Assembly: GCA_000004985.1 (NCBI GenBank)
Contig: GG738887.1
Length of the DNA stretch: 64,000 bases
DNA from: Naegleria gruberi
Lineage: Eukaryota
Reading direction: 5' to 3' (one strand)
Shown here: positions 1 to 64,000 of the stretch, piece by piece
Layout of the letters: each line of letters opens with the position of its first letter
How positions within the stretch are numbered: the first letter of the stretch is position 1
Translations under genes and position numbers: made by a program
The notes under the pieces: generated by a model
What the model was told of the DNA's origin: nothing
The model's input: only the letters and a program-made list of their open reading frames with translations
Database searches by the model: none

Positions 1-69
1 AACATCAAGTGGTTCTTGTGCAATATTGTCGTACTTTCTCTTCTTGATTTGTTGTTTGTGTTGAGACAT
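1..69 (-). CDS. 5' end of an unidentified gene running off the left window edge (MSQHKQQIKKRKYDNIAQEPLDV...)
   Basis: ATG at 69..67 (minus) with a frame open to position 1; only ~23 codons are visible. Confidence 0.25.
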   Translation of the reverse strand, partial: MSQHKQQIKKRKYDNIAQEPLDV

Positions 70-246
70 TTTTTCTCTGGTTTAAATTTCTGTTGAATAA
101 TCATCGTGATGGTTTTATTGCCCTTTCGATTGCTTTACATCTTCCATGATAAGGTGGATTTATAGGGCCTTAGTGGAAATTGTAAATTCTATCAAAGCAT
201 CTACCTAAGAACAAAGAAGGACAATGTGAAACTAATTCACCACCTC

Positions 247-1521
247 TCACAAAAGATTAGGATTTAAAAAGATAGGTAATCTCTTCTTGGATATTAGCTT
301 GTCCATACTCCAAATCTCTTCATAGTTGGTACCATCACTCGTTGAGATGATACCTCTTCCGTGCTTTTTAGAATAGTCCCACTTTCCCTTAAAGCAACCA
401 CCATTGGCAAAGTAATAAATTCCCTCACCATGTTTCTTATCTTGTTTCCAATTTCCCTCATAGACATCACCATTCTTATAACTGTACACTCCATATCCTT
501 CCTTAACATCATTCACAATGCTGCCTTCATATATTCCGTTGGAGAGAATGATTTTAGCTTGGCCAAACTTTCTGTCTCTTTCCCATGTTCCTTCATAGAC
601 AGTTACTCCATCACTATAGTACAGCGCTCCAAGACCATGTCTTTTACCTTCAATGAATTCACCCTCATAAACTGATTGGTCCTTGAAAATATATCTTCCT
701 TTTCCATGAGGAAAGTTATTGGAGAATTCTCCCTCATAAGACTCGCTATTACTGTACAGTAGGACTCCACTTCCTTCCTTCTTGTCATCTCTCCATTCAC
801 CTTTATATTTGTTGGAGGAGGTTTTTAAAACACCCTTTCCATGTTTCATTCCATTGACAAAAGTTCCTTTGTACATGGAGCCATCTTTGAAGATTTGACT
901 ACCTGCACCATTGGCTTTTCCATCTACAAAGTTGCATGTCACTACATTTCCATTGTAGCCAGTTAATGTTCCTGCACCATTTGGAATAAAATCGAAATGT
1001 TGACCAGTGTAAATTCCTTCTCCTTCAATTTCAAATGAATCAGTGTTATCATAGGATGGATCGTTCTTAAGGGCTGATTTGTTCAAACTGCTTCGAGAAG
1101 TATTTAGTGCTGAACGATGGTTTTCAATCTTTTCAAGAATTGGATCAGATCCCCTATCGAGTGGAACTTCTTCTGAGAAAGGTGCTTCAAGACCAGGCAA
1201 ATCTCCCTCATCAATCTCCTCAACAATCAACTTTTGGAGTGGTATTTGAGGTGAATATTTACACCAAAAATCATCATTTGTAAATGGTACACTGGATTCT
1301 TTCAACATTCCATTCAGATCATCAACGTGCTTTCTCGTTTTTTCTATCTGCTTGTTGATACCGTCAATGTCAGATTCATTTAGGAGTGTGGAATTGTTTC
1401 CCTTTTCGAGGGTAGGCATTGGAGTGACCATGATGGTATCGTGGGGTTGGTTGTGGTAATCAATCTTGTAATTAATATATGCTTGATGAGTTGGTGAATT
1501 AGGGTTATATTGAGAGAACAT
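247..1521 (-). CDS. MORN-repeat protein (≥8 tandem MORN motifs, YEGxFxxGKxHGxG)
   Basis: 424-aa ORF; the C-terminal two thirds is tandem 'Y-E-G-E/T-F/W-x-x-G-K/R-x-H-G-x-G' MORN units; the N-terminus is overlapped by another long frame (see findings). Confidence 0.75.
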   Translation of the reverse strand: MFSQYNPNSPTHQAYINYKIDYHNQPHDTIMVTPMPTLEKGNNSTLLNESDIDGINKQIEKTRKHVDDLNGMLKESSVPFTNDDFWCKYSPQIPLQKLIVEEIDEGDLPGLEAPFSEEVPLDRGSDPILEKIENHRSALNTSRSSLNKSALKNDPSYDNTDSFEIEGEGIYTGQHFDFIPNGAGTLTGYNGNVVTCNFVDGKANGAGSQIFKDGSMYKGTFVNGMKHGKGVLKTSSNKYKGEWRDDKKEGSGVLLYSNSESYEGEFSNNFPHGKGRYIFKDQSVYEGEFIEGKRHGLGALYYSDGVTVYEGTWERDRKFGQAKIILSNGIYEGSIVNDVKEGYGVYSYKNGDVYEGNWKQDKKHGEGIYYFANGGCFKGKWDYSKKHGRGIISTSDGTNYEEIWSMDKLISKKRLPIFLNPNLL

Positions 1522-1785
1522 GGCAGCAATACTATTATTAAGAGTCCTCTTTTCTGAGCTTTTAGCTGTCTTTGCTGGTTTGGTTTCACAAAGGAAGGAG
1601 TGGCCATGAGTGGAGAGAGCTTGTCAACTCCAATTGGAGATACATTTGGGAATAAATGGGAAGGAGTTGAGAGAATATTTTTCATGATAGCTAGGGGAGT
1701 TGGAGGTTCGAATGTATCTGCAGCTTCATTAATTTCAATTGGAGAAAGCTCGTCCTCTATTGATTTTGAATTTGAACCACCTCCT
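1380..1785 (-). other. 135-codon stop-free alternate frame between the arrestin-like stop and the MORN start (exon of unresolved ownership)
   Basis: frame open from the acceptor-like 'aatttgcag' at 1785-1786 down to 1380; S/P-rich translation (GGGSNSKSIEDELSPIEINEAADTFEPPTPLAIMKN...); overlaps MORN ORF codons 1-47 out of frame. Confidence 0.3.
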
Positions 1786-1881
1786 GCAAATTTATAAACA
1801 ACAAAGAAGGGAATGCTTATTCCTCTATTTAACAGAATTGAATAAGGTGAAACGATAAATCCAATTATTAAATCCCAAAAC

Positions 1882-3450
1882 TTACCCTTCTCCAAAAAAT
1901 TCAATTTCAATCAAATGTGATACAGTCATCATTTTGGTCAATCCTCTTGTTGACTCTGAAATGTCACTCGGAAGAATGACTTGAATTGTCTTGCTGACTT
2001 CGTCTTCAGTGTGGCAATCTGTCAGAGTATGGAACACAATGACATTATTGTCTTGCTCCTTAAAGTCATCCAATAATGATCGATAGGAAGTTCTCTCCAC
2101 TACCTTGATGATTATTTCTTTGGATTTCACATCTAAAGCACAATCTTTAATATCTAGTGTGAACTGAATCACATCCTCTGGTATAAATACATTTCTTGTG
2201 AGCTCAATGTTACATTGACACGAGCTGCTCTCGCCGTAACTATAGTTGATTGGTTGCATACTAGCCGTTTCCTTAATGTGTACTGTAAATGAAGAAATAC
2301 AGCTCAAATACTGCTCTTCATAGTCACCATCCACATTTTGCAGCAAACACTGGACTGATGCATTGATTGTATAACTGATGGTTGCAAAGTTTTTCACAAT
2401 CGATGGTTCAATATTATCTGGGAGAGTGAAAGAAAATTCCAACATGTGTGCTCCCCTATAAAAAATACTTCTTCCAAACCTAGTCTCAATTTGTGTAATG
2501 ACATTTTCTTCAACAGATAATTGTGGATAGAATAAAGATTCCTTTCCCAAGAGGGTAATAATTGCCTGACTCATTTCCATTTTGATTGCATTTTTCAATT
2601 TCACATATCCTTTTACAGTTTCACCAGGTTTAAACTCTTTAGATTGTTTTTCGTATTGAATTGTAATTTCATAAGGTTGTGTTTCTGCAAAACTATTGTT
2701 AAACTTCTTTCTCTCCTCGGAATTCTTCTTCACCTTAATATTATTAGAGTGAGGAAGAATGTCAGGACTCGCCTCATAAGGAACTGCATACATAAGCTCG
2801 GAAGATTCCGACTCTGTTATCAATTCATCCTCTTCAGCAGCACTTTCCATCAACATTTCATCTACACTCTCTCCTAAACTAGAAGGCTCTGAAATTTCTT
2901 GCAACATGTCATTAGATTGACTTCGAAAACTAGTGGCATTCTTATATGGAGAGGAAGAGTCCAAAAACTCTTCGACTGGTTCAAGTATTTCAACTCTACT
3001 TGAGTCCAATTCCTTCTTCACTGCAGCTAAAGTGCGAGGAGAAACAATTGGAGAAGATTGAGGAAGGCCCTCTCCTGTTAATTGCTGTTTTTGGTTCTTT
3101 TTGAGGGTGAGAAAGTCTTGAAAGGAGACCATTGATGATGAATTATTTTCCTCAATAAGGCTCAAAGGTTTTATGGTAGAGATTGATACGGCTTCTTCTT
3201 CCTCATTGTATGATATTGGTTTTTCTGCAGTTTGTTCGACTGGTTGATCTTCCGAAATGGTTTGATTCGATAGTTGCTGTTCTTTCTCTGCTATTGTTAA
3301 ATCTTCAACCTCAACCTCCTCATCAACATTTTGTGGAGTATTTATCAGAACGGAGGCTGCCAGTTCCTTTCTTGATGTTGTGGCCATGCTCGAAAGAGAA
3401 GGTGTCGAGTCGAGCGATGTCATTCGATGAGGTGATATTGGCAGAGACAT
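1882..3450 (-). CDS. arrestin-fold (arrestin N/C domain-like) protein with a Ser/acidic-rich N-terminus
   Basis: 522-aa ORF; 'KPGETVKGYVKLKN...IITLLGKES' and 'ILPSDISES...VSHLIEIEF' resemble arrestin N- and C-domain hallmarks; the stop TAA overlaps a consensus GGTAAGT. Confidence 0.5.
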   Translation of the reverse strand: MSLPISPHRMTSLDSTPSLSSMATTSRKELAASVLINTPQNVDEEVEVEDLTIAEKEQQLSNQTISEDQPVEQTAEKPISYNEEEEAVSISTIKPLSLIEENNSSSMVSFQDFLTLKKNQKQQLTGEGLPQSSPIVSPRTLAAVKKELDSSRVEILEPVEEFLDSSSPYKNATSFRSQSNDMLQEISEPSSLGESVDEMLMESAAEEDELITESESSELMYAVPYEASPDILPHSNNIKVKKNSEERKKFNNSFAETQPYEITIQYEKQSKEFKPGETVKGYVKLKNAIKMEMSQAIITLLGKESLFYPQLSVEENVITQIETRFGRSIFYRGAHMLEFSFTLPDNIEPSIVKNFATISYTINASVQCLLQNVDGDYEEQYLSCISSFTVHIKETASMQPINYSYGESSSCQCNIELTRNVFIPEDVIQFTLDIKDCALDVKSKEIIIKVVERTSYRSLLDDFKEQDNNVIVFHTLTDCHTEDEVSKTIQVILPSDISESTRGLTKMMTVSHLIEIEFFGEG

Positions 3451-3625
3451 TTTTTAAGGAATTTAAAAAACCGTTACATGTAAATGAGTGAGAGAATTGA
3501 AGTTGAAAATAAATAAGGATTGAAATTTAAACAGTTTTTTATTAATGTTTTGAATCGGAGGCGTTTGGTATAATTGTGTAATCTTTGTGAAAATTTTTGG
3601 GACTGTACAGTAAGATTTATTTACA

Positions 3626-4191
3626 TTAATGTTGGGTCTTGATGCTCATAAGGGACTTGAATTGAGCATATTCGAGTTTGTTTCCTTCGTAGGAAATTCC
3701 ATTTTCCTTTGCAATTTTAGGAACATCAAAATTCAAGTCAAATCTTTCACAGAAAGATCTCATTTCATTGATAGAGATGGTTCCAGTCTTGTTTGGATTA
3801 CCTCCGAGAGCAATGAATGCATCCAAAATGTCTTCTTCATTGGCTTCATCATCCTTACTAGCACTATATCTTTGTAAAAGTTCCATAAATAAATAAAATT
3901 CAATCTTGTCTGGATTAAAAGAATCGGAATGTCTTGAAGAACTCAATTCATCATCATTACTATCCTTTCCAGCATTGTGAGCCTTGCTCAGAGCATCCAA
4001 CAATTTTAAAATTTCATCCAAGGAAATTTCATACCCAAGTTCTTTTAAAAATCTAACAATGTCTCGGAATTGTTCTATCACTTACCTATAAATGCTTCTT
4101 TAGCATCCTTAGCATCAATATATCCCAAATCATGATAATCATAGGATGTATAAACTTCTCTAATCCTTTCCACGTCTTGTTCAGTGTACAT
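3626..4191 (-). CDS. EF-hand calcium-binding protein (calmodulin/myosin-light-chain-like), 2 exons
   Basis: exon 1 4191..4086 (MYTEQDVERIREVYTSYDYHDLGYIDAKDAKEAFI-; EF loop DYHDLGYIDAKD); intron 4085..4042 (GTAAGT...AG, 44 nt, in frame); exon 2 4041..3626 with a second EF loop 'GGNPNKTGTISINE'. Confidence 0.55.
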
Positions 4192-4550
4192 TTTTTTCAG
4201 TGTTGTTTGTTTTCATGTTGTAGTTTGGCGAGTAAATTGATTTGGGAATTGGCGGGAAATTTAGGAATGAGATGTTGTTAGGTTTATTTTAACAATTCTT
4301 ATTTCCTTCCATTCAAAGCAATACCAACAAACTGATAGCAAGTCAATATGATTATTATTGGACTCTAATTTTTTTACTCAAACACCTTTATTGTGGTCTT
4401 GTAATCTCAAACTGCATCATTCTATAGATTTATGCGCATTACAAAATATTTACTTGGAACATAGAGTTCCATAACAATACATCGTTACCAAACCATTCAC
4501 ATGACACACGTCAAAATTTGAATAACTAATTCTCTAAACAGCCAAAAAAT

Positions 4551-7067
4551 ATGTCAACACAACATCACTTTCCACATCAACACATTGTTGCAATGACATC
4601 TTCTCGGCAATACTCTCAAAGACACAAACCACTTCTTATCTTCTCCCTCATCTGTCTTATCCTATACGCAACAAGCCTTCAACCCCATCATCTCATCTCG
4701 GCACAACTTGCACGCTGTTCACCACTGATAAAAAATGGCGCCAACGCTGAGGATGCATTCTTCAGCTATTCTTATGCGAGTAGTGATTTTAATTTGACTT
4801 CATCTTCTGCGTCATCAGTTTCGAGTGCTGGAGAGTTTACTCACTATGTGGATACGCAAACGTATGTGAGTGGAGTTTCATCCAAGTGGAGACAATTTGA
4901 TGGAAATATGTTTTATGTTCTTGGTGTGGTGAATGTAGATGGAACAGTGGTAAATTCGGGAGGTGAAACTCTTCAAGAGGTGTTGAGTAGGAAGAAATCT
5001 GATGAGAGTGTTTCATTGTTGGATGTTGTTCCTTTTATTAGAAAATCAACATTTGCTATTAGCAGGAATACTGGTGACTATTCCATTAGTATGTACAAGA
5101 TGTATTTTGGACAAGGAAATGAAGCTAGGGATAATTTGACATCTGTGACTACTAGTAGCTCATCATTTGCTGGATTGAATGGTTATGACGCAAGTGGTAA
5201 TTTAATGACCATGATGAATGTGAAAAGTTTCAATGCAACTTCTTCAGTTTCTTTGGACCTTGAGTTTGGATACTATTCATCTAAATTGGAAACTGTGTTT
5301 ATTTTCACTTTGGGAGCCAGAGCTTACAATTCTTCTGGTTTCTCCTTGTACAATAGTAATTACAATATTAGATTGGATGGCTCAGCTATTGAGAGTATTC
5401 GAAAGTCATCAAGCGAGCAGCTAGTTCTCTCTTTCTATGTGAGTGATGCCAGCTATACAGGTTTATTTTCTTCTCTTGAGTATACTACAAAGGCACAGAT
5501 CTACCCATTTCCCACCACAGTTAGTGGCTTTAGTTATCAATTTGTGAAATTTAACATTTCTGATACTTCCAAAGTCACATGTTCAAACTATCCTAGAAGT
5601 GTTCTGTATTCTTCCTTCTTGAACACTACACTTGCTATTGATTGGATCCTATTCGGATTGGTAGTCCTATTGACTCCTCTCTTTTTAATTTTCAGAAACG
5701 AACAACCACTCAAGAGTCGTTTAATTGTTCCCTACCTAGGTATTGTCTTTTTACTGATTTTATTTATTGGAGTTCAATATTCGATAGATAGTACTAGGCC
5801 ATCAGAAATTAAGAGCATCATCAGTGTTTCATTCTTTATAATGTCTTTGTTTGCATTTATTTTCCAAGCTTTTCGTTATTATTATTTAAGATATCTCTAT
5901 TCTAAGGTATGTGGTAAATCAATCTTTTTGGGAAAAGCTAACCCAAAATGAACTATATAGACTGACATTAGTGTGAAACAATCCAGAATTAAGAAATTCC
6001 TTTCCTCCAAGACTGTTTTTGTAATAGCACTAGTTGTTTCAATGGTTTTAGGTATCATTTATCTTGTTGTAGTCTTATCAGTTGCCTTGACCTCAACTAG
6101 TGTAAGCACGAATGGAGTAAAGGAAGATGTAGAAGTGGAATATTATACAAGAATAGCAATCCCTGCCTTTACAGTTCTTATTTTAATTTCTTGCCTCCTT
6201 ATTGATATTTTGCTTAATATCAAATCATTCTTTGGTAATATTGGAAGATTCCTCTTCTTTGAGGATCCTCTATTTTTCAGATCTGAACTTTTGCTTGTCA
6301 TTCCAACATGTATCTTTTACGTGATAGAGTTTGTACTCAATTCTGGTAAGTAATTATTTTCCAATATACATTAACAACTTGTAGAAACTCGTCCATATAT
6401 TGATGGATCGCTCACAACTTTCCTCATTCCAAAGAACATTCATGAAATTAGAACAATGATTGGATTTTTTGGAATTTTCCGTTTCCTCAATCTATTCTGC
6501 TTTGTTCTCTTTTTTGGTGAGGCTCTCGTGCTAGCTGTTACCATTACACGAGTCATTAGGAGAAATTACAAGCGAGGCAAAAAGGGATTATCTCTTTTAC
6601 AACCACACAATAGTCCTCTAGGAATGTTCAGATCTAAATCAAGTTCTGAAGATGATATAATTGAGAACTTTGTATCAAAGGATGATGGACACAAGCTTTT
6701 AGAAGAATTTTCCAGAAATGAGTTTTCAATTGAGAATATTTTACTCTATGATATTTTACACCAGTTCCCTAATGAGAAGAATGATGAAAACAGAAGGAAA
6801 ATTCTCTTGGATATTTATCTGAAATTCATCATGTCAAACTCTGAGTTTGAAATTAATCTTTCATCTTCAACTCGTAAGGAATATTCCCAACTTATTGAAG
6901 ATTTACAGGATAACAAACCACTGCAACCAGATGAACTGATTCAAACCCTCAAGATTGAGGTTATTCAAAACATGGCAGATACATTCAGTCGTCTGGAAAT
7001 GTCTCCAGAATACAGTTCACTTCTTTCTAAATGGGAAACTGAAAAGGCAACAGCCCTTAAAATATAG
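4551..7067 (+). CDS. 7-transmembrane receptor-like protein with a C-terminal RGS domain (7TM-RGS) and a large Ser-rich extracellular N-domain
   Basis: exons 4551..5906, 5961..6345, 6385..7067 (introns 54 and 39 nt, GTATGT/GTAAGT...AG, frames continuous); signal/TM N-terminus; 3+3+1 predicted TM helices; RGS signature 'EFSRNEFSIENILLYDILHQF...IYLKFIMSNSEFEINLSS'. Confidence 0.6.
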
Positions 7068-7497
7068 AGAATTCATTGATATTCAAAGTTATCAAAACTC
7101 TTTTATGTACACCACTAGACATTTTCTTCTCGAAAGGAAATTGTATCATTAGTTATCACTATTAAGTTTTAGGAAACTTGTTTAGTAATATTTAATCCTT
7201 ACCTGAAAGAAGTTTTTATTTGTCCGCCTCTTGCGTTTTCGTTGTTATTAATTAGAATTAAAATTGGATAATGTGCCTTATTAACATCCAAGAATGTAAC
7301 TTCAACTGAGAATTTATCAATACTTTAAAGATGCATTAATATTAGACCGTTCTCTAGACCTTTCGTACGTACTTTCTACAAAGACATCCAAGAAAATCAC
7401 TACTCAATATCCAAATTATCATCCAAATTACTCCACCCTCAATTGTATTTAAATTCGCCTCAATCATGCAATAATTTTCTGACTTGAAAAAATCAAA

Positions 7498-8699
7498 ATG
7501 TCTGCCACTTTCGAATCAACAACAAGCAAACTCTTCACACCACTCACATTGGGAACTGACAAAATTCCAGCCAGTCAGAGAATTACTTTGTCCCATCGAA
7601 TTGTGATGGCTCCACTCACTCGTTGCAGAGCAGTGGATGTAAGTATTATCAACAATTTTCATCTTTAACTGTTAAACACAAATATTAGGGAGATTGTGAA
7701 CAAACAGAACATGCAATTACTTACTACTCTCAACGTGCCACACCAGGTGGTTTAATCATTGCTGAAGCTTCACAAATTACTCCACAAGGACAAGGATATC
7801 CATGTTCTCCAGGTTGTTATTCTGAAGCTCAGGTTAAAGCTTGGAAAAAGGTGACAGATGCTGTCCATCAAAAGGGAGGTGTCATCTTTTTGCAATTGTG
7901 GCATGTTGGTAGACAACGTTATGCTGACAATGTATCCTCTTCTGCAGTTCCAATTCAAAATGAAACATCTACAAATTTGAAAACCAGAGAACAACAATTG
8001 CCAACTACTCCAAAGGCATTGTCCATTGAGGAAATCAAGGTCATTATGGGACAATATAAGCAAGCTGCTAGAAATGCTAAATTGGCTGGATTTGATGGAG
8101 TAGAATTGCATGCTGCTAATGGTTATCTAGTTGACCAATTTTTACAAAATGGAGTTAATAAGAGAACTGATGAATATGGTGGTTCCATTGAAAATAGATT
8201 GAGATTTATGCGTGAAGCTATTTCAGCATGTATTGAAGGATTTGATAATCAATCTGATCGTGTTGGAATTCGTTTGAGTCCAAGTGGATGTTTCTTGGAA
8301 ATTAGTGATTCAGATCCAAAACCTCTCTTTGAGGCAGCTGTCAAGGCATTGGATGAATATGATTTGGCATATATTCACCTTGTAGAACCAAGAATATCAG
8401 GTGGAGCAAATTCAGATGATGGCCAAGCTGAATCCAAACCTGTGGTTGTAACCAAGGAATTGAACCCATTGACAAGATCTCCAATTATTTCAGCTGGTGG
8501 TTTTACTCCAGCCACAGCAAAGAGTACCACAGAAGAGGGTGCCACAGATATGATTGCTTTTGGAAGACACTTTATTTCTAATCCTGATTTGGTTGAAAGA
8601 ATTAGAAATGGTCATCCACTTAATCATTATGATAGAAGTACTTTCTATGGTTCCAAAGATGTTGTTACTGGTTATACCGATTATCCAACTTTTCAATAA
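7498..8699 (+). CDS. Old Yellow Enzyme family NADH:flavin oxidoreductase (12-oxophytodienoate/N-ethylmaleimide reductase-like)
   Basis: exons 7498..7638 and 7689..8699 (50-nt GTAAGT...AG intron); motifs 'YYSQRATPGGLIIAEASQI', 'HQKGGVIFLQLWHVGR', 'GFDGVELHAANGYLVDQFL'. Confidence 0.8.
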
Positions 8700-8968
8700 T
8701 TATCATTTCACGGATTATTTAATTTCCTCTTTTTTAATTAATAAATTATCATATGAGATTGTAATTGAGTTCTGGAATGACACTAATATAGTATTTCTAC
8801 AAAATAATGGTTGTATTGTTGTTCAACTTTGACATCCTTACTTAAGGTAATCTGTCATAAACTTGAGACCTTCTTCGTTAGCCTTATTTCTTTGCCTATG
8901 TCTTCCAGTATTGTTTATTGGTTTATGGTTATAAATACTATTCTTCTTAATTAAAAATGCTAAATGAT

Positions 8969-9054
8969 CCGATGAGACGGAATCGAACCGCCGACCACAG
9001 GATGACAGTGTTCCTTGCTACAGTCCCATGCTCTACCAGCTGAGCTATCATCGG
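8969..9054 (-). tRNA. tRNA-Tyr(GUA): tRNA-Tyr (GUA) with a 14-nt intron after position 37
   Basis: minus strand CCGATGATAGCTCAGCTGGTAGAGCATGGGACTGTAG[caaggaacactgtc]ATCCTGTGGTCGGCGGTTCGATTCCGTCTCATCGG; cloverleaf with 7-bp acceptor stem, GTA anticodon and TTCGATTCC T-loop; the intron sits at the canonical eukaryotic tRNA-Tyr position; a T-run (Pol III terminator) lies downstream. Confidence 0.88.
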
Positions 9055-9265
9055 TACATTAATGATCATTAAGGTCTATTCCACTATGTGTAATAAAGCA
9101 TTATTGATGTGGATTGATGACCATTTTCATCTATAATACAACCAAACAGGTGGTGTCGCATCGACAGAATAATTTCGATTTATTTCTCTAGAATAAAGTG
9201 ATGCTTCCAAAATGATTACAAAATTTAAAAATTAGTTTAAATTTAATATTTTTAATATCAAAAAA

Positions 9266-9598
9266 ATGTCAGCAAATGAACACAGGGAAGATTTTGATTA
9301 TTTGGAAGCCATGAAGGAATTGGAAGAATTTAAAAGAGATCTGGGCGAAAATCAACGTATTATTAAAATGAATAAAGAATTGGATGAACAAATTGCAAAT
9401 CTAGAGAATAATAAAGTTTCTCTTTCTGATATGGATGCGGAAACTAAAATGAAACATATAAAGGCTGTTTTTGGAGAGCAAGCTGGAGATTTTCTTAAAT
9501 ATTTAGGGGAAGTGAATGATTCTAATGCTAGAGTGGAAGTAATTGCTGAGAGTATTAATAAATCAATGCGTGATGATGATATGATTGATGATAAATAA
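9266..9598 (+). CDS. small acidic coiled-coil protein of unknown function (110 aa)
   Basis: ATG-initiated ORF; E/K/D-rich; no recognisable domain. Confidence 0.35.
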   Translation: MSANEHREDFDYLEAMKELEEFKRDLGENQRIIKMNKELDEQIANLENNKVSLSDMDAETKMKHIKAVFGEQAGDFLKYLGEVNDSNARVEVIAESINKSMRDDDMIDDK

Positions 9599-9651
9599 AT
9601 TGAGAAATAGTTTGGAATATTCTAGAAAGATTATCACAATTTTATGTGGAA

Positions 9652-12238
9652 TTACAAACATGAACATTTCTTAGATTCCTCTGGAATCACTGGAAATGGT
9701 TGGAAATAGAGAGAATTAACTTGTTCTTGAGAGAGTTGGAATGAATAACCCTCACCTGCAATAAGTTTAACATTAACTTCATTGGTTGGAGAGGAAGCAG
9801 AAAGGGAATAAAGACCAAATTTACCATTTTCAAATTCATATGAAATACCATCATCCAAATAGAGAGAACCAGAGCATGTGCCATTTCCATAGGTTTCATA
9901 AACTATTGGGGATGTGAAATTGTCATAGACTGACTGTTTGCTTTCAGCTCTCATTGGAATAATAGAACCAGACTTGACAAGCATAACCATCTTGGAGAGA
10001 GTAATGTCAGTAAATTCTACGACTTGGCCTCCTTCATAGTGGGTTTTGTTGGTAAAATCAAACCATCCTCCTTCATGGTTTGGCAAGTAGACTCTTCTAC
10101 TTGTTGATTGACTTTGTAAAATAGGAGCTATCAAAATGGAATCACCAAACAATAATTGAGTATTTTCAAATTCTTCATTGTAGCATTCCTTTTCATGTGG
10201 GAAGTCCAACCATATTGGTCTAAGGAGTGGTTGATATGATTGTTTCTTATCGGTGGAGCGTTGAATTTGAGTGTAAATGTATGGAATCAATCGGTAACGA
10301 AGTTTGATAAAGTGTTGACATGCCTTTTCGCATTCCAAACCAAAGGCCCAAGGATTTTGCTCTAAAGTGTCCTTCATAGAGTGGCTTCTAAAGAATGGAT
10401 AGCAAACTGCCGCCATTCCAATCCATCTTGCATAAAGCTCTGGATTACAATCAGAAACGAAACCTCCAACGTCAGCTCCAACCATAACTTGACCTACAAG
10501 GGACATGTTCAAAAGCATGGCAATACTCAATTTCATATCCTCAAATGTAGAATTGTTATCTCCTGTCCAAGACCAGGCATACTTTTGAATGCCACTGTAT
10601 CCACTTCTTGTCAATAAGAATGGTCTGGTATTTGGTTGTAATCTTCTCAAACCTTCATGAGAAGCACGAGCCATTAAATGTCCATAAGCATTGTGAACAA
10701 ATCTGTGGGCTAGTTTGATTGTCTTGCCACTTTTTTGGGATAATTCATGTTCCACTGCCAATGTAAATGTCTTGGATGTTCCATCATTGAATACAGCTGG
10801 TTCATTCCTATGAATTTAAATTTGTTAACAAAAGGGAGTAATTAAAACTTACATATCATTCCAAAATGCCTGAATTCCATTATCCATCAAATTTTGGTAA
10901 TACTTTCCCCACCACAATCTCACTCTTTCATTGTAGTAATCTGGAAATTCACATCTATTAGGCCAAACTCTTTCCACATATTCCTCACCAGAAAGTTTAC
11001 ACCAGACATTTTCTTCAGAACCTTCTTTATAGACCTTATATGCCATTGGATTGTTTTCTGCCTTGCTGATACCTGGATCAATAATAGAAACGAAACGTTG
11101 TCTATTATTGAGCAGTAAATGATTTGCCAGTCCAATAGGATTTGGGAATTCAGTTTTGGAAATTGTAAAACACTCAAAATTATTCATATAATCAATGTCC
11201 AAATAAAAAACATCACATGGAACATCATGTTGAATGAATCCATCACTAATTTCTCTGACCTTTGATTCTGGATAGTAGCTCCATCTACATTGTTGGAAAC
11301 CGAGAGCGTACTGTGGTGGGAGAGAAGTTCTTCCCGTCAATTCATCAGTGAAGGACTGAACGAGAGCAAGTGGGCTTTCTCCGACTATTAAATAAACTGG
11401 AAGTGCACCATATCTTTCAACTGAAATCTTGATATTTTCAGAGGTGGTAAGATCCCACTCTTGCTTGCTAGTAGCATCAACAAAGATTGCATGACTCAAT
11501 TGTTGAGAATTTCCAGAGCAAAACATCAAGAATGGACATGATTGATACAATGGATCAGAATTGAATGAATATCCAAAGTGATCGTAGTTCCAAAACTTCC
11601 ACTTTCTTCCATCCTTTGACAAATTTCCAGACTTTTCTCCAAACCCATAACATTTGGTATGTTCTTGTGAAAATTCAATTAAAGTTTCATAACATTCTTG
11701 ATCTTCCCATGTATATGATGAATCTTCCTTGAAATATTTGGAGGTAGGATTCAGATTTTGAACTGGAATTTTATGAGTTTCATGTTTATGAGTGAGTTTG
11801 AAACCTCTCTGTAACACATGATCATCACTCACCTGAATTAAATCAAATGTAAAGTTTTCATAAACTCTCAAAAGGGTCTTTCCATTAGAACTAGACAAAT
11901 CCCATGAATGTTGATCATCATTTTGAACAATAGACAGTACGAGTGCTTGTTCAATCAAGTTAGTTTCATGCTCAACAGCAAATGATTCCAAAGTTTCATG
12001 ACTATTAGTTGTTAATAATAGTTTTGTTAAATAGTAAATATTAGAAATTTAGTTATGATAATCGTTGATATGGTGGTTAAAAGACTCACCTTTCCTTCGG
12101 ATCAGAGATGTCCAATCTCCACATATGATCGGAAAGAGCTCTAACACTGATTTTTACCTCTGGGTGAGAATCCACTGAAGAAAGAATAGCAACACGGCCT
12201 TCATCAACACTTTCACATTTGATTTTGTTTGCTGACAT
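9652..12238 (-). CDS. glycoside hydrolase family 31 alpha-glucosidase (neutral/glucosidase-II-alpha-like), 3 exons
   Basis: exons 12238..12090, 12001..10853, 10807..9652 (introns 88 and 45 nt, GTGAGT/GTAAGT...AG); the second splice rebuilds the GH31 catalytic motif 'FWNDM|NEPAVFN'; 'GADVGGF' downstream; no signal peptide seen. Confidence 0.8.
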
Positions 12239-12271
12239 TTTTTTGATTGTGTCATGTTGTAATCACCAGCT

Positions 12272-13186
12272 CTAAAAGGTATCGAAAAAATCATAATCAT
12301 CCAAATCCATTTCCCATTCATTAGTAGTACTATCCACACAGACATCCAAAGGAAAATCATACTGCATAATAATAAGTTTCGGAAAGTGGTTAAAGAGACT
12401 TCTAACATCATCGAATGTAACATCATTTCCAATCAAGGTAAGTGATATCAGTGAGTGAGCAAAGAGACCCTTTGAAAGTTTTAACACTCCCTGATTACTC
12501 ACAGAATTGAATCCAAGATCTAAATCTTCCAAATTTGAAAAATTAGTGTGAGCTAAATAAGTTGCACCTTCATCTGAAATATTATTGAAATTAAGATTGA
12601 GTTTTTTCAAATTCCAAAACTTTCTATTCATACACAAACATTTCACAACAGAATCTCCCAACCTATTTCTACTCACATTCAAATTCTTCAATTCTGACCC
12701 TTTGAATCCATTCAGAAAGTTTTCTAATACCTTACCAGTACAATCATTATATGACAAATCCAAATCTACCAATTTCTCTAAACTTATCAATGTTTCAAGA
12801 CCTCTATCTCTCATTGTACAATCATGCAATTTTAAGCTAGTTAATCCTTTCAAATAAGCTATAACCTTACAGCCTTCTGAATCAACATTTTGGTTACTCA
12901 AAGCCAAAATACGCAGAGATGAAAAGGCAGCTAATTGCTTAAAGCCTTCGGAGGAGATACTAGAATCTCTAAGTTTGAGTGATTGTATTCTAGGAAATTG
13001 AGTCATCTTCTTCAGATCCTTATCAATGACAAATTCAATAGGGAAGGAGAAGAAGAAGATTGCTCCTCGTACCATTTGATTCCATCTTTTACAAATTAAA
13101 TAACATTTACTAACGAGAATGTATCCGTCCAAATAGGAAAATATATGTTCGGTGAAAATTTCGTCAGGAAGGCTTTGTATTTCCAT
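12272..13186 (-). CDS. F-box / leucine-rich-repeat (RNI-like) protein
   Basis: N-terminal F-box 'LPDEIFTEHIFSYLDGYILVSKCYLICKRWNQMV'; then repeated LxxLxLxxN LRR units; the stop lies only 34 bp upstream of the GH31 ATG. Confidence 0.65.
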   Translation of the reverse strand: MEIQSLPDEIFTEHIFSYLDGYILVSKCYLICKRWNQMVRGAIFFFSFPIEFVIDKDLKKMTQFPRIQSLKLRDSSISSEGFKQLAAFSSLRILALSNQNVDSEGCKVIAYLKGLTSLKLHDCTMRDRGLETLISLEKLVDLDLSYNDCTGKVLENFLNGFKGSELKNLNVSRNRLGDSVVKCLCMNRKFWNLKKLNLNFNNISDEGATYLAHTNFSNLEDLDLGFNSVSNQGVLKLSKGLFAHSLISLTLIGNDVTFDDVRSLFNHFPKLIIMQYDFPLDVCVDSTTNEWEMDLDDYDFFDTF

Positions 13187-13272
13187 TTTTTTTAAATATT
13201 AATAAAATTACATATTTAAACAATTATACGTAATAGTTAATATTAAATATATTAAAAACACAATTAAAAAAA

Positions 13273-14689
13273 ATGTCGAAACAAGGTGGAATGACACGAT
13301 CTTCCCTCCAACAACAAGGAAATAGAACCAAAAAATCTAAAAAACCAATCAAGAAAGAATCCATCTCCGATCTTAGAAAGAACATTCTCGGATCAAAATA
13401 TGACGATGAAGAAGAAGATTTATCCAGTGGTGCTGCTGATTTCTTCAACGTCTTTTCTCCTATTGAAGCACAGGCTGCCTCTCATAACGTAAAGAAAACA
13501 ATTAGGAATAATCAATCACCACTTTCATCGGCTAATCGTCGAGTCACTAAACATGACAGTGATGATGAATCTTATTTGAAAATTAGACAAGACAGGGATT
13601 TAGTTCCAGTCACTTATGAACCTGTGGTTAAGAGGGATTTAAGTAAATTATTTGGAAAAATTAGGATAAAAGAGGAGGAAAGAAGGAGAATGGAGGAACA
13701 AGAAAACTTTTTCTTCACTGATGATTCTACTTTGCAAAATAATGCAGAGGATGAAAATCTATTGAGTACTAATCATGGTGATATTGAAATGCCAGAGAAG
13801 ACGGAAGAGGATGAGTGGGTTGACTTGTTGGAATATTGTAAAAAACAACTATCGGATATTAAAGTTGGTGTTTTCAAACTCAAGTCACTCCATCAACAAC
13901 ATGTAAAATTCACTGTACAAAAGAATTTCCAAGCAGAGGAACAGGAAATTAAAATTCAAACAGACTATGTAAAACAATTAATTGCCCAATCAAAGAAGAG
14001 TATTGATAAATTTGACTCGTATGCAAAAGTGGCTAGACGTAGGAAAAAGACACAATTCGAAACGCTTGTAAATAATGCTAAAAAATCACTACTCACTGAT
14101 TTGAGTAATTTATCTACTGACTTACAGCATGAACAAAGATCATTTTTGGATAAGCTTACCCAACTAAAAACTAAACGAAAAGAGCTACAAAGAATACATC
14201 AAAATGAACAAGTTGAGGAATTTTCTAAAGAGGAATTGGAGAGAATGGAAGCAATAGAGCAAAGATTTTACGAACCTAATGTATCAGAGGAGCAAATGCA
14301 TGATTTAATGTTGAGAGAACGTGAAATTATCAAAAGAGATCAGGAATTGAGGTTTGTTTCAAATATTTGTAATATAATTCTTCTAACTTTATAACAGAGA
14401 GGTTCTTCAATCCATTGTAGAGTTGCATGAAATGTTTCAACAAATATCATCACTCATTATTGAACAAGGAAGTCTTCTCGATAGAGTTGACCACAATATT
14501 GAACTCACTTTCGAGAATGTCAAATCTGGAACAGACAATCTCATTATTGCAGAAAGAGCACAATCTCAAGGTGGAGGATGTATGGTATGCCTCATTATTG
14601 GTCTATCTTGTGTAGTTGTTTTTCTTTCCTTCCTTCTCATCATCAAATTAAGGTTTGTTTCATGTAGTAATCTAACTATTCATATTTAA
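13273..14689 (+). CDS. syntaxin-type t-SNARE (Qa-SNARE, syntaxin-16/Tlg2-like) with a C-terminal TM anchor
   Basis: exons 13273..14351 and 14398..14689 (46-nt GTTTGT...AG intron); the SNARE motif 'IIKRDQELR|EVLQSIVELHEMFQQISSLIIEQGSLLDRVDHNIE...AERAQ' spans the junction; TM 'CLIIGLSCVVVFLSFLLIIKL'; a further 46-nt intron 14653..14698 is possible. Confidence 0.7.
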
Positions 14690-14717
14690 CAATCTATAGT
14701 CTTTTGAGAATATAATT

Positions 14718-16379
14718 CTACTGATGATTTTGTATAAAATATCTATTGTAGATTGATTTTAACTTTTCTAGAGCATTTTCAGCATCCTCTGAAGAACTAG
14801 AATAGGAAGAGCTTGAATAATGCTCTGGAGAGGAAGGATTTGATCTATCATTAGGGTTAATATATTGATATAAGGTTTTTGGAGATTGTGAGTTCACTTG
14901 GATGGCTTGGTTGGTGTAGGAAGGAGCTTCTTGAATTTTAAACCTTTCCTTCTCAGTTATTGTTGGTTGCTCTGCTTGGAGATTTTCAGTGGCATGTCCT
15001 TTTGAATTTTTAAGGTAAACTTCAACTTTTTCAATCTTATTTGTTGCACCAATAATTTTGAAAGCAATCTCATCATCTCCACCTAGTGTGGTTAAACTAT
15101 CATCAAGTTGTTGAGCCTCCTCTGATATTAGTGGTTTTGATTGCACATTTTCAATAATCATACTTGTCTGACAAGATTTTGTTTCCACATCTCTTTGTGC
15201 ACTATAATAATTAGGAGCATTAATAATTATTTCCTCAAAGCTAGTACTACCACTACTGCTGGTCAATAAGGATGAGCTCAAGTTTGGAGAAGGCTCAAGA
15301 GGAGTTCCGGGTAATGAAATACTTTCATCTTCCTCACAAGGAACTTCAACAATTTCTAGTGCTTTTGGTAGGACAATTTTGTGTTTCATTGAGCTAGTAG
15401 TAGTATTGGATGAGGAAGGAAGTTTTGAAGTGGAAGAGCTTCTTTTTGGTTTAGGAGTTGCCAGTGGAGTTGATTTTTTAGTTTCTACTGTTTTTGAGAT
15501 TAGTTTTGGAGTGGGAGTTGTAGCACGCTTTGGCGTGATTGTCTTTTTTAATGATTTCTTCTCCTCCACTGTAGTAGATGATGAGATCGACTTGGTAGAA
15601 GATTTTAATGTTGATACCTTAACTGATTGAGGTCTTGGTTTCTTAGTACTTGAAGGTGGGATGGTAGTCTTTTTGTTGGATGTTTTTTTTGATTTTTTAA
15701 CTTTTGGCTTGATGTTTTCCTTATTACTTTCTAATGAGGTGAAAGAAATATCCAAATTATTTCTTCTTCTCGTAGGTGATCCATAATTATTAAACAAGTA
15801 CTTGTCAGAATAGTGCTCAAGCTTTCCGTACAATTCATCCGAGTTTGTGGTCATGGTAGATTCAGAACACAATGAGAGAAGATCATCAATAGTTCTTTGA
15901 TTTTCATCAGCAACAGGTGCAATCGAGGAGATTGATGTATCCAAATATTTAGTTTGTTGACTCCTTGAATTGTTACTATTAACAGAGTCTTCGAACGAAG
16001 AATCTGATAATTGCCTCGTTGGTTTGCATTTGTACTTGTCTATATAATTCTTTAAAAGATCGAGAGTTGAATCCAAGTCACTCAGATGTGTTGTCGACTT
16101 GCTTGGAAGAGTTCCACATTTCGGCTGTGTAGATTGCTTAACACTCAAAGGACTCAGGCTACTGTCATCCGATACACTAAGATTTTTAACAGCAAAGGAG
16201 TGTAACTCTTTGGAAATCATATTCATCTCCTCCCATCTAGAAGATACTGAGGATGTACAAGAAGCTATTGATGAATTAAGGCTCTCTCTATTACCAACAC
16301 CAATAATAGACAACGATGATGAACATGTTGATGATGGAGAGTAAGAACCAAGCCTAGATTGTTGAATGCATTTACTCAT
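14718..16379 (-). CDS. Ser/Thr/Lys-rich low-complexity protein of unknown function
   Basis: long ORF; the likely true ATG at 16379..16377 (MSKCIQQ...) replaces the alternative-start ORF beginning at 16433; S/T/K/P-rich (TPKxxTTP, SSS tracts). Confidence 0.4.
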   Translation of the reverse strand: MSKCIQQSRLGSYSPSSTCSSSLSIIGVGNRESLNSSIASCTSSVSSRWEEMNMISKELHSFAVKNLSVSDDSSLSPLSVKQSTQPKCGTLPSKSTTHLSDLDSTLDLLKNYIDKYKCKPTRQLSDSSFEDSVNSNNSRSQQTKYLDTSISSIAPVADENQRTIDDLLSLCSESTMTTNSDELYGKLEHYSDKYLFNNYGSPTRRRNNLDISFTSLESNKENIKPKVKKSKKTSNKKTTIPPSSTKKPRPQSVKVSTLKSSTKSISSSTTVEEKKSLKKTITPKRATTPTPKLISKTVETKKSTPLATPKPKRSSSTSKLPSSSNTTTSSMKHKIVLPKALEIVEVPCEEDESISLPGTPLEPSPNLSSSLLTSSSGSTSFEEIIINAPNYYSAQRDVETKSCQTSMIIENVQSKPLISEEAQQLDDSLTTLGGDDEIAFKIIGATNKIEKVEVYLKNSKGHATENLQAEQPTITEKERFKIQEAPSYTNQAIQVNSQSPKTLYQYINPNDRSNPSSPEHYSSSSYSSSSEDAENALEKLKSIYNRYFIQNHQ

Positions 16380-16637
16380 TTTTTTAAATTTGAATATTAA
16401 AAATTGGCGCCAACCAACAGTCACTTGCCTCAATCCATTGACTCTTGATAATGCGTGGTGGATCGCACTCTATTAAAGCTATTTCAAAATATCAATAACA
16501 ATTAATTAGGCAATTTGAAGTAACTACAACTTTCTGCTTATTTTGAAAATTGTAAAATCATCTTGTTTTCCTCTCCTTGCTTGAATTTCCAGTTATCTAC
16601 TTTCTCTCGTAAAATTCAAGTAAAAAAAATCGCAAAG

Positions 16638-19600
16638 ATGTCTGAAAAGCCTGTTGTTGGAGACTATAGCGTCGAGTATTCCAAGTCGAACCGATCAACA
16701 TGTAAATTAACCAACAAAACCATCAAGAAGGACGCGCTTCGTATTGGTAAAATTGTACAGTCGCAATCTTTTGATGGTACCTATCCGATATGGTACAATT
16801 TCGAAGGTAGGTTTTTAACTTGGTGATGATCATCAACATGTTATAATTGTTGCTTTTTTGATCGTACAATATCTTGTTTGGATCACTCTTTATTGCTTTT
16901 ATGTATGATGATATTTGTGTGAATACCTATGTTGTATTATCTTTTATCTTGTGTGGAAAATTAAATCATTTGATGATGATGAATGTGGACGAAACAATCA
17001 CCGATACAGATTGGGCAAAGGATAAGAAACTTGTTAAAGAATTCCAAACAAAATGCAAGAAGGTTCATGGTTTGTCCAAGATTCGTCTCGAAGATCAAGA
17101 ACGTATCAAGAAATTGATGGGACAATCAAGTGATGATGCTAATGGTGCTAGTGATGATAATCTCTCCGAAGAACAAAAGCAAAAGAAGAAGGAATTTGAA
17201 GAGGAAAACAAAAAGATTTGGGAAATTAAAGACAAACTTAAGAAGTTAAAGTCTTTACCATTACTGAGATCAATGCTCTCAGAGAATGATCAAATTGAAA
17301 AGGGAGGTGAAGATTTATTAATTGATAGATGTGCTCTTGGATTATTGTTTGGTAACTTGCCTGCTTGTCCAAATGATGAATGTGAAGATGGATATATGAC
17401 CTTCGCAGGTGGTGTATTTAAATGTAAGTAGTTTTTCACCATTTTCAAAATGTGGTGTTAAAATATCAAATTCTAATACATGTTATCTTCAGGTCATGGT
17501 AAATTACCTTGGGCAAAGTGTGACTACACATTATCTGTTGATGATGCATATGAAAAGGCAAAAGACTGGATTATTCCAGATGATATTGCCGAATCTAAAC
17601 AATTTGAAGATTTTGAATTTAAAAAACACAAAAAATGTAACTTTGCTTTGGATACAACTGTTCGTGCACCTGTTGCCTCTTCAAGTGAAGAAAAGAAAGA
17701 GGAAGAAGAGGAAAAGGAAGAAATTGATCCAGAAAAGGAAAAATTACCACTTGGTAATTTCAAGATTGCTTGCTCTGGTAAATTGAGTATGAAACAAAGT
17801 GAATTGCAAGAAATTATTGAAGAAAATGGTGCTACATTCTTGAAAGATGTTTCAAGTGGTTGTACTCACTTGGTTTGCTCAGAAAGTGAATATGATAAGG
17901 AAACAACCAAAGTTAAAAAAGCCAAGAAACAAGGCGTTTTAATTGTTGATGAAGATTGGATTCACATGTCTGTTGAGAAGGAAAGAAAATTGACAGAAGA
18001 TGAAACAAAGGAATATGTACATTACAATCCTCAAGATAAAAAGAGAAAAAAGGAAGAAACTGAAGAAGAAGAAGGTGAAGGACAAGCAGTTCCAAAGAAG
18101 AAGAAGGTAACCATTAAAGGAAGAGCTGCAGTTGATGAAGATTGTGAAGATGCTGATGTTTTACATGTCTATGAAAAGGGTGATGATATTTACTCTGTAC
18201 ATTTGAACTTGACAGATTTATCTACTGGTGCTAATTCTTACTATGTTGTTCAACTTTTGGAACATGATACTAGAAAGAATTATTATGTATTTAGAAAATG
18301 GGGTAGATTGAATACAAATATTGGTTCAAACAAACTCACTGAATATGGATCTGATTTATCATCTGCCAAATCAGAATTTGAAAATACTTATTATGACAAG
18401 ACTGGTAATTATTGGTATGATAGACACAATTTCCAAAAGAGACCTGGTAAATTCTTACCAATTGATGTTGACTATGGTTCAGATGAAACTGATTTGGATA
18501 AGTTACAATCAGAAATGAAGAAGGATTATAAGGGTAAATTGCATCCAGAAATTGCCAACTTGGTCAAATTAATCTTTGACGTTCAAACAATGAAGCAAAC
18601 ATTGAAAGAAATTGAAATTGATACTGAAAAGTTACCTCTTGGTAAATTGAAAAAGTCACACATTTCAAAGGGTTATGAAGTGTTAACAGAAATTCAAAAT
18701 CTCATTAAGAGTGTTCGTGAAAAGGAGAAGGAAGCAGGTGTATTTATGGAAGATGATCCACCAGCAACATCTTCAGTTGATACAACCACAACTGCCACTC
18801 CTTCATCATCAGTTGATGCCACTTCTGCTCCAGTTGATAGTTCAAGTGCTACTCCTTCTGCAACTCCTTCATCATCAGCTGATGTCGCTTCAAGTGCACC
18901 TGCTGCTGTTGTTGAAAAACCTAAGAAACCTAAAACTTCAATTCATCAACAATTCAAACAACAATTCCTCACCCTCTCCAACAAGTTCTATACCATCATT
19001 CCAACTTCAAATCCAGAAATCATTGATGATGAAGATGCTTTGAGTGCAAAGGTTAAGATGATTGAAGCTTTACAAGAAATGGAAATTGCCACCTCACTCT
19101 TGAAGAAGGATGACGAAAGTGAAGAAGATCCATTAGATGGATACTATAAGAAGTTAAAGACTCACCTCGAACCACTCGGCAAGGATAGTGACATGTTCAA
19201 GATGGTTGACACTTATTTGCAAAATACTCACGCCTCTACCCATCGTGAATTCTCACTTGAATTATTGGATGCCTTTGAAGTTGACCGTGAAGGAGAAGGT
19301 GAAAGATTTAAGAAGTATGAGGATTTACACAATCGTAGATTATTGTGGCACGGAAGTAGAGTTTCAAACTTTTGTGGTATCCTTTCTCAAGGTTTGAGAA
19401 TTGCTCCTCCAGAAGCTCCAGTTACAGGGTAAGTCAACTTCGTTCAATATTCTTTTTTAACAATTTTTCTATCCATATTTGTTGTAACTATGTAACATTT
19501 TTATTATTTCAATTTTATAGTTATATGTGTAAGTAGTTTAATTATTTCACTCATTTGTTTAAAACTAAATTGTTAACAGTTGGTAAGGGTATTTACTTTG

Positions 19601-19962
19601 CTGACATGTCTTCCAAGTCTGCCAATTATTGTCGTACTAGTCCAGATCAAAGTACTGGTATTTTACTTTTGTGTGATGTTGCTTGTGGTAATTTATATGA
19701 ACGTTTACAAGCTGACTATATTGAAAAGTTGCCGCGGGGTTATCACTGTTGTTTTGGTCATGGTAGAACTGAACCAAATAATACCATGTGTCAATATATC
19801 CTTGATGGTAAGGTTATGGTGCCACTTGGTACACCATCTGCCTCATTGTTGTACAATAGACATACCTCATTGTTGTACAATGAATTTATTGTCTATGATG
19901 TTGATCAAGTCCAGATTCGTTACTTGCTCAAAGTTAAATTCAATTATGACAGACGTTATTAA
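16638..19962 (+). CDS. poly(ADP-ribose) polymerase, PARP1-like (degenerate PARP Zn finger, PADR1 zinc ribbon, BRCT, WGR, helical regulatory and catalytic domains), ≥5 exons
   Basis: exons 16638..16806, 17010..17423, 17493..19428, 19521..19528, 19580..19962; PADR1 'ALGLLFGNLPACPNDECEDGYMTFAGGVFKC|HGKLPWAKC'; BRCT; WGR 'WGRLNTNIGSNKL'; catalytic '[50 protein letters not shown]'; ends '...KFNYDRRY*'; the first intron boundary is uncertain. Confidence 0.85.
19521..19528 (+). CDS. 8-nt microexon of the PARP gene (TTATATGT) encoding the Tyr-Met of the catalytic 'TGYMFGKG' motif
   Basis: flanked by acceptor ttttatAG and donor GTAAGTag; with the 2-nt carry-over it restores ...[21 protein letters not shown], which matches PARP1 residue for residue; no direct splice gives an in-frame product. 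Confidence 0.6.
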
Positions 19963-20167
19963 ATTATTAATTTATTCATACAAGACTTTCACTATTGATC
20001 CTTAAACATTCACCAATATTTCATCCCACTAAACGACAACAACAGTACGGCTCATCATTACAAAAATTTTGGCTGGAAAATAAGCACAGCGCCTCAAGTC
20101 GTTTAATAAGAAATTGGCCAGAAAAATATTGTAGTGTTGAAAAAATTGTGCTTAATTGGATATTTAT

Positions 20168-32115: not shown

Positions 32116-32726
32116 CAAAAGAGTTTAGTTTGGGTGAGTTAGTTTGTGTGTAAACCGACGAGAGAACAAAGCTTTAAGCTTTTTTGTTTTTTTTAGAATG
32201 GACAAGAAAAATTGCTTGATTTTGGTTATTTTCCAGTATTATCAAGTGGAACCAAGATGGAACACATGAAGAAGAGCATTTCATTGTTTCAATATGAATG
32301 ATAAAAATAATAATATTTTGTGGTGGGAATGAAGAATGAACAATTCACTAGGAGGGAGAAAACAAATTAGTGAAGAGTTGTAAAATTTGTTAATCTCAAT
32401 TCCGACTACTTTGTTGCATAGTGTTTGTGAACAAAATATTAAGGCGTTTAAAATATAAATAAAAAATGCTGTATTAATGTTTTCGTGATTGAAAACACTT
32501 CAATGAGGTATAGAAAAATAATCTCGGAATGTACAGCATGATAATCATACAGGTAATCATTAACCTTATTTAATAACAAAAAATATATTGTTTGATTGTG
32601 GATGGCCATTACATTAATAAATCAAGATCTTGTTGATTTCAGCTTCAGTTTGACCTTCATCTCGTGTCCAATATCAATCATCAATCACCAAATATTTTTC
32701 TAAACATCAAAAAAAAAACATTAGGA

Positions 32727-35700
32727 ATGTGTAAGTAATTAACAACCCTAACATCAGTCATTAATCACCCAATAATCAAATAATCCATCCTGTTGATTAG
32801 CAAGTGATATTAAAGGAACATTGACCAAGATTAAAGGTGGTAGTGTTCAAAATCGTTTGGCAGCCATTGGTGCTTTATTTTCTTTAGCATCAGATGATGA
32901 TATTAGAGAGGAAATTAGAAATATGGGAGGAATTGGTACTCTTGTTGGATGTTTAGAGGATAATTCTGATCCACGTATTCCTAGACAAGCCTGTGGTGCT
33001 CTCTTGTAAGTTTTTTATTACCAACTAATTTACTTACATAATAATTATTTAATATTATAATTATAATAATTATTAATTGAATGATGATTGTTTATTTATA
33101 TTATATCTATCTAGAAACATGGCAAATGATGATCAATGTAGAGAGGAAATTCGTGATTATGGTGGTGTTGAATTGATGCTCAAGCTTATTGAAAATCAAT
33201 TCAAAGATGCAACCAGTGTTGAATATGCTACAGGTGCCTTGCTAAATTTGAGCTCTGACGATGACACTAGAGAAATGGTTAGAGAAGCTGATGGTGCTCG
33301 TATTTTGGCTCGTTGCTTGTCTGATGCTCCAAGTGAAGAATCTAGAAGAAACTCTGTTGGTGCCATTGCTCAATTGTGCTTTGATCAAGAATTTACTAAA
33401 CAATTGGTTTCTGGAGATGCTTTGAAACACATTGTTGAATGTTTAAACTCAAGTGATGAAGAAACCAGAAACAGGACCTCAGGTTGTATCTGGAATTTGA
33501 GTGTTACTGCTGATGAAACTAGAGAAGCTTTGGCTCGTGAAGGTTGTTTGGAAAGTTTGGTCAATTTATTGCAAAAAAGTGAGGATGTTAATGAAGATCC
33601 TGAAACTGTTGGTAATTGTGTAATGTAAGTTTTATATAATTATATAGAAATATTCTAATTTTAACATTTTACAATAATTACTATTGCACTACATTATATT
33701 GTCAAATGTATGATGTTTAAACAGGTGTCTTTCAATTTTAAGTTCAAATGACATGGTTGCTGAAACTTTACGTGAAATGGACGGATGTTTCGAAATGATT
33801 ATTAAATTATTGAGTAATTCTGATTCTACTATTGCTCAAAATGCTGCGGCTGCCGTTTGGAATTTGGCTCACAATGATGATAACAAGAAGGTTTTGGCCA
33901 ATTTGGACACAATGGCATCTTTGATTCCACTTTTGGATTCTTTCAACTCTGCTTCCGATTGGGAAGCTTTGGAAAAAGTTTTGGGTGCTGTTTTAACTAG
34001 CAGTACCAATGACAATATGGCTGATCAATTCCGTGAAAATTCTGGATTTGGTCCACTCAAGACAATCATTGAAGGCAAGGTTGATCCAACCACTATTCAA
34101 AATGACCAACATAAGAAGTGTGTATTATATGGTATTATTGGATTTGCCGTTTTGGCTTACAATGATAAGAATAAGGATGAGATTCGTGAATGTGGAGCTA
34201 TTGCTGACTTGATTGAATTACTTTCTTTGGAGTATGATGACGATTTACTTGAAAAGGTTACTGCAGCCATTTTGAACTTGACTCACAATATTGAAAATAG
34301 AACAGCCATTCGTAAGCTTGACGGTATTTCAGTTCTTATTGAGCTTCTCTACCATCACAATGAAACCATCTCAATGAACTCTGCTGGTTGTTTGTGGAAT
34401 TTGAGTAACGACGAGGCTTGTAAAGCAGTTATTCGATCTTTGGGTGGTTTAAAGCCATTGTTAGCTTTGATTGGAGGTGGCAAGGTTGAACCACGTTCAA
34501 AGAAGGACAGAAAGATTTCAAAGGAAGCTATTGAAGCTGCCAATCGTCTTGTTGAAGGTGAAGAAGAAGAATCTGAACCAGTTCCAGAAGAAAAATTCGA
34601 TGTTATGGAATTTGTTGAAGACATCTTCAATCCAAAGAAGGACTTTGAAAAGTTGGACGATGAGGATGGATCTTCTGATAAGAAGAAACCTCAAGTCAAC
34701 AGAAATGGTGAACAAAGAACCACTACTGGTGCTGGTGTTGAATATGGTGAAGAAACTGGCATGACTCCTGCCAAGATCATTGTTGGTGCTGCTCGTATCG
34801 ATATTAAGAACAGAAGAAAGGTTGCAGAGGCCGAACGTGAAAAGAAGGAGGCAGAAGAAAGAGAAGCCAGAAGAAAGGAACGTGAAGAAAGAGAACGTGA
34901 AAGAAAACGTAAGGAAGAAGAAGAAAAGAAGAGAAAGGAAGAGGAGGAAAAGAAGAGACAAAAGGAAGAGGAGGAGAGAAAGAAGAAACTTGAAGCCGAA
35001 ATGAAAAAGAAGGCTGAAGAGGAAGCTGAAAAGGAAAGACTCCGTTTGCTTGCTGAAGCTGAACAAACAAAGAATCAACTTAAGGAAGCTTTCAATGCCA
35101 AACACAAGAGAAAGGGTGTTAAGGATGAAGACATTGATTGGGATGAAATCTATGAAGATGGATTCACTCCTTCTGCTACTAAGGATGAAGCCAAGGACAA
35201 GTTGGAAGGTCAAATTGATGAATATTCCAATCTCATTGACCCATTCAATAATAATGGTGTTTATGATCAACTCACTCCTGATGATATCAAATTCATTGAA
35301 AGTGAAATTGAAAGAGCTAAACGTTTCCTCGCTGAAAATCCAAATGCTACCAAGGAACAAATTGATGATGCCAGAAGAGAACTTGATGCCAATGTCAAAC
35401 CAATCATTGAAAGAGCTAAGGCCAGAAAGGTTCTTGGCGACATGACCACCAGCATCAGAGATCGTCTCTTGAATGACTCTGAATTGTTGAACAATTTGAC
35501 TCCTGAAGAAAGAAAGGAATTAGAACAAGCTGTTGCTGAAATGGAACAATGGTTACGTGACCATCCAGATGCTACCAAGGAAGAAATTGAAGAAAAGGAA
35601 CGTGAATTGCTTGCCAAGATTAAGCCAATTTTGGCTCGTGCTGCTACCAGAAATGATTTGGAAAATTATGCTCATGATTTGAGAAAGAAGGCAGCCAATG

Positions 35701-38700
35701 AAGATGATGACATTGATTTTGACTTGTTGGGTGATGAAGATAAGGGTACTTTCCATGATGCTATCAAGGAAATTGAAGATTTCTTACTTGAACATCCAAA
35801 TGCCTCTGCTCAAGATATTGAGGACAAGAAGGATGAAGTCAAGAGGCGCATTGATCCAATCATTAAGAAGGCCAAGGCCAAGAAGGATCTCTTACAATAT
35901 GCTGCTGACATGAGAGATAGATTGAACAATGATCATGATTTGAAGAAGAGACTCACTCCAGAAGAAAAGAGATCTATTGAAACTGCTTTGGATGACTTTG
36001 ACAAGTGGATTAAAAACCATCCAAATGCTGATGCTGAAAGCTTGAACAAGCAAAAACAAAGACTCAAACAAAAGTTGGATCCAATCGTTTCCAGAGCTGA
36101 TGCTCACAACAACTTGGACGAATACATCAACAGAACAAGAAAGAGAATTGATGATAATGATGATTTGGGTGAATTGTTGGATGATGCTGACAAGAGAACT
36201 CTTCAAAAGGAATTGAAGGATGCTGAAGAATTCTTGAAGAAGGTCGAAAAGGAACCAGTCAAATTCACTGCTGAAGAAATCGACAACAAGAAGAAGGAAA
36301 TCAAGGAAAAGCTTGCCCCTCTTATTGAAAAGGCTGAAAAGAGAAGAGAACTCAAGGACTATGCCAGCCAAATTCGTGACATTGCAAGCAATGATAATGA
36401 ACTTGCTGAATTTATCACACCAAAGGAAAGAAAGTTGCTCGAAAATGAGGCTAAGGAACTTTCTGACTGGGTAAAAAACAATAAGAAGGCCACTCCTCAA
36501 CAAGTTGAAGAGAGAAGAAAGAAGGCTGAAGAAAAGGTTCAACCAATCTTGGATAATGCCAATCAAAGAAAGGCTCTCAAGGAAACTGTTCAAAGATTGA
36601 GAGATCGTTTGAATGATGACAAGTATGTCGAAAAGTTGAAACCAGAAGAAAAGAAGGCTCTCAAGGATGCTGCTGATGAATTGGCCAACTTTTTGGCTAA
36701 GAATCCAGAAGCTTCTGCCAAGGAAATTGAACAACAAAGAGAAAAGACCAATGAAAAGGTTCTTCCAATCTTGGACAGAGTTAGAGAACAAATCTCACTC
36801 GAAAATCATGTTAACAATGTTAGAGATAAGGTTAGAGATGATCCAGCATTGAACAAATTCTTATCTGATAAGGAGAAGAAGGCCATTGAAAAGGCTGCTC
36901 AAGATGTTGAAAAAGTCCTTGCTAGTAAACCATCCATTAAGGATACCAAGAAGGCAAGAGAAGATTTCAATGATGCTGTCAAGCCTCTCCTTGAAAATGC
37001 TGCTGCTAGATCTAAACTTGCAATCTATGGTGATAAGGTTTTGGATGATGTCTTGTCTGATCCACATACAAGTGATAAGGATAAGGAAGCTGTCAAGAAG
37101 GCAAAGAAGGAATTGATTGATGACTTTTTGGCTAAGAATCCAGATGCCACTAAGGAACAACTTGATCAACAAAGAAAGAAGTTCGATGAAGCTGTTGCTC
37201 CAATCACTGATCGTATTAATAAGAAGAAGGAATTGGAAAGAAAGATCAATGATATCAAGAGAAAGTTGGATGATCCAGATTCTGCAATCTGTTCAAAGGC
37301 AACCCCAGAAGAAAGACAATATTTGGCCTCAAAGGTTGATGAATTGTCTAAATTCTTGAAGGAAAATCCAAATGCCTCTGCTAAACAATTGGAAGAAAAG
37401 ATTAACGAATTCAACTCTCAAGTCGAACCAATTGCCAAGACATGCGAAAAGAGAGACCAATTAGAAAAGCAAGCAAACACTATCAGAGACAGATTAGTTG
37501 ATCCAAATGACGATCTCAACAAGTATATGAGTGAATCTGAGAAGACTCAACTCAGAGACGCTACCAATGAAGCTCTTCGTTTCTTGGAAAAGAATCCATC
37601 TTGCTCATCCTCAGAAGTTGCTCAAGCCAAGAAGAAATTGGACGATAAGACCAAGGAATTGGTTGAAAAGGCCAAGGCTAAGGGTGGTTTGTATAAGAGA
37701 GCTGGTGGACTTCTTTCTGATGTTAACAATTATGGTGAAGGCGGTCTTGGAGGTAAATTGAACAGTGTTGAAAAGAGCGAAATTGCTGATAAATGCAATG
37801 ATATCATCAATCACTTGAACAAGAATCCAAACCTCTCAACCAAGCAAATCAAGGAAAAGGAGAAGGAACTCAACAAGGTTGTTGCTCCAATTCTTGATAA
37901 GATCAGAGAAAGAGACAATCTCCGTGAAATTATTAATGGTATTCGTGATCAAATCTTCAATATTGATGATAAACTTGAAGATGACAAGTCAGATGCTTCC
38001 TCTGATTCTGACAGTGATCGTGAAGATTTGGAAGATTTATTGGATGGACCAATCAAGAAGTCTAAGGCTCAAAGAGATGAAAAGGGTAAGACCGACAAGT
38101 TGGGTAACTTCTTGTCCAACGAGGAAAAGAAGAAGATTGACGAAACTACCAAACAAGCATTGCAAGCTATTGATTCTGATCCAAATCTTTCAGTCTCTGA
38201 CTTGAAGGAACAAGCAAGAAACCTCAAGCAAGACACTGAAAATATCTTGAAGGCTGCCAAGACCAGATCTGATCTCAACGACTATTTGAATAACATTCGT
38301 GAACAAGTCAAGGATGAAGATGGTATGATTGCTAATCACTTGAGTGAAAAGGATAAGAAGTTGATTGATGAAACTATTAATGAAGCACTCAACTGGTTGA
38401 ATAAGGAAGGTGCTAATGCTACACCAGAAGCCGTTGAAAAGAAGAAGAAACAAGTTATGGACAAGATTGATCCAGTCATTCGTAATGCCAAGCAAAGAGG
38501 TGAATTGGAATCAATTGCTAACAAGGTTAAGCAACGTTTAGAAGATGATGTTGATTTGACATCAGCTCTCAGTGAAAAGGACAAGAAGGCATTACATGAT
38601 GAAGTTCAAGAAATTCTTGATTTCTTGAAGAAGAATCCTAATGCTACTCCTGAACAAATTCAACAAAAGAAGAAGCAATTCGAGGAAAGAGTTCTTCCAA

Positions 38701-40871
38701 TTCTTGAAAAGGCTGAAGCCAGAAACAAGTTGAAGGATTTGACCAATGAACTCCGTACCAGACTCTATGATGAAGATGATCTTGGAAACAAGCTCAGTGA
38801 AGCTGATAAGAAGAAGGTTGAAAAGTTGATTGATGAAGCTGTTGACTTTTTGGAAACTAATCCAGATGCTTCAAAGGAAAAGATTGATCAAAAGAGACAT
38901 GCTTTGGAATCCAATGTCATGCCAATTATCAAGAAGGCTGAAAAGGCCAAGAAGGCTGCTGACTATGCATCTGCAATTAGAGACAATTTGGAAAATGATT
39001 CTCTCCTTAAGGATGCTCTCACTCAAGAAGAAAAGAAATTGATTGATACTCACACCAAGGATTTGCTTGACTGGATTGAAAAGAATGCAGCCACTGCTAC
39101 TTCTAATGAAATTAGTGATAAGGAAAGACAATGTAAGGAAAAGGTTGATCCAATCCTCAATAAGGCCAAGGCAAGAAATGCTCTCAAGGAAGATATTGAA
39201 AAGTTGTATGAAAAGTTGAATGATGAAAACAAGCACAAGTTCTCTGAAAAGGAAAAGAAGGCCATTCTCGATGAAATCAATAAGGCCAATGACTACCTTG
39301 ATACAGTTGCCAAGAATCCAAATACCACTTCTGATGATATTGAAAAGAAGAGAAACGAATTGAAGATTGCCACTCAACCATTGGTTCAAAAGGCCAAACA
39401 AAGAAAGGAATTGCAAGAATATGCTGCAGGTGTTCGTGATAAACTCCAAAATGATAGCAAGCTCACCTCTCGTATGACTCCAGAAGAAAAGAAGACCCTT
39501 GATAATGCTGCTAAGGAAGCTCTTGACTGGGTCAACAAACATGGTGATGATGCCTCATTGAATGATTTGAAGGAAAAGTTGCGTCAAACTAAAGCTAAGG
39601 TTGAAGCTACTATGCAACGTGCTGAGAAACATCAAAAGTTGGAAGATATGGCCAACAAGATCAAGGATAAGGTTGAAGGTGATTTGAAGGACTGCATGTC
39701 TTCAGAAGAAAAGAAGACTGTTCTCCAAGAAGTTCAAAAGACTCTCGATTGGTTGAACAAGAATAAGACTGCTCCAATTGGTGAAGTTGAAGCTCAACAA
39801 AGAGCTCTCGAAAATAAGATTGCTCCAATTATGGAAAAGGCTCAAACCAAGAAGGATTTGGCTGACTTTGCTAATACTGTTAGAGACAGATTGAAGAATG
39901 ATAAGGAACTTGCCAGTCTCTTGTCAGCTGAAGAAAAGAAGGCCATCAATGATGCTGTCCAAGAAACTCTTGATTGGTTGAACAAGAATCCAAATGCTTC
40001 TCTTGCTGAGTTGAAGGATAGAAAGAAGAAATTGGAAGATGTTGTTAACAATGTTCTTGGTGATAAGGAAGCTGCTGAAAACTTTAGAAATTATGCTGAA
40101 AAGGTTTTGGAAGTCTTGAAGAAGAATAAGCAAGTTCAAAAGGACTTGACTGATGAAGAAAAGCGTGCCATTCAAGACTTTGCTGAAGAAGCCAGAGATT
40201 GGTTATTAGAAAATCCAAATGCCACTGCCAGACAAATCAGAATGGAAAAGAAGAGATTGGAAGAAAAGTTGGGCAAGATTAAGAAATTCAAATTTGAAAT
40301 TCCTGCCACTCACTACATTGGTAACTTCTCAGAACGTACCAGATGGGGTGATGACAGTAAGCGTACCAAAGATATCAACTCATTATTGGGTTCATACATT
40401 AAGAAGGGTGACAAGGTTGCTACTACTCCTGTCAAGCCAACAGCCACCTCTACTCCAACAAAGACTCCACAAAGAAATTTGAAACCAGTTGCCACTCCAA
40501 AGAAGCTCACCAAGGAAGAAGAAGAAGAAATGAAATTGTTCGATACCATGAAGTTCAATAAGGGTGGTTTGATTCAAGCTAAATTACAAAGTCTCATGGG
40601 AAGTGTTGGCTCTGCAAGTGCTGTCAGCGGTTCAGTTGTTGAAGAAGAAGAAGAACCAGCTGTTGTTTATCCATACTCTGAATTGAAGAATAACAAGCAA
40701 AAGAAGTATCCATCAGGTATTGACATTAACAAGAGAGAACAATACTTGAGCAATGATGAATTCCAACAAATTTTCAAGATGTCTCGTGATGAATTCAAAA
40801 ACTTGCCAGAATTCAGACAAACCAAATTGAAGAGAGATGCTGAATTATTTGCCTATGCTTATGAACTTTAA
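32727..40871 (+). CDS. giant (~2,600 aa) multidomain protein: armadillo repeats, then an E/K/R-rich single-alpha-helix segment, then ~22 tandem Hsp70-lid-like helical repeats, then a C-terminal villin headpiece (VHP) domain
   Basis: exons 32727..32730 (ATG+T), 32801..33005, 33115..33624, 33725..40871 (introns 70, 109 and 100 nt, all GTAAGT...AG with continuous frames); ARM units (GALLNLSSDDD..., AVWNLAHNDDN...); charged block 34795..35060; repeats 35190..40290; C-terminus 'YLSNDEFQQIFKMSRDEFKNLPEFRQTKLKRDAELF' is a VHP. Confidence 0.7.
35190..40290 (+). repeat. in-frame tandem array of ~22 diverged ~72-75-aa coding repeats (Hsp70 SBD-alpha lid-like unit)
   Basis: each unit follows ...[R/K]xxLxxYAxxxRxxLxxDxxLxxxLxxEEKKxIxxAxxExxxWLxxNPNA[ST]xxExxxKxKELxxxxxPIxxKA...; it aligns column by column with human HSPA8 '[72 protein letters not shown]'. 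Confidence 0.7.
40731..40868 (+). other. villin-headpiece (VHP) F-actin-binding domain at the C-terminus of the giant protein
   Basis: 'LSNDEFQQIFKMSRDEFKNLPEFRQTKLKRDAELF' versus the villin HP '[35 protein letters not shown]'. Confidence 0.75.
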
Positions 40872-41028
40872 ATAAATTAATTGTGTTCAATTAATTCCCT
40901 TGAACAATCTTATAACAATTTTTCACACGTGTGAATAATATCAATTTTCCATAATTATAAACAAAATTTCAACTTCAACAAACAATTAATTTTCTAATTG
41001 ATTGAAATTTTTAAATTCCTCAAAAAAA

Positions 41029-42522
41029 ATGCAAAACTCTAAAATTTTAAATTCCTCTTCATCGTTAGGGAGAAAATTGTTCATCAAAAAGTTTCAACCT
41101 TTCGGAACAACTTGTTCGTATAATAATAGTAACAAATCAACATCCCTTCTTCAACAACAATATCAACAAGAACAAACATTAAATTTTTCATCATCGAAAT
41201 GTACTCTCCGAAAGAAGAATTTCAGCGAGAAGAATATAACCACTATTATTAAAGTTAAATATGATCCTAGAAAGGATGCTACTCCACGTAAACATATTAT
41301 TGAAGGAAAATTCCATCAAGACCACGCAGAAAAGACACAAGAATCTATTCAACAATTTAATCAAGTACTTTCTCAAGTAGATGTTGATAGAATTACAAAG
41401 GAATATTTAACTCAATTAAAAGAAAGAGAGGAATTTATAAAGAATTATCGAGAGAAAATTGTTAAAAAGCTTTCCGAAGAGGAAAATCTCTTCTTTTCAA
41501 ACATGATGGATATGGAATACATGAAGAAGGCTAAAACATTTTTGAAGGATTTGGGTATTGAAGAAATTCCTATTGAACAGTTTGTTAAAGCAATGACTCA
41601 TATTAGTTTTGTTCCTCCTTCTGCTGATACAATGCAAAATCCGAGTGTTCTTGGACAATGTAATGATGAATATCAACCTATGGGAGGTCAATTATTTACA
41701 ACATTGTGTAACAAGTTTATGTACATGTTTTTGAGATATAGAGAATTTAAGAATAATAGTTCTGAAAAGAATTTGAGATGGTTTTTAGAAGATGCTCTCA
41801 ATATTGAAAAGAGAGGATCTGAATTTGAAATTCAATTTAATTATTTTAATAGATTGAGAAATGATGTGTTGCACCATGTTTCTAAGGAGATTGGTCTCAC
41901 AGATTTTGTTTTGTTTGATACCAATCGATTGACAATTGAAGCACCTCCTTTGAGTAATATTGAAGTGGACGAACCTTTGGATCCAGAAGCTAAGCAATAT
42001 ATTAAACCTAAGGAAGCTGTTCCAGTAGGATATCAATTGGAAGTTATGTCTAATGCAAGTGCTGTTAGATCTTTACTCTATCTCATTGAACATCACTATA
42101 ATTTTGATAAGGTTTCAACAGTGTTTGAACAATTCATGATACCCAAACTTGCAGAATACATACAGAAGGAAACAACAGTTCTCAGAGAAGATGTTCACTA
42201 TCCTCAATTATTGCAAACTTATTTGGATAAGCATACTGAAATGAAGGACAAATTCTACCTCGAATATAGATTCATCACCCAATTTATTGATGAAGATAAC
42301 AAGAAGAGAGTGCAAGTAGGTCTATTTGTAAATGATCAACAGTGGGGAAGTGAATTGGCTCCAAACTTTACAGAGGCTAAATTTATTTTGGCAAAGAAGT
42401 ATTATGATTTGTTCACAACCAATCCAGTAATGTTGAGAAAACTGGTGGAACAACTTGCCAATGTCAACTATATCTATTCTCTTGAAAAATTGACAGGAGC
42501 AAGAGATCAAAAAAAGAAATAA
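41029..42522 (+). CDS. unknown protein, possibly mitochondrial (basic Ser-rich N-terminal presequence-like region)
   Basis: single long ORF; true ATG at 41029 (MQNSKILNSSSSLGRKLFIKK...); no secure domain. Confidence 0.4.
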   Translation: MQNSKILNSSSSLGRKLFIKKFQPFGTTCSYNNSNKSTSLLQQQYQQEQTLNFSSSKCTLRKKNFSEKNITTIIKVKYDPRKDATPRKHIIEGKFHQDHAEKTQESIQQFNQVLSQVDVDRITKEYLTQLKEREEFIKNYREKIVKKLSEEENLFFSNMMDMEYMKKAKTFLKDLGIEEIPIEQFVKAMTHISFVPPSADTMQNPSVLGQCNDEYQPMGGQLFTTLCNKFMYMFLRYREFKNNSSEKNLRWFLEDALNIEKRGSEFEIQFNYFNRLRNDVLHHVSKEIGLTDFVLFDTNRLTIEAPPLSNIEVDEPLDPEAKQYIKPKEAVPVGYQLEVMSNASAVRSLLYLIEHHYNFDKVSTVFEQFMIPKLAEYIQKETTVLREDVHYPQLLQTYLDKHTEMKDKFYLEYRFITQFIDEDNKKRVQVGLFVNDQQWGSELAPNFTEAKFILAKKYYDLFTTNPVMLRKLVEQLANVNYIYSLEKLTGARDQKKK

Positions 42523-42566
42523 ATTATTTCATAAATAGGTGCTTAGTGGTTTTAAATCGTATACTG

Positions 42567-45513
42567 TTACAAAAGCTTGGTGAGCTTATCGAATCTTGGA
42601 GGATCATTTGGATCTGTACGTTTTTGAATTTCTTTCTGAATAACTACTAAATCTGAAGATGCTCTATTTTTGACAATTTCGTTTCTGAATATTTCTGGAG
42701 AACGATTATTGATTTGTTCGAATGCCTCACAAATTTTGTCAATGAGCATATCATAAACTCGTTTGGAATACTTTTTCTGTTCAAATTGATCAGAACTAAG
42801 GAAGGTGCTCGAACCCAATGTTCTATAAACACTATTGGCTTGCTTGCACATGGTAATGAATGGTGTTGGATTCTTATCATTTACATTAGTCCAATTATAA
42901 TTTGGAATTTCAGATAGTTGGTATTTGAGAGCATCACCCAGAATTGAGACAATCTTTTCGAAAATAGCAATTCTGTGCTCTAGTAAATCAGTTATAAAAT
43001 CTCCAAATTTGACAAGTTGCTTCTTCTGACCCTCTTGAAGTGCTGTTTCAATCTTGGATTGAATGTAAGGCATCAAGAGAATCAAATAATGCAAACAATC
43101 AGAGGCCAGGATTAAATGTTTTGGTGTTATACTTGTGATGGCACTATTGACCTCTCTTGCCTTGGCCATGAGTACCAATTCTTTGAGTTCTGAATTGTAA
43201 ACTTGCAATAATTGCAAAATTCTTCCATGAAGATCAATTGCACTAATAAATGAAAAATCGTTTGATAATAGCTGAGAATATTGATAGATAAACTTGAGTA
43301 GGCAGAGAGCACTGGTAGATAATTTGAATTTGATACCATTGGCTAAAATATAAGATGATTTGTCTTCTTCTGCAGTCTTGGCATTCTTCTGGGAGGTAGT
43401 AGAGGCAGGAACAGTTGTTGGAGGAGGTAAAGACATGGCTTGAGCTTCACCAGTCAATAGGAATGCACACTTTTGATACTTTTCAGGAATGGATGGCACG
43501 GCTTCCCAAGTATCTCTGGCAAGTCTCTTCTTTAATCTTTGGACATAAGTGGTGTGGAAATCATCCAAAAATACCTGTCCATGATGTTGTAATTTTCCTT
43601 TCAGTATGGTACATTTCTTATAAACCATACTGTCTGATTTGGTGATGAATTTACTACCTGTAGCCATGTATGTGGAAAATAGAGTTGGTGAAAATTTGGA
43701 AATGACCTTATCAATACCAGAGCAAAAGTTTGAAAGTTGTTGTTGAGTACTCTCGTGCATGAAGGATTGAATTTTGGCAACTTCACGGCCTAGGTTTTTC
43801 AGTTTTACAGTATTAATGATAATCTTGTCGGTACTGGAATCGGCTTTCTCATTTTCTTCTTTGCAAAATTGATCCACAGCAAAGCAAAAATCTGTAAATC
43901 TCTGGAGTTTAATTAGGGCTAATGAAACAATGGAATCAAACTGAATTTAAATGTGTCATCAAGGCAAATGTTACAAAATTACTTACACTCTTACACCATG
44001 AATCTGCCAAATCTTTGGTCACTTCGGTGGAGGGTGTGAAAACTGGTGGCTTGATCGATTTCATCAGCTCTTCAGTCTCTGAAGGTACTAGCTTTTTGGC
44101 ATGAGCCATTACAGGTACTGCAAGATTTCTGTATAGAGTGGCTTTCAATAATGAAGCGAGTTTAGTGTTCCAATCTGAAGAAGTCGTATCCTTTTGAAGT
44201 ATTTCAGCTATTAATTCCGAAATTTCTTGTTTGATTGTCATGTCGATTACACCTAATTCAACTTCAATTTCTTTTGGTATGTGCTTTAGGCAGTTAACAT
44301 TGCTCAGTTCACTGTGTTCCTGAAGAGTAGATTCAATAGTATTGATAATTTCAAGGGCTGATAAGACGTCCCCTCTATTTGCAACCATAACCTTGACAGC
44401 AGTCAGACTTTGTTGAATAGAATCAATCAAGACAATATACTCCAATGTCTTGGTTAGATTTTGCTTTTTTCTTACAAGATTACCAACTTCCAAAGGTTTC
44501 AAAACAGCATTCTCCTCATATTTCTTAATTTTAGATCTTAAAGATCCAACTAGAGGTATAGAGCTGATCAGTGTTTCATACAGATCATTGTATTGCATCA
44601 TGGAATCGAAAATTTCACTGGATCTCTTATTGACCTGAGTTTGAACTTGGTTTTCAACCTGATCCAGATAATAACTCAATTTCTCCTGCAAGAGTAGTGA
44701 TGCAGATTCATTCTCCGAGCTAAAAACCTTATTGAAATAAGTTGGTGTTGAAAGTTCAAAATTTTCATCAAAAAAGTAGGCAGGTACGCCCTCTCTCCTT
44801 GACATGTAATCCACAATGTTAAGATTACTTGTTAAACTCTTTTCCGATTTGTGTGGCACCAACTTTGTCATTTCTCGATTAAATGTTTCTATTAATTGAA
44901 TATATTCTTTAAAACTATCAATATTAATAGAATCTCCGAATGTTGGTGAAATTGTTGATGGTGATGTTGTTACATTTCTATTATTTACATTCTTTACTTT
45001 CGGGTTTTTCACAAAACACGATTCTACATTTACATCTTCAAATTTTCTAGCATCAACATTTGCAATTGCTTTAAAATCCTCATCCGTCAAATCATGAATT
45101 TCCATTAATTGTTTTTCCAATAATTCAGCCGATGTTAATGAAGTAGCACTATTCAATGAAGAACTACTACTTGATCCAAACCATGATGAAAACAGTGTTG
45201 ATAAACTTGGTGATGAATTATTCAAAGCCTTCGGATCATTCAAAACCGATGAAAAATCCATGTTATTATATGAAGTAAATGATGAGTAATACTTGTTAAT
45301 ACGATCTCTCGGTGCTATATTTTGAAACTCTTCTTCCATCCTCGTTAAACGTTCTCTTGCTGATGGCGTTGATATAAAACTGGGCAAACTCTCATCTTCT
45401 GTATTGTTGTTGCTTCCTGCTGTTGTTGTTTTGTTAGTCTTCACTGTTTGGACGCTGAGAATTTCTATTGAAAAATCATCATCATCCGATTCTATTTTTC
45501 GTTTATTTTCCAT
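42567..45513 (-). CDS. large helical protein, tentatively a vesicle-tethering complex subunit (Vps54/GARP-like), ≥2 exons
   Basis: two long minus ORFs (45513..43936 and 43877..42567) in different frames separated by a GTAAGT-containing gap near 43880-43940; Ser-rich N-terminus and helical C-terminus; the family assignment is weak. Confidence 0.3.
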
Positions 45514-45676
45514 GTTATTATTATTATTAGTATTGTTGTTGTTAATTTATTATATGATGAATTGATGTTAGTGAAGAGAGTTTTTGTTGTTGAATATTTT
45601 TGATATTTTTTTTTAATGATGAAAAATTATTGTAATCAAATTAACAATTTTTAATATTATTTAATTTGTTACAATT

Positions 45677-46882
45677 TTATTTAAATATTTTTATAGAGTG
45701 ATTGTTTTCATCGGCAACCAAGAGTTGACCATTCTGATCGTCTATTGTTAAGCCGAATGGACAATACAATGGTCCGAATGAACCGTACGATCTAACAAGT
45801 TTGAGTCTTTCGTCTTTCTGTGGGCCGACTAATCCTGAACTATTCCATTCGAAGGCTAAAATTCGATTTTTGAGTGGACTTGAAACTATAATCTTTTCAG
45901 GTCTCAGAGTATTCTCCCTACTCTTATCAATGCAGATTCCTAGTGGACAGATTCCAAACAGATCTGAAGAATTTACCGAATCTTGATCATCATTTAGAAA
46001 TCCTTCTGGGATGAAGGAGCAAACGAGTTCTAATTGAGAAGGATTTGAGGATGATTCTCTTAGAATCTTAATGGAGCCGTTCCAATATTCTGAAATGATT
46101 AGTTCACCAGCAAGAGAAAAGTCAATCATCCAAGGCTCATGCAAATGACTCGTTTCGAATAAAGGTTGTGATGAGATAATTCCAGGAGGAGATTTTAAAG
46201 GAAATGAAAAGGAAGAAATGGAACGAATGAAACTACCATCTAAGGAACTTAATATGACAATTCTATTATGTCCACTATCACAGACGTACACTTGTTTGTT
46301 TCTTACTGAGATTCCAATAGGATAATAAAACTCAAGTGCTGAATCGACTAAAGAATTGGCTGCATCTTCTTGTGAAGGTTGTTGAATGGCAGTTTCCACA
46401 TCAGAAGCAAGATCTATTTCGTCCAAATTCAATTCTTGTCTCACTTGACGAAAGTTCTTTGCCTTCTCTCCTCTTTCCCATAGTTTCGTATATTTTACAT
46501 CATCTAACATGAGCCAAATTCTCAATTTGCACACTTTTGTAAAACTCAAAGTGATGAACAAGTTGTCAAAATCGTCTTCATCCACAGCTAGGCATTGTGG
46601 ACTTTCGTCCAACTCTATCGAATAGAGAAACATTTTTGTAAATAAATTGAAAAGTGCAATTTTTCGATTTCCAAAATCACTCACAAACACAATTCCCATC
46701 TGATATGAAATTTTCACATCTTTCGGATAAGAAAATCTATAAGAATCCGAATCTTCTTGACCTAAAGAATGAATTTGTTCGAAATTTGCAGAAAATGAAA
46801 TTCTATTTCGTTGATTTGAAGATAATTTATCTCTAAGCATTGGTTGCAGAGGTAGAAAGTCAGAGAGATGGAGTGTTGTCAT
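45677..46882 (-). CDS. NHL-repeat (six-bladed beta-propeller) protein
   Basis: NHL-type units 'YPIGISVRNKQVYVCDSGHNRIVIL' and 'FGPLYCPFGLTIDDQNGQLLVADENNHSIKIF'. Confidence 0.55.
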   Translation of the reverse strand: MTTLHLSDFLPLQPMLRDKLSSNQRNRISFSANFEQIHSLGQEDSDSYRFSYPKDVKISYQMGIVFVSDFGNRKIALFNLFTKMFLYSIELDESPQCLAVDEDDFDNLFITLSFTKVCKLRIWLMLDDVKYTKLWERGEKAKNFRQVRQELNLDEIDLASDVETAIQQPSQEDAANSLVDSALEFYYPIGISVRNKQVYVCDSGHNRIVILSSLDGSFIRSISSFSFPLKSPPGIISSQPLFETSHLHEPWMIDFSLAGELIISEYWNGSIKILRESSSNPSQLELVCSFIPEGFLNDDQDSVNSSDLFGICPLGICIDKSRENTLRPEKIIVSSPLKNRILAFEWNSSGLVGPQKDERLKLVRSYGSFGPLYCPFGLTIDDQNGQLLVADENNHSIKIFK

Positions 46883-47145
46883 TTCTTTTAACTGTTTTTT
46901 GGTTTTTAATTTTTTTTGGTTGCCTTTTTTAGATTGTCAAAGTCAACAATTATTCGAAACCATTCGTCTACAGCTTTACAGTAGTTAAATGTTACAATAA
47001 TGTTGGGTAAAAAGCAAATTGGTACAATTTCCATAATGTAAAAAGTTATTCGAAACTTCGCTGACATCAAAAACGAACCTTTCACATTGTAAACTTTAGA
47101 TTTTTAACATTTCACCTGTCTGGCAGGATATTTCACAATAAAAAA

Positions 47146-48863
47146 ATGTCTCAACCAACAGATAAGAGATTGTGCTTTCTAACAGCATCAGAAATGTTAG
47201 AAAGGTTTCGTTCACTTTCCCTCTCTCCAAAAGATGTAATTCTCGATGTTTTGAATAGAATTGAACAATTAAATGATCGTGCCAATGCTTACTGTTACGT
47301 TGAAAAGAGAGAAACTTTGATCAAATTGGCAGAAGAATCCGAAGGTAAGTTTATTCGAAAATTCTATTCGAAAGATCTAAAAAAATCAGCAAGATATCAA
47401 AAGAATATTGCACTTCCAATGGATGGTATCCCAATTTCTGTCAAGGATTTATTCATGGTCAAGGGAATGCCATCTTTCTTTGGTTCGAAAGCTTACTCCA
47501 CTCAACGTCAAGAAGATTTTGACAGGAAAAATAACACAACACAAGATGAAAGAGCTCTCATTGATGTAATCGATTCTCCAAGTGTTGAACATGCTAGAAA
47601 TGCTGGTTGTATCATTTTGGGTAAAGTAACTAGTCCAGAATTTGGATGGCAAGGTGTCACTCTTTCACCAATGACAGGTGTCACGCCAAATCCTTTTAAT
47701 TTCAAATTGAGTGGAGGTGGAAGTTCAGGAGGAAGTAATTGTGTCATGTTGGGAATGGGGCCTTTGAGCATTGGATCAGATGGAGCTGGAAGTGCTAGAA
47801 TTCCTTGTGCATTTTCAAATGTTTCGTCTATTAAGGTGAGTTTCTAATATTGTCAAGAGTTTAAAATTTTATGGATTTTATTGGAAAGGCAACTGTTTCT
47901 GTAGTGCCACACTATCCAGCTTCTCCATTAGGAACTTTGGCTAACGTGTGTCCTATGGCTACAACCATTCGAGATGCCGCACTATTTTTGGATATCATAG
48001 GACAACCACATCCTTCAGATCCGTTATCGATTCATCCTTCCAGATTTGAAAATGCAAACGATTATCATGATTTCAAAGATTCTTCCCATGAAAAGAGAAA
48101 ATTCTCCACTCAACTCGATACTGGAATTAAGGGTTTGAGAATTGGTTTGAATTTCTCCCTCTCAACCTATTGTGATCCTAAAATTGAGGAATCTGTTAGA
48201 AAGGCAGCCAAAATATTGGAAAATCTTGGAGCTATCGTTGAGGAAGTTCCACTTCTCCCATTCCAAAAGGAGAAGCTTGATGTTTTTGGAACATTTAAGA
48301 TTTTGTGGTGTACGGGATGTAAGGCAATGGTAGAGAAGAGGATTCGTCCAGAGTATCGTCACTTGGTTGATCCAAATTTGATGGATGCTGCCTCGAGAGG
48401 AGAGAAATATAGTGCCTATGATTTTATTAGCTCTGAAATGGTGAGAACGACCATGTCTTCCCTAATGAATACTCAATTCTTTAATAGATATGATCTATTG
48501 ATTACACCAACACTTCCAATTACTCCTTTTGAAGCTCATTTGGAAACAATTCCAGATGAAAATATTCGAAAGCTCTTGTGTGGATTTGGTAATTCAACCA
48601 ACACAATTATGAAACCATCTGATTCTCCATTCTTTGAGGAAGAATATGATCCAATGAGATGGTGGATGTTCTGTCAATATACATATCCATTCAATTTGAT
48701 GAAATTACCCGCTTCAAACGTTCCATGTGATAAATATGTTGGCTTGCAAGTGATTGGACCTGAGTATGGAGAAAGTTTAGTCTTACGTGTTGCTAATGAA
48801 TTTCAAAAGAGTATTGATTTGGAATTCTTGAAAGATTTATCAAAGAATACCTTCACTGATTAA
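47146..48863 (+). CDS. amidase-signature family enzyme (Glu-tRNA amidotransferase A subunit / fatty-acid amide hydrolase-like), 3 exons
   Basis: exons 47146..47344, 47390..47835, 47889..48863 (introns 45 and 53 nt); the AS signature 'GGSSGGSNCVMLGMGPLSIGSDGAGSARIPCAF' is present; the second splice gives '...NVSSIK|ATVSVVPHYPASPLG'; the first intron is in-frame and stop-free, so it could be retained. Confidence 0.8.
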
Positions 48864-48927
48864 TAAAATGAGGCAACTAAAAACTTTTAATCCATTGTAA
48901 TATTTTCATAGTCTTATTTTCTTTTAT

Positions 48928-50253
48928 TTAACAAAGCATGGAAGGATTATCAAATGCCTCAACACAAGAATACCTACTGAGGTTTGCATTTTCCTTGACC
49001 CAATTATGAAGCATTGTAATGAAGGGAAACACACAGGTAGAACTTCTTGTAGGAGCTGCCAGAATTTGAATCATTCTAATCAAGTGCTCAATCTGTAAAT
49101 GCTCAAAACCAAGATAATCAATGAGACAGTGAAAAATTGATTTTTCAGCTGGTGAGTAGGGTGTTTGTGTGATGAAGGAGAAATCATATGTAAATTCCTC
49201 ATTATTCATGGAAAATATTGGCTCTTTCTGTCTTCTAAAGATACAAATTTTTGTTTCGTCCTCAAAGGCCTCAGCTAATTGAGGATATTCTTCTTGAATT
49301 TTTGGATAGGTACATTCCAGTGAAAAATCCGAATGATTCACAGAGTATTGGCTTCTCAATTCCAAGCAACAAATATTTCCATTCAATCCCTTAATGGAGA
49401 TGGATGAATGATGGTGCTTGACTGCCAAGTCTTGATCAATTCTCACCGATTCTATCACTGTATGATTATAGAAATAGTCAATCTCATTAATTATTGTGGA
49501 GAGTGGTAATTTCTTCTCATGAGGCACATAGTATACACTTTGATAATTTGCAATATTTCTCGTATAGAGAGTACTGGCATATTTACATTGTTCCAAGTGA
49601 TTTTTCCAATCCTCTCCTTTCTGAATATAATTCTTGTACAATTTAAAATCGTGGAATGCATTCTTTCGATGTCTCAATAAATTCACAATTGATCGTTCCA
49701 TCTCCAAAGCAATATTTTTCGATCCCTCAATCTCATAATACAGCATGGCCAGATTTAACTTGTCTGATTCTGATAAATTTCTTCTCCATTCATTCTTCAA
49801 ACTTGAAACCCATAATAATTCATTCACATCTCCATTGTAAAATCCAAGAAAGATATCTCGATGCAAATACAAGAATCTCCAATCTAAATCTCTCCTCTTC
49901 CAAACAACATTATTAGAAAATTCAGAAAATTGCTCCGAATGGAATTCATGCCTCTCGAATGAACCTTTAAATTCAATCCATTGTCTTTCTAATTGTGTTA
50001 CAACAAAATCCTTCCAATATAATTCCTTCCATAATAATTGAGCATAATTTTGATAAGTCTGAGCATGATGATGATGATCGGAAGAATTTGAACAAGTAAT
50101 TAATTCATTCCAAAATTTTGAAACTCTTCTCCATCGTTCCAATTCCTTAGCATCATCCGTAATGAAGAGAAGAATATGAATGATTACATCCTCCTTGCCA
50201 GGAGAGAAGAGTAATGCACATGGATCGGAATATTTACAAATATGTGGAAGCAT
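48928..50253 (-). CDS. unknown protein with an F-box-like N-terminal motif
   Basis: 'VIIHILLFITDDAKELERWRRVSKFWNELI' is F-box-like; the rest is unassigned. Confidence 0.35.
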   Translation of the reverse strand: MLPHICKYSDPCALLFSPGKEDVIIHILLFITDDAKELERWRRVSKFWNELITCSNSSDHHHHAQTYQNYAQLLWKELYWKDFVVTQLERQWIEFKGSFERHEFHSEQFSEFSNNVVWKRRDLDWRFLYLHRDIFLGFYNGDVNELLWVSSLKNEWRRNLSESDKLNLAMLYYEIEGSKNIALEMERSIVNLLRHRKNAFHDFKLYKNYIQKGEDWKNHLEQCKYASTLYTRNIANYQSVYYVPHEKKLPLSTIINEIDYFYNHTVIESVRIDQDLAVKHHHSSISIKGLNGNICCLELRSQYSVNHSDFSLECTYPKIQEEYPQLAEAFEDETKICIFRRQKEPIFSMNNEEFTYDFSFITQTPYSPAEKSIFHCLIDYLGFEHLQIEHLIRMIQILAAPTRSSTCVFPFITMLHNWVKENANLSRYSCVEAFDNPSMLC

Positions 50254-50489
50254 TTTTTTCTAAAAAAATAAAATCTTATTTATCATATGCAAATTATTTA
50301 ATAATATTTTGATTTTTTATGTATAACTGAATCATTGGATTAAAATGATCAAGATTTATGCATAATTATAATAGAAGTTTATTGAACGAAAACTTCAGTC
50401 TTTTCAAAGATGGAAACTCCAAGTTTGGCAATAGAACTGGCACATCTATTAAATGTCGTGTTAAAAAGTGTAAAAATAATATTCGAAAC

Positions 50490-50846
50490 TTACTCTCCCT
50501 TCTTGACAACCTTTCCTTCTTTCAATCTTGAGGCAATAGTAACACCATCAATTTGAATCATTACCCACCAAATAACCCAGAATGGAAGAACACAAATACC
50601 AATGAAAACAAACATTAAAACAACAATCAAGAAGTAAAAGAAAATATTCAAGACAATATAGGTGATACCCTTTCCAGCCTGTAAAGAGAAAATAGTTTAG
50701 AATAGTTATGTACATTGTGTACTTACTTGTCCCATAACAATATGGCCAAGACCAAGGAAAAGGAAGTTCAATAAAAAGACCAAGATTGGTTCAATGTTGG
50801 TATTTGGCACTTGGTCGTCGCTGGCAATAGGTTGTTGTTGTTTCAT
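50490..50846 (-). CDS. small (~102 aa) two/three-TM membrane protein, 2 exons
   Basis: exons 50846..50727 and 50677..~50490 (49-nt GTAAGT...AG intron); 'MKQQQPIASDDQVPNTNIEPILVFLLNFLFLGLGHIVMGQ|AGKGITYIVLNIFFYFLIVVLMFVFIGICVLPFWVIWWVM...'; both exons fall below the 60-aa ORF-track cutoff. Confidence 0.5.
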
Positions 50847-51915
50847 TGTGTAGAGCTGCACTGTTGATTATGTTGTTTTGTTTTTTTGAAGTGGGGTGAA
50901 ATTTGGCGATAATAAGCGTTTGGTTTCATTGTGTTTTTACATGACAGTTATCTCCAAAAGAGAACAACAAACCACAAAAGCATAAATTGTAAAGAGCAGT
51001 GAAGTTAGCTGGAAAGAATTTGGAAGGTGGATGAATTAACAGATGAACGTACGAATGGTTCATAACAAGTGGCAACTACAGTTCAACCAGCCCTTCTACA
51101 GACTATTTCATTGTATCATCTTCCTTCTTTCTTCTAATTATGCTTGTTGCCATTCGTGCAAGAGCACATGCATTCCATCGTTCCAATCAATGTTTCATCA
51201 ATATTATCCGAAAATTATAATATGTAATATAATAATACTCTCCATGATATTCCTCCATCAAGTCATCATATTAAATAATATTAAAATAATAAATATAATT
51301 TTTCTTTCCGATTTAATTTCACTCATAAAATTCATGGCAATTTCCCTTATTCCACTTTCCATATATTTCCCAGAACACAAATCTTTCCAACACCAACCAA
51401 TACCTGACCACCACTGAAACAATCTCAAAGATGATGAACCTATTAGTGATGATATCATCACAGTTCCATCACAAACTCGCTTCAAAAAAATAGCGCGAAA
51501 ACTCAAAGCCTTTTCTCTCCATTTTTTAGGCTTGTTTTTTGTCTAAGCCTACTTGCCTGTTGTTCTCTATAGTTCTAAGCAGACAAGGAAACAAGCCTTC
51601 CTCATTGATTACAAAGCATAACTATTGACAAATATACAAACACACGGTCCAATTTAAGGTCGTTACGATATAAAAGGAATGCGCTAGAGTTCAACAAGAC
51701 TAAAAAACAAACTCAAAAAAAACAAATCAATTAATTGCATTGCACTTTTTGCTCTCAAAGTTCACATATTGAGATTTAACAAGGCTTTGAAATTTATATT
51801 CCCTATATTCATCATCATCATTAATCTATTATATTGGCACATAGACGAAACGTTTCGGTAAGTAATTATGCAATATTATCCAACTCATTGATTGCTTCCT
51901 ATATGATAAAGAAAG

Positions 51916-53967
51916 ATGGAAACTATGCAAATTGACTCAACTCCACAACACACCAAGGCTATCACACAATCTCCACATTCATCATCATCACTCGTCGACA
52001 CTTGCACTCCAATCAAGAAGAGAAAGAATTATTCCAATAGAATGTCAACTTCATTATCATCTGTAGAACAAGGCTCCGCTCCATGTGACCAGCCTTCATC
52101 AGCTACTGACTCTAACATTTCCTCACTCTCATCAGGTCACAACAATGAAGTGGATCATGATGATTCATTCATGCATCAAATCTCTTCTCCTATTCCTCAT
52201 TTTCAAGTTGGTTCATTGATTAGAGGAGGTCTGAGAAGAGATTTCGAGGAAGATCATCTCCTTTTGGAACAAGTTGAAGGTGCTTTAGATTCTCCAATGA
52301 AAACAACTCTTTCATCTCCAATGAATCAAAGTAACACTCCTCCAAGAAGAAAGAGAAGCTTGGATAAATTAGATGAAATTCCAGAATGGAGAAAGAAGGA
52401 AGAAGCAAACACCAACAGTGAATTCTCAGCCTTTTCAAGTGGAAGTTCAACAGCCACTCCAAAGAAGACAAGATCTAGGAATGGATCCTTTACCACTCCT
52501 CAACATGGTCGTAGCTCTTGGTTCAGAAATGTCACACCAAACAAGCCTAGTCCTGCATCCTCTGATTGTGCTTCAACTGATTCCACTCCAACTCAAGCCT
52601 CAACTGATAGAGCTAATTCAAGTCCATTCAAATCAGATTTGAAGAATAGTAATTTTACATTTCAAAAGTTTGCCCCTCATGCTTTGCACGTTCACTGTTC
52701 CTTAATGAAAGCAAAGGCTCCAACTGTTTACATGCAAAACGAATCCAAAGTTGACACTGATGGCAGAATCAATTACACCTTCGAATGTGGTCTCTCCTGT
52801 GTCAGCAGAGAGAATACGATTATGAGTGCATCTGGTAAGCATCATAACAAGACTCACGCCAAATCCATTGCTGCAAGAAGACTCCTCTCAGACTTGTATC
52901 CAGAGTTTAAGGGTAATTTGGAGCAAATCATCAGGTTTTTGGATAAGGAACTTCAAGAAAAGAAGCTTAATTTGAGAAGAATCCTTCCAAACGATGTTGA
53001 AATGAATAAGCAACAGCAACAAATCAAGATGGCTAATGAACGTCTCTTGAAAGAAGGTTTCAATTCTATGGACACTGCTTCTGATTCTAGCTCTCAACAA
53101 CTACCAACTCAAGATTCTAACAAACCAGCCAGCAATCAACCAAATCAATACAATTTCTTCCATGTTCCTTTCGAGGAAGCTATTAAGGTTTTGAATGAAT
53201 TGATTCACATTAGAGGATACAATTATCCAACTTGTCAACAGAGAGAAATTGAAGAGAATGGAGGCACTGTTCAACAAGTTACAATGATTTTAGAAATGCC
53301 AAACGACAAGGGGGTTTACTACTCTGAAGGTAAGGCATATGATCTCAAGGTTGCCAAAGGAGAATGTTCATGGAAGATGCTCTGCTACTTGTTCCCTAGC
53401 TTTAATTCTAACTGGTATTTGATTAGAGATTTCGTCGAAGATTTGAGAACCAAGAGAAAGATGGAGAAACTCAAGAAGAGAGAAGAAACCTTGGTGAGAA
53501 GAAAGTTGGAATTTAGCAATCAAGAACAATCTGAAGATTCCAGACAAATGGCTGAACACTCCCAACATGAATATGGAAAGAAGGGAGAAGAAGTACTTTC
53601 CAAGCAAGTTCCTCCTCCACCTCCTATGCCTCCTCGTGATATGAATAATGGATCTCCAAGTTGGTTCTATTCCAATATGCACAATATCAGTCCACCAATG
53701 AACATGTATCATCATAATCAATTCTTGCAATATAATCCTCCAATCAATAGTCATTCAATGATGTTCTCCAATCAAATGCATCATCAACATCCTTACTGGT
53801 ATCACCCATATCAAAACAATCATGGCCATTGCTATTGTAGTAGTTGTGTTGCTTCCAATTCAAATATGCCACCTCCATACTACTCACAACAACAACACTC
53901 CCTCTTTTCTCAATCATTTCCAAACGAACAATCTCAACAAGGAGAATATCGTTCCCAAAAACATTAA
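51916..53967 (+). CDS. nuclear-type protein with a dsRBD-like motif ('GKHHNKTHAKSIAARRLLSDL'), Pro-rich and Gln/His-rich C-terminus; function unknown
   Basis: single 683-aa ORF from a real ATG; a TATA-like 'gatataaaagg' sits ~245 nt upstream. Confidence 0.4.
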   Translation: METMQIDSTPQHTKAITQSPHSSSSLVDTCTPIKKRKNYSNRMSTSLSSVEQGSAPCDQPSSATDSNISSLSSGHNNEVDHDDSFMHQISSPIPHFQVGSLIRGGLRRDFEEDHLLLEQVEGALDSPMKTTLSSPMNQSNTPPRRKRSLDKLDEIPEWRKKEEANTNSEFSAFSSGSSTATPKKTRSRNGSFTTPQHGRSSWFRNVTPNKPSPASSDCASTDSTPTQASTDRANSSPFKSDLKNSNFTFQKFAPHALHVHCSLMKAKAPTVYMQNESKVDTDGRINYTFECGLSCVSRENTIMSASGKHHNKTHAKSIAARRLLSDLYPEFKGNLEQIIRFLDKELQEKKLNLRRILPNDVEMNKQQQQIKMANERLLKEGFNSMDTASDSSSQQLPTQDSNKPASNQPNQYNFFHVPFEEAIKVLNELIHIRGYNYPTCQQREIEENGGTVQQVTMILEMPNDKGVYYSEGKAYDLKVAKGECSWKMLCYLFPSFNSNWYLIRDFVEDLRTKRKMEKLKKREETLVRRKLEFSNQEQSEDSRQMAEHSQHEYGKKGEEVLSKQVPPPPPMPPRDMNNGSPSWFYSNMHNISPPMNMYHHNQFLQYNPPINSHSMMFSNQMHHQHPYWYHPYQNNHGHCYCSSCVASNSNMPPPYYSQQQHSLFSQSFPNEQSQQGEYRSQKH

Positions 53968-54055
53968 GCATCAAGTTGGTAAAGAAAAATAGTTAAGTCT
54001 ATAGTTCATTCCAACTTGGCTTGTTTAAATTGTATATTTATAATAAACTGTGTAT

Positions 54056-56831
54056 TTACTTGACTGAAGAGTAGGTGTTGATTTTTCCATCAAAGGAACA
54101 GCTCAATAAAGTAGTAGAATTTTTAAATTTAACATCAGAAACAACATCTGAATGATATCCAATAATTTTCTCAATGCACTTTTCAGATGTTGTCAAATCA
54201 TAAAGGTACACACATCGATCTTCACTTCCACAAGCAATGTATCGCATACAAGGGCTTATAGCATTTCCAATGGAATGGATCGAATTCTTATGTTGACTAT
54301 ATCTTCTAATTGGATCTTGTTGCCTTGCATCCCACAGCTTTACACATCCATCAACGGAGGAAGTAAGGAAAAAGTTGATCGAATCGCTAGTGGCATTCGG
54401 AGAATTATTTAGAGAAATGGTATGAATTGGTCTTTCATGGGCATTTTCAATTGATCTTACTACTGTATCTTTGCAAACGTCATAAATCTCCAAAGTTTTA
54501 CTAGAATATCCAAGTAAAATATAATTTGACAAGTAGGAATTTGGACATGTTAGGGCTGTAATCTTTTGGGCCTGTCTGCTTTCGAAAACATGACCAAGTT
54601 TGTACTTGTGATTATCTACTTGTCTGTTTAAGAATCAATTGATTAGATGAGTAAATATGATATTAAACATACTTTTTCAAATACTTTTCATCAGAGTTTG
54701 TACTCTTGTGAATATAGTACTTGTAAATATACATCTTATTAGAGCTCGAAAGGACGGTAAATCTATCTTGATGGAAGAAACTTGCATTATTTACACTCGA
54801 TTTGAAAATTTGCTCTGGTCTCTTGTTTTCCTCAGAGGTTGTACTCTTAATATTTCCCAAAATACTCTTAAAATTAATAGCTGGTTCAATTCCATTCTTT
54901 CCATTTTTCCAAATTGTTGCCGTATTGTCAGAGCTTGATGTTAAAATTAATTTTGATGAGAGTGTCCAATTGATTGAATTGACAGCAACAGAATGTTTCT
55001 CAAGTGGTACTCCCTTGTTCTTGTTTGATAGAGGAAGTTTAGAAAGCATGCAGAGCCCAGAATTAGATCCTGTTACAATAGATTCCTTATTGGGGGAAAT
55101 AGACATGCATAGAATTGGAGAGTTGTGAACTCGGAGCTCTGATGAAAGATTAATTGGAGGTTTTTCAAAACTCGGAGTGACAAGTTCTTTGGTCGTTGTT
55201 GTTTTCTTAATTGTAGATGAGGTAGATGATGAGGAAGAGGAGGTGGGTTTTTTCTTCAAGTGAGCAGGAACAAATGGTGCTTCTGAATAACCTGAAGATT
55301 TGATTCTTGTGGAAAAAGTTGATGGCTTGTCAACAAGTGCTTTGGTCTTTTTCTGAGGTGTTGGAGTAACCTTAACTAGTGTTCCTCTCAAATAATTGGG
55401 CAGTTCATCTGTATGAGTCATGGAAATGACGTCTCCTTCAATTTTAGTCTGCTTTGGTTTTAGGATGGAATCTGGAATTTCATTCTTCCTCTCGATGGTC
55501 ATAGATTGATGGTTAATATCCATGACATAGATATATGGTTGAAAGGCACTAGCTGCCACCAAACGTGTACTACATTCCTCAATGAATTGTGCATCAAAAG
55601 AGTGAAACAAGTCCTTGCATTGGTCTGTCACGTTTGCAATATCATACATTCTCTCAATCTCAAAAGATGACAGATCAATATCAACAGCCAATGATTTGGA
55701 GCATATCATTACATAGTCATTGTCATTCTTCGAAAAGAAATTCATCTTGGATGCACAATGTGAATACTCACATAGAGTCAGCTCTTGAGAATCTTCCTCA
55801 GTATCGAATTGTTTTTGAATGAAATTATGTTGCTGTCTCCAAATTGGCTCACTACTAATGACTTCAAATGAGGGTATTGGAGATTTCTCCTCTGGCTTGA
55901 TGAACTTTTTAATCTTCTTGTTGAGGTCAAATTCGTGAAGCAGTTTCACCCAAAGGCACTTTAAACTCTCATCATTTTTCGTCTCGTATATTTGAACTAT
56001 TCCATTACTAAAACCAATCATGAATCTATTCACGCCATATTCCTCACAAACTGAAATAATTGGATACGGTGAGAGAACTCCTGATTTGTACAATACTTTC
56101 CTCTCATAAATATCCCATATCTTAATTACAATAGAAACTTTCAATCAGAATTATCAAATATTGAACACACAAACCTTAAAAGTTCTATCTTCGGAAACAC
56201 TAATGATACAATGTTGTAAATGTCTCAAAAACAAAACCTCAGTCACGGGAGATTGATGCCCCTCCAAGCTCAGTATCACCTTTGCCAGTTCTATATGATA
56301 AATTAATATAGAATCTTCCAATCCAATATACAACAATTCATCGTTATCGCTAAACTTTACAAATGAAACATTTCCAACATTTGATCCAATCACCACTCCA
56401 TCATCCTGAAATCCATCCCGATATGCAAGAACATTCCACAACTTTACACAAGAACTGGATGCTGAACATAACATTTCAGATTTTCGATTTCCAAAGCAAA
56501 CACAACTAATCGGATCTTCCTTTTCATGAGGCAGTATCACAATTGGCTCCAAATCATCATCTATAACAGGTGTCAATACAAGGGCTGCCTCATCCACCTC
56601 GTCGTCATCCCCCAATTCTTGTTTGATTCTTGTATTATTTGATTTTCTGATAACATCATTGCTTCCACTACTACAACCCGATAACATGACATTCCAAATC
56701 AATACTTTTCCTGTCGATTCACCTCCAGCCACCAACATTTGAGAGGAAGTAGACCTCGAAATGGCCACACTCGTAATGTTTGTTCTCGGAGTTGATCCTT
56801 TCAGTATGCTTACTAATTGATGTTTCTTCAT
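54056..56831 (-). CDS. large WD40-repeat protein, multi-exon, specific family unknown
   Basis: three consecutive minus ORFs (56867..56154, 56144..54663, 54532..54056) with WD40 units (e.g. 'GKVLIWNV', 'SSCVKLWNV', 'GCVKLWDARQQ', 'LLSCSFDGKINTY'); likely ATG at 56831..56829; intron positions not resolved. Confidence 0.55.
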
Positions 56832-57095
56832 TTTTTTAAAGTTGTAGAATGGGTATGGAGGGAACATATAATTTCATAATACAACAATCATTTATGGGGA
56901 TTGGTGATGAATTTGCTGGACTATCATGAATTATCATGTATTGAGATGATTAATACACATTGAGAGTTGACAATATCGGAATAACATGATATAATAATTA
57001 TTGTTTTTTTAATAAAATTAACAAAATTTGAAATTAAATTTCTACTACTACATATACTATTATTCGATTAATCCTAAAATTTGTTGTGATAGCAC

Positions 57096-57770
57096 TTAAT
57101 CAGACTTTTGCTTTTGATTGGCCAAATCAACAATTTGGTTATTAGCATACATATAGACAACATATGGCAAAGCAGTAGGAATGAGAGACAAGATGAAGAA
57201 GACGATCCAATCACCAACGTGGGAAGCGTGCTTTCTATCATATTCAGCTTGAGTCATGACTGGAATAGCTGGCAAAACGTTACTCTTAGAGATGAGCTTC
57301 AATGACTTTTCGTCCTTTTCAGCAGCTGGAGCCAATCTGTAAGTGGCCAAAGCATGTTGAGTATTAATTTCACCAACACTCTTTGGAACAATAGTATACT
57401 TGTAAGAGACACGGTCATTTGGAGCAACCTTTTCAAAACTAGCCTTGGTTTCACCTTCAGCAAGTTCGAATTGAGCTTCTGGCCATTCATTGTCCTTAAC
57501 ATCAATATCATAAGCAGTTTCTTCACCAACATTGATAACAGTGATCGTGAAAGTAATATTAGTATTGACGATTGGTTCGGCTGGAGAAACACTCTTGTGG
57601 AGGAAAAGTCTTACATTGTTTTGTTGAGTTGTTGTTGTTGTGGTAGTAGATGTTTCATCGACAGGGGTGGCTGTAATGTCTTCATCTTGAGCCAAAACAG
57701 ATGTTATTGTGCACAAGGCGAACAAAATGGCCAAAATAACGGCGAGAGAGAATTTCAAAGACTTGTTCAT
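57096..57770 (-). CDS. SSR2: translocon-associated protein subunit beta (TRAP-beta / SSR2)
   Basis: signal peptide, lumenal domain, single C-terminal TM and a short tail; 'ITVINVGEETAYDIDVKD...FE', 'APNDRVSYKYTIVPKSVGEIN', 'ATYRLA', 'AEYDRKHASHVGDWIVF' parallel human SSR2 '[26 protein letters not shown]...[21 protein letters not shown]...ITYLA...REFDRRFSPHFLDWAAF'. Confidence 0.7.
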   Translation of the reverse strand: MNKSLKFSLAVILAILFALCTITSVLAQDEDITATPVDETSTTTTTTTQQNNVRLFLHKSVSPAEPIVNTNITFTITVINVGEETAYDIDVKDNEWPEAQFELAEGETKASFEKVAPNDRVSYKYTIVPKSVGEINTQHALATYRLAPAAEKDEKSLKLISKSNVLPAIPVMTQAEYDRKHASHVGDWIVFFILSLIPTALPYVVYMYANNQIVDLANQKQKSD

Positions 57771-58109
57771 TTTTTTTTAAAAAAGACCTGCTGATGATCA
57801 TGCAGTCAAGCTACAGAGCAATGCTGTGAGGTGTGAAATTGTAAACGCAGCAAGTCTTTCAGCTGAAAAAACGCACGTCATGCTCACAAGCTGGCTTGCG
57901 AACAAAAAAATCATGACAACATAATTCTTCGACTCACAATGATAATCATATAAGGATGATTGGATAGGATACCAATAATGGATTGAAAACAAGGATATCT
58001 AGGAATATACAAGTATTACAGGATAATAATATTATTATTGGACAAGTACTTCCGAAGTGATGAAAAAGAATAAAAATCAAAGATTATAATTTCATGTGTT
58101 TATCAAAAT

Positions 58110-60236
58110 TTAAAAGCTCTTCAAAGAGGATTCCATCAAGTTTTGCAATCTATTGACCATTGATCTTGGATCATCCAATAAACCGGCACTGATGAGAGCA
58201 TTATCAAAGATTTGTTCAGCAACAAGCTTGGCCAAATCTGGATTAGCTGACTTGGCATTGAAGAGTTTCATGATGAGTGGATGGCGAGGATTGATTTCAA
58301 CTTGTTGTGGAGAGAGGGCAATATCTTGATTTTGCAATTTACGAATCATTCTGAGGGAGGCATTTTCTGGATTCTTAATGACAGCTGGAGTTGTTGAGAG
58401 ACGCTTAGAGATCTTGGCAGATGAAACCTTATCCTTCAATGAGGTTTGGAACCATTCACACAATTCCTTAGATTGAATTTCAGAGAGTTCATTTTCACCA
58501 GATGTCTTGTCAGCTTCATCATCTTCCAATTCAGCTCTATCAATGGCCTTAGTTTCCTTACCATTGAAATAACCAATTGAACCAAAGACAAAGTCATCAG
58601 GTCCATCATAACCGAACAAGACTTCGATACCCTTCTTCTTGAAAACTTCAAAGTATGGAGAGTTTTCGGCATATTCTCTAGTTGGAGCAATGAGGTAGTA
58701 AATTGTCTTTTGTTCAGTTCCCATTCTGTTAATATATTCTTCCAATGTTGTCTTTTCACCCTTTGGTAAGGCAGATGATTCGTACATGAGCAATTTGGCA
58801 GCTTCATCCTTATACATGTAATCAGTGACAACACCTTCCTTAATGAACTTGTTGAACTTTTCATAGAAACTAATGTACTTTTCACGATCTTGCTTCATCA
58901 TGTCATTGAAGAATTTGGTAATTCTCTTAACGAGGACAGATTTAATCTTTTGAATGAGTGGAGAATCTTGCAAGTGTTCTCTGGAAATGTTCAATGGTAA
59001 ATCTTCAGAGTCAACAACACCCTTCAAGAATCTCAACCAATCTGGGAGAATATCTGGATGCTTGGCACGAATCAAAACTCTTCTACTGTGAACATTGACA
59101 CCAGGTTCCATCTTACCCATACCCAATGATTCAGTGTGGTGATCTGGGACGTAGAACAAGGCATTCATATTCAATGGAATATCCAAGTTAAAGTGGAGAA
59201 TATAGAGTGGGTTTCCACCATAGTGTGAAAGATACTTGTAGAATTCTTGATGTTCTTCAGCAGTGACAGAGTTCTTGCTCTTCAACCAGACAGCATCAAG
59301 AGTATTGACCTTGGCACCGTTCAAAATGATTGGATAAGAGACAAAGTTACTGTACTTTTGAATAATCTTTTGAACAGTATCCTTGAAAGAGAATTCCTTT
59401 TCATTCTTCTTCAAATAAATGACAATCTTTGTACCTCTGGCAACTCCTTCAGCTTCGGAAATTGTGTAATTTCCTTCACCAGTACTTTCCCAACAATATC
59501 CAGGTTGACCTTTGATAGCAGATCTAGTATAAATACGGACCTTATCAGCAACCATGAATGTACTGTAAAAACCAACACCAAATTGACCAATAATGTTGGA
59601 TGTAGCTTCACCCTTATCGGAAGCTTCCTTAAGTTGTTTAACAAAGGCACGAGAACCACTGTGAGCAATAGTACCAATATTCTTGATTAATTCTTCCTTG
59701 GACATACCAATACCAGAGTCTTGAATGACGAAAATATTATTCTTATCATCACAAGAAATTTGGACAGATAATTCCTTTGAAGGATCATCAACCTTGTCTG
59801 GTGAAACTTGATTCATTCTTCTAACCTTTTCCAAAGCATCGGAAGCATTTGAAATTAATTCTCTGATGAAGACTTCCTTGTCAGTATAGAGAGCAGAAGC
59901 AACAATGTGTAAAAGTTGTTTAGTTTCAGTTTCAAAAGTCTTATTTTCCTTGGCACCAACAATGTGTTCAGTTTCTCTAATAATATTTTCTTCCTTGAGT
60001 TCATTGACTTCGGCATCCTCAAAAACATCATCATCAATAACATCCTTCTTTTCATTTCTAACAAATAGTTGTGATGAGAAATTAGCAATCAATTGTTGTT
60101 GTTGTTGATATGATGAACAAGAATTCTTTGAAAGAACGGAAGAAGAAGATGGCAATGCTGATGATGAACATCTCACAGCAGCAGAACGCTTTGAGACGAG
60201 CGAACGGACGATTTTACCAGAGTTTCTGCTCAACAT
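58110..60236 (-). CDS. TRAP1: TRAP1, mitochondrial Hsp90-family chaperone
   Basis: 709 aa from the ATG at 60236; N-terminal presequence (MLSRNSGKIVRSLVSKRSAAVR); Hsp90 ATPase signatures 'ELISNASDALEK' and 'IGQFGVGFYSTFMVADKV'; no C-terminal MEEVD. Confidence 0.85.
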   Translation of the reverse strand: MLSRNSGKIVRSLVSKRSAAVRCSSSALPSSSSVLSKNSCSSYQQQQQLIANFSSQLFVRNEKKDVIDDDVFEDAEVNELKEENIIRETEHIVGAKENKTFETETKQLLHIVASALYTDKEVFIRELISNASDALEKVRRMNQVSPDKVDDPSKELSVQISCDDKNNIFVIQDSGIGMSKEELIKNIGTIAHSGSRAFVKQLKEASDKGEATSNIIGQFGVGFYSTFMVADKVRIYTRSAIKGQPGYCWESTGEGNYTISEAEGVARGTKIVIYLKKNEKEFSFKDTVQKIIQKYSNFVSYPIILNGAKVNTLDAVWLKSKNSVTAEEHQEFYKYLSHYGGNPLYILHFNLDIPLNMNALFYVPDHHTESLGMGKMEPGVNVHSRRVLIRAKHPDILPDWLRFLKGVVDSEDLPLNISREHLQDSPLIQKIKSVLVKRITKFFNDMMKQDREKYISFYEKFNKFIKEGVVTDYMYKDEAAKLLMYESSALPKGEKTTLEEYINRMGTEQKTIYYLIAPTREYAENSPYFEVFKKKGIEVLFGYDGPDDFVFGSIGYFNGKETKAIDRAELEDDEADKTSGENELSEIQSKELCEWFQTSLKDKVSSAKISKRLSTTPAVIKNPENASLRMIRKLQNQDIALSPQQVEINPRHPLIMKLFNAKSANPDLAKLVAEQIFDNALISAGLLDDPRSMVNRLQNLMESSLKSF

Positions 60237-60981
60237 TTTTTTTTCAATCAAAAACTGAAGCTATTGATTGAAGATGGAACGGAAAGTGTTGTGCTTCCGA
60301 TCCAGAGCCATGTTTGCTTTCTTAATTGCTATTAAATGGAATAAGAAATTCCGATTAGTATTAATGAAAGTAGGTTGGGATTTTAAATTGATTGAGGGAG
60401 GTTGAATGATATATTTATTTGCTACTGATTGAGGAAGCACAGTTAGAAAACAATAGAGTTCTTCCTTAATATAATCAGTAACATTGAAAAGATACTATTG
60501 TTAATTCAAACAAGGAACATAAATTTCAAAGCTCAACTGAAACATCCTTTTAGTTAAATGAAGTTATTGCTAAGTGAGGTCTTCAACTTGAAATGAGATA
60601 TATTGTGTGGGTTTAACATAAAGGAATGGTTTCATTATCTTCCCCATGATCTGGAGATTATTCAATAGACCTGTTAAAGAGATCAAATCTCCATAATAAG
60701 ATCCAGAATCTTAAAGATGAAAATTCCGCTTCCTATCCAGATTTTCCGCACAACCACACAATCACAATCTTTGTTATCATTCTCACCTCAGCAGAAGTAA
60801 CAACAAATCATCAACTGTACCTCAGCAGTAACAAGAAAAACCATTTGAAAAAAAAATTGTTTAAGGTCGTGCTCGTCATTATTGTGCATGAAGAAAGTGG
60901 CCATTGTATTGTCATGTTGGTGGCTCTTGTTCATCGCTTGGAATTGCATGCACGAGTGGCTAGTATGGAAGATAACTGTTC

Positions 60982-61338
60982 ATGGCCAGCAACTCGTTGT
61001 ACCAAGGTTTGAATGTTCGTGATGCTAATGGTCGTGTGATACGTTCATTGGGACCTGAGACTGCAGTTACTGTCTATGGTATTATGGTTAAGGATGGAGG
61101 AAGATGGGCAAAGATTGGAACCAATGAATATGTTTCTGCTGATTATTTAAAAATGTCATGTGGATGTGGTGGAGGATACAATAATCAAGATCCAACACTA
61201 CCAGATAAGCTTCAATCACCCAAGCAAAAACTGGTGTACCGCCACTGGTTTCAGTCTGTGTTAACTTTTCCGCCACTTACTTCGGATACATCCCAACATC
61301 AGTCCGCCACAGGCAATAAGCAAGAATCGCTACACTAG
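60982..61338 (+). CDS. ORF with a bacterial-type SH3b-like domain ('LNVRDANGRVIRSLGPETAVTVYGIMVKDGGRWAKIGTNEYVSADYLK') inside a GC-richer (~45-48% GC) island
   Basis: ATG-initiated 118-aa ORF; a 45-aa signal-peptide-like ORF (MKKVAIVLSCWWLLFIAWNC..., ATG 60888) lies just upstream in another frame; composition differs from the flanks. Confidence 0.35.
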   Translation: MASNSLYQGLNVRDANGRVIRSLGPETAVTVYGIMVKDGGRWAKIGTNEYVSADYLKMSCGCGGGYNNQDPTLPDKLQSPKQKLVYRHWFQSVLTFPPLTSDTSQHQSATGNKQESLH

Positions 61339-61999
61339 TTTTTAATATGACATTTCAATCAAAAAATCAAATGGTTTATTACATATTGACATGTGACATT
61401 AATCCAAACAAGATTATTTCAACATTCAAAATTCAATCAATAATTGAATGAAATTTATCTCATTTGTAAATAAACAATCGTTTCCCAGTAGCAACATAAC
61501 AATATCCAGTTATTTCATCAATTGTTAATCCAATAATGTCACTACCAACGACTTTCGAATTGATTTTTTTGCATTTGCTAGAAAGTTGAATGAAAGACAC
61601 AGAGAAGGTTATAAGAAATGGGGTGGTAAGTATCGTATGTATTTATTCGTGAATTTTTTGTTCGATTCCATACGAATTGTTTCAATTTTGCAAAGTATGA
61701 TAATATTTAGACTCCAATTTGATTGAATCAAAATTCTCGAACTTCATTGTAAAACAAATCCTATGTACTTGAAGAAAATCTCAAAAAAGAAAGTATTATT
61801 TCAGAAATTGGACATTTTGGATTTCCCATTTTGTTGATTTACCATTTAAGTAGGTTGAGTTAGACCAATTTAAACAAATCAATGTGAAACTATACCCAAT
61901 CAAAAACAATCAAAACAAATTGATATAATTCAATCACGCTTTTCAAACTAACTTTCCAATCAACTTATCAACTCTCCAACTCTAACTCTATACGAAACC

Positions 62000-62449
62000 A
62001 TGAAAAAGATACTCTTCATAGTCCTTGTATGCATCTTGGCTGCTCTCTTCTTGAATGCTGATAAGGCAGATGGTCAATTGACATACAGCTATCGTTATGC
62101 CTACAGCTACCCTTCCACCTATGGTTACTCATATCCATCTAGTTACGGATACGGCTATCCTTCAACCTATGGTTACTCATATCCATATAGTTACGGATAT
62201 GGCTACCCTTCAACCTACGGATACGGCTACCCTTCAACCTACGGATACTCATATCCATCCTCCTATAGCTATCGTTACGCCTACAGCTACCCTTCCACCT
62301 ATGGTTACTCATATCCTTATAGTTACGGATACGGCTACCCTTCCACCTATGGTTACTCATATCCATCTAGTTATTCTTATGGTTATCCTTACTCATATGG
62401 TGGCTATGGATATCCTTCTTCATATGCTTATTCATACAGATATTGGTAA
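62000..62449 (+). CDS. secreted Tyr/Gly/Ser/Pro-rich tandem-repeat protein (YGYSYPSS / YGYGYPST octapeptide repeats)
   Basis: signal peptide MKKILFIVLVCILAALFLNA, then ~16 octapeptide repeats with a higher-order ~180-nt duplication (YRYAYSYPSTYGYSYP... occurs twice); ends YRYW*. Confidence 0.55.
   Translation: MKKILFIVLVCILAALFLNADKADGQLTYSYRYAYSYPSTYGYSYPSSYGYGYPSTYGYSYPYSYGYGYPSTYGYGYPSTYGYSYPSSYSYRYAYSYPSTYGYSYPYSYGYGYPSTYGYSYPSSYSYGYPYSYGGYGYPSSYAYSYRYW
62080..62440 (+). repeat. 24/48-nt coding tandem repeat with a higher-order ~180-nt unit
   Basis: recurring 'tacccttccacctatggttactcatatcc...' and 'agttacggatacggctaccc' DNA units. Confidence 0.6.
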
Positions 62450-62810
62450 GAAATCAATTAATTGTAAATCTATAATAAAAATGTAACACTTTGAAAGAGT
62501 TTATTGTAATTTTGATGGAAAGAACCACCCAAAACATCACCAATCAAACTAAAATCACTTGAGAAAGCTTGGCATCTGTTACGAAGGAGTCCTTTAGAAA
62601 TCAAATCAGTTTTTCCATGACTCAATCGAGAATGAAGTATTTGTTGAAAACGAAACTGTTCCGAAGAGACTGAGAAGGAAAGAACACATACGTGTGAAAA
62701 ACAACTGACACCAAAAGGTCAAAACACTTCATTGCAAGACAGGAACAGTTTTGATGAAACAAATTAACAATTTTTGTAAATTTAATAAAAATGTTTATTT
62801 ACAACACAAT

Positions 62811-63110
62811 TTATGGAAATAGATCAATTTCTTCTTCGTCTTCCAATTCCAAATAACAATGATTGAATATTTCATTCAGATCTTCTTCAGTCTCATTCAC
62901 TGCCAAATGGAAATCTTTAAACGCCTCTCTAATTTGGTGTTCCCTCTCCTCTTCTGATAAATCATATTCTGCATGATCTGAACAACTTTCAATCTTTTGT
63001 TTTTTACTCAAATCATTTAGAGGAGTGGGTGAATCCTTTCTCTTATTGTGATCTTGAGTTTTTCTTAGTACTTTTCGATTGGGAGTTTTGGAAGGTGTTA
63101 ATTGAAGCAT
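62811..63110 (-). CDS. small acidic protein of unknown function (99 aa)
   Basis: ORF only; E/D-rich C-terminus. Confidence 0.3.
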   Translation of the reverse strand: MLQLTPSKTPNRKVLRKTQDHNKRKDSPTPLNDLSKKQKIESCSDHAEYDLSEEEREHQIREAFKDFHLAVNETEEDLNEIFNHCYLELEDEEEIDLFP

Positions 63111-63209
63111 TTTCTTTTGTAGAGTTGTGATTAGTTTTAATGTTTGAAAGGTGGGTTTCGAATCATGTTAATTGATTTCAACTGGTTTATTTTTACCAAT
63201 TCCTCCTCA

Positions 63210-63881
63210 CTATTTTTTCTCTATTAAGGCATCAATGACCAAATTAACAGAATCTTGCAAGATTTTTCTCAATTTCTTCAATTTTTCATAATCCAATGTC
63301 TTGATTTCTTCTTCTGTGAAGGTTGCTCTTTGCATGACATCCGAAACCATCTCCTCTTGTTGTTCACAATCACTTTGAATTGAGGTCAGCAATGTTTTTA
63401 CCATTTCCCATCGCTTATTCATTGACAATTCCACACCCGAATCATTTTCCATCATTTTACAATTTGGTGGTGATGAGAATGATGATGTTGGTGGAACTGT
63501 TGTTGTGCCATGTTGAATGGTTGAAGTATTATCTACCAATGATTTGAATAATTGTTGCTCACCACCATCACGACTCGATTTTTCATTCAAAGTTGTGTTT
63601 TTTGCTAAATCTCCTTGATGATCAGCTTGATGTGATGTAGCCACTGCAATTTCGGAAGCAGTTTCCTTTTGTCTTTTCAAGCTCGGTTCAAGATTTTGCT
63701 CCTCTTGTTCATCATTTTCTTCTTCAATTTCATCAATTTCATCAATTTCATCATCATTTTGTTCATCAATTTGTTCCTCTTCATCCTCATCATCGTTTTG
63801 TGAGCAATCCCTGAATTCATTGTAGGATATCTTTCTCTTTTCACGTAATTGGTACGGTGATGACTTTGAAGTGGACGACAT
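63210..63881 (-). CDS. acidic (poly-Glu/Asp) nuclear-type protein of unknown function (223 aa)
   Basis: ORF from an ATG; 'DDEDEEEQIDEQNDDEIDEIDEIEEENDEQEEQ' tract. Confidence 0.35.
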   Translation of the reverse strand: MSSTSKSSPYQLREKRKISYNEFRDCSQNDDEDEEEQIDEQNDDEIDEIDEIEEENDEQEEQNLEPSLKRQKETASEIAVATSHQADHQGDLAKNTTLNEKSSRDGGEQQLFKSLVDNTSTIQHGTTTVPPTSSFSSPPNCKMMENDSGVELSMNKRWEMVKTLLTSIQSDCEQQEEMVSDVMQRATFTEEEIKTLDYEKLKKLRKILQDSVNLVIDALIEKK

Positions 63882-64000
63882 TTTTTTATTGTGTGTGAAT
63901 TTGAGCTCTTGTCCATGTCATCATCGACAAGTGAGCGAGGAAAGGTTAAATAACTTAGGACAGATCTCATTGTATTCTTATGTCGTTGTAACGAAACTAT

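Follow-up and report, generated by a model that had tools for sequence, protein, structure and literature searches.

Positions 4551-7067 of a 64,000-nt stretch of the Naegleria gruberi genome (contig GG738887.1, hereafter the window) raise the question whether three open reading frames together encode one protein in which seven transmembrane (7TM) helices are fused to an RGS domain, and what such a protein would do. The locus was confirmed as a real single three-exon gene of N. gruberi, NAEGRDRAFT_70963, with a 7TM and RGS product. The gene model is already present in GenBank and the 7TM-RGS family has been described in Naegleria; the reading is ordinary and its novelty is low.

Gene structure

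The three exons (Table 1) were joined to 2424 nt, equal to 807 codons plus a stop. The spliced 807-aa product was identical to the database entries EFC41175.1 / XP_002673919.1 / UniProt D2VPS1, and this exact match bears out the three-exon layout of the original prediction. XP_002673919.1 is labelled "predicted protein", and a literature search by the accessions of this gene found no paper citing NAEGRDRAFT_70963 or its accessions. A coding gene on the opposite strand was rejected, since no minus-strand ORF of at least 100 aa in the ORF list overlapped 4551-7067. A paralog or other G-protein component within the window was rejected as well: a profile scan matched nothing else, and the large ORFs belong to other, unrelated genes.

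Table 1. Coordinates of the gene and of the features of its product within the window.
Feature	Position (nt)	Strand	Description	Basis or remark
Exon 1	4551..5906	+	aa 1-452: start codon, signal/anchor, ectodomain, TM1-TM3	translation, match to XP_002673919.1
N-terminal hydrophobic segment	4629..4685	+	aa 27-45, preceded by R19/R24/K26	hydropathy peak 1.74
Ectodomain	4686..5594	+	aa ~46-348, ~300 aa, no known domain	composition, Pfam
TM1-TM3	5595..5906	+	aa 349-452; motifs EQPLKSR, RYYY	hydropathy, AlphaFold, family alignment
Intron 1 (predicted)	5907..5960	+	54 nt, phase 0, GTATGT...GCTAAC...TATAG	two in-frame stops
Exon 2	5961..6345	+	aa 453-580 plus 1 nt: TM4-TM6	translation, hydropathy, AlphaFold, profile
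Intron 2 (predicted)	6346..6384	+	39 nt, phase 1, GTAAGT...TTAAC...TGTAG	two in-frame stops
Exon 3	6385..7067	+	aa 581-807, stop 7065-7067: extracellular loop 3, TM7, basic linker, RGS	translation, profile
TM7 and cytoplasmic helical extension	6438..6572	+	aa 599-643	AlphaFold core-model helix 260-304, hydropathy
RGS fold	6648..7061	+	aa 669-806; Pfam match aa 677-783 = nt 6672-6992	

Both introns carry canonical splice signals (GTAAGT/GTATGT, YTAAC and YAG). Their lengths are multiples of three, yet each contains two in-frame stops, so that their removal is required; left in place, intron 1 would cut the protein short ahead of TM4 and intron 2 ahead of TM7. In the N. lovaniensis ortholog, a 107-nt phase-0 intron is situated at the same residue as intron 1 and a phase-1 intron of ~148 nt at the same residue as intron 2. 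The predicted introns rest on these signals and on conservation relative to N. lovaniensis, itself a predicted gene model. The gene gives a clean example of intron shrinkage, from ~148 to 39 nt, and, between species of Naegleria, of introns lost or gained. When the window was scanned for the pattern GTA[AT]GT...YAG with ORF continuity, candidate introns of 41, 45, 45, 46, 47, 49, 50, 51 and 54 nt were obtained. Intron 2 is the shortest here but no outlier, because candidates of 41-54 nt are common in the window. Its existence and size hold, but the suggestion that it lies near the lower limit for spliceosomal introns does not make it remarkable for this genome.

Separate genes could also have been joined wrongly, with the RGS ORF (6456-7067) being a gene of its own or a short 'intron' being a gene boundary or retained sequence. 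The ATG at 6456 indeed begins a 203-aa ORF in the ORF list, but this ORF would begin within TM7, and the exon 3 frame is open upstream to 6375, near the 3' splice site. The latter is consistent with the 24 stop-free codons before this ATG that had been put forward in favour of the join. A family profile, built from 21 other members with the target and its two closest orthologs left out, matched the three ORFs colinearly (HMM 17-114, 123-244 and 254-435; E 6e-19 to 5e-39). Because of these colinear matches on an independent profile, and because intron positions and phases are kept in N. lovaniensis, the RGS ORF belongs to the same gene as the other two ORFs, in line with the original prediction. 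The fusion is also kept in three other heterolobosean genera and dozens of environmental relatives. A wrong joining of separate genes is therefore close to refuted and would be highly improbable.

Seven-helix core

Kyte-Doolittle analysis of the single product gave seven hydrophobic segments after the ectodomain, or eight in all with the signal/anchor. Three of the seven are encoded by exon 1 (aa 359-381, 391-409 and 423-441), three by exon 2 (aa 473-491, 519-537 and 560-578) and one by exon 3 (aa 614-632). The same seven helices were found in the AlphaFold model, in agreement with the predicted 3+3+1 split. This core model (pLDDT 82.7, pTM 0.76) consists of seven long helices and a helical RGS bundle, and a fold search with it matched GPCR bundles and RGS4. 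The motif EQPLKSR (aa 384-390) is located in intracellular loop 1, RYYY (aa 442-445) at the cytoplasmic end of TM3, and the invariant DPLFFR (aa 554-559) before TM6, while a basic stretch, RRNYKRGKK, follows the TM7 extension. An orientation with the N-terminus outside and the C-terminus inside fits the protein, because basic residues, as read from the sequence, are concentrated in loops 1 and 2 and beyond TM7.

The Pfam models 7tm_1, 7tm_2, 7tm_3, Dicty_CAR and Frizzled gave no match at E<=1, either for the target or for any of the 24 members of its family, and in the modelled structure the likeness of the core to classical GPCRs is at the fold level only. No Pfam model covers the seven-helix core.

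The fold of the bundle, and the position of an invariant Arg at the cytoplasmic end of TM3 and of DPLxFR before TM6 at sites where GPCRs touch G proteins, could point to a conventional GPCR. On binding a ligand, the bundle would then promote nucleotide exchange on a slow-exchanging G-alpha, and the tethered RGS domain would do no more than shorten the resulting signal; the protein would be a self-limiting receptor rather than a pure receptor-GAP. This is decidedly unlikely, as none of the 24 members is similar in sequence to any Pfam GPCR family and no exchange-factor activity is reported for any 7TM-RGS protein in PMC3971589 or PMC9283941.

RGS domain

The C-terminal RGS domain, as predicted, was recognized by Pfam model PF00615 (E 7e-9; 36.5 bits against a cutoff of 23.9) and forms a helical bundle in the AlphaFold model. 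Both motifs quoted in the original prediction, FSIENILLYDILHQF and IYLKFIMSNSEFEINLSS, were found in the RGS region. The single polypeptide thus has seven TM helices before the RGS box, and a canonical RGS box at its cytoplasmic C-terminus, which is the 7TM-RGS receptor-GAP architecture. This architecture is reportedly also defined by Bradford in 2013 and de Mendoza in 2014.

By alignment, residues S85, E87, N88, E126 and N128 of RGS4 correspond to S695, E697, N698, E736 and N738 of the target. The numbering of the RGS4 sequence used for this mapping reproduced the published contact residues, and PDB alignments show the same motifs. D779 and R783, within the segment D779-T-F-S-R783, were equated by eye with RGS4 D163 and R167. 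The Galpha contact set of active RGS domains (RGS4 E87, N88, N128, D163 and R167) is accordingly matched in the target. E697, N698, N738 and R783 are invariant in the 24 family members, and D779 and T780 are present in at least 90% of them.

These residues bear on a possible role of the domain other than G-alpha GTPase acceleration, namely that of a non-catalytic scaffold as in GRKs, axin and sorting nexins. Loss of GAP activity is on record for some RGS domains (PMC3971589). For the present domain such a role would be very improbable: the proteins it matches best, by fold and by sequence, are GAPs of the R4 type (RGS4, RGS3 and RGS10), none of the Galpha contact residues, the counterpart of Asn128 among them, varies within the family, and three of the four N. 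fowleri 7TM-RGS domains tested are active GAPs.

N-terminus and ectodomain

The N-terminal hydrophobic segment presumably serves as a signal anchor or as a signal peptide, which would then be cleaved. The second Met, at aa 15 (position 4593), may be the true start, since the environmental relative P0009 begins at about this residue in the alignment.

The ectodomain is Ser-rich, as had been claimed (Ser 19% and Thr 7.5%, sampled over aa 53-345), but its length is ~300 aa instead of ~330 aa. The stretch aa 1-350 contains five N-x-S/T sequons. A Pfam search of the ectodomain gave no match, and homology searches traced the ectodomain no further than N. lovaniensis, Willaertia and one environmental fragment. 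Its AlphaFold model, based on a four-sequence alignment, had a pLDDT of 39.5 and was unusable. A juxtamembrane GPS motif was considered at V-T-C-S-N-Y-P and rejected: the sequence is off the GPS consensus, and the GPS model (PF01825) gave no Pfam match in the target at E<=1.

Relatives

A word-indexed full-length search returned no match, not even the protein itself, whose 90% cluster has a 103-aa fragment as its representative; the limit of 8000 candidates may have contributed. This could have suggested an orphan protein, a reading rejected by an exhaustive HMMER search, which found 272 relatives. Homology over the 7TM region as well as the RGS box was seen in 54 of the 150 top-ranking representative clusters. 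A word-indexed search with the family alignment (A1) returned five matches only. Orthologs with the same 7TM-RGS fusion were found in N. lovaniensis, Willaertia magna and Acrasis kona, which upholds the proposed architecture. The N. lovaniensis ortholog is 42% identical (E 5e-135), and because of this close ortholog the gene can be taken as common to the genus. Ten further relatives are all situated on metagenome contigs.

Over the 7TM region and the RGS box the target is homologous to the heterolobosean and environmental 7TM-RGS core family of alignment A1, and all family motifs (QPxKSR, R-Y after TM3, DPLxFR, EFSxEN, ExN and DTFSR) are present in it. Relatives P0011, P0012, P0016 and P0023 carry a GPS motif. 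The 7TM-RGS core is kept across Heterolobosea and many environmental eukaryotes while the ectodomains swap freely.

Some further observations concern the core. It appears to be widespread in uncultured protists and has an invariant cytoplasmic signature of its own, formed by the Arg at the TM3 end and DPLxFR before TM6. The ectodomains grafted on it include GPS/REJ/PKD, an alpha/beta-hydrolase and, in the target, the orphan Ser-rich module. The RGS box nearly always follows the core in the relatives recovered, but the query itself contained the RGS box.

Proposed function

Most likely, the protein is a receptor-GAP of the kind seen in the N. fowleri 7TM-RGS proteins and AtRGS1, and we favour this explanation. 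It starts from directly observed properties: the gene structure, the topology, the GPCR-like and RGS folds, the conserved Galpha contacts, and a fusion conserved across Heterolobosea. The protein would be type-I-oriented, with a signal peptide or anchor, an outward, glycosylatable and lineage-specific ectodomain, a GPCR-fold bundle, a short basic linker and a cytoplasmic RGS domain. The membrane-tethered RGS box would bind the transition state of at least one of the many Naegleria G-alpha subunits, fast-exchanging 'self-activating' ones included, and by speeding GTP hydrolysis on it would keep the pathway switched off. A signal from outside the cell, received by the ectodomain or by the 7TM bundle, could alter access of the GAP through a conformational change or removal from the membrane, and this change would release G-alpha-GTP signalling.

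In this scheme the GAP activity, the G-alpha partners, the surface localisation and the putative control by a ligand are extrapolated from the published family, and the role of the ectodomain as a 'sensor' is an assumption. Taken alone, the gene is of little weight, being one more functionally unannotated and already deposited member of a known Naegleria receptor family.

Comparison with known systems

Plant RGS1 proteins, including AtRGS1, have the same architecture, with a 7TM region followed by a cytoplasmic RGS box, and the presumed logic is alike, that of a membrane receptor-GAP acting on self-activating G-alpha. A comparison of alignment A1 with 15 plant RGS1 sequences by hhalign showed that the RGS boxes are homologous (probability 96%, E 2e-9); only the RGS columns aligned (310-401 against 296-386), and no 7TM homology was detected. 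The original statement that the architecture is the same as in AtRGS1 thus stands for domain layout and for the likely mode of action, but does not extend to the helices. Other differences were found too. Plant RGS1 has almost no ectodomain, whereas that of the target has ~300 aa, and the plant consensus is without the QPxKSR, R-Y and DPLxFR motifs of the target's family. For some plant RGS1 entries a 7tm_3 match has been precomputed, in contrast to the target family, in which 0 of 24 members match any 7tm Pfam model. The lack of any detectable relation between the core and the 7TM region of plant RGS1 in the profile comparison bears on whether receptor-GAPs had one or several origins. It is possible, though doubtful, that the core forms a distinct GPCR-like class whose RGS fusion is independent of plant RGS1, and that the orphan ectodomain represents a novel module for ligand binding, confined to the Naegleria/Willaertia lineage.

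The target also differs from adhesion GPCRs and polycystin-1-like receptors, as it has no GPS, REJ or PKD match and its 7TM region no 7tm_2 match. Adhesion GPCRs are not known to contain an RGS box. Published descriptions give the same domain order for fungal class VI receptors (Aspergillus GprK type). The order of 7TM followed by RGS has been reported in many bikonts, chytrid fungi, filastereans, ichthyosporeans and Trichomonas (PMC3971589, PMC9283941).

N. gruberi has been reported to have 229 RGS genes. In the sister species N. fowleri, 28 7TM-RGS proteins are known, of which Nf 7TM RGS1-4 have been studied (Bosch, Jeck & Siderovski, J Biol Chem 2022, PMC9283941). The RGS domains of three of these four (7TM RGS2-4) sped GTP hydrolysis on G-alpha, self-activating G-alpha included, and also bound the AlF4- form of G-alpha (PMC9283941). 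GPS motifs, EGF-like repeats or lectin domains occur in the studied members, while the target is without these and has its orphan Ser-rich ectodomain. The layout is otherwise the same in both species: the extracellular N-terminus varies, seven TM helices follow, and the protein ends in a canonical RGS box in which the Galpha contacts are conserved.

Gene model and introns

The window comes from the nuclear genome of Naegleria gruberi NEG-M, a heterolobosean amoeba, and has a GC content of ~31-40% in its first 12 kb. Joining the three exons of the 7TM-RGS gene gave 2424 nt, i.e. 807 codons and a stop. Since the spliced product is residue-for-residue identical to EFC41175.1/XP_002673919.1/D2VPS1 (locus NAEGRDRAFT_70963), the three-exon model drawn by eye in the original prediction is exactly the deposited one, which is annotated as 'predicted protein' and nothing more. 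On the 508-kb N. gruberi scaffold, exact RefSeq matches were obtained for this gene and two single-exon neighbours on the minus strand. The choice of start codon is uncertain: the annotated start (window 4551-4595 covers aa 1-15) gives a 26-residue His/Gln-rich lead ahead of the hydrophobic core, while a start at the second Met (aa 15, nt 4593) would yield a signal peptide of more typical form. In the alignment, environmental relative P0009 starts near aa 15.

Both introns have lengths that are multiples of three, and read-through is impossible because each carries two in-frame stop codons. Their reality was judged along three independent lines: orthology, an independent profile and local intron sizes. 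The ortholog in N. lovaniensis (P0006) has 852 aa and 42% identity to the target (E 5e-135). Its exons, mapped onto the DNA (L001, PYSW02000007.1, 6001-9095), are interrupted by four introns of 197, 107, ~148 and 83 nt. Two of these (107 and ~148 nt) lie at residues homologous to those where the N. gruberi exons join (after aa 452 and after aa 580), with the same phases (0 and 1), and are two to four times longer than in N. gruberi; the other two, whose sites follow N. gruberi aa 386 and aa 691, are missing from N. gruberi. As its position and phase are shared with the longer N. lovaniensis intron, the 39-nt intron 2 is most probably a shrunken form of an older intron and not an artefact, and the comparison indicates intron loss or gain as well as shrinkage between Naegleria congeners.

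A profile HMM of 21 family members, from which the target and its two closest orthologs were left out, matched exactly three ORFs in the 64-kb window, all colinear, and a gene model wrongly joined from separate pieces is essentially excluded. A local scan for GTA[AT]GT...YAG with restored ORF continuity returned candidate introns of 41, 45, 45, 46, 47, 49, 50, 51 and 54 nt, many with a YTAAC-like motif close to the 3' end. The published genome-wide mean for N. gruberi is 203 bp, and in work on N. fowleri the intron minimum was set to 30 bp from predicted genes (PMC8296547). Given these local sizes and this minimum, 39 nt stands at the short end of the range, yet is not exceptional.

Features of the 7TM-RGS gene and its surroundings (window coordinates; TM segments from hydropathy)
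Feature	Position	Strand	Details
Exon 1	4551-5906	+	TM at aa 359-381, 391-409, 423-441
Intron 1	5907-5960	+	54 nt, phase 0, GTATGT...GCTAAC...TATAG
Exon 2	5961-6345	+	TM at aa 473-491, 519-537, 560-578
Intron 2	6346-6384	+	39 nt, phase 1, GTAAGT...TTAAC...TGTAG
Exon 3	6385-7067	+	TM at aa 614-632
ORF, HMM 17-114	4530-5948		profile HMM scan, E 6e-19
ORF, HMM 123-244	5961-6350		profile HMM scan, E 1e-20
ORF, HMM 254-435	6375-7064		profile HMM scan, E 5e-39
Neighbouring gene	247-1521	-	single exon
Arrestin-domain protein	1882-3450	-	522 aa, XP_002673997.1; Arrestin_N E 2e-8, Arrestin_C E 2.5e-13
Candidate intron	7639-7688	+	50 nt; in flavin oxidoreductase of Old-Yellow-Enzyme type (7499-8699); backed by domain continuity
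Candidate intron	10808-10852	-	45 nt; in GH31 alpha-glucosidase (9652-11991); joins ORFs matching consecutive parts of GH31 catalytic-domain profile
Candidate intron	21563-21603	-	41 nt; adjoins anoctamin/TMC-like ORF
PARP	17480-19432		BRCT/WGR domains
MACPF protein	24387-25946
Copine	30013-31698
Armadillo/villin-headpiece protein	33753-40871		2372 aa
Vps54	42567-45513
HSP90	58110-60251
NHL-repeat protein, amidase, WD40 protein	within 14000-64000

Membrane topology and structure model

Kyte-Doolittle hydropathy (19-residue window, threshold 1.6) marked a hydrophobic stretch near the N-terminus (aa 27-45), with R19, R24 and K26 ahead of it, and seven TM segments split 3+3+1 over the exons, as had been predicted. 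On direct reading, three stretches are strongly basic, namely the loops that follow TM1 (RNEQPLKSR) and TM3 (RYYYLRYLYSK...KQSRIKK) and the segment behind TM7 (RVIRRNYKRGKK), and the loop following TM4 is acidic. This charge pattern fits an N-out/C-in orientation, which would place the RGS box in the cytoplasm. The ectodomain between signal/anchor and TM1 (aa ~46-348) is Ser-rich as claimed (Ser 19%, Thr 7.5% over aa 53-345), but measures ~300 aa instead of ~330 aa. Five N-x-S/T sequons were counted in aa 1-350. The ectodomain matched no Pfam family, and its structure model (pLDDT 39.5) gave no usable fold.

For aa 340-807, an AlphaFold2 model based on the 24-sequence family alignment (mean pLDDT 82.7, pTM 0.76) placed a disordered linker (aa ~650-666) between seven long helices and a C-terminal bundle of helices. 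Foldseek returned GPCR bundles and RGS domains as two match groups with weak E-values, and no Pfam GPCR family matched the target or any of the 24 relatives. The modelled seven-helix bundle is predicted to be GPCR-like by fold, without clear class affinity.

RGS domain

The C-terminal RGS domain of the original prediction was recovered by Pfam in the spliced product at aa 677-783 (E 7e-9; 36.5 bits, gathering score 23.9), and a PDB sequence search matched RGS10, RGS18, RGS4, RGS12 and RGS17. RGS4 was aligned as a reference sequence whose numbering reproduced the published contact residues. Its G-alpha contacts S85, E87, N88, E126 and N128 correspond to S695, E697, N698, E736 and N738, and by eye N-M-A-D-T-F-S-R-L (aa 776-784; D779, R783) stands opposite N-L-M-E-K-D-S-Y-R-R-F (D163, R167). 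E697, N698, N738 and R783 are invariant in the family alignment; D779 and T780 are nearly so. This conservation of contact residues favours a probably active GAP and speaks against a scaffold-type RGS-homology domain, which is disfavoured.

Relatives and the core family

When 1.84 billion representatives were searched exhaustively, 272 proteins passed E<=1e-3. Of the 150 best, 54 matched in the 7TM region as well as in the RGS box, and ~40 further relatives have at least five hydrophobic segments directly upstream of the RGS box. All named relatives are heterolobosean (N. lovaniensis, Willaertia magna, Acrasis kona); the others come from metagenome contigs. The shared core is marked by motifs of its own: QPxKSR behind TM1 and two invariant elements, an Arg (R-Y) where TM3 ends on the cytoplasmic side and D-P-L-x-F-R ahead of TM6. 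The ectodomains of the relatives are wholly different (GPS, REJ+GPS, PKD+GPS, alpha/beta-hydrolase), as seen in metagenome proteins P0011, P0012, P0016, P0023, P0020, P0026 and P0037. One source labels the hydrolase 'pimeloyl-ACP methyl ester carboxylesterase'; the cited 7TM-RGS literature mentions no hydrolase-fold ectodomain on such proteins. Among the relatives found, only N. lovaniensis, Willaertia and a single environmental fragment have a detectable counterpart of the target ectodomain. Compared with its N. lovaniensis ortholog, the target shows 29% identity over the ectodomain, 47% over the 7TM region and 44% over the RGS box.

Three environmental fragments from ENA contigs, P0002 (103 aa), P0008 (116 aa) and P0009 (140 aa), match single target exons and resemble what prokaryote-style ORF calling would produce from unspliced Naegleria-like DNA. 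In P0002, 100% identity over aa 480-580 is followed by what seems to be intron 2 sequence. One such fragment represents the target's 90% cluster.

Genomic surroundings

The arrestin-domain gene, on the divergent side, and the 7TM-RGS start codon are ~1.1 kb apart, and a single small gene separates them. Arrestin-like proteins act in receptor internalisation. The proximity is suggestive but may well be coincidental, since other genes flank the ortholog in N. lovaniensis (PIF1 helicase, UvrD helicase, a WD40/gelsolin protein). Window positions 14000-64000 hold eukaryotic genes unrelated to the 7TM-RGS gene; the search there turned up neither a G-alpha nor a G-beta gene, and no second RGS gene.

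Comparison with known 7TM-RGS proteins

7TM-RGS proteins are a recognised class in plants, many 'bikonts', chytrids, filastereans and ichthyosporeans (PMC3971589), and 229 RGS genes are credited to N. gruberi (PMC5784254). For N. fowleri, Bosch, Jeck and Siderovski describe 28 7TM-RGS proteins, of which some carry GPS motifs, EGF repeats or lectin domains (PMC9283941). The RGS domains of three, made as recombinant proteins, speed GTP hydrolysis by several G-alpha subunits, fast-exchanging 'self-activating' ones among them, bind the AlF4- state and are blocked by a switch-I Gly-to-Ser mutation; receptor function and ligand control are unproven according to these authors (PMC9283941). The target, whose accessions were cited in no paper found by accession search, is a member of this published family and not individually described.

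The original interpretation as a 7TM-RGS receptor gene was right overall. A membrane receptor-GAP is the best-supported reading: the tethered RGS box would hold one G-alpha subunit or several GDP-bound, and its activity would change in response to an extracellular cue. The architecture, fold, topology and conservation of catalytic residues are documented here. From the N. fowleri and plant work we infer GAP activity, partners, localisation and regulation. An exchange-factor GPCR with a self-limiting RGS tail is a possible alternative, as slow-exchanging G-alpha is also present in Naegleria. The finding itself is ordinary, since the gene model was deposited and the Naegleria family published; only a few aspects are mildly new: a Pfam-less 7TM core that has motifs of its own and occurs with interchangeable ectodomains, the orphan status of the target ectodomain, and the interspecies intron shrinkage.

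A plant profile was built from 15 database RGS1 sequences, retrieved with an AtRGS1 query (A. thaliana fragment 100%, Camelina RGS1 93% identity). Against it, hhalign aligned the RGS box of the family (probability 96%, E 2e-9) and left the whole 7TM region unaligned. The architecture originally equated with that of AtRGS1 is therefore alike in domain order and probable logic only, whereas homology of the 7TM regions is not demonstrable.

Follow-up and report, generated by a model that had tools for sequence, protein, structure and literature searches.

The window analyzed here is a 64,000-nt stretch of contig GG738887.1 from Naegleria gruberi, and at positions 16638–19962 its plus strand carries a gene with a full model of five exons and 969 amino acids. 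Exon 1 (16638..16806), with the start ATG at 16638, encodes a PARP-type zinc finger. After intron 1 (16807..17009; 203 nt, GTAGGT...ACAG), the end of this zinc finger and the PADR1_N domain follow in exon 2 (17010..17423). Intron 2 (17424..17492; 69 nt, GTAAGTAG...TCAG) leads into exon 3 (17493..19428), which comprises the BRCT, WGR, and PARP_reg domains together with the N-terminal half of the PARP catalytic domain, in which the H of LLWHGSR lies. The positions of introns 1 and 2 are shared with Naegleria fowleri, as judged from breaks between high-scoring segment pairs; for example, in the locus from N. fowleri one such break falls at residue 56/57, which is where exons 1 and 2 meet.

The 3′ part of the gene, again on the plus strand, is divided more finely. 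Exon 3 ends with ...APPEAPVT plus the bases GG (codons GCT CCA GTT ACA GG|GTAAGT), leaving a Gly codon in phase 2 at 19428. The corresponding open reading frame (ORF), which spans 17480–19432 and encodes 650 amino acids, ends with ...APPEAPVTG before a stop that lies within GTAAGT. Intron 3 (19429..19520; 92 nt) has the donor AGG|GTAAGT and the acceptor TTTTATAG; read at 19380–19620, its first letters are GTAAGTCAAC and its last letters CAATTTTATAG, and its interior holds TAAC branch-point-like motifs and a T-rich tract. The microexon TTATATGT (19521..19528; 8 nt) lies within AG|TTATATGT|GTAAGT at 19519–19534 and completes the Gly codon with its first base, continues with one codon each for Tyr and Met, and ends on the base that opens a Phe codon. 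Intron 4 (19529..19579; 51 nt) has the donor TGT|GTAAGTAG, the 8-mer of which is the same as that of intron 2, an ACTAAA motif, and the acceptor GTTAACAG; it begins with GTAAGTAGTT and closes with AAATTGTTAACAG, ending in TTAACAG. Exon 5 (19580..19962) opens with TTGGTAAGGGTATTTACTTTGCTGACATG, the TT of which completes the Phe codon, and continues through LYNEFIVY and NYDRRY to the stop TAA at 19960–19962.

On the basis of its domain order and catalytic triad (H-Y-E), the predicted product is a PARP1-type poly(ADP-ribose) polymerase of clade 1B, in which a Naegleria protein had already been placed (Citarelli et al., 2010, PMC2964712). In the 969-aa model, Pfam identifies zf-PARP (13–92), PADR1_N (113–171), BRCT (280–351), WGR (428–508), PARP_reg, and PARP (761–963). 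This is the order expected of the PARP1 class, with one zf-PARP domain detected by Pfam, compared with two plus Zn3 in human PARP1. The PARP_reg match begins at residue 543 and falls into two stretches because it is split by a low-complexity insert rich in Ser, Thr, Ala, and Pro (TSSVDTTTTATPSSSVDATSAPVDSSSATPSATPSSSADV...; window 18690–18830) inside the regulatory domain. The length of this insert differs by 19 aa between strain NEG-M and a closely related strain assembled from a metagenome (650-aa versus 631-aa ORF, the latter called P0001). Compared with human catalytic-domain chains, the motifs LLWHGSR, GIYFAD, SKSANYC, and LYNEFIVY are all kept, so that the triad and the nicotinamide contacts G863, S904, and Y907 are intact.

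Two simple ways of reading across the 151 nt between exons 3 and 5 could be discarded at once. A direct splice from 19428 to 19580 yields GGT TGG TAA, i.e., Gly-Trp followed by an immediate stop, in agreement with the first-pass annotation of this DNA, which had stated that no in-frame direct splice exists; retention of the intron is ruled out by the stop straight after Gly. The three-piece join reads GG-T TAT ATG T-TT GGT AAG, or G Y M F G K, and inclusion of the 8 nt restores both the frame and the conserved residues. An enumeration covered every path between 19400 and 19600 that removes one or two introns of the GT/GC-AG type, each at least 25 nt long, and keeps the frame open. There are 12 such paths; the one through the microexon alone restores the motif around GYMF, and no other has GTAAGT at both donors. 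The other 11 were rejected because their donors (GTTACA, GC, or GTGTAA) or acceptors (AAG) are weak and conserved residues are lost or replaced. The Pfam PARP score is 239.5 bits with the microexon, compared with 214.0, 203.3, and 222.2 bits for three alternative models.

Chance is a poor account of this arrangement. The dipeptide YM can be read at one place only in the 151-nt interval across the three plus-strand frames, and when the interval was shuffled 200,000 times with its composition preserved, AG-N-TAY-ATG-T-GT turned up in 8 of the shuffled sequences (~4e-5), the analytic expectation being ~7e-5. Both flanking introns are canonical and of plausible length (92 and 51 nt), and the gene's two introns further upstream, which have homology support, measure 203 and 69 nt, with the donors GTAGGT and GTAAGT. 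The proposal that an 8-nt exon divides the 151-nt gap into two GT-AG introns is upheld by the sole motif-restoring path among 12, the top Pfam score, and an exact match to the deposited protein XP_002673922.1; of the two lengths originally given for these introns, 92 nt is right and 50 nt needs correction to 51 nt (92 + 8 + 51 = 151). At the level of sequence, the layout of an 8-nt PARP1 microexon flanked by two canonical GT-AG introns is confirmed. The 30-mer CCAGTTACAGGTTATATGTTTGGTAAGGGT would mark the microexon-containing transcript and CCAGTTACAGGTTGGTAAGG a skipped one; public RNA-seq data for N. gruberi have been deposited under PRJEB23822 (PMC6142364).

The identity of the encoded residues was established by comparison with the human enzyme. 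A phmmer search against human PARP1 catalytic-domain chains gave an alignment that is gap-free from LLWHGSR through the microexon motif (E ~3e-92), bearing out the view that the microexon supplies the Tyr-Met of the PARP1 motif. Human numbering was taken from the PDB alignment and checked against the triad (H of LLWHGSR, 862; Y of GIYFAD, 896; E of LYNEY, 988). On this scale, the Tyr-Met of the microexon aligns with Y889-M890, and the whole GYMF corresponds to G888-Y889-M890-F891. The first-pass annotation had equated the Tyr with human Y907; that residue is instead the Y of SANYC, and its counterpart lies in the last exon, as do those of Y896, S904, and E988. The label "catalytic" also had to be abandoned, since the microexon Tyr-Met falls outside the triad of H862, Y896, and E988. 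In human PARP1, Y889 and M890 belong to the D-loop (Gly876-Gly894), which forms a lid over the pocket for NAD+ and inhibitors; Y889 engages in pi-stacking with talazoparib, and a bridging water sits on the M890 backbone (PMC4157409). The two residues of the N. gruberi microexon are the counterparts of these and are better termed D-loop lid residues, and the description of the microexon as carrying part of the NAD+-binding motif is a fair one (PMC4157409). Across the 83 related loci with a contiguous match over the motif, none departs from G, Y, M, or F at any of the four positions (83 of 83). In N. gruberi itself, the counterparts of Y896 and Y907 are present.

The reading that best fits these observations, to which we assign a probability of roughly 0.92, is that the PARP1-type gene at 16638–19962 (+) consists of five exons encoding 969 aa and includes a constitutive 8-nt exon between canonical introns of 92 and 51 nt. 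A single intron using weaker sites is very improbable by comparison. For example, the donor GTTACA at 19421 and the acceptor AAGTAG at 19536 (19420^19537) would give a D-loop reading ...APPEAP-FNYFTHLFKTKLLTV-GKGIYF without VTGYMF, and related versions would give APPEAP-GIYF or VTG-I-GKG. The frame stays open along such paths, and their products still score 203–222 bits with Pfam PARP, above threshold. However, these scores lie 17–36 bits below that of the microexon model, the paths depend on non-consensus donors or acceptors while leaving two perfect GTAAGT donors unused, and they remove or swap residues invariant in 83 of 83 relatives. Moreover, they do not reproduce the deposited protein, and both N. 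fowleri and Naegleria lovaniensis retain the VTGYMF-containing motif that is missing from the single-intron product. Even less credible is a decaying or non-functional PARP copy in which the microexon is a coincidence made plausible by homology-guided annotation. Although annotation is by itself no transcript evidence and the sister species lack the microexon, all five exons are open with every domain and the H-Y-E triad intact, the exact pattern has a chance of ~4e-5 per interval, a second strain with 99.1% identity retains the structure, and introns 1 and 2 sit at the same positions in N. fowleri.

A third alternative accepts the microexon but proposes that it is alternatively skipped rather than purely constitutive, giving a truncated or NMD-targeted transcript and serving as an on/off switch of PARP1 output. 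Very short exons are inherently liable to skipping, and the 19428-to-19580 join produces an immediate TAA stop. Exon skipping in general is also on record in N. gruberi transcriptomes (PMC6142364). Against this, the strong consensus signals in both flanking introns favor efficient inclusion, and intron retention was commoner than exon skipping in all but one of the eukaryotic species studied, non-animals included (PMC6142364). We consider such a switch unlikely, and regulated skipping that feeds into NMD would be no more than a possibility.

Inclusion of the microexon keeps the frame and adds Tyr-Met to the D-loop that covers the NAD+ pocket, whereas skipping gives Gly-Trp-stop and costs the enzyme the second half of its catalytic domain, including the counterparts of Y896, S904, Y907, and E988. 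Genes in the window are densely packed, their exons long and their introns short. Introns 3 and 4 each carry a full set of signals (GTAAGT donor, TAAC/CTAA-like branch motif, YAG acceptor), which makes separate recognition of each by intron definition likely. Their excision is probably sequential: with just 8 nt separating the 3′ splice site of intron 3 from the 5′ splice site of intron 4, both sites are sterically unlikely to be occupied at once.

An exact-sequence look-up showed that the 969-aa model is identical, from residue 1 to the last, to XP_002673922.1 (EFC41178.1; UniProt D2VPS6, D2VPS6_NAEGR), titled poly(ADP-ribose) synthetase of Naegleria gruberi strain NEG-M. This match assigns the window to NEG-M. 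The deposited model must include the microexon because only the microexon path gives GYMF with canonical sites, and we infer its coordinates within XP_002673922.1 from this single canonical path. The microexon is therefore already in the reference annotation, and finding it again is correct and ordinary. As the deposited model may come from a homology-guided predictor, agreement with it is no independent proof of splicing. The protein collections searched contained no spliced transcript of N. gruberi PARP1, and literature searches returned nothing on a PARP microexon, nothing on Naegleria microexons, and no match for PRJEB11402. That no paper on the N. gruberi PARP1 microexon was found does not, however, make the microexon new. 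The modestly new part is the within-genus comparison, in which the intron positions of the D-loop, as read from genomic sequence, differ among three Naegleria species.

The closest relative sampled, a metagenome contig from ENA, matches the window at 99.1% identity. Over window positions 19380–19620, all 241 compared bases are identical, spanning both introns and the microexon. The presence of the same DNA in this independent assembly shows that the microexon is no assembly artifact; on account of the overall closeness (99.1%), the identical introns are uninformative on constraint. On the same contig, prokaryote-style gene calls split the gene at the microexon (P0001 ends with ...APVTG and P0121 begins with MSSKS), illustrating that ORF calling of this kind on metagenomes breaks PARP1 precisely at the microexon.

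The comparison with two further species is more revealing. One locus (L002) belongs to N. fowleri: the XRN ORF on it is identical to CAG4719344.1, and the PARP ORF falls into one cluster with XP_044568007.1, a protein with the same domain architecture and length (969 aa) as that of N. gruberi. Here, the sequence reads ...ACT GGA TAC ATG TTT GGT AAG GGT ATT TAC TTT|gtaagt...(283 nt)...acag|GCT GAC ATG. A second locus (L087), from N. lovaniensis (XP_044545095.1), shows the same arrangement with an intron of 69 nt. The 283-nt intron of N. fowleri (L002 3582–3864) contains direct repeats, with cacttttctcacttggctttctcttgaatttt.atca... present twice; given these repeats and the 69-nt counterpart in N. 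lovaniensis, it appears to have been enlarged by internal duplication. The microexon is absent from both species, in which the GYMF motif is contiguous with a long exon. Both have a single phase-0 intron after IYF, at a site 20 nt downstream of the second of the N. gruberi introns flanking the microexon, and N. gruberi has no intron there. A conserved microexon would recur at the equivalent position in related species, and neither of these two shows it. The two species share the protein motif through GYMF with N. gruberi and lack the microexon, so conservation backs the protein motif and not the exon itself. As the D-loop intron positions differ among the three species, the microexon is, on the genomic sequences compared, specific to the N. 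gruberi lineage among sampled Naegleria, and intron positions in the loop turn over.

More distant loci offer a partial view of this turnover. In an AT-rich metagenome relative (L004; 60–62% identical), one intron interrupts the same Gly codon in phase 1 (ACAG|gtaagt...tag|GATACATG), and the second intron, after Met, is absent. In a further relative, an intron lies immediately upstream of VTG. A metagenome scan yielded 80 loci, nearly all of them contiguous across the motif; as these represent transcripts or intronless genes, they are usable for residue conservation only and not for intron positions. ORFs starting with MFGKG were considered as a sign of a common upstream intron, an idea that was dropped because several come from lineages in which in-frame TAA/TAG codons shorten the ORF calls. 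One tentative scenario, which we regard as possible rather than probable, is the recent birth of the microexon within Naegleria: the N. gruberi lineage would have lost the IYF intron, and two introns 28 and 20 nt upstream would then have been acquired, or retained and shifted, enclosing 8 nt of what had been an uninterrupted exon. Under this scenario, the intron might have slid by 1 nt relative to the Gly-codon intron of the AT-rich relative. With respect to an introner-like or duplicated origin, a short-word blastn search of the four introns against the window returned short chance matches only, and GGTAAGT is not significantly enriched in the window (8 observed versus 4.2 expected).

Several of the PARP loci from metagenomes and Logan display a further feature, namely in-frame TAA or TAG at conserved Glu positions (L006, at 3975–3995; L033; L046; L054; L056). 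The invariant Glu of APPEAP is encoded by TAA in L006 and L056 and by TAG in L033 and L046, and the catalytic Glu of LYNE is encoded by TAG in L054. These codons suggest that stop codons have been reassigned to Glu in the source organisms. Stop-to-Glu reassignment is reported from peritrich ciliates. These codons also shorten standard-code ORF calls at "MFGKG".

The neighborhood of the gene also varies. Immediately 3′ of PARP1 in N. gruberi lies an anoctamin/TMC-like gene (window 20168–21175, minus strand; as called on the near-identical contig), and in N. fowleri (L002 4297–7725, minus strand) and N. lovaniensis the corresponding gene encodes an XRN 5′–3′ exonuclease; the differing downstream genes mark a synteny break directly 3′ of PARP1. 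Elsewhere in the window, a TRAP1/HSP90-like ORF shows identities of 81% to N. fowleri, 78% to Willaertia magna, and 59% to Acrasis kona, which bears on the taxon of the window. An Rfam search of the window found one tRNA and nothing else (8968–9054, minus strand; 54.8 bits, 87 nt); it has no ARAGORN call and is probably an intron-containing tRNA gene. Finally, positions 33753–40871 (+) hold a single ORF of 2,372 aa; the GC content is markedly raised there (0.38–0.39) and GC skew and AT skew are both strongly positive, pointing to a putative gene for a large repetitive or low-complexity protein.

Two classes of microexons provide a frame for the N. gruberi example. In plants, constitutive ultra-short microexons (≤15 nt) occur in conserved protein domains (Yu et al., 2022, PMC8831610; MEPDB, PMC12409088). 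Like these, the N. gruberi microexon is an internal coding exon of a few nucleotides between canonical introns and is needed for the frame and for conserved residues. Plant microexons are frequently missed by annotation, whereas this one is already annotated; they are backed by RNA-seq and often conserved across land plants, whereas the one described here, from a heterolobosean amoeba, is known from sequence and is not conserved within its genus. The neuronal microexons of animals measure 3–27 nt and are regulated by SRRM4 (PMC13174390). They share with the N. gruberi microexon a very short length and sterically constrained recognition. However, the inclusion of animal microexons is alternative and regulated by tissue, usually leaves the frame intact, and depends on a dedicated enhancer protein as well as on exon definition and long introns. 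In contrast, the N. gruberi microexon is presumably constitutive and lies between introns of 92 and 51 nt and, at 8 nt, would shift the frame if skipped, unlike the usual animal microexon.

For the biology of N. gruberi, the PARP1 enzyme, if functional, requires the microexon, and as the reference already contains it, little changes in the gene model. The case does demonstrate that an 8-nt exon can be recovered from the letters of the DNA alone. Should the recent birth of the microexon prove true, it would represent a datable de novo origin through intron turnover in an intron-poor excavate. More generally, the microexon could offer a small natural test of how short exons originate and are spliced where introns are short.

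Follow-up and report, generated by a model that had tools for sequence, protein, structure and literature searches.

How the first intron of a PARP gene is removed, and what kind of DNA-binding finger the spliced message encodes, are the questions raised by a short segment of the 64,000-nt window of Naegleria gruberi NEG-M DNA analyzed here. A first-pass annotation had called this intron ambiguous, with a degenerate finger in exon 1 followed by a long tract without AG, and had left a choice between a long intron, a mis-assembled or frameshifted exon and a non-canonical splice. In our assessment the best explanation, with a probability of about 0.88, is an ordinary first intron of a PARP1-type gene whose acceptor follows a first-AG pattern, together with a complete, functional finger of the ligand-less kind.

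The PARP1-type gene and its first splice junction

The five-exon model of the gene (Table 1) has canonical signals at its exon/intron boundaries, and with the junction 16806^17010 it translates to exactly the sequence of the public protein XP_002673922.1. The gene is a PARP1-type PARP of N. gruberi. Pfam matches in the spliced protein comprised the zf-PARP, PADR1/Zn3, BRCT, WGR, regulatory and catalytic domains, the same succession as in human PARP-1; all four Cys of Zn3 are retained and align with human Zn3, and the catalytic domain possesses the H-Y-E triad, with the motifs LLWHGSR, GIYFADM and LLYNEF. Unlike human PARP-1, the Naegleria protein carries one finger and no Zn2: Pfam recognized a single zf-PARP stretch (residues 13-92) and a linker of only about 20 residues to PADR1, and the heterolobosean orthologues likewise have one zf-PARP finger, not two. 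The Naegleria passages of a PARP family phylogeny assign a Naegleria PARP to Clade 1B, the PARP1 subclade (Citarelli et al., 2010, PMC2964712), and the PARP1-type domain set suggests that this is probably the present gene.

Table 1. Features of the PARP gene and of its first intron (positions in the window).
Feature	Position	Strand	Description
Exon 1	16638..16806	+	residues 1-56 and first base of codon 57; N-terminal two thirds of zf-PARP
First knuckle codons	16701..16712	+	TGT (C22) 16701-16703, ACC (T25) 16710-16712; CKLT vs CxxC
N54 codon AAT	16797..16799	+	site of the zinc-binding His in WYH
Split codon G/AT (D57)	16806..17011	+	phase-1 intron within the codon for the fourth zinc ligand position
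Intron 1	16807..17009	+	203 nt, GT-AG, phase 1, donor GTAGGT, acceptor gatacAG
AG-free tract	16811..17007	+	197 nt, nearly entire intron 1
Chance ORF SYNILFGSLFIAFMYDDICVNTYVVLSFILCGKLNHLMMMNVDETITDT	16862..17009	+	exon-2 frame, inside intron, not coding
Exon 2	17010..17423	+	first 110 nt (up to 17119), zf-PARP C-terminal third, DWAKDKKLVKEFQTKCKKVHGLSKIRLEDQERIKKLM; remainder, PADR1/Zn3 region
Exon 3	17493..19428	+	Zn3 end, BRCT, WGR, PARP regulatory domain, catalytic domain start
Microexon TTATATGT	19521..19528	+	8 nt; gives part of G-Y-M-F, catalytic motif
Last exon	19580..19962	+	remaining catalytic domain and stop codon

The splice context reads GAAG/GTAGGT ... gatacAG/AT, and removal of the intron restores the frame and a homologous protein that is collinear with the orthologues. 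The simplest of the earlier options, a GT-AG intron yielding ...FE/DWAKDKK... and a finger without zinc ligands, is exactly that of XP_002673922.1 and corresponds residue for residue to the orthologues across the junction. Spliced in this way, the protein covered positions 1-86 of the 87 of the zf-PARP profile PF00645 (58.1 bits, the cut-off being 39.3), and HMMER aligned the 17-residue continuation of the human finger to VHGLSKIRLEDQERIKKL in exon 2. The alignment of the finger with its relatives that the first-pass annotation had recommended turned out collinear across the junction, with no extra insert in any homologue; specifically, in an alignment of 15 sequences the five heterolobosean PARP-like sequences nearest to the window protein displayed no gap beside the junction and equal spacing to a conserved Cys. 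Gene models that are themselves predictions place an intron at this site, in the same phase, with 202 nt in N. fowleri and 108 nt in Willaertia magna. In addition, a more distant heterolobosean genomic ORF without an intron (L003) spans the junction position as WYNFEAFANSAKMVAEFKLKCK, and a Percolomonas transcriptome protein (P0189), the only transcript-derived evidence, spans it as WHNFDDFMNNDKAVAEFKIGCK, both at the same length. The AlphaFold model of residues 1-99 reached a pLDDT of 85.9, and of 92 in the block across the junction. A search with the N-terminal 195 residues for transcript-derived protein fragments crossing the junction gave three matches, none of them from N. gruberi, and the contig of a second N. 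gruberi-like strain (L004) includes nothing of exon 2 but its 3' end and lacks intron 1, as it begins 141 nt ahead of the ORF P0003, which itself starts inside intron 2. On the comparative evidence and the public model, intron 1, at 203 nt, is a conventional GT-AG intron of the U2 type, removed precisely at 16806/17010.

Absence of AG and the choice of acceptor

The GTAGGT donor at 16807 is indeed followed by no AG until 17008-17009, as first reported, with 197 AG-free bases after the AG inside the donor itself (16809-16810). Base composition predicted 9.4 AG in this tract and none was observed; there are 15 copies of its mirror dinucleotide, GA, and among 200,000 mononucleotide shuffles of the tract not a single one was AG-free. 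These figures uphold the earlier judgment that such a gap is improbable by chance, but the gap is not unique, as five AG gaps of at least 194 nt are found on the two strands of the window, where a homogeneous Markov model predicts 0.47 AG-free stretches of 197 nt. A comparably surprising AG-free tract (8.1 AG expected) lies at 30506-30688 inside a copine-like coding sequence, so an AG-free tract by itself is not diagnostic. The recurrence of such gaps, one of them coding, speaks for a compositional accident unrelated to splicing, a reading that we nevertheless regard as unlikely in view of the other introns. The intron-1 tract has the highest AG expectation of all these gaps, and the 12 introns of the PARP gene in three species contain 8 AG against 39 expected, all 8 of them within +36; beyond +40 the same introns have 0 AG against 29.1 expected over 996 nt, and GA occurs there 46 times. 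Moreover, a second N. fowleri strain carries in the homologous intron a 32-nt tandem insertion, not a multiple of three, that left the tract AG-free. Nineteen further predicted introns of the window also have 0 AG beyond +40 (8.1 expected), in a heuristic set where the first was taken whenever several in-frame AGs were available, and at least 45 nt without AG follow 54% of GTAAGT sites vs 15% of random positions. AG avoidance is thus the norm in the introns examined.

Since the AG-free tract allows a single acceptor and no other, the 3' splice site is unequivocal; with one acceptor only, stops in all frames and collinear orthologues, the ambiguity that had been attached to this intron is not real. 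The AG pattern is a matter of observation: in the introns of this gene family, and in the 19 or so predicted ones of the window, the first AG beyond about +40 serves as the acceptor, and the introns have been purged of every other AG past that point. From it we infer a mechanism in which the spliceosome would scan downstream from the branch site until it meets an AG. Candidate yTrAy motifs of intron 1 occur at +9, +52 and +164, and any branch point among them is putative; several longer introns have a single motif resembling TTAAC or CTAAC, located between +29 and +51 and separated from the acceptor by 54-119 nt. The AG pattern may hint at the placement of the branch site. AG dinucleotide exclusion zones have been described before upstream of 3' splice sites, human exons with distant branch points forming a special class (Gooding et al., 2006, PMC1431707). 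The introns examined here would resemble these zones in having no AG from a putative branch site to the acceptor, so that the first AG is used; they differ from the human ones in that nearly the whole intron from about +40 is affected, in every intron examined and over up to 197 nt, or 276 nt in N. fowleri. No relevant paper on Naegleria branch points or AG exclusion turned up in a literature search, which at its incomplete coverage is weak evidence of novelty. For gene prediction, the absence of AG from about +40 to the acceptor suggests a simple rule for Naegleria, including the pathogen N. fowleri. A wider generalization, which we put forward tentatively and rate as possible rather than probable, is that heterolobosean spliceosomes scan from a branch site anchored about 25-50 nt past the 5' splice site, so that any AG beyond about +40 would be lost from introns of every length (197 nt here and 276 nt in N. 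fowleri); a second possible reading is that the PARP-1 break sensor of Discoba operates with a metal-free finger.

The finger and its zinc ligand positions

Exon 1 encodes a PARP-type finger, as the first-pass annotation had recognized, in the form MSEKPVVGDYSVEYSKSNRSTCKLTNKTIKKDALRIGKIVQSQSFDGTYPIWYNFE(G/D), and it is this finger that matches PF00645 at the score given above. Instead of the canonical C-x2-C ... H-x2-C it presents C-x2-T ... N-x2-D, the ligand positions being occupied by C22, T25, N54 and D57. The substitutions noticed earlier, CKLT for CxxC and N54 for the His of WYH, are both correct, but the count fell short, for D57 brings the replaced ligands to three of four. C22 is invariant, and T or S stands at the second ligand position in all ligand-less relatives. 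An extra Cys, C72, which distinguishes the Naegleria finger from the human one, is kept in most aligned heterolobosean sequences; given the invariant C22 and the mostly conserved C72, an alternative metal site may be present. Among 300 domains aligned from the best matches, 218 had the CCHC set, and the ligand-less pattern occurred in about 20 cluster representatives among the best 150 matches. The C-T-N-D state is common to Naegleria, Willaertia, Percolomonas, Acrasis and a further relative, and fixation of the substitutions extends to at least five genera of Heterolobosea. Euglenid fingers show a ligand-less form of another kind, C-S-K/L-F/Y, and further ligand-less forms occur besides. In metagenomes, the exon-1 peptide retrieved a single match (L006), an unrelated canonical finger of the CCHC type.

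Replacement of three of four ligands could mean that the finger is a decaying relic, having lost its function while the N-terminus of the gene drifts. Mutation of the zinc ligands in human PARP-1 destroys DNA binding, which favors such a reading. However, several observations make it very unlikely. First, in comparison with Naegleria, Willaertia and one more distant relative the finger is better conserved than every other domain: its identity amounts to 82% with N. fowleri, 77% with W. magna and 57% with the more distant P0005, against 68, 70 and 42% for the whole protein. Selection was gauged by identity per domain because, at about 68% protein identity, the Naegleria species are too diverged for dN/dS. 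Second, the fixation of identical substitutions across the genera named above does not fit a gene end adrift. Third, the DNA-contact positions are invariant in the alignment, with the residues aligned to human R18, R34, F44, D45 and W51 conserved, and the fold is confidently predicted. By alignment, R19, R35, F45 and D46 are presumably the counterparts of the human Zn1 residues that grip the DNA backbone and stack on an exposed base. That the finger is the most conserved domain argues for a functional version of the break-sensing finger and against decay, and "degenerate", the word first applied to it, is the wrong one.

As to the fold, Foldseek placed PARP-1 Zn1 or Zn2, or the DNA ligase III finger, in all of the top 28 PDB matches to the AlphaFold finger, whose input alignment held no human sequences; the best match was 3od8 (TM 0.74, 38-40% identity). 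The finger scored 45 bits against human Zn1 and 24 bits against Zn2. The model is thus a confident prediction of a PARP-1 Zn1-like fold. It resembles human Zn1 (PDB 3OD8, 4DQY, 7S81) as a homologous domain, in predicted fold, in length and in the aligned DNA-contact residues, and differs from it in having C-T-N-D for C-C-H-C as ligands. The finger is probably a metal-free version of the PARP-1 DNA-break-sensing finger, a view resting on sequence and predicted structure, in which zinc binding would have been lost and DNA binding kept. The spliced mRNA encodes one complete zf-PARP domain of Zn1 type, and this finger, the still zinc-binding Zn3/PADR1 and WGR would assemble on a DNA break; such assembly might set the catalytic domain free, in the manner of human PARP-1 without Zn2.

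An essential first finger that has three of its four ligands replaced and is yet the best-conserved domain throughout the lineage amounts to a natural experiment, and raises the question of whether the Zn1 fold and the recognition of DNA ends require zinc. We found no paper describing a ligand-less or zinc-less PARP finger, in a search whose coverage was incomplete and which is weak evidence of novelty. The passages on Naegleria and zinc fingers in Citarelli et al. (2010, PMC2964712), and those on Naegleria, zinc fingers and zf-PARP in Perina et al. (2014, PMC4245714), say nothing of lost zinc ligands. Set beside an ordinary intron, the ligand-less finger appears to be a modestly novel variant.

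The interior of intron 1

Intron 1 is closed by stops in all three frames, with TGA at 16824 and 16827 in the exon-1 frame, TAG at 16808, TAA at 16844 and TGA at 16859 in the exon-2 frame, and TAA at 16816 and TGA at 16906 and 16909 in the third. Because stops occur in every frame, an open frame would take at least two indels and no single indel suffices. The peptide LCGKLNHLMMMNVDETITDT, encoded in this interior and formerly thought to resemble the continuation of the PARP1 finger, gave no BLASTP alignment at E<=100, the true continuation being the exon-2 segment VHGLSKIRLEDQERIKKL. When the intronic peptide was included, the Pfam score fell from 58.1 to 55.6 bits and the domain was stretched by 20 residues, and no homologue in the alignment has a 20-residue insert of this kind. 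Past the splice sites, intron 1 shows no conservation with the introns of N. fowleri and W. magna, and the chance ORF is not kept in them.

The lower Pfam score and the absence of the insert from homologues tell against the non-canonical splice that the first-pass annotation had entertained. In its general form, a non-AG acceptor within the tract, or an alternative isoform, would retain part of intron 1; the open frame alone speaks for it, although minor isoforms are possible. We hold this to be highly improbable, since AG ends every intron examined of the PARP gene in three species, use of the first AG predicts precisely the length seen in the homologues, among them an intronless gene and a transcript, and the predicted structure is confident across the junction. 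It is extremely improbable that the AG-free intron houses a functional RNA such as a box C/D snoRNA. TGATGA occurs three times (at about 16824, 16906 and 16971) and intron 1 is longer than the other introns of the gene, but a structured RNA was rejected on Rfam, folding and a three-intron orthologue alignment, all negative: the best Rfam hit had E=3.7, with all hits far under the gathering scores, the fold was less stable than that of shuffles (z = +1.39), neither the N. fowleri nor the W. magna intron showed conservation with intron 1, and reading the intron 1 sequence revealed no CTGA D box. Next to no credence is due to a mis-assembled or frameshifted exon, in which a 1-nt error would mask a frame extending the finger via LCGKLNH...: the exon-2 frame is open over 16862-17009 and includes a Cys and a His whose spacing is roughly plausible, but stops between 16808 and 16909 in each frame demand at least two indels, so that the sequence itself refutes a single one, the peptide has no BLASTP similarity to PARP1, the Pfam score falls with an insert unmatched in homologues, and the orthologous introns lack such an ORF sequence. 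The public gene model, which splices the region out, is right, and neither an assembly error nor an exotic splice is needed.

The first intron of the PARP1-like gene

The window has a G+C content of about 35%, short GT-AG introns and a CpG observed/expected ratio of 0.41, features that suggest a compact eukaryotic genome. GpC is not depleted (0.81); the CpG depletion is compatible with cytosine methylation in N. gruberi. The five-exon model of the PARP1-like gene encodes a 969-residue protein, which an exact-sequence look-up matched to the public N. gruberi NEG-M entry XP_002673922.1 / EFC41178.1 / D2VPS6, 'poly(ADP-ribose) synthetase'. Gene and gene model are thus already public, junction 16806^17010 included. 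Pfam gave the order single zf-PARP, PADR1, BRCT, WGR, regulatory domain and catalytic domain, the last with its H-Y-E motifs, and the PARP1 subclade includes a Naegleria PARP according to Citarelli et al. (PMC2964712).

Features of the PARP1-like gene, with example introns and related loci
Feature	Position	Remark
Exon 1	16638-16806	assembled gene model
Exon 2	17010-17423	assembled gene model
Exon 3	17493-19428	assembled gene model
Exon 4, 8-nt microexon	19521-19528	assembled gene model; also in public model
Exon 5	19580-19962	assembled gene model
Intron 1	16807-17009	
AG-free tract	16811-17007	within intron 1
C72 codon	17054-17056	finger
Low-complexity insert	18749-18934	residues 614-675
17-nt direct repeat	19841-19857, 19865-19881	catalytic domain
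Example introns	17424-17492, 19429-19520, 31762-31899 (-), 33006-33114	acceptor choice
Example intron, N. fowleri	L001:5910-6192	acceptor choice
Intron orthologous to intron 1, N. fowleri	L001:3173-3374	202 nt
Same intron, second N. fowleri strain	L005:798-1031	234 nt

The first-pass annotation had given the donor as GTAGGT at 16807, which holds (exon 1 ends GAAG|GTAGGT), and had called the intron ambiguous, with a mis-assembled or frameshifted exon as one option. Against this option stand stops in the exon-1 frame (TGA 16824, 16827), the exon-2 frame (TAG 16808, TAA 16844, TGA 16859) and the third frame (TAA 16816, TGA 16906, 16909), so that no single-base assembly error could yield a continuous frame. 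The translation of the open frame at 16862-17009 had also been likened to the PARP1 finger; it gave no BLASTP alignment to residues 1-201 of human PARP-1 at E<=100, and HMMER paired the human finger segment (19 residues) with exon-2 KVHGLSKIRLEDQERIKKL, not with intronic VDETITDTDWAKD. The simple splice covered positions 1-86 of 87 in the Pfam zf-PARP profile at 58.1 bits, and adding the intronic peptide gave 55.6 and a domain 20 residues longer. This open frame within the intron is fortuitous. An Rfam search of the intron matched no family, and its folding was less stable than that of its own shuffles (z = +1.39).

The nearest relatives by protein identity, Willaertia magna (67%) and Naegleria fowleri (66%), read WYSFEDWVEDKKLVKQF and WYNFDDWKEDKKLVKEF across the junction, and these proteins, once mapped to the genome, revealed an intron of 108 and 202 nt, respectively, at the same site and in the same phase. 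The three orthologous introns had nothing in common apart from the splice sites. In the second N. fowleri strain the intron is longer by one additional 32-nt tandem unit (CACAATTATTATTATTACTCTATTTCCTGTTT), an insertion that would not be tolerable in a coding region. A more distant heterolobosean homologue (P0005, Logan assembly locus L003) is encoded by a single uninterrupted ORF, reads WYNFEAFANSAKMVAEFKLKCK and has the same number of residues from the junction to the conserved Cys as the spliced N. gruberi protein; the corresponding sequence in P0189, a protein from a Percolomonas transcriptome, is WHNFDDFMNNDKAVAEFKIGCK. AlphaFold predicted spliced residues 1-99 with a mean pLDDT of 85.9 (92 for the junction-spanning block), and all 28 significant PDB matches to the model were fingers of PARP-1 (Zn1 or Zn2) or of DNA ligase III, with Zn1 at the top (TM 0.74, 38-40% identity). 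The simple junction agrees with public annotation, orthologues and Pfam coverage; on this comparative evidence the flagged intron is ordinary and correctly annotated.

Several further features were observed in the gene. The microexon (TTATATGT), flanked by introns of 92 and 51 nt, contributes to the G-Y-M-F of the catalytic motif GYMFGKGIYFA; in N. fowleri the upstream exon runs on to include these bases, and in W. magna the exon at that place is 48 nt long. The regulatory (helical) domain is divided into two Pfam stretches by a Ser/Thr/Ala/Pro-rich low-complexity insert, about 20 residues of which are missing in a 96%-identical metagenome relative (P0003, contig L004). The exact 17-nt repeat (CCTCATTGTTGTACAAT), with copies 24 nt apart, encodes SLLYNRHTSLLYNE, for which the N. 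fowleri counterpart is SKVPRHAALLYNE.

AG avoidance across introns

No AG lies between the donor AG (16809-16810) and the acceptor AG (17008-17009), as first reported, a spacing of 199 nt that only one other on the + strand of the window exceeds. The 197-nt tract contains GA 15 times and no AG against 9.4 expected from its own composition, and 200,000 mononucleotide shuffles yielded no AG-free version. Such tracts are nevertheless not rare in the window: five of at least 194 nt occur on its two strands together vs 0.47 expected under a homogeneous Markov model. Another tract, with 8.1 expected AGs, sits within copine-like coding sequence. The AG-free tract by itself is no proof; it removes ambiguity because only a single acceptor is available.

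The gene's 12 introns in the three species together (N. gruberi, N. fowleri, W. magna) contained 8 AGs vs 39 expected, none of them farther than 36 nt from the donor. Beyond +40 (996 nt) there was no AG vs 29.1 expected, GA was counted 46 times, and ten other dinucleotides that were counted stood at about 0.8-2.0 times expectation; one N. fowleri intron had a longest AG-free run of 276 nt. Nineteen further window introns were selected heuristically (strong donor, upstream ORF of at least 50 codons, early stop on read-through); the acceptor opening the long downstream ORF was the first AG more than ~40 nt past the donor, with no AG beyond +40 vs 8.1 expected. GTAAGT in the window was followed by at least 45 nt without AG in 54% of cases vs 15% at random positions. 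The AG-free tract is thus shared throughout this family of introns and not peculiar to intron 1.

All introns examined had as acceptor the first AG past about +40, and any earlier AG fell within +37. CTAAC or TTAAC stands at +25 to +32 in many short introns, and in several long ones the sole such motif lies a long way before the acceptor, at +29 to +51. The AG pattern suggests that the acceptor may be chosen by scanning from a putative branch point. AG exclusion downstream of the branch point is a known idea (PMC1431707), and these introns resemble it in the AG-free stretch before the acceptor but differ in that the zone covers nearly the whole intron. That AG is kept out of whole introns is a noteworthy regularity, drawn from about 31 introns.

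A PARP finger without zinc ligands

The finger (residues 13-92) reads CKLT and WYN, as claimed earlier, and splicing adds Asp at the fourth ligand position from the split codon G|AT. We aligned 300 domains, taken from the 150 top-ranking representatives in an exhaustive HMMER search and from the other proteins collected. C-C-H-C occupied the ligand positions in 218, and a distinct group carried C-T-N-D or close variants, with these named members: Heterolobosea (N. gruberi, N. fowleri, W. magna, Percolomonas, Acrasis kona), euglenids with C-S-x-x forms (Rhabdomonas, Entosiphon), a 'Picozoa' single-cell assembly and the choanoflagellate Didymoeca. This set may reflect either one loss or several. 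The finger belongs to PF00645 by homology and predicted fold; it lacks the zinc ligands, so "zinc finger" in the chemical sense is the wrong name. Zn3 keeps all four Cys, hence ligand loss is confined to the first finger.

Finger identity to N. gruberi was 82% in N. fowleri, 77% in W. magna and 57% in P0005, with whole-protein identities of 68, 70 and 42%, respectively, and finger conservation was at least that of the catalytic domain. Judged from these identities, the finger is not decaying. Positions matching human R18, R34, F44, D45 and W51 were conserved, with R19, R35 and W52 invariant; we take such residues to be the backbone grip and base-stacking loop of human Zn1-DNA structures. The most likely model for the N. 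gruberi PARP is a break sensor in which a metal-free module of the Zn1 type, acting with Zn3 and WGR, would sense DNA breaks and thereby activate the catalytic domain, a working mode that we liken to human PARP-1 without Zn2.

The available parts of Citarelli et al. (PMC2964712) and Perina et al. (PMC4245714) make no mention of the ligand loss, and the literature searched held no other mention of a ligand-less PARP finger or of AG exclusion in Naegleria. A ligand-less yet strongly conserved finger is a somewhat novel form of a known domain.

C72 is Cys in most aligned heterolobosean ligand-less fingers (FQTKCKKV, FKIGCKKV, FKLKCKLV), and canonical fingers have no Cys at this position; with the invariant C22, it might mark a replacement of the zinc site. 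Three stand-alone proteins of about 105-132 residues from Willaertia magna and relatives (P0040, P0052, P0068) consist of a ligand-less zf-PARP domain (C-T-N-D) and a short tail, nothing else, so the putatively metal-free finger is also present outside PARP enzymes.

Follow-up and report, generated by a model that had tools for sequence, protein, structure and literature searches.

Near one end of a 64-kb stretch of Naegleria gruberi nuclear DNA (hereafter the window), a GC-rich segment encodes a domain of a kind familiar from bacterial cell-wall hydrolases, which raises the question of whether the segment is a foreign acquisition, a working gene or the remains of one. The open reading frame concerned (60982-61338, plus strand) is 100% identical to a 118-aa 'predicted protein' annotated for N. 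gruberi in the NCBI protein database and carried there on a 508-kb N. gruberi scaffold. Its neighbours on the same continuous sequence are eukaryotic genes (HSP90/TRAP1-like, TRAP-beta and WD40). Both the scaffold and the flanks argue against an assembly artefact or chimera, a concern raised in the initial annotation. As set out below, the locus is most probably a gene relic (pseudogene), a disabled and truncated paralogue belonging to a family of secreted peptidoglycan hydrolases in Naegleria.

The peptide LNVRDANGRVIRSLGPETAVTVYGIMVKDGGRWAKIGTNEYVSADYLK, on which the initial annotation based its assignment to the SH3b domains, is encoded at 61009-61152 within the 118-aa ORF; the whole domain (bacterial SH3, SH3_3-type; LNVRDANGRVIRSLGPETAVTVYGIMVKDGGRWAKIGTNEYVSADYLKMSC) spans 61009-61164 (+). 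Pfam SH3_3 (PF08239) matched residues 14-57 with 20.2 bits (E = 7e-4), below its gathering score of 27 bits, while the homologues P0007, P0023 and P0005 scored 31.0, 36.2 and 27.0 bits, respectively. An exhaustive phmmer search returned a Naegleria paralogue (E = 1.2e-26), and also two bacterial multi-SH3_3 proteins, P0003 (E = 7.2e-11) and P0004 (E = 2.1e-10), which are unambiguous carriers of the domain (E = 1.7e-47 and 1.1e-57). A profile of the Naegleria family recognised the segment at E = 1e-10, and an SH3b domain on the bacterial contig L005 is 48% identical to it. An AlphaFold2 model built from a 14-sequence family alignment had pLDDT values of 82-89 over residues 10-55, with strands at 10-13, 19-23, 33-37, 40-44 and 50-52 forming a small five-stranded beta-barrel. 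The best Foldseek matches of this model were SH3b-like wall-binding domains (7qeh, 8b2s, 2krs and 2kt8; probabilities 0.72-1.00, with weak E-values of 0.018-0.6). The SH3b identity is established because of the exhaustive search and the structure prediction, the Pfam match alone being weak, and by transitivity the domain is a divergent member of SH3_3. The initial annotation was right that the ORF carries a bacterial-type SH3b domain such as occurs on cell-wall hydrolases. Amino-acid identity in the domain is 47-61% to the Naegleria paralogues and 24-43% to more distant metagenomic members, and the branch of the window domain is not visibly longer than that of P0007.

Other searches added little. 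A word-index protein search with the 118-aa ORF matched only the ORF itself, exact look-ups in assemblies with this ORF and with the N. gruberi paralogue gave no match, and nothing informative came from NCBIfam or from PDB sequences when the ORF alone was the query. No orthologue emerged from the assembly look-ups and a metagenome scan, the latter yielding only a high-GC bacterial contig with SH3b.

The base composition bore out only a part of the initial description, an island of about 480 bp with 45-48% G+C. The segment 60860-61340 is the GC-richest 481-bp interval of the 64 kb (mean 35.1%, s.d. 3.1%), at 43.0% G+C, and its best 200-bp interval reaches 45.0%. The runners-up, every one of them coding, have 42.2, 42.0 and 41.6%, which leaves an excess of about 1 GC point over other coding intervals, and the adjacent gene at 62000-62449 attains up to 46.5% over 200 bp. 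Long ORFs in the window have 36.3 ± 2.0% GC (maximum 41.3%), against a mean of 31.6% outside them. The SH3b-coding part has 39.1% GC and a GC3 of 21%, compared with a GC3 of 30 ± 4% for the long ORFs of the host; both values are host-like or lower, and neither the composition nor the codon usage of this part is deviant. The sources of the excess are the 5′ stretch and the non-homologous tail of the ORF (45.4% GC), and the DNA at 61340-61558 falls to 27-28% GC and has an intergenic look.

The closest relatives of the SH3b domain lie within the host lineage, not outside it. The best were N. fowleri FDP41_009823, N. gruberi NAEGRDRAFT_74668 (XP_002670397.1) and N. lovaniensis C9374_004067, each of which has a signal peptide followed by SH3b and GH108 (PF05838; E = 1.9e-10 to 1.6e-13 in the paralogues). 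The full order in intact members is signal peptide, linker, 'WPETRCTNV', SH3b, 'KMSC', linker and a GH108 ('TtsA-like') N-acetylmuramidase, and signal peptides were found on paralogues from three Naegleria species. These three proteins and C9374_002860 share lineage and module order with the window copy: their SH3b domains are 49-58% identical to it, and both WPxTRCTxV and AFARxLNExHRxxYxxWG can be recognised in the window. What sets the window copy apart is the absence of the GH108 core, the spread of its modules over three frames and an in-frame stop; it cannot encode the enzyme. The closest SH3b domain, at 61% amino-acid identity, belongs to the P0007 gene on the metagenomic contig L002 (ENA ERZ27315067), which comes from an uncharacterised eukaryote and also carries protein-kinase genes. 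The L002 gene is intact, with a signal-SH3b-GH108 product and a single GTAAGT intron; L002 matches the window at about 79% nucleotide identity in two patches (the SH3b end and the C-terminal motif), and no synteny with the window was found. P0007 and the window copy probably belong to the same paralogue lineage.

The bacterial and phage SH3b domains (PF08239) of endolysins and wall hydrolases are more remote (E = 7e-11 and 2e-10), with the same five-strand barrel; solved examples are 2krs and 2kt8 (C. perfringens) and 7qeh (the SlpA LTA-binding domain). P0003 combines a phage lysozyme with six SH3_3 domains, and an association with a muramidase is also seen in the intact Naegleria family. In contrast to these domains, the Naegleria domain is nuclear and present in a single copy, with two conserved flanking Cys residues in the intact family, and in the window it is attached to no enzyme. 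The second-best structural match of the window domain was a secreted eukaryotic muramidase whose wall-binding module is SH3-like; that enzyme has GH24/GH184 instead of GH108 and another domain order, and the likeness is structural rather than one of close sequence kinship. Bacterial and phage GH108 N-acetylmuramidases (PF05838; PDB 7dnp, 2is5 and 2ikb) are matched by the intact paralogues and the family profile, and the Naegleria GH108 domain shares 51% identity with a bona fide bacterial GH108 protein from an Actinomycetota MAG, where its neighbours too are bacterial. Bacterial GH108 is typically paired with PG_binding_3 (as in P0072), whereas the Naegleria family joins it to a eukaryotic signal peptide and an N-terminal SH3b. 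In the window copy, unlike both, no GH108 domain is present. A bacterial or phage origin is probable for the whole SH3b-GH108 family, not for the 60860-61340 island, and this entry is placed long ago because the paralogues carry spliceosomal introns. Our literature search turned up no paper that connects Naegleria with GH108.

Alignment with the intact paralogues located the break in the reading frame. The conserved Cys-containing motif WPATRCTKV lies at 60983-61009 (+) in frame 2, where tblastn aligned it with WPETRCTNV of the paralogues. Its DNA is identical at 24 of 27 nucleotides to the N. gruberi-type paralogue L001; for the SH3b segment, the nucleotide identity is about 70% over ungapped columns. 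The WPxTRCTxV motif directly precedes SH3b in every intact paralogue, but the window copy is not in the SH3b frame. DNA alignments with both L001 and L002 showed a 10-nt deletion in the window, at a site where the intact genes read ...GT TGATAATGCA TTGAATGTT and ...GT GGACTCTTCT CTCAACGTG; here a TGA (61010-61012, +) ends the ancestral frame, and a frameshift-aware alignment put the shift at 61011. It is because of this deletion that SH3b is read in frame 1 and WPATRCTKV in frame 2. The annotated ORF takes its ATG from ancestral Ser-Trp codons (tcATGg), its residues 1-9 (MASNSLYQG) come from reading SWPATRCTKV out of frame, and frame 1 is closed just upstream by a TAA (60973-60975). The annotated start is fortuitous.

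Upstream of the break, frame 2 is open from 60845 to 61012 (+; LKKKLFKVVLVIIVHEESGHCIVMLVALVHRLELHARVASMEDNCSWPATRCTKV*), with a TTG at 60845, no ATG start and the TGA described above as its end. From its translation and motif match to the paralogues, this stretch holds what is left of the N-terminal signal and linker. CATGTTGGTGGCTCT-TGTT in frame 2 matches the signal-peptide codons of L002 with a score that 18 of 500 shuffles also reached, and the DNA homology of the 5′ stretch to the paralogue signal peptide is suggestive. The second peptide of the initial annotation, MKKVAIVLSCWWLLFIAW..., begins at the ATG at 60888 and stops at 61022 (+, frame 0; MKKVAIVLSCWWLLFIAWNCMHEW..., 44 aa), in a frame different from that of the SH3b ORF. 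This signal-peptide-like ORF may hold the original start, cut off from the rest of the gene by an indel near 60905-60915, or it may be an out-of-frame reading of the old hydrophobic leader; the 5′ lesion would be either an insertion of 11 nt that includes an ATTGT duplication or the loss of an ATG at 60845. The reconstruction of the 5′ end rests on weak similarity. The initial annotation had supposed that an intron or a frameshift parts this hydrophobic ORF from SH3b; the 10-nt deletion relative to the paralogues supports the frameshift and not the intron.

We enumerated all GT..AG joins across the locus. Those that restore the frame have non-consensus donors (GTGGCT, GTCATG, GTGTAC and so on), and they delete the conserved WPxTRC motif or cut through AFARKLNERH. 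GT[AG]AGT donors mark the real introns of the paralogues and the likely introns elsewhere in the window; in L001 and L002, the intact paralogues whose DNA was examined, GTAAGT spliceosomal introns lie at differing positions. Splicing would not rescue the gene, in which family homology goes together with frame disruptions and an early stop of the ancestral frame, the marks of a pseudogene.

Downstream of SH3b, the tail of the annotated ORF (61165-61338, +; GCGGGYNNQDPTLPDKLQSPKQKLVYRHWFQSVLTFPPLTSDTSQHQSATGNKQESLH; 45% GC) is predicted to be disordered (pLDDT below 50), and the exhaustive search found no homologue of it, a lone match to a long tandem-repeat protein being judged spurious. The tail stays open for 57 codons past SH3b, for which we estimate a chance probability of about 3%, assuming about 43% GC. 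A repeat or transposon origin of the middle segment without homologues was also considered, and no repeat copies were found elsewhere in the window. The GH108 catalytic core of about 140 aa would be expected at 61165-61558 (+), and nothing recognisable was found there in any frame. A family-profile hmmsearch of the six frames of 60700-62000 gave no match to profile positions of about 105-254. Frameshift-aware protein-DNA alignments of 61165-61558 scored 24-28, against means of 27-28 for 60 dinucleotide shuffles, and in DNA local alignments to two paralogues (200 shuffles) neither the whole stretch nor its AT-rich part exceeded the shuffles. A 50-nt sub-match of 61219-61268 to the 'QGKIGYTCMGVTPS' region of L001 was borderline (2 of 200 shuffles). 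Neither this patch nor another, 'GGYNNQDP' at 61170-61195, which resembles 'GGYNGQDP' of the paralogues (26 nt, 84.6%, E = 0.003), was taken as GH108 homology, both being weak and inconsistent with each other. No GH108 (PF05838) catalytic domain was found in 60700-62000, nor its N-terminal E-G...D-x-G motif, which reads SEGxCQNWASDSGN in the Naegleria paralogues.

The C-terminal family motif is recognisable further on, at 61559-61627 (+; IDFFAFARKLNERHREGYKKWGG, 'AFARKLNERHREGYKKWG'), in frame 2, which is not the frame of the annotated ORF, and 220 nt past the stop of that ORF. By tblastn it is 70% identical to residues 285-301 of the N. lovaniensis protein P0006 (E = 7e-4), the family profile matched it at positions 254-273 (E = 2e-6), and its DNA aligned with L002 over 54 nt at 79.6% identity (E = 3e-8; E = 2e-4 in a further comparison). 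From these matches, the AFARxLNExHRxxY..WG motif is present, but as a fragment, which does not confer membership of GH108. After 61627, nothing resembling the family C-terminal end (FLxGWLxRAxxRDxYIxNY) scored above shuffles.

These results bear on three other readings of the locus. That the GC bump marks a segment recently acquired from bacteria or phage, contamination or a chimeric assembly, as the initial annotation had proposed, is hardly conceivable and already largely refuted. The interval does have the highest GC in the 64 kb, SH3_3 and GH108 are mainly bacterial and phage families, and a bacterial GH108 protein resembles that of Naegleria as closely as noted above; against this, Naegleria paralogues are closer than bacterial SH3b proteins, the GC and GC3 of the SH3b part resemble those of host genes, the flanks are eukaryotic, and the paralogues have signal peptides and, in L001 and L002, spliceosomal introns whose different positions imply a long residence in the lineage. 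It is also very improbable that annotation missed an intact multi-exon SH3b-GH108 gene with the AT-rich 61340-61558 as an intron. A GTAAGT (61628) immediately follows the C-terminal motif, the pyrimidine-rich ...TTTTTTTGCATTTGCTAG stands in front of it, and the spacing of the motif from SH3b (413 nt) is near that in P0006 (438 nt). However, neither the GH108 core, sought in six frames of 60700-62000, nor the C-terminal end of the family was found, no consensus-donor intron links the frames, all in-frame joins cut a conserved motif, and the 10-nt deletion falls between two contiguous conserved motifs with no room for an intron; the profile search and the enumeration of joins effectively refute the reading.

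A functional protein consisting of SH3b only, with the 118-aa ORF retained after the loss of the catalytic domain as a peptidoglycan binder in its own right, seems to us unlikely. Without splicing to the upstream leader such a protein would stay in the cytosol, and it could recognise or sequester fragments of the bacterial wall. The ORF is intact for 118 codons, and its SH3b core is well conserved, with a confidently predicted fold, and far better preserved than the adjoining catalytic region. The start codon, however, is fortuitous, with a frame-shifted conserved motif as the first nine residues; the N-terminal flanking Cys, present in all aligned members except P0071 (N-terminus missing), is lost from the frame; the tail is without homologues and predicted to be disordered; and protein searches and the metagenome scan found no orthologue of the same architecture. 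A 34-nt GT..AG interval (60956-60989) could in principle link the hydrophobic leader to the SH3b frame, and for N. fowleri the shortest intron allowed was 30 bp (PMC8296547); the donor of the 34-nt interval, GTGGCT, is non-consensus, whereas the paralogue introns have GTAAGT. That the ORF is alive as a lectin-like sensor or decoy for wall material, perhaps rejoined to the leader by such a very short non-canonical intron, is more doubtful still.

In the gene relic that we favour, the 10-nt deletion has parted the leader and WPATRCTKV (frame 2, ending at the TGA) from SH3b (frame 1). The catalytic core is gone or unrecognisable, leaving downstream only the 21-residue C-terminal motif, out of frame, and the 118-aa 'protein' of the gene predictor would be the longest surviving ORF, with its fortuitous ATG and its non-homologous, predicted disordered tail. 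From the sequence we infer a loss of function at the locus. Three observations count against a relic. The reading frame through SH3b is unbroken, with 49-61% identity to Naegleria-group members; the 57-codon tail has stayed open; and preservation is patchy, with an unrecognisable core between two well-kept patches, unlike uniform neutral decay. Either the core was deleted or replaced, or the SH3b part was under selection for some time.

The analysis has a corrective value: an annotated 'predicted protein' of N. gruberi most likely represents the longest ORF that a broken lysozyme gene still contains, and at this locus the coincidence of a GC bump and a bacterial-type domain is no evidence for a recent transfer. 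Nothing in the relic reading should surprise specialists. The locus also draws attention to a small family of secreted SH3b-GH108 muramidases in Naegleria, uncharacterised and now intron-bearing. By inference, intact members would be secreted or delivered to the phagosome, where SH3b would dock the enzyme on peptidoglycan and GH108 would cleave the glycan strand. The family is a reasonable candidate for a role in prey digestion in these bacterivorous amoebae, with turnover by gene birth and death.

The annotated 118-aa ORF at 60982..61338 (+) was found to be 100% identical to an NCBI/UniRef entry, 'predicted protein [Naegleria gruberi]', from a 508-kb scaffold. Both peptides quoted for this locus in the initial annotation are present in the sequence, and its assignment of an SH3b domain proved right. 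Pfam alone gave an SH3_3 match at residues 14-57 (E = 7e-4) whose 20.2 bits fall short of the gathering score (27). When the ORF was searched exhaustively with phmmer against 1.84 billion representatives, 22 hits were returned: Naegleria relatives ranked first, followed by bacterial multi-SH3_3 proteins (E = 7.2e-11 and 2.1e-10). These bacterial proteins themselves match SH3_3 with E-values of 1e-47 to 1e-57, and one of them combines a phage lysozyme with six SH3_3 repeats. In an AlphaFold2 model built from a family alignment of 14 sequences, residues 10-55 form five strands (pLDDT 82-89) and residues 59-118 score below 50. The best PDB matches of the model in Foldseek were SH3b-like wall-binding domains: 7qeh (SlpA), 8b2s (the SH3-like module of a fungal GH24), and 2krs and 2kt8 (C. 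perfringens SH3b). We regard the SH3b assignment as sound. A high-GC bacterial metagenome contig (L005) encodes, at 19-516 (+), two SH3b-like modules linked by a run of ~17 prolines, the second of which (QGLNVRDAIGGRVLRALP...) shares 48% identity with the window domain.

The nearest relatives of the ORF are Naegleria proteins, namely N. gruberi NAEGRDRAFT_74668 (313 aa), N. lovaniensis C9374_004067 and C9374_002860, and N. fowleri FDP41_009823, together with a protein of a metagenomic eukaryote (P0007). All close relatives share one layout: a signal peptide, a linker, 'WPETRCTNV', SH3b, 'KMSC', a linker and a GH108 domain (PF05838, E = 1.9e-10 to 1.6e-13). FDP41_009823 has two SH3b domains before GH108, a tandem duplication in which RCTNV precedes and KMSC follows each copy; thus, SH3b copy number varies within the family. 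The DNA of an intact N. gruberi-type paralogue (L001) contains a single 51-nt GTAAGT...ACAG intron within the GH108 domain (859-909, after GVTPS), and the P0007 gene (metagenomic contig L002) has a single GTAAGT intron in the same domain at ~1100-1165, after YAYDKSQ. Since both genes carry such introns at different positions, the family must have resided in these genomes for long, and the positions suggest independent intron gain or loss after its entry into the eukaryotic lineage. A bona fide bacterial GH108 protein (from an Actinomycetota MAG, with bacterial neighbours) shares 51% identity with the GH108 domain of Naegleria, and anaerobic fungi are among the carriers of the family; a preprint on anaerobic gut fungi includes GH108 among the CAZyme families that it discusses (bioRxiv 10.1101/487215). 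The family may reasonably be supposed to derive from bacteria or phage by an ancient transfer.

The frame break suspected in the initial annotation was borne out. The conserved pre-SH3b motif, here 'WPATRCTKV' (60983-61009, +; matching L001 at 24 of 27 nt), lies in frame 2, and the SH3b domain in frame 1. Alignment to both L001 and L002 showed that the window copy lacks 10 nt between ...AAGGT and TTGAATGTT, and the ancestral frame runs straight into a TGA stop at 61010-61012 (+). Upstream, frame 1 is closed by a TAA at 60973-60975. The annotated ATG at 60982 arises from ancestral Ser-Trp codons (tcATGg), so that residues 1-9 of the annotated protein are SWPATRCTKV read in a shifted frame. The hydrophobic ORF flagged initially, starting at ATG 60888, is in frame 0, different from both the motif and the SH3b frames; the signal-peptide codons of the paralogues align to frame 2 by weak DNA similarity, with a score reached in 18 of 500 shuffles. 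The 5' lesion is either an indel near 60905-60915 that severed the original ATG or loss of the start at 60845, which is now TTG. No consensus intron restores the gene: GT[AG]AGT donors are found in the paralogue introns and in likely introns of the window, whereas every frame-restoring GT..AG pair in the window copy has a non-consensus donor, and each such join loses the conserved WPxTRC motif or cuts AFARKLNERH.

Downstream and out of frame, 'IDFFAFARKLNERHREGYKKWG' at 61559-61627 (+) matches the C-terminal motif of the family (tblastn E = 7e-4; family-profile domain E = 2e-6) and aligns to L002 over 54 nt with 79.6% identity (E = 3e-8). No further family sequence was found 3' of it, and profile search, frameshift-aware alignment and DNA alignment, with shuffled controls, detected no likeness to the ~140-aa catalytic core in 61165-61558. 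We interpret the locus as what remains of an SH3b-GH108 muramidase paralogue, with the annotated protein as its longest surviving ORF. Preservation is patchy, with the SH3b domain and C-terminal motif clear and the core blank, which simple uniform decay fails to explain; the core must have been deleted or replaced, or selection must have acted on the SH3b part for a spell. Because of this patchiness, we leave a small probability that an SH3b-only product of the locus is still in use.

A foreign, GC-rich island had been proposed here with 45-48% G+C. This value was too high: 60860-61340 has 43.0%, and 200-bp windows peak at 45%. It is the highest-GC 481-bp window of the 64 kb, but several other coding windows come within ~1 point of it (42.2, 42.0 and 41.6%). 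The excess is located in the 5' stretch and the non-homologous tail (45.4%). The SH3b-coding part, the 'bacterial-looking' piece, has 39.1% GC and a GC3 of 21%, a host composition when set against the long ORFs of the window (36.3 +/- 2.0% GC, GC3 30 +/- 4%). With Naegleria relatives also the nearest, a foreign island is unsupported at this locus.

Contamination or a chimeric join is likewise not indicated, since the ORF matches a protein on an N. gruberi scaffold and the flanking ORFs are ordinary eukaryotic genes: an HSP90-family (TRAP1-like) protein (58110-60251, -), translocon-associated protein beta (57096-57770, -) and WD40 proteins (54663-56867, -). The window has densely packed long ORFs and 35.1% G+C, which fits N. 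gruberi NEG-M (33% GC, 1.7 exons per gene, mean intron 203 bp; PMC8296547). The HSP90-family ORF, which starts 630 nt from the relic, runs for 713 codons without interruption, has a Ser/Gln-rich N-terminal extension, and its product looks like a mitochondrial TRAP1-type chaperone. On the other side, an ORF at 62000-62449 (+), with local GC up to 46.5%, the richest spot near the relic, has a signal-peptide-like start (MKKILFIVLVCILAALFLNA...) followed by ~130 residues that are nearly all Y/S/G/P repeats (YPSTYGYSYPSSYGYG...), derived from 24/48-nt tandem repeats at 62102-62401. A 223-aa ORF at 63210-63881 (-) contains a long acidic D/E-rich tract from 9/12/18-nt tandem repeats (63705-63794); neither ORF has a Pfam match. 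Elsewhere, an uninterrupted 2372-aa ORF (33753-40871, +) lies in a region of higher GC (38-39%), where AT skew and GC skew are both strongly positive, and contains several long antisense ORFs that are probably spurious.

The locus adds a degenerate member to a known kind and is of use mainly as an annotation correction. It also points to an uncharacterised amoebal lysozyme family, whose intact members may be secreted or phagosomal enzymes in which SH3b would dock on peptidoglycan and GH108 would cleave it. Such a role would suit a bacterivore, and a 'large arsenal of lysozymes' has been noted in the Naegleria pangenome paper (PMC9928731).

What the first reader, a model, noticed from the sequence alone, without database searches (positions are those of the whole stretch)
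62000..62449. Secreted Tyr-rich octapeptide-repeat protein, a candidate extracellular matrix or cross-linkable structural protein
A signal peptide is followed by almost pure repeats of YGYSYPSS / YGYGYPST, which are ~45% Tyr, with a higher-order duplication of a ~60-aa block. Tyr/Gly/Pro-rich secreted repeats are characteristic of dityrosine-cross-linked structural proteins such as cyst, spore or stalk wall, cuticle and eggshell components. The DNA repeat is near-perfect, which suggests a recent or concerted expansion and a likely hotspot for length polymorphism.
Basis: seen in the sequence. Interest (0 to 1): 0.55.

Follow-up and report, generated by a model that had tools for sequence, protein, structure and literature searches.

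The report
Unannotated secreted tyrosine-repeat protein, Naegleria
A small, previously unannotated gene of the amoeba Naegleria gruberi encodes a secreted protein that is 40% tyrosine; it is probably a self-assembling, cross-linkable wall or coat material like those other organisms evolved independently, but its role is untested.

Summary
The ORF is real: window 62000-62449 (+), 149 aa, in a Naegleria gruberi scaffold. It has a canonical signal peptide followed by 12-13 octads Y-[GSA]-Y-[GS]-Y-P-[SY]-[ST]. The mature part is 40% Tyr, with no Cys or acidic residues. A 60-aa higher-order duplication exists.

The DNA repeat is not near-perfect. Units are 61-75% identical and the two 60-aa blocks about 88-90%. 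Between the blocks dS=0.43, dN=0.04 and dN/dS=0.10 in the Tyr frame only; the other open frames give about 10 or no synonymous changes. The frame is therefore under purifying selection and the duplication is old.

The protein is absent from public protein sets and has no true homologue among 1.8 billion representatives, Pfam, NCBIfam or PDB. It sits at a synteny breakpoint, with no counterpart next to TRAP1 in N. fowleri or Willaertia.

Best reading: a secreted, disordered Tyr-rich structural protein, plausibly cross-linked in the cyst wall, whose composition is unknown. Expression, localisation and cross-linking are untested. It is a new orphan member of a known, convergent kind, of moderate interest.

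The parts
62000..62449 (+). Complete single-exon coding sequence, 149 codons plus TAA, for the secreted Tyr-rich repeat protein. It is unannotated in public protein sets.
   Evidence: ORF listing and sequence. An in-frame stop lies 51 nt upstream at 61949. The exact sequence is absent from the 15-billion-protein collection and its gene-position index. No near-identical hit was found.
62000..62074 (+). Signal peptide, residues 1-25. The n-region is MKK, the h-region is I4-L17 and the c-region is NADKADG. Candidate cleavage sites are LNA|DK (after residue 20, nt 62059) or ADG|QL (after residue 25).
   Evidence: The Kyte-Doolittle 9-mer peak is 3.87, and both sites fit the (-3,-1) rule. Only the target and TRAP-beta pass a strict signal-like rule among 113 ATG ORFs, and 0 of 74 short ORFs pass. 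AlphaFold2 predicts a confident helix for residues 2-30 with pLDDT about 90. SignalP itself was not available.
62084..62263 (+). Repeat block A, residues 29-88: YSYR-YAYSYPST followed by YGY[SG]YP[SY][ST] octads.
62264..62443 (+). Repeat block B, residues 89-148. It is a duplicate of block A at 180-nt spacing. The first 127-129 nt are 88-90% identical to block A, and the last third has diverged (YSYGYPYSYGGYGYPSSYAYSYRY).
   Evidence: the repeat finder family D1. Codon comparison gives 8 synonymous and 4 non-synonymous differing codons. NG86 gives dS 0.434, dN 0.042 and ratio 0.096.
62474..62479 (+). AATAAA hexamer 25 nt after the stop codon, a possible polyadenylation signal. Its use in Naegleria was not verified.
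   Evidence: Sequence and position.

Best explanation
This is a genuine, single-exon, so far unannotated gene of Naegleria gruberi.

Shown by sequence:
- The product enters the secretory pathway through a cleavable N-terminal signal peptide.
- The mature protein is about 14.7 kDa, basic (pI about 8.6) and made of 12-13 octads Y-x-Y-x-Y-P-x-x.
- It has no Cys, no acidic residues and essentially no Lys. Tyr, at 40%, is therefore the only abundant side chain available for the usual covalent protein cross-links. Ser/Thr next to Pro are possible O-glycosylation sites.

Inferred:
- The repeat domain is intrinsically disordered in isolation.
- Outside the cell it self-associates through its one-sided Tyr faces. 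The YxYxY segments are broken by P-S-S/T.
- It is then fixed by oxidative Tyr chemistry. This could be peroxidase-type di- or isodityrosine at the 38 YxY motifs, or DOPA/quinone tanning. The result is an insoluble structural layer.
- In Naegleria the most plausible destination is the cyst wall, whose composition is unknown. A trophozoite surface coat or adhesive is the main alternative location.
For: Gene reality:
- The ORF has an ATG, and an in-frame stop lies 51 nt upstream.
- The N-terminus is signal-peptide-like by a rule that otherwise picks only TRAP-beta among 113 ORFs.
- 60% of codon differences among the 12 units are synonymous, against 22% expected.
- Between the 60-aa blocks dN/dS is 0.096 in the Tyr frame. 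It is 9.7 in the +1 ORF, and the antisense ORF shows 0 synonymous and 11 non-synonymous changes. Fisher p = 1.1e-4.
- Codon choice is shifted towards C-ending codons: TAC 48% vs 29% and ACC 86% vs 20%.
- An AATAAA hexamer lies 25 nt after the stop.

Disorder: AlphaFold2 pLDDT is about 33 over residues 34-149.

Composition.

Analogy to structural materials:
- The Nilaparvata lugens protein AA0383 has a signal peptide and YGYGYPY repeats, with 39/113 Tyr. It is an oviduct-specific abundant transcript, interpreted as material secreted at oviposition (PMC2311293).
- Eimeria GAM56/GAM82/EtSWP1 are secreted, disordered, Tyr(+Ser)-rich, cross-linked wall proteins without BLAST-detectable homologues (PMC4776368).

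The composition of the Naegleria cyst wall is reported as 'not clear' (PMC9430148).
Against: - There is no transcript, proteomic or localisation evidence of any kind.
- The protein is in no public protein set, including sets derived from sequencing-run assemblies.
- No orthologue was found in other heteroloboseans, either in protein searches or next to TRAP1. If it is a cyst wall component, it is not a conserved one.
- The literature search found nothing linking Naegleria to dityrosine, and the presence of a suitable peroxidase or tyrosinase was not examined.
- The signal peptide was judged by heuristics, not by SignalP.
- The selection test rests on only 13 substitutions between two blocks.
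- The function is inferred entirely from convergent analogues.
Confidence: 0.45

Rival explanations
1. It is a secreted adhesive, surface-coat or coacervating material of trophozoites, used for example for substrate attachment or prey capture. In this reading it is not a cyst wall component, and Tyr-mediated cohesion acts with or without covalent cross-links.
For: The sequence features are the same as for the best explanation. The planthopper analogue is a secreted coating or glue-like material, not a cell wall. The protein is basic and aromatic-rich and ends in YW, like small Gly/Tyr-rich marine adhesive proteins (own knowledge, not tested).
Against: Nothing discriminates the stage or location of expression. 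No DOPA-forming enzyme was examined. Lys, which is typical of many bio-adhesives, is absent from the mature protein.
Confidence: 0.2
2. It is a precursor of secreted bioactive (antimicrobial or signalling) Tyr-rich peptides. The three Arg residues sit at the block boundaries, in YSYR at residues 29-32, 89-92 and 144-147. Cleavage after them would release two peptides of about 55-60 aa.
For: The Arg positions coincide exactly with the 60-aa periodicity, and the mature net charge is +3. The protein is small and secreted. Nematode Gly/Tyr-rich defence peptides are a precedent (own knowledge), and a Necator look-alike exists.
Against: There are no dibasic or otherwise recognisable processing sites. 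Gly is only 14%, against the Gly-dominated GGY peptides. The Arg periodicity follows trivially from the block duplication. Coccidian structural precursors are also processed, so processing would not separate this rival from the best explanation.
Confidence: 0.12
3. It is not a gene. In this reading it is a degenerate minisatellite whose repeat unit lacks stop codons, so that an ORF with a hydrophobic start arises by chance.
For: Other frames are also open across the repeat: a 129-aa ORF in the +1 frame and a 75-aa antisense ORF. The ORF is absent from the JGI gene set and from all protein collections. There is no orthologue.
Against: Substitutions between copies are strongly synonymous-biased in the Tyr frame only, with dN/dS 0.096 against 9.7 or no synonymous changes elsewhere and p = 1e-4. 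Of 15 base differences between the blocks, 10 are at third positions, p = 0.0085. The signal-like N-terminus lies outside the repeat, and 0 of 74 short ORFs in the window have such a start. Gene finders commonly miss small repetitive ORFs (own knowledge).
Confidence: 0.08

Closest known systems
Nilaparvata lugens (brown planthopper) lateral-oviduct protein AA0383/OC2756 (PMC2311293)
   Same: It is a small secreted protein of 113 aa, against 149 aa here. A signal peptide is followed by almost pure Y-x-Y-x-Y-P repeats. Tyr is 43% of the mature part, against 40% here. It has no annotated domain and is interpreted as a structural material.
   Different: Its repeat period is 7 (YGYGYPY/YSYGYPY), not 8. 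It is Gly-rich where the target is Ser-rich, and neutral where the target is basic. The organism is an insect. Masked BLASTP finds nothing. The unmasked alignment (45% identity, E = 1e-27) is driven by composition and needs 20% gaps. This is convergence, not homology.
Coccidian tyrosine-rich wall proteins: Eimeria GAM56/GAM82, EtSWP1 and T. gondii TrOWP (PMC4776368, PMC8531782)
   Same: They have a signal peptide and intrinsic disorder. In GAM56/82 the Tyr is concentrated together with Ser. They are orphan-like, with no BLAST homologues beyond close species. TrOWP contains the motif YPGYGYGYPGYGYG. The walls are protist resting-stage walls, cross-linked through Tyr and showing blue UV autofluorescence.
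   Different: They are larger proteins in which the Tyr-rich part is one region among acidic or other regions. EtSWP1 is only 7.1% Tyr. They have no octapeptide array. There is no sequence relationship. In Naegleria, localisation, processing and cross-linking are all untested.
Bacterial sulfur globule envelope proteins (SgpA/B/C) and unnamed small bacterial secreted YGY[SG]YPS-repeat proteins (P0097, P0016, P0070 and the P0010 family)
   Same: They are small, exported through a Sec signal peptide, and repetitive with regularly spaced Pro. [quoted passage not shown] Metagenomic proteins carry near-identical motifs such as YGYSYPSYGYSYPSY. UniRef names a Necator look-alike 'Sulfur globule protein CV3 domain protein'.
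   Different: No profile match links the target or the look-alikes to any Pfam or NCBIfam family, even at E <= 10. The biological context, a periplasmic sulfur globule envelope, is different. The similarity is compositional.
Plant extensins / hydroxyproline-rich glycoproteins (own knowledge, not tested with tools)
   Same: They are secreted, extended, repetitive wall proteins. Their Tyr-X-Tyr motifs are cross-linked by peroxidases into isodityrosine and higher oligomers. The target has 38 overlapping YxY motifs, with Ser/Thr/Pro between them.
   Different: The target has no Ser-Pro(3-5) blocks. Its Pro residues are single, at 10%. There is no homology.

Membership tests
Classical secretory (signal-peptide) proteins | Tripartite N-terminal signal: a positive n-region, a hydrophobic h-region of 7-15 residues, and a polar c-region with small residues at -1 and -3 | tested here: met
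   MKK / ILFIVLVCILAALFL / NADKADG. The candidate sites are LNA|D and ADG|Q. A strict rule is passed only by the target and TRAP-beta among 113 ORFs. This is a heuristic; SignalP was not available.
Classical secretory (signal-peptide) proteins | No further membrane anchor (transmembrane segment or hydrophobic GPI-signal tail) | tested here: met
   The hydropathy of every 9-mer window starting at residues 16-30 is negative, and the mature part has GRAVY -1.04. The C-terminus is ...YAYSYRYW.
Coccidian tyrosine-rich oocyst/sporocyst wall proteins (GAM56, GAM82, EtSWP1, TrOWP) | Signal peptide plus an intrinsically disordered protein with a Tyr-rich (often Ser-rich) region | tested here: met
   Signal peptide. 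pLDDT is about 33 over the repeats. The mature part is 40% Tyr and 23% Ser. The class features are taken from PMC4776368.
Coccidian tyrosine-rich oocyst/sporocyst wall proteins (GAM56, GAM82, EtSWP1, TrOWP) | Sequence relationship to a family member | tested here: not met
   Neither the word-indexed search nor the exhaustive search returned any apicomplexan relative, only low-complexity matches. The shared YGYGYP motif is compositional.
Coccidian tyrosine-rich oocyst/sporocyst wall proteins (GAM56, GAM82, EtSWP1, TrOWP) | Stage-specific expression, localisation in the wall, and dityrosine/DOPA cross-links with blue UV autofluorescence | not testable with these tools
   No Naegleria expression, proteomic or biochemical data were accessible. 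The literature search for Naegleria plus dityrosine found nothing relevant.
Sulfur globule proteins (Sgp / 'CV3 domain') | Match to a family profile, and a periplasmic envelope protein of sulfur-storing bacteria | tested here: not met
   There were 0 Pfam families at E <= 10. The only NCBIfam match was a spurious serine-rich hit at 11.6 bits against a cut-off of 650. The organism is a eukaryotic amoeba.
Plant extensins | Ser-(Hyp)3-5 repeats together with YxY cross-link motifs | tested here: not met
   YxY motifs are abundant, with 38 overlapping. However, there are no consecutive prolines anywhere in the sequence.
Nematode Gly/Tyr-rich defence peptides (NLP/CNC type; features from own knowledge) | Gly-dominated GGY/YGG repeats with basic processing sites | tested here: not met
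   Gly is 14% against Tyr at 40%. There is only one GG. There are three isolated Arg residues and no dibasic site.

The most novel reading that the evidence does not exclude
This orphan gene encodes the first molecularly identified structural protein of the Naegleria cyst wall (or of another extracellular layer). It would be a 40%-Tyr octad-repeat polymer hardened by oxidative tyrosine cross-linking. That would mean a heterolobosean independently arrived at the same wall chemistry as coccidian oocysts and insect egg coatings, using a lineage-specific gene that genome annotation missed.
Probability: 0.25. Interest if true: 0.6.

Novelty: new member of a known kind. Interest (0 to 1): 0.35.

Why it matters
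The cyst wall is what makes Naegleria, including the lethal N. fowleri, resistant in the environment. Its composition is described as unclear and no structural wall protein is known.

A concrete, testable candidate would open that question to tagging, antibody work and cross-link chemistry. Tyr is essentially the only side chain in this protein available for the usual covalent protein cross-links.

The finding also illustrates two general points:
- Small low-complexity secreted genes are systematically missed by annotation.
- The Y-x-Y-x-Y-P repeat grammar has arisen repeatedly in secreted proteins of insects, nematodes, apicomplexans, bacteria and now a heterolobosean. This suggests a shared physical solution for building insoluble extracellular layers.

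The caveat is that the gene appears specific to N. gruberi, at least at this locus. Direct relevance to N. fowleri is therefore doubtful.

Tried and rejected
- Exact look-up of the protein in the 15-billion-protein collection and in its gene-position index: absent.
- Word-indexed homology search and exhaustive phmmer over 1.84 billion representatives: only low-complexity or 8-residue-period matches. The best hit (E = 1.4e-21) is an unrelated MPMSIGFT repeat. These were rejected as homologues.
- Pfam, NCBIfam and PDB sequence searches at E <= 10 or E <= 1: nothing.
- JGI metagenome scan with back-translated peptides: 600 pattern matches, none confirmed.
- Synteny: TRAP1 orthologue loci from N. 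fowleri (3), Willaertia magna, an unnamed heterolobosean contig and an N. gruberi-like metagenome contig were scanned in six frames. No Tyr-rich ORF was found. tblastn showed that only the far side of TRAP1 is syntenic, so absence there is weak evidence.
- AlphaFold2 on the single sequence: no fold for the repeats. No fold search was attempted because the model is low-confidence.
- Masked BLASTP against the planthopper protein: no alignment. The unmasked alignment was judged compositional.
- Literature: Naegleria plus dityrosine gave nothing relevant. The search for the 1967 Werth and Kahn cyst wall analysis hit 'Wertheim' instead, a dead end.
- The sulfur-globule-protein lead from a UniRef name failed the profile test.
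- I considered whether the SH3-like ORF upstream (60982-61338) belongs to the same gene. I rejected this because an in-frame stop lies 51 nt upstream of the ATG and the target has its own signal peptide.
- My first look-ups of minus-strand neighbours (proteins 2 and 4) used coordinates that clipped the start codon. Their 'not in collection' result is therefore meaningless. The target's coordinates were correct.

Full report
**Where the window comes from**

The window is a 35% GC, gene-dense eukaryotic sequence with long ORFs and few introns. The 519-aa ORF at 24387-25943 is identical to XP_002673924 / NAEGRDRAFT_51300 of Naegleria gruberi, on a 508-kb scaffold. The finding therefore lies in the nuclear genome of the amoeboflagellate N. 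gruberi.

**Checking the observation**

The translation is MKKILFIVLVCILAALFLNADKADGQLT followed by repeats.

- Twelve units match Y[GSA]Y[GS]YP[SY][ST], and the YP dipeptide recurs every 8 residues. There is one 12-residue step and one 9-residue step.
- Tyr makes up 50 of 149 residues (33.6%), or 40% of the mature part. In 19 confident genes of the same window it is 3.5%.
- A higher-order duplication with a 180-nt (60-aa) period links 62084-62210 to 62264-62390 at 90% identity.

- The units are 37.5% Tyr, not about 45%.
- The DNA repeat is far from perfect. The 24-nt units are 61-75% identical (mean 69%). TRF reports 67-70% matches. The two 60-aa blocks lose register in their last third.

**Is it a gene or an open microsatellite?**

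ORF length alone says nothing here, because a 129-aa ORF in the +1 frame and a 75-aa antisense ORF also run across the repeat. Three independent lines point to the Tyr frame.

1. The N-terminus lies outside the repeat and has textbook signal-peptide anatomy.
   - The n-region is MKK. The hydrophobic core has 14-15 residues with a Kyte-Doolittle peak of 3.87. That is too short for a membrane anchor.
   - The polar c-region offers (-3,-1)-compatible sites after A20 or G25.
   - A deliberately strict rule for such a start is met by only 2 of 113 ATG ORFs of at least 60 aa in the window. These are the target and TRAP-beta, a real secretory-pathway protein. None of the 74 short, mostly spurious ORFs pass.
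   - AlphaFold2 models residues 2-30 as a confident helix.
2. The copies differ mainly at synonymous sites.
   - Among the 12 units, 194 of 321 differing codons (60%) are synonymous, against 22% expected for random single-base changes.
   - Between the two blocks, Nei-Gojobori estimates in the Tyr frame are dS 0.434 and dN 0.042, a ratio of 0.096.
   - The +1 ORF gives a ratio of 9.7, and the antisense ORF has 0 synonymous and 11 non-synonymous changes.
   - The site-level contrast has Fisher p = 1.1e-4. Ten of 15 base differences fall on third positions, p = 0.0085.
   - The sample is small, at 13 substitutions, but the contrast between frames is stark.
3. The gene context fits.
   - An in-frame stop lies 51 nt upstream.
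   - An AATAAA hexamer lies 25 nt after the stop, and about 360 bp separate the ORF from the convergent neighbour.
   - Codon choice is shifted towards C-ending codons relative to the window's genes. TAC is 48% against 29%, ACC 86% against 20% and GGC 28% against 8%.

I conclude, with roughly 0.8-0.9 confidence, that this is a real protein-coding gene. A dS of about 0.43 also shows that the 60-aa duplication is old and has not been homogenised.

**The gene is unannotated and has no homologue**

- The exact sequence is absent from a 15-billion-protein collection that does contain the N. gruberi proteome, and from the associated gene-position index.
- A word-indexed search and an exhaustive phmmer scan of 1.84 billion cluster representatives found no near-identical model and no heterolobosean relative.
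- All hits are proteins or spurious ORFs that share an 8-residue P-S-phased repeat or the YGYGYP motif.
- Pfam, NCBIfam and PDB sequences give nothing, even at permissive thresholds.
- A scan of JGI metagenome contigs confirmed no relative.

**Synteny**

The neighbouring TRAP1/HSP90 gene (58110-60251, minus strand) has orthologues in N. fowleri, Willaertia magna and an unnamed heterolobosean contig. I fetched up to 10 kb on each side of them.

- No Tyr-rich ORF occurs in any frame.
- tblastn shows that the far side of TRAP1 (the WD40 gene in all, TRAP-beta in Willaertia, the unnamed contig and the N. gruberi-like contig but not in N. fowleri) is syntenic. None of the ORFs on the target's side has a counterpart.
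- TRAP1 therefore sits at a synteny breakpoint, and the target lies in an N. gruberi-specific segment.
- This is weak evidence against orthologues elsewhere in those genomes, because I could not search them in full.

**Properties of the product**

After signal-peptide cleavage at G25, the protein has these properties:

- 124 aa, 14.7 kDa, pI 8.6 and GRAVY -1.04.
- 40% Tyr, 23% Ser, 14% Gly, 10% Pro and 6% Thr.
- No Cys, Asp, Glu or Lys.
- Three Arg residues at the block boundaries, in the motif YSYR at residues 29-32, 89-92 and 144-147.
- 38 overlapping Y-x-Y motifs and 17 [GS]Y[GS] motifs.
- No C-terminal hydrophobic tail, so no GPI-type anchor is expected.

AlphaFold2 on the single sequence gives pLDDT of about 33 across the repeats. 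That fits intrinsic disorder, or a structure that forms only on assembly.

**Mechanism**

The steps shown by sequence are ER targeting and the composition of the mature domain. Everything after that is inferred.

- The strict alternation of Tyr with tiny residues gives 5-residue segments with all Tyr on one face. P-S-S/T interrupts them every eighth residue.
- Such a chain should be cohesive through aromatic stacking and hydrogen bonding.
- Without Cys and Lys, Tyr is the only abundant residue available for the usual covalent protein cross-links. The likely routes are peroxidase-type di- or isodityrosine, or DOPA/quinone chemistry.
- Ser/Thr next to Pro could carry O-glycans. This is inference only.

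**Support from analogues**

- The brown planthopper gene AA0383/OC2756 encodes 113 aa, a signal peptide followed by YGYGYPY/YSYGYPY repeats, with 39/113 Tyr. It is among the most abundant ESTs and is specific to the lateral oviduct. It is interpreted as structural material secreted at oviposition (PMC2311293). Its period is 7, not 8. Masked BLASTP finds nothing. The unmasked alignment needs 20% gaps. This is convergence.
- Eimeria GAM56/GAM82/EtSWP1 define a class of secreted, disordered, Tyr(+Ser)-rich proteins. They are processed, built into resting-stage walls and associated with dityrosine and blue UV autofluorescence. They lack BLAST-detectable homologues outside close species (PMC4776368).
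- Small bacterial secreted proteins and a Necator protein carry near-identical motifs. UniRef names one Necator entry after sulfur globule protein CV3. Sulfur globule proteins are exported structural envelope proteins with regularly spaced Pro (PMC10386293). No profile links any of these to the target.

**Where it would act**

The cyst wall is, to my knowledge, the main elaborate extracellular structure Naegleria builds. Its composition is described as 'not clear' (PMC9430148). Few encystation molecules are known (PMC8063937). I found nothing in the literature connecting Naegleria with dityrosine. The cyst wall assignment is therefore a hypothesis. A trophozoite coat or adhesive is a serious alternative.

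**Rivals**

- A bioactive-peptide precursor is suggested by the Arg residues at block boundaries and the net charge of +3. However, there are no dibasic sites, Gly is low, and the Arg periodicity follows from the duplication itself.
- The non-gene reading is disfavoured by the frame-specific selection signal and the signal peptide.

**Verdict**

The ORF is very likely a real, secreted, unannotated orphan protein. Functionally it is best filed as a new, independently evolved member of the known kind 'secreted tyrosine-rich low-complexity structural proteins'. It is not a member of any homologous family.

Interest is moderate. The case is useful as a concrete candidate for an unknown wall chemistry and as an example of convergent repeat grammar. 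It has no expression or biochemical support, and the gene is apparently not conserved beyond N. gruberi.

Noticed in passing
window 60982-61338 (+): A 118-aa ORF lies between TRAP1 and the target. It shows a weak match to the bacterial SH3 domain (Pfam SH3_3, E = 7e-4, 20.2 bits, below the 27-bit cut-off). It is followed by a CGCGGGY segment. It has no counterpart near TRAP1 in other heteroloboseans. It could be a small lineage-specific or horizontally acquired gene, perhaps with an upstream exon.
   Followed up: partly
window 33753-40871 (+): A single 2,372-aa ORF has N-terminal armadillo repeats (Pfam Arm, E = 4e-20) and a C-terminal villin headpiece (VHP, E = 1e-13). Between them lie about 20 divergent helical repeats of about 95 aa, of the form '...LSxxEKKxIxxxxxExxxWLxxNPNAtxxEIexKkkELexKvxPIlxKAkxr...'. 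By eye these resemble the C-terminal lid of HSP70, but Pfam did not report that. There is no DNA-level tandem repeat, so the array is old.
   Followed up: partly
window 8968-9054 (-): Rfam finds a tRNA at 54.8 bits, but ARAGORN reports no tRNA in the whole window. The 87-nt span suggests an intron-containing or otherwise atypical tRNA gene.
   Followed up: no
window 58110-60251 (-) and loci L001-L005: TRAP1 marks a synteny breakpoint among heteroloboseans. TRAP-beta and the WD40 gene follow TRAP1 in N. gruberi, Willaertia and the unnamed contig L005. In N. fowleri TRAP-beta is missing from that position. The upstream side differs in every species.
   Followed up: partly
locus L006 (ENA ERZ929261, run ERR1078381, project PRJEB11402): A 4.2-kb metagenome contig carries TRAP1 and TRAP-beta genes 100% identical to this window, and a WD40 gene fragment 97% identical. 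N. gruberi-like DNA is therefore present in that environmental sample.
   Followed up: no
proteins P0003, P0010, P0011, P0017, P0007 (metagenomes; not in the window): This is a recurrent family of bacterial-looking secreted proteins. They have the signal peptide MKRIAAYLASAALGA...AWAQ and a YGYPSSYAYGYGYP-type Tyr repeat. An Ala-rich linker and a conserved Cys-containing C-terminal module (MCSTPVKACELYHASYIGNGCSCRV) follow. All are annotated as hypothetical. They may be an uncharacterised bacterial counterpart of Tyr-repeat coat proteins.
   Followed up: partly
window 24387-25946 (+): The secreted 519-aa 'predicted protein' NAEGRDRAFT_51300 contains a MACPF/perforin domain (Pfam E = 6.7e-9). 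It is a candidate pore-forming protein of the amoeba.
   Followed up: partly
window 22335-22508 (+) and 51178-51339 (-): Two other short stretches reach at least 25% Tyr in one translated frame (for example YFYYYYY). They look like TAT-rich low-complexity DNA, not genes, and are unrelated to the target's repeat.
   Followed up: no
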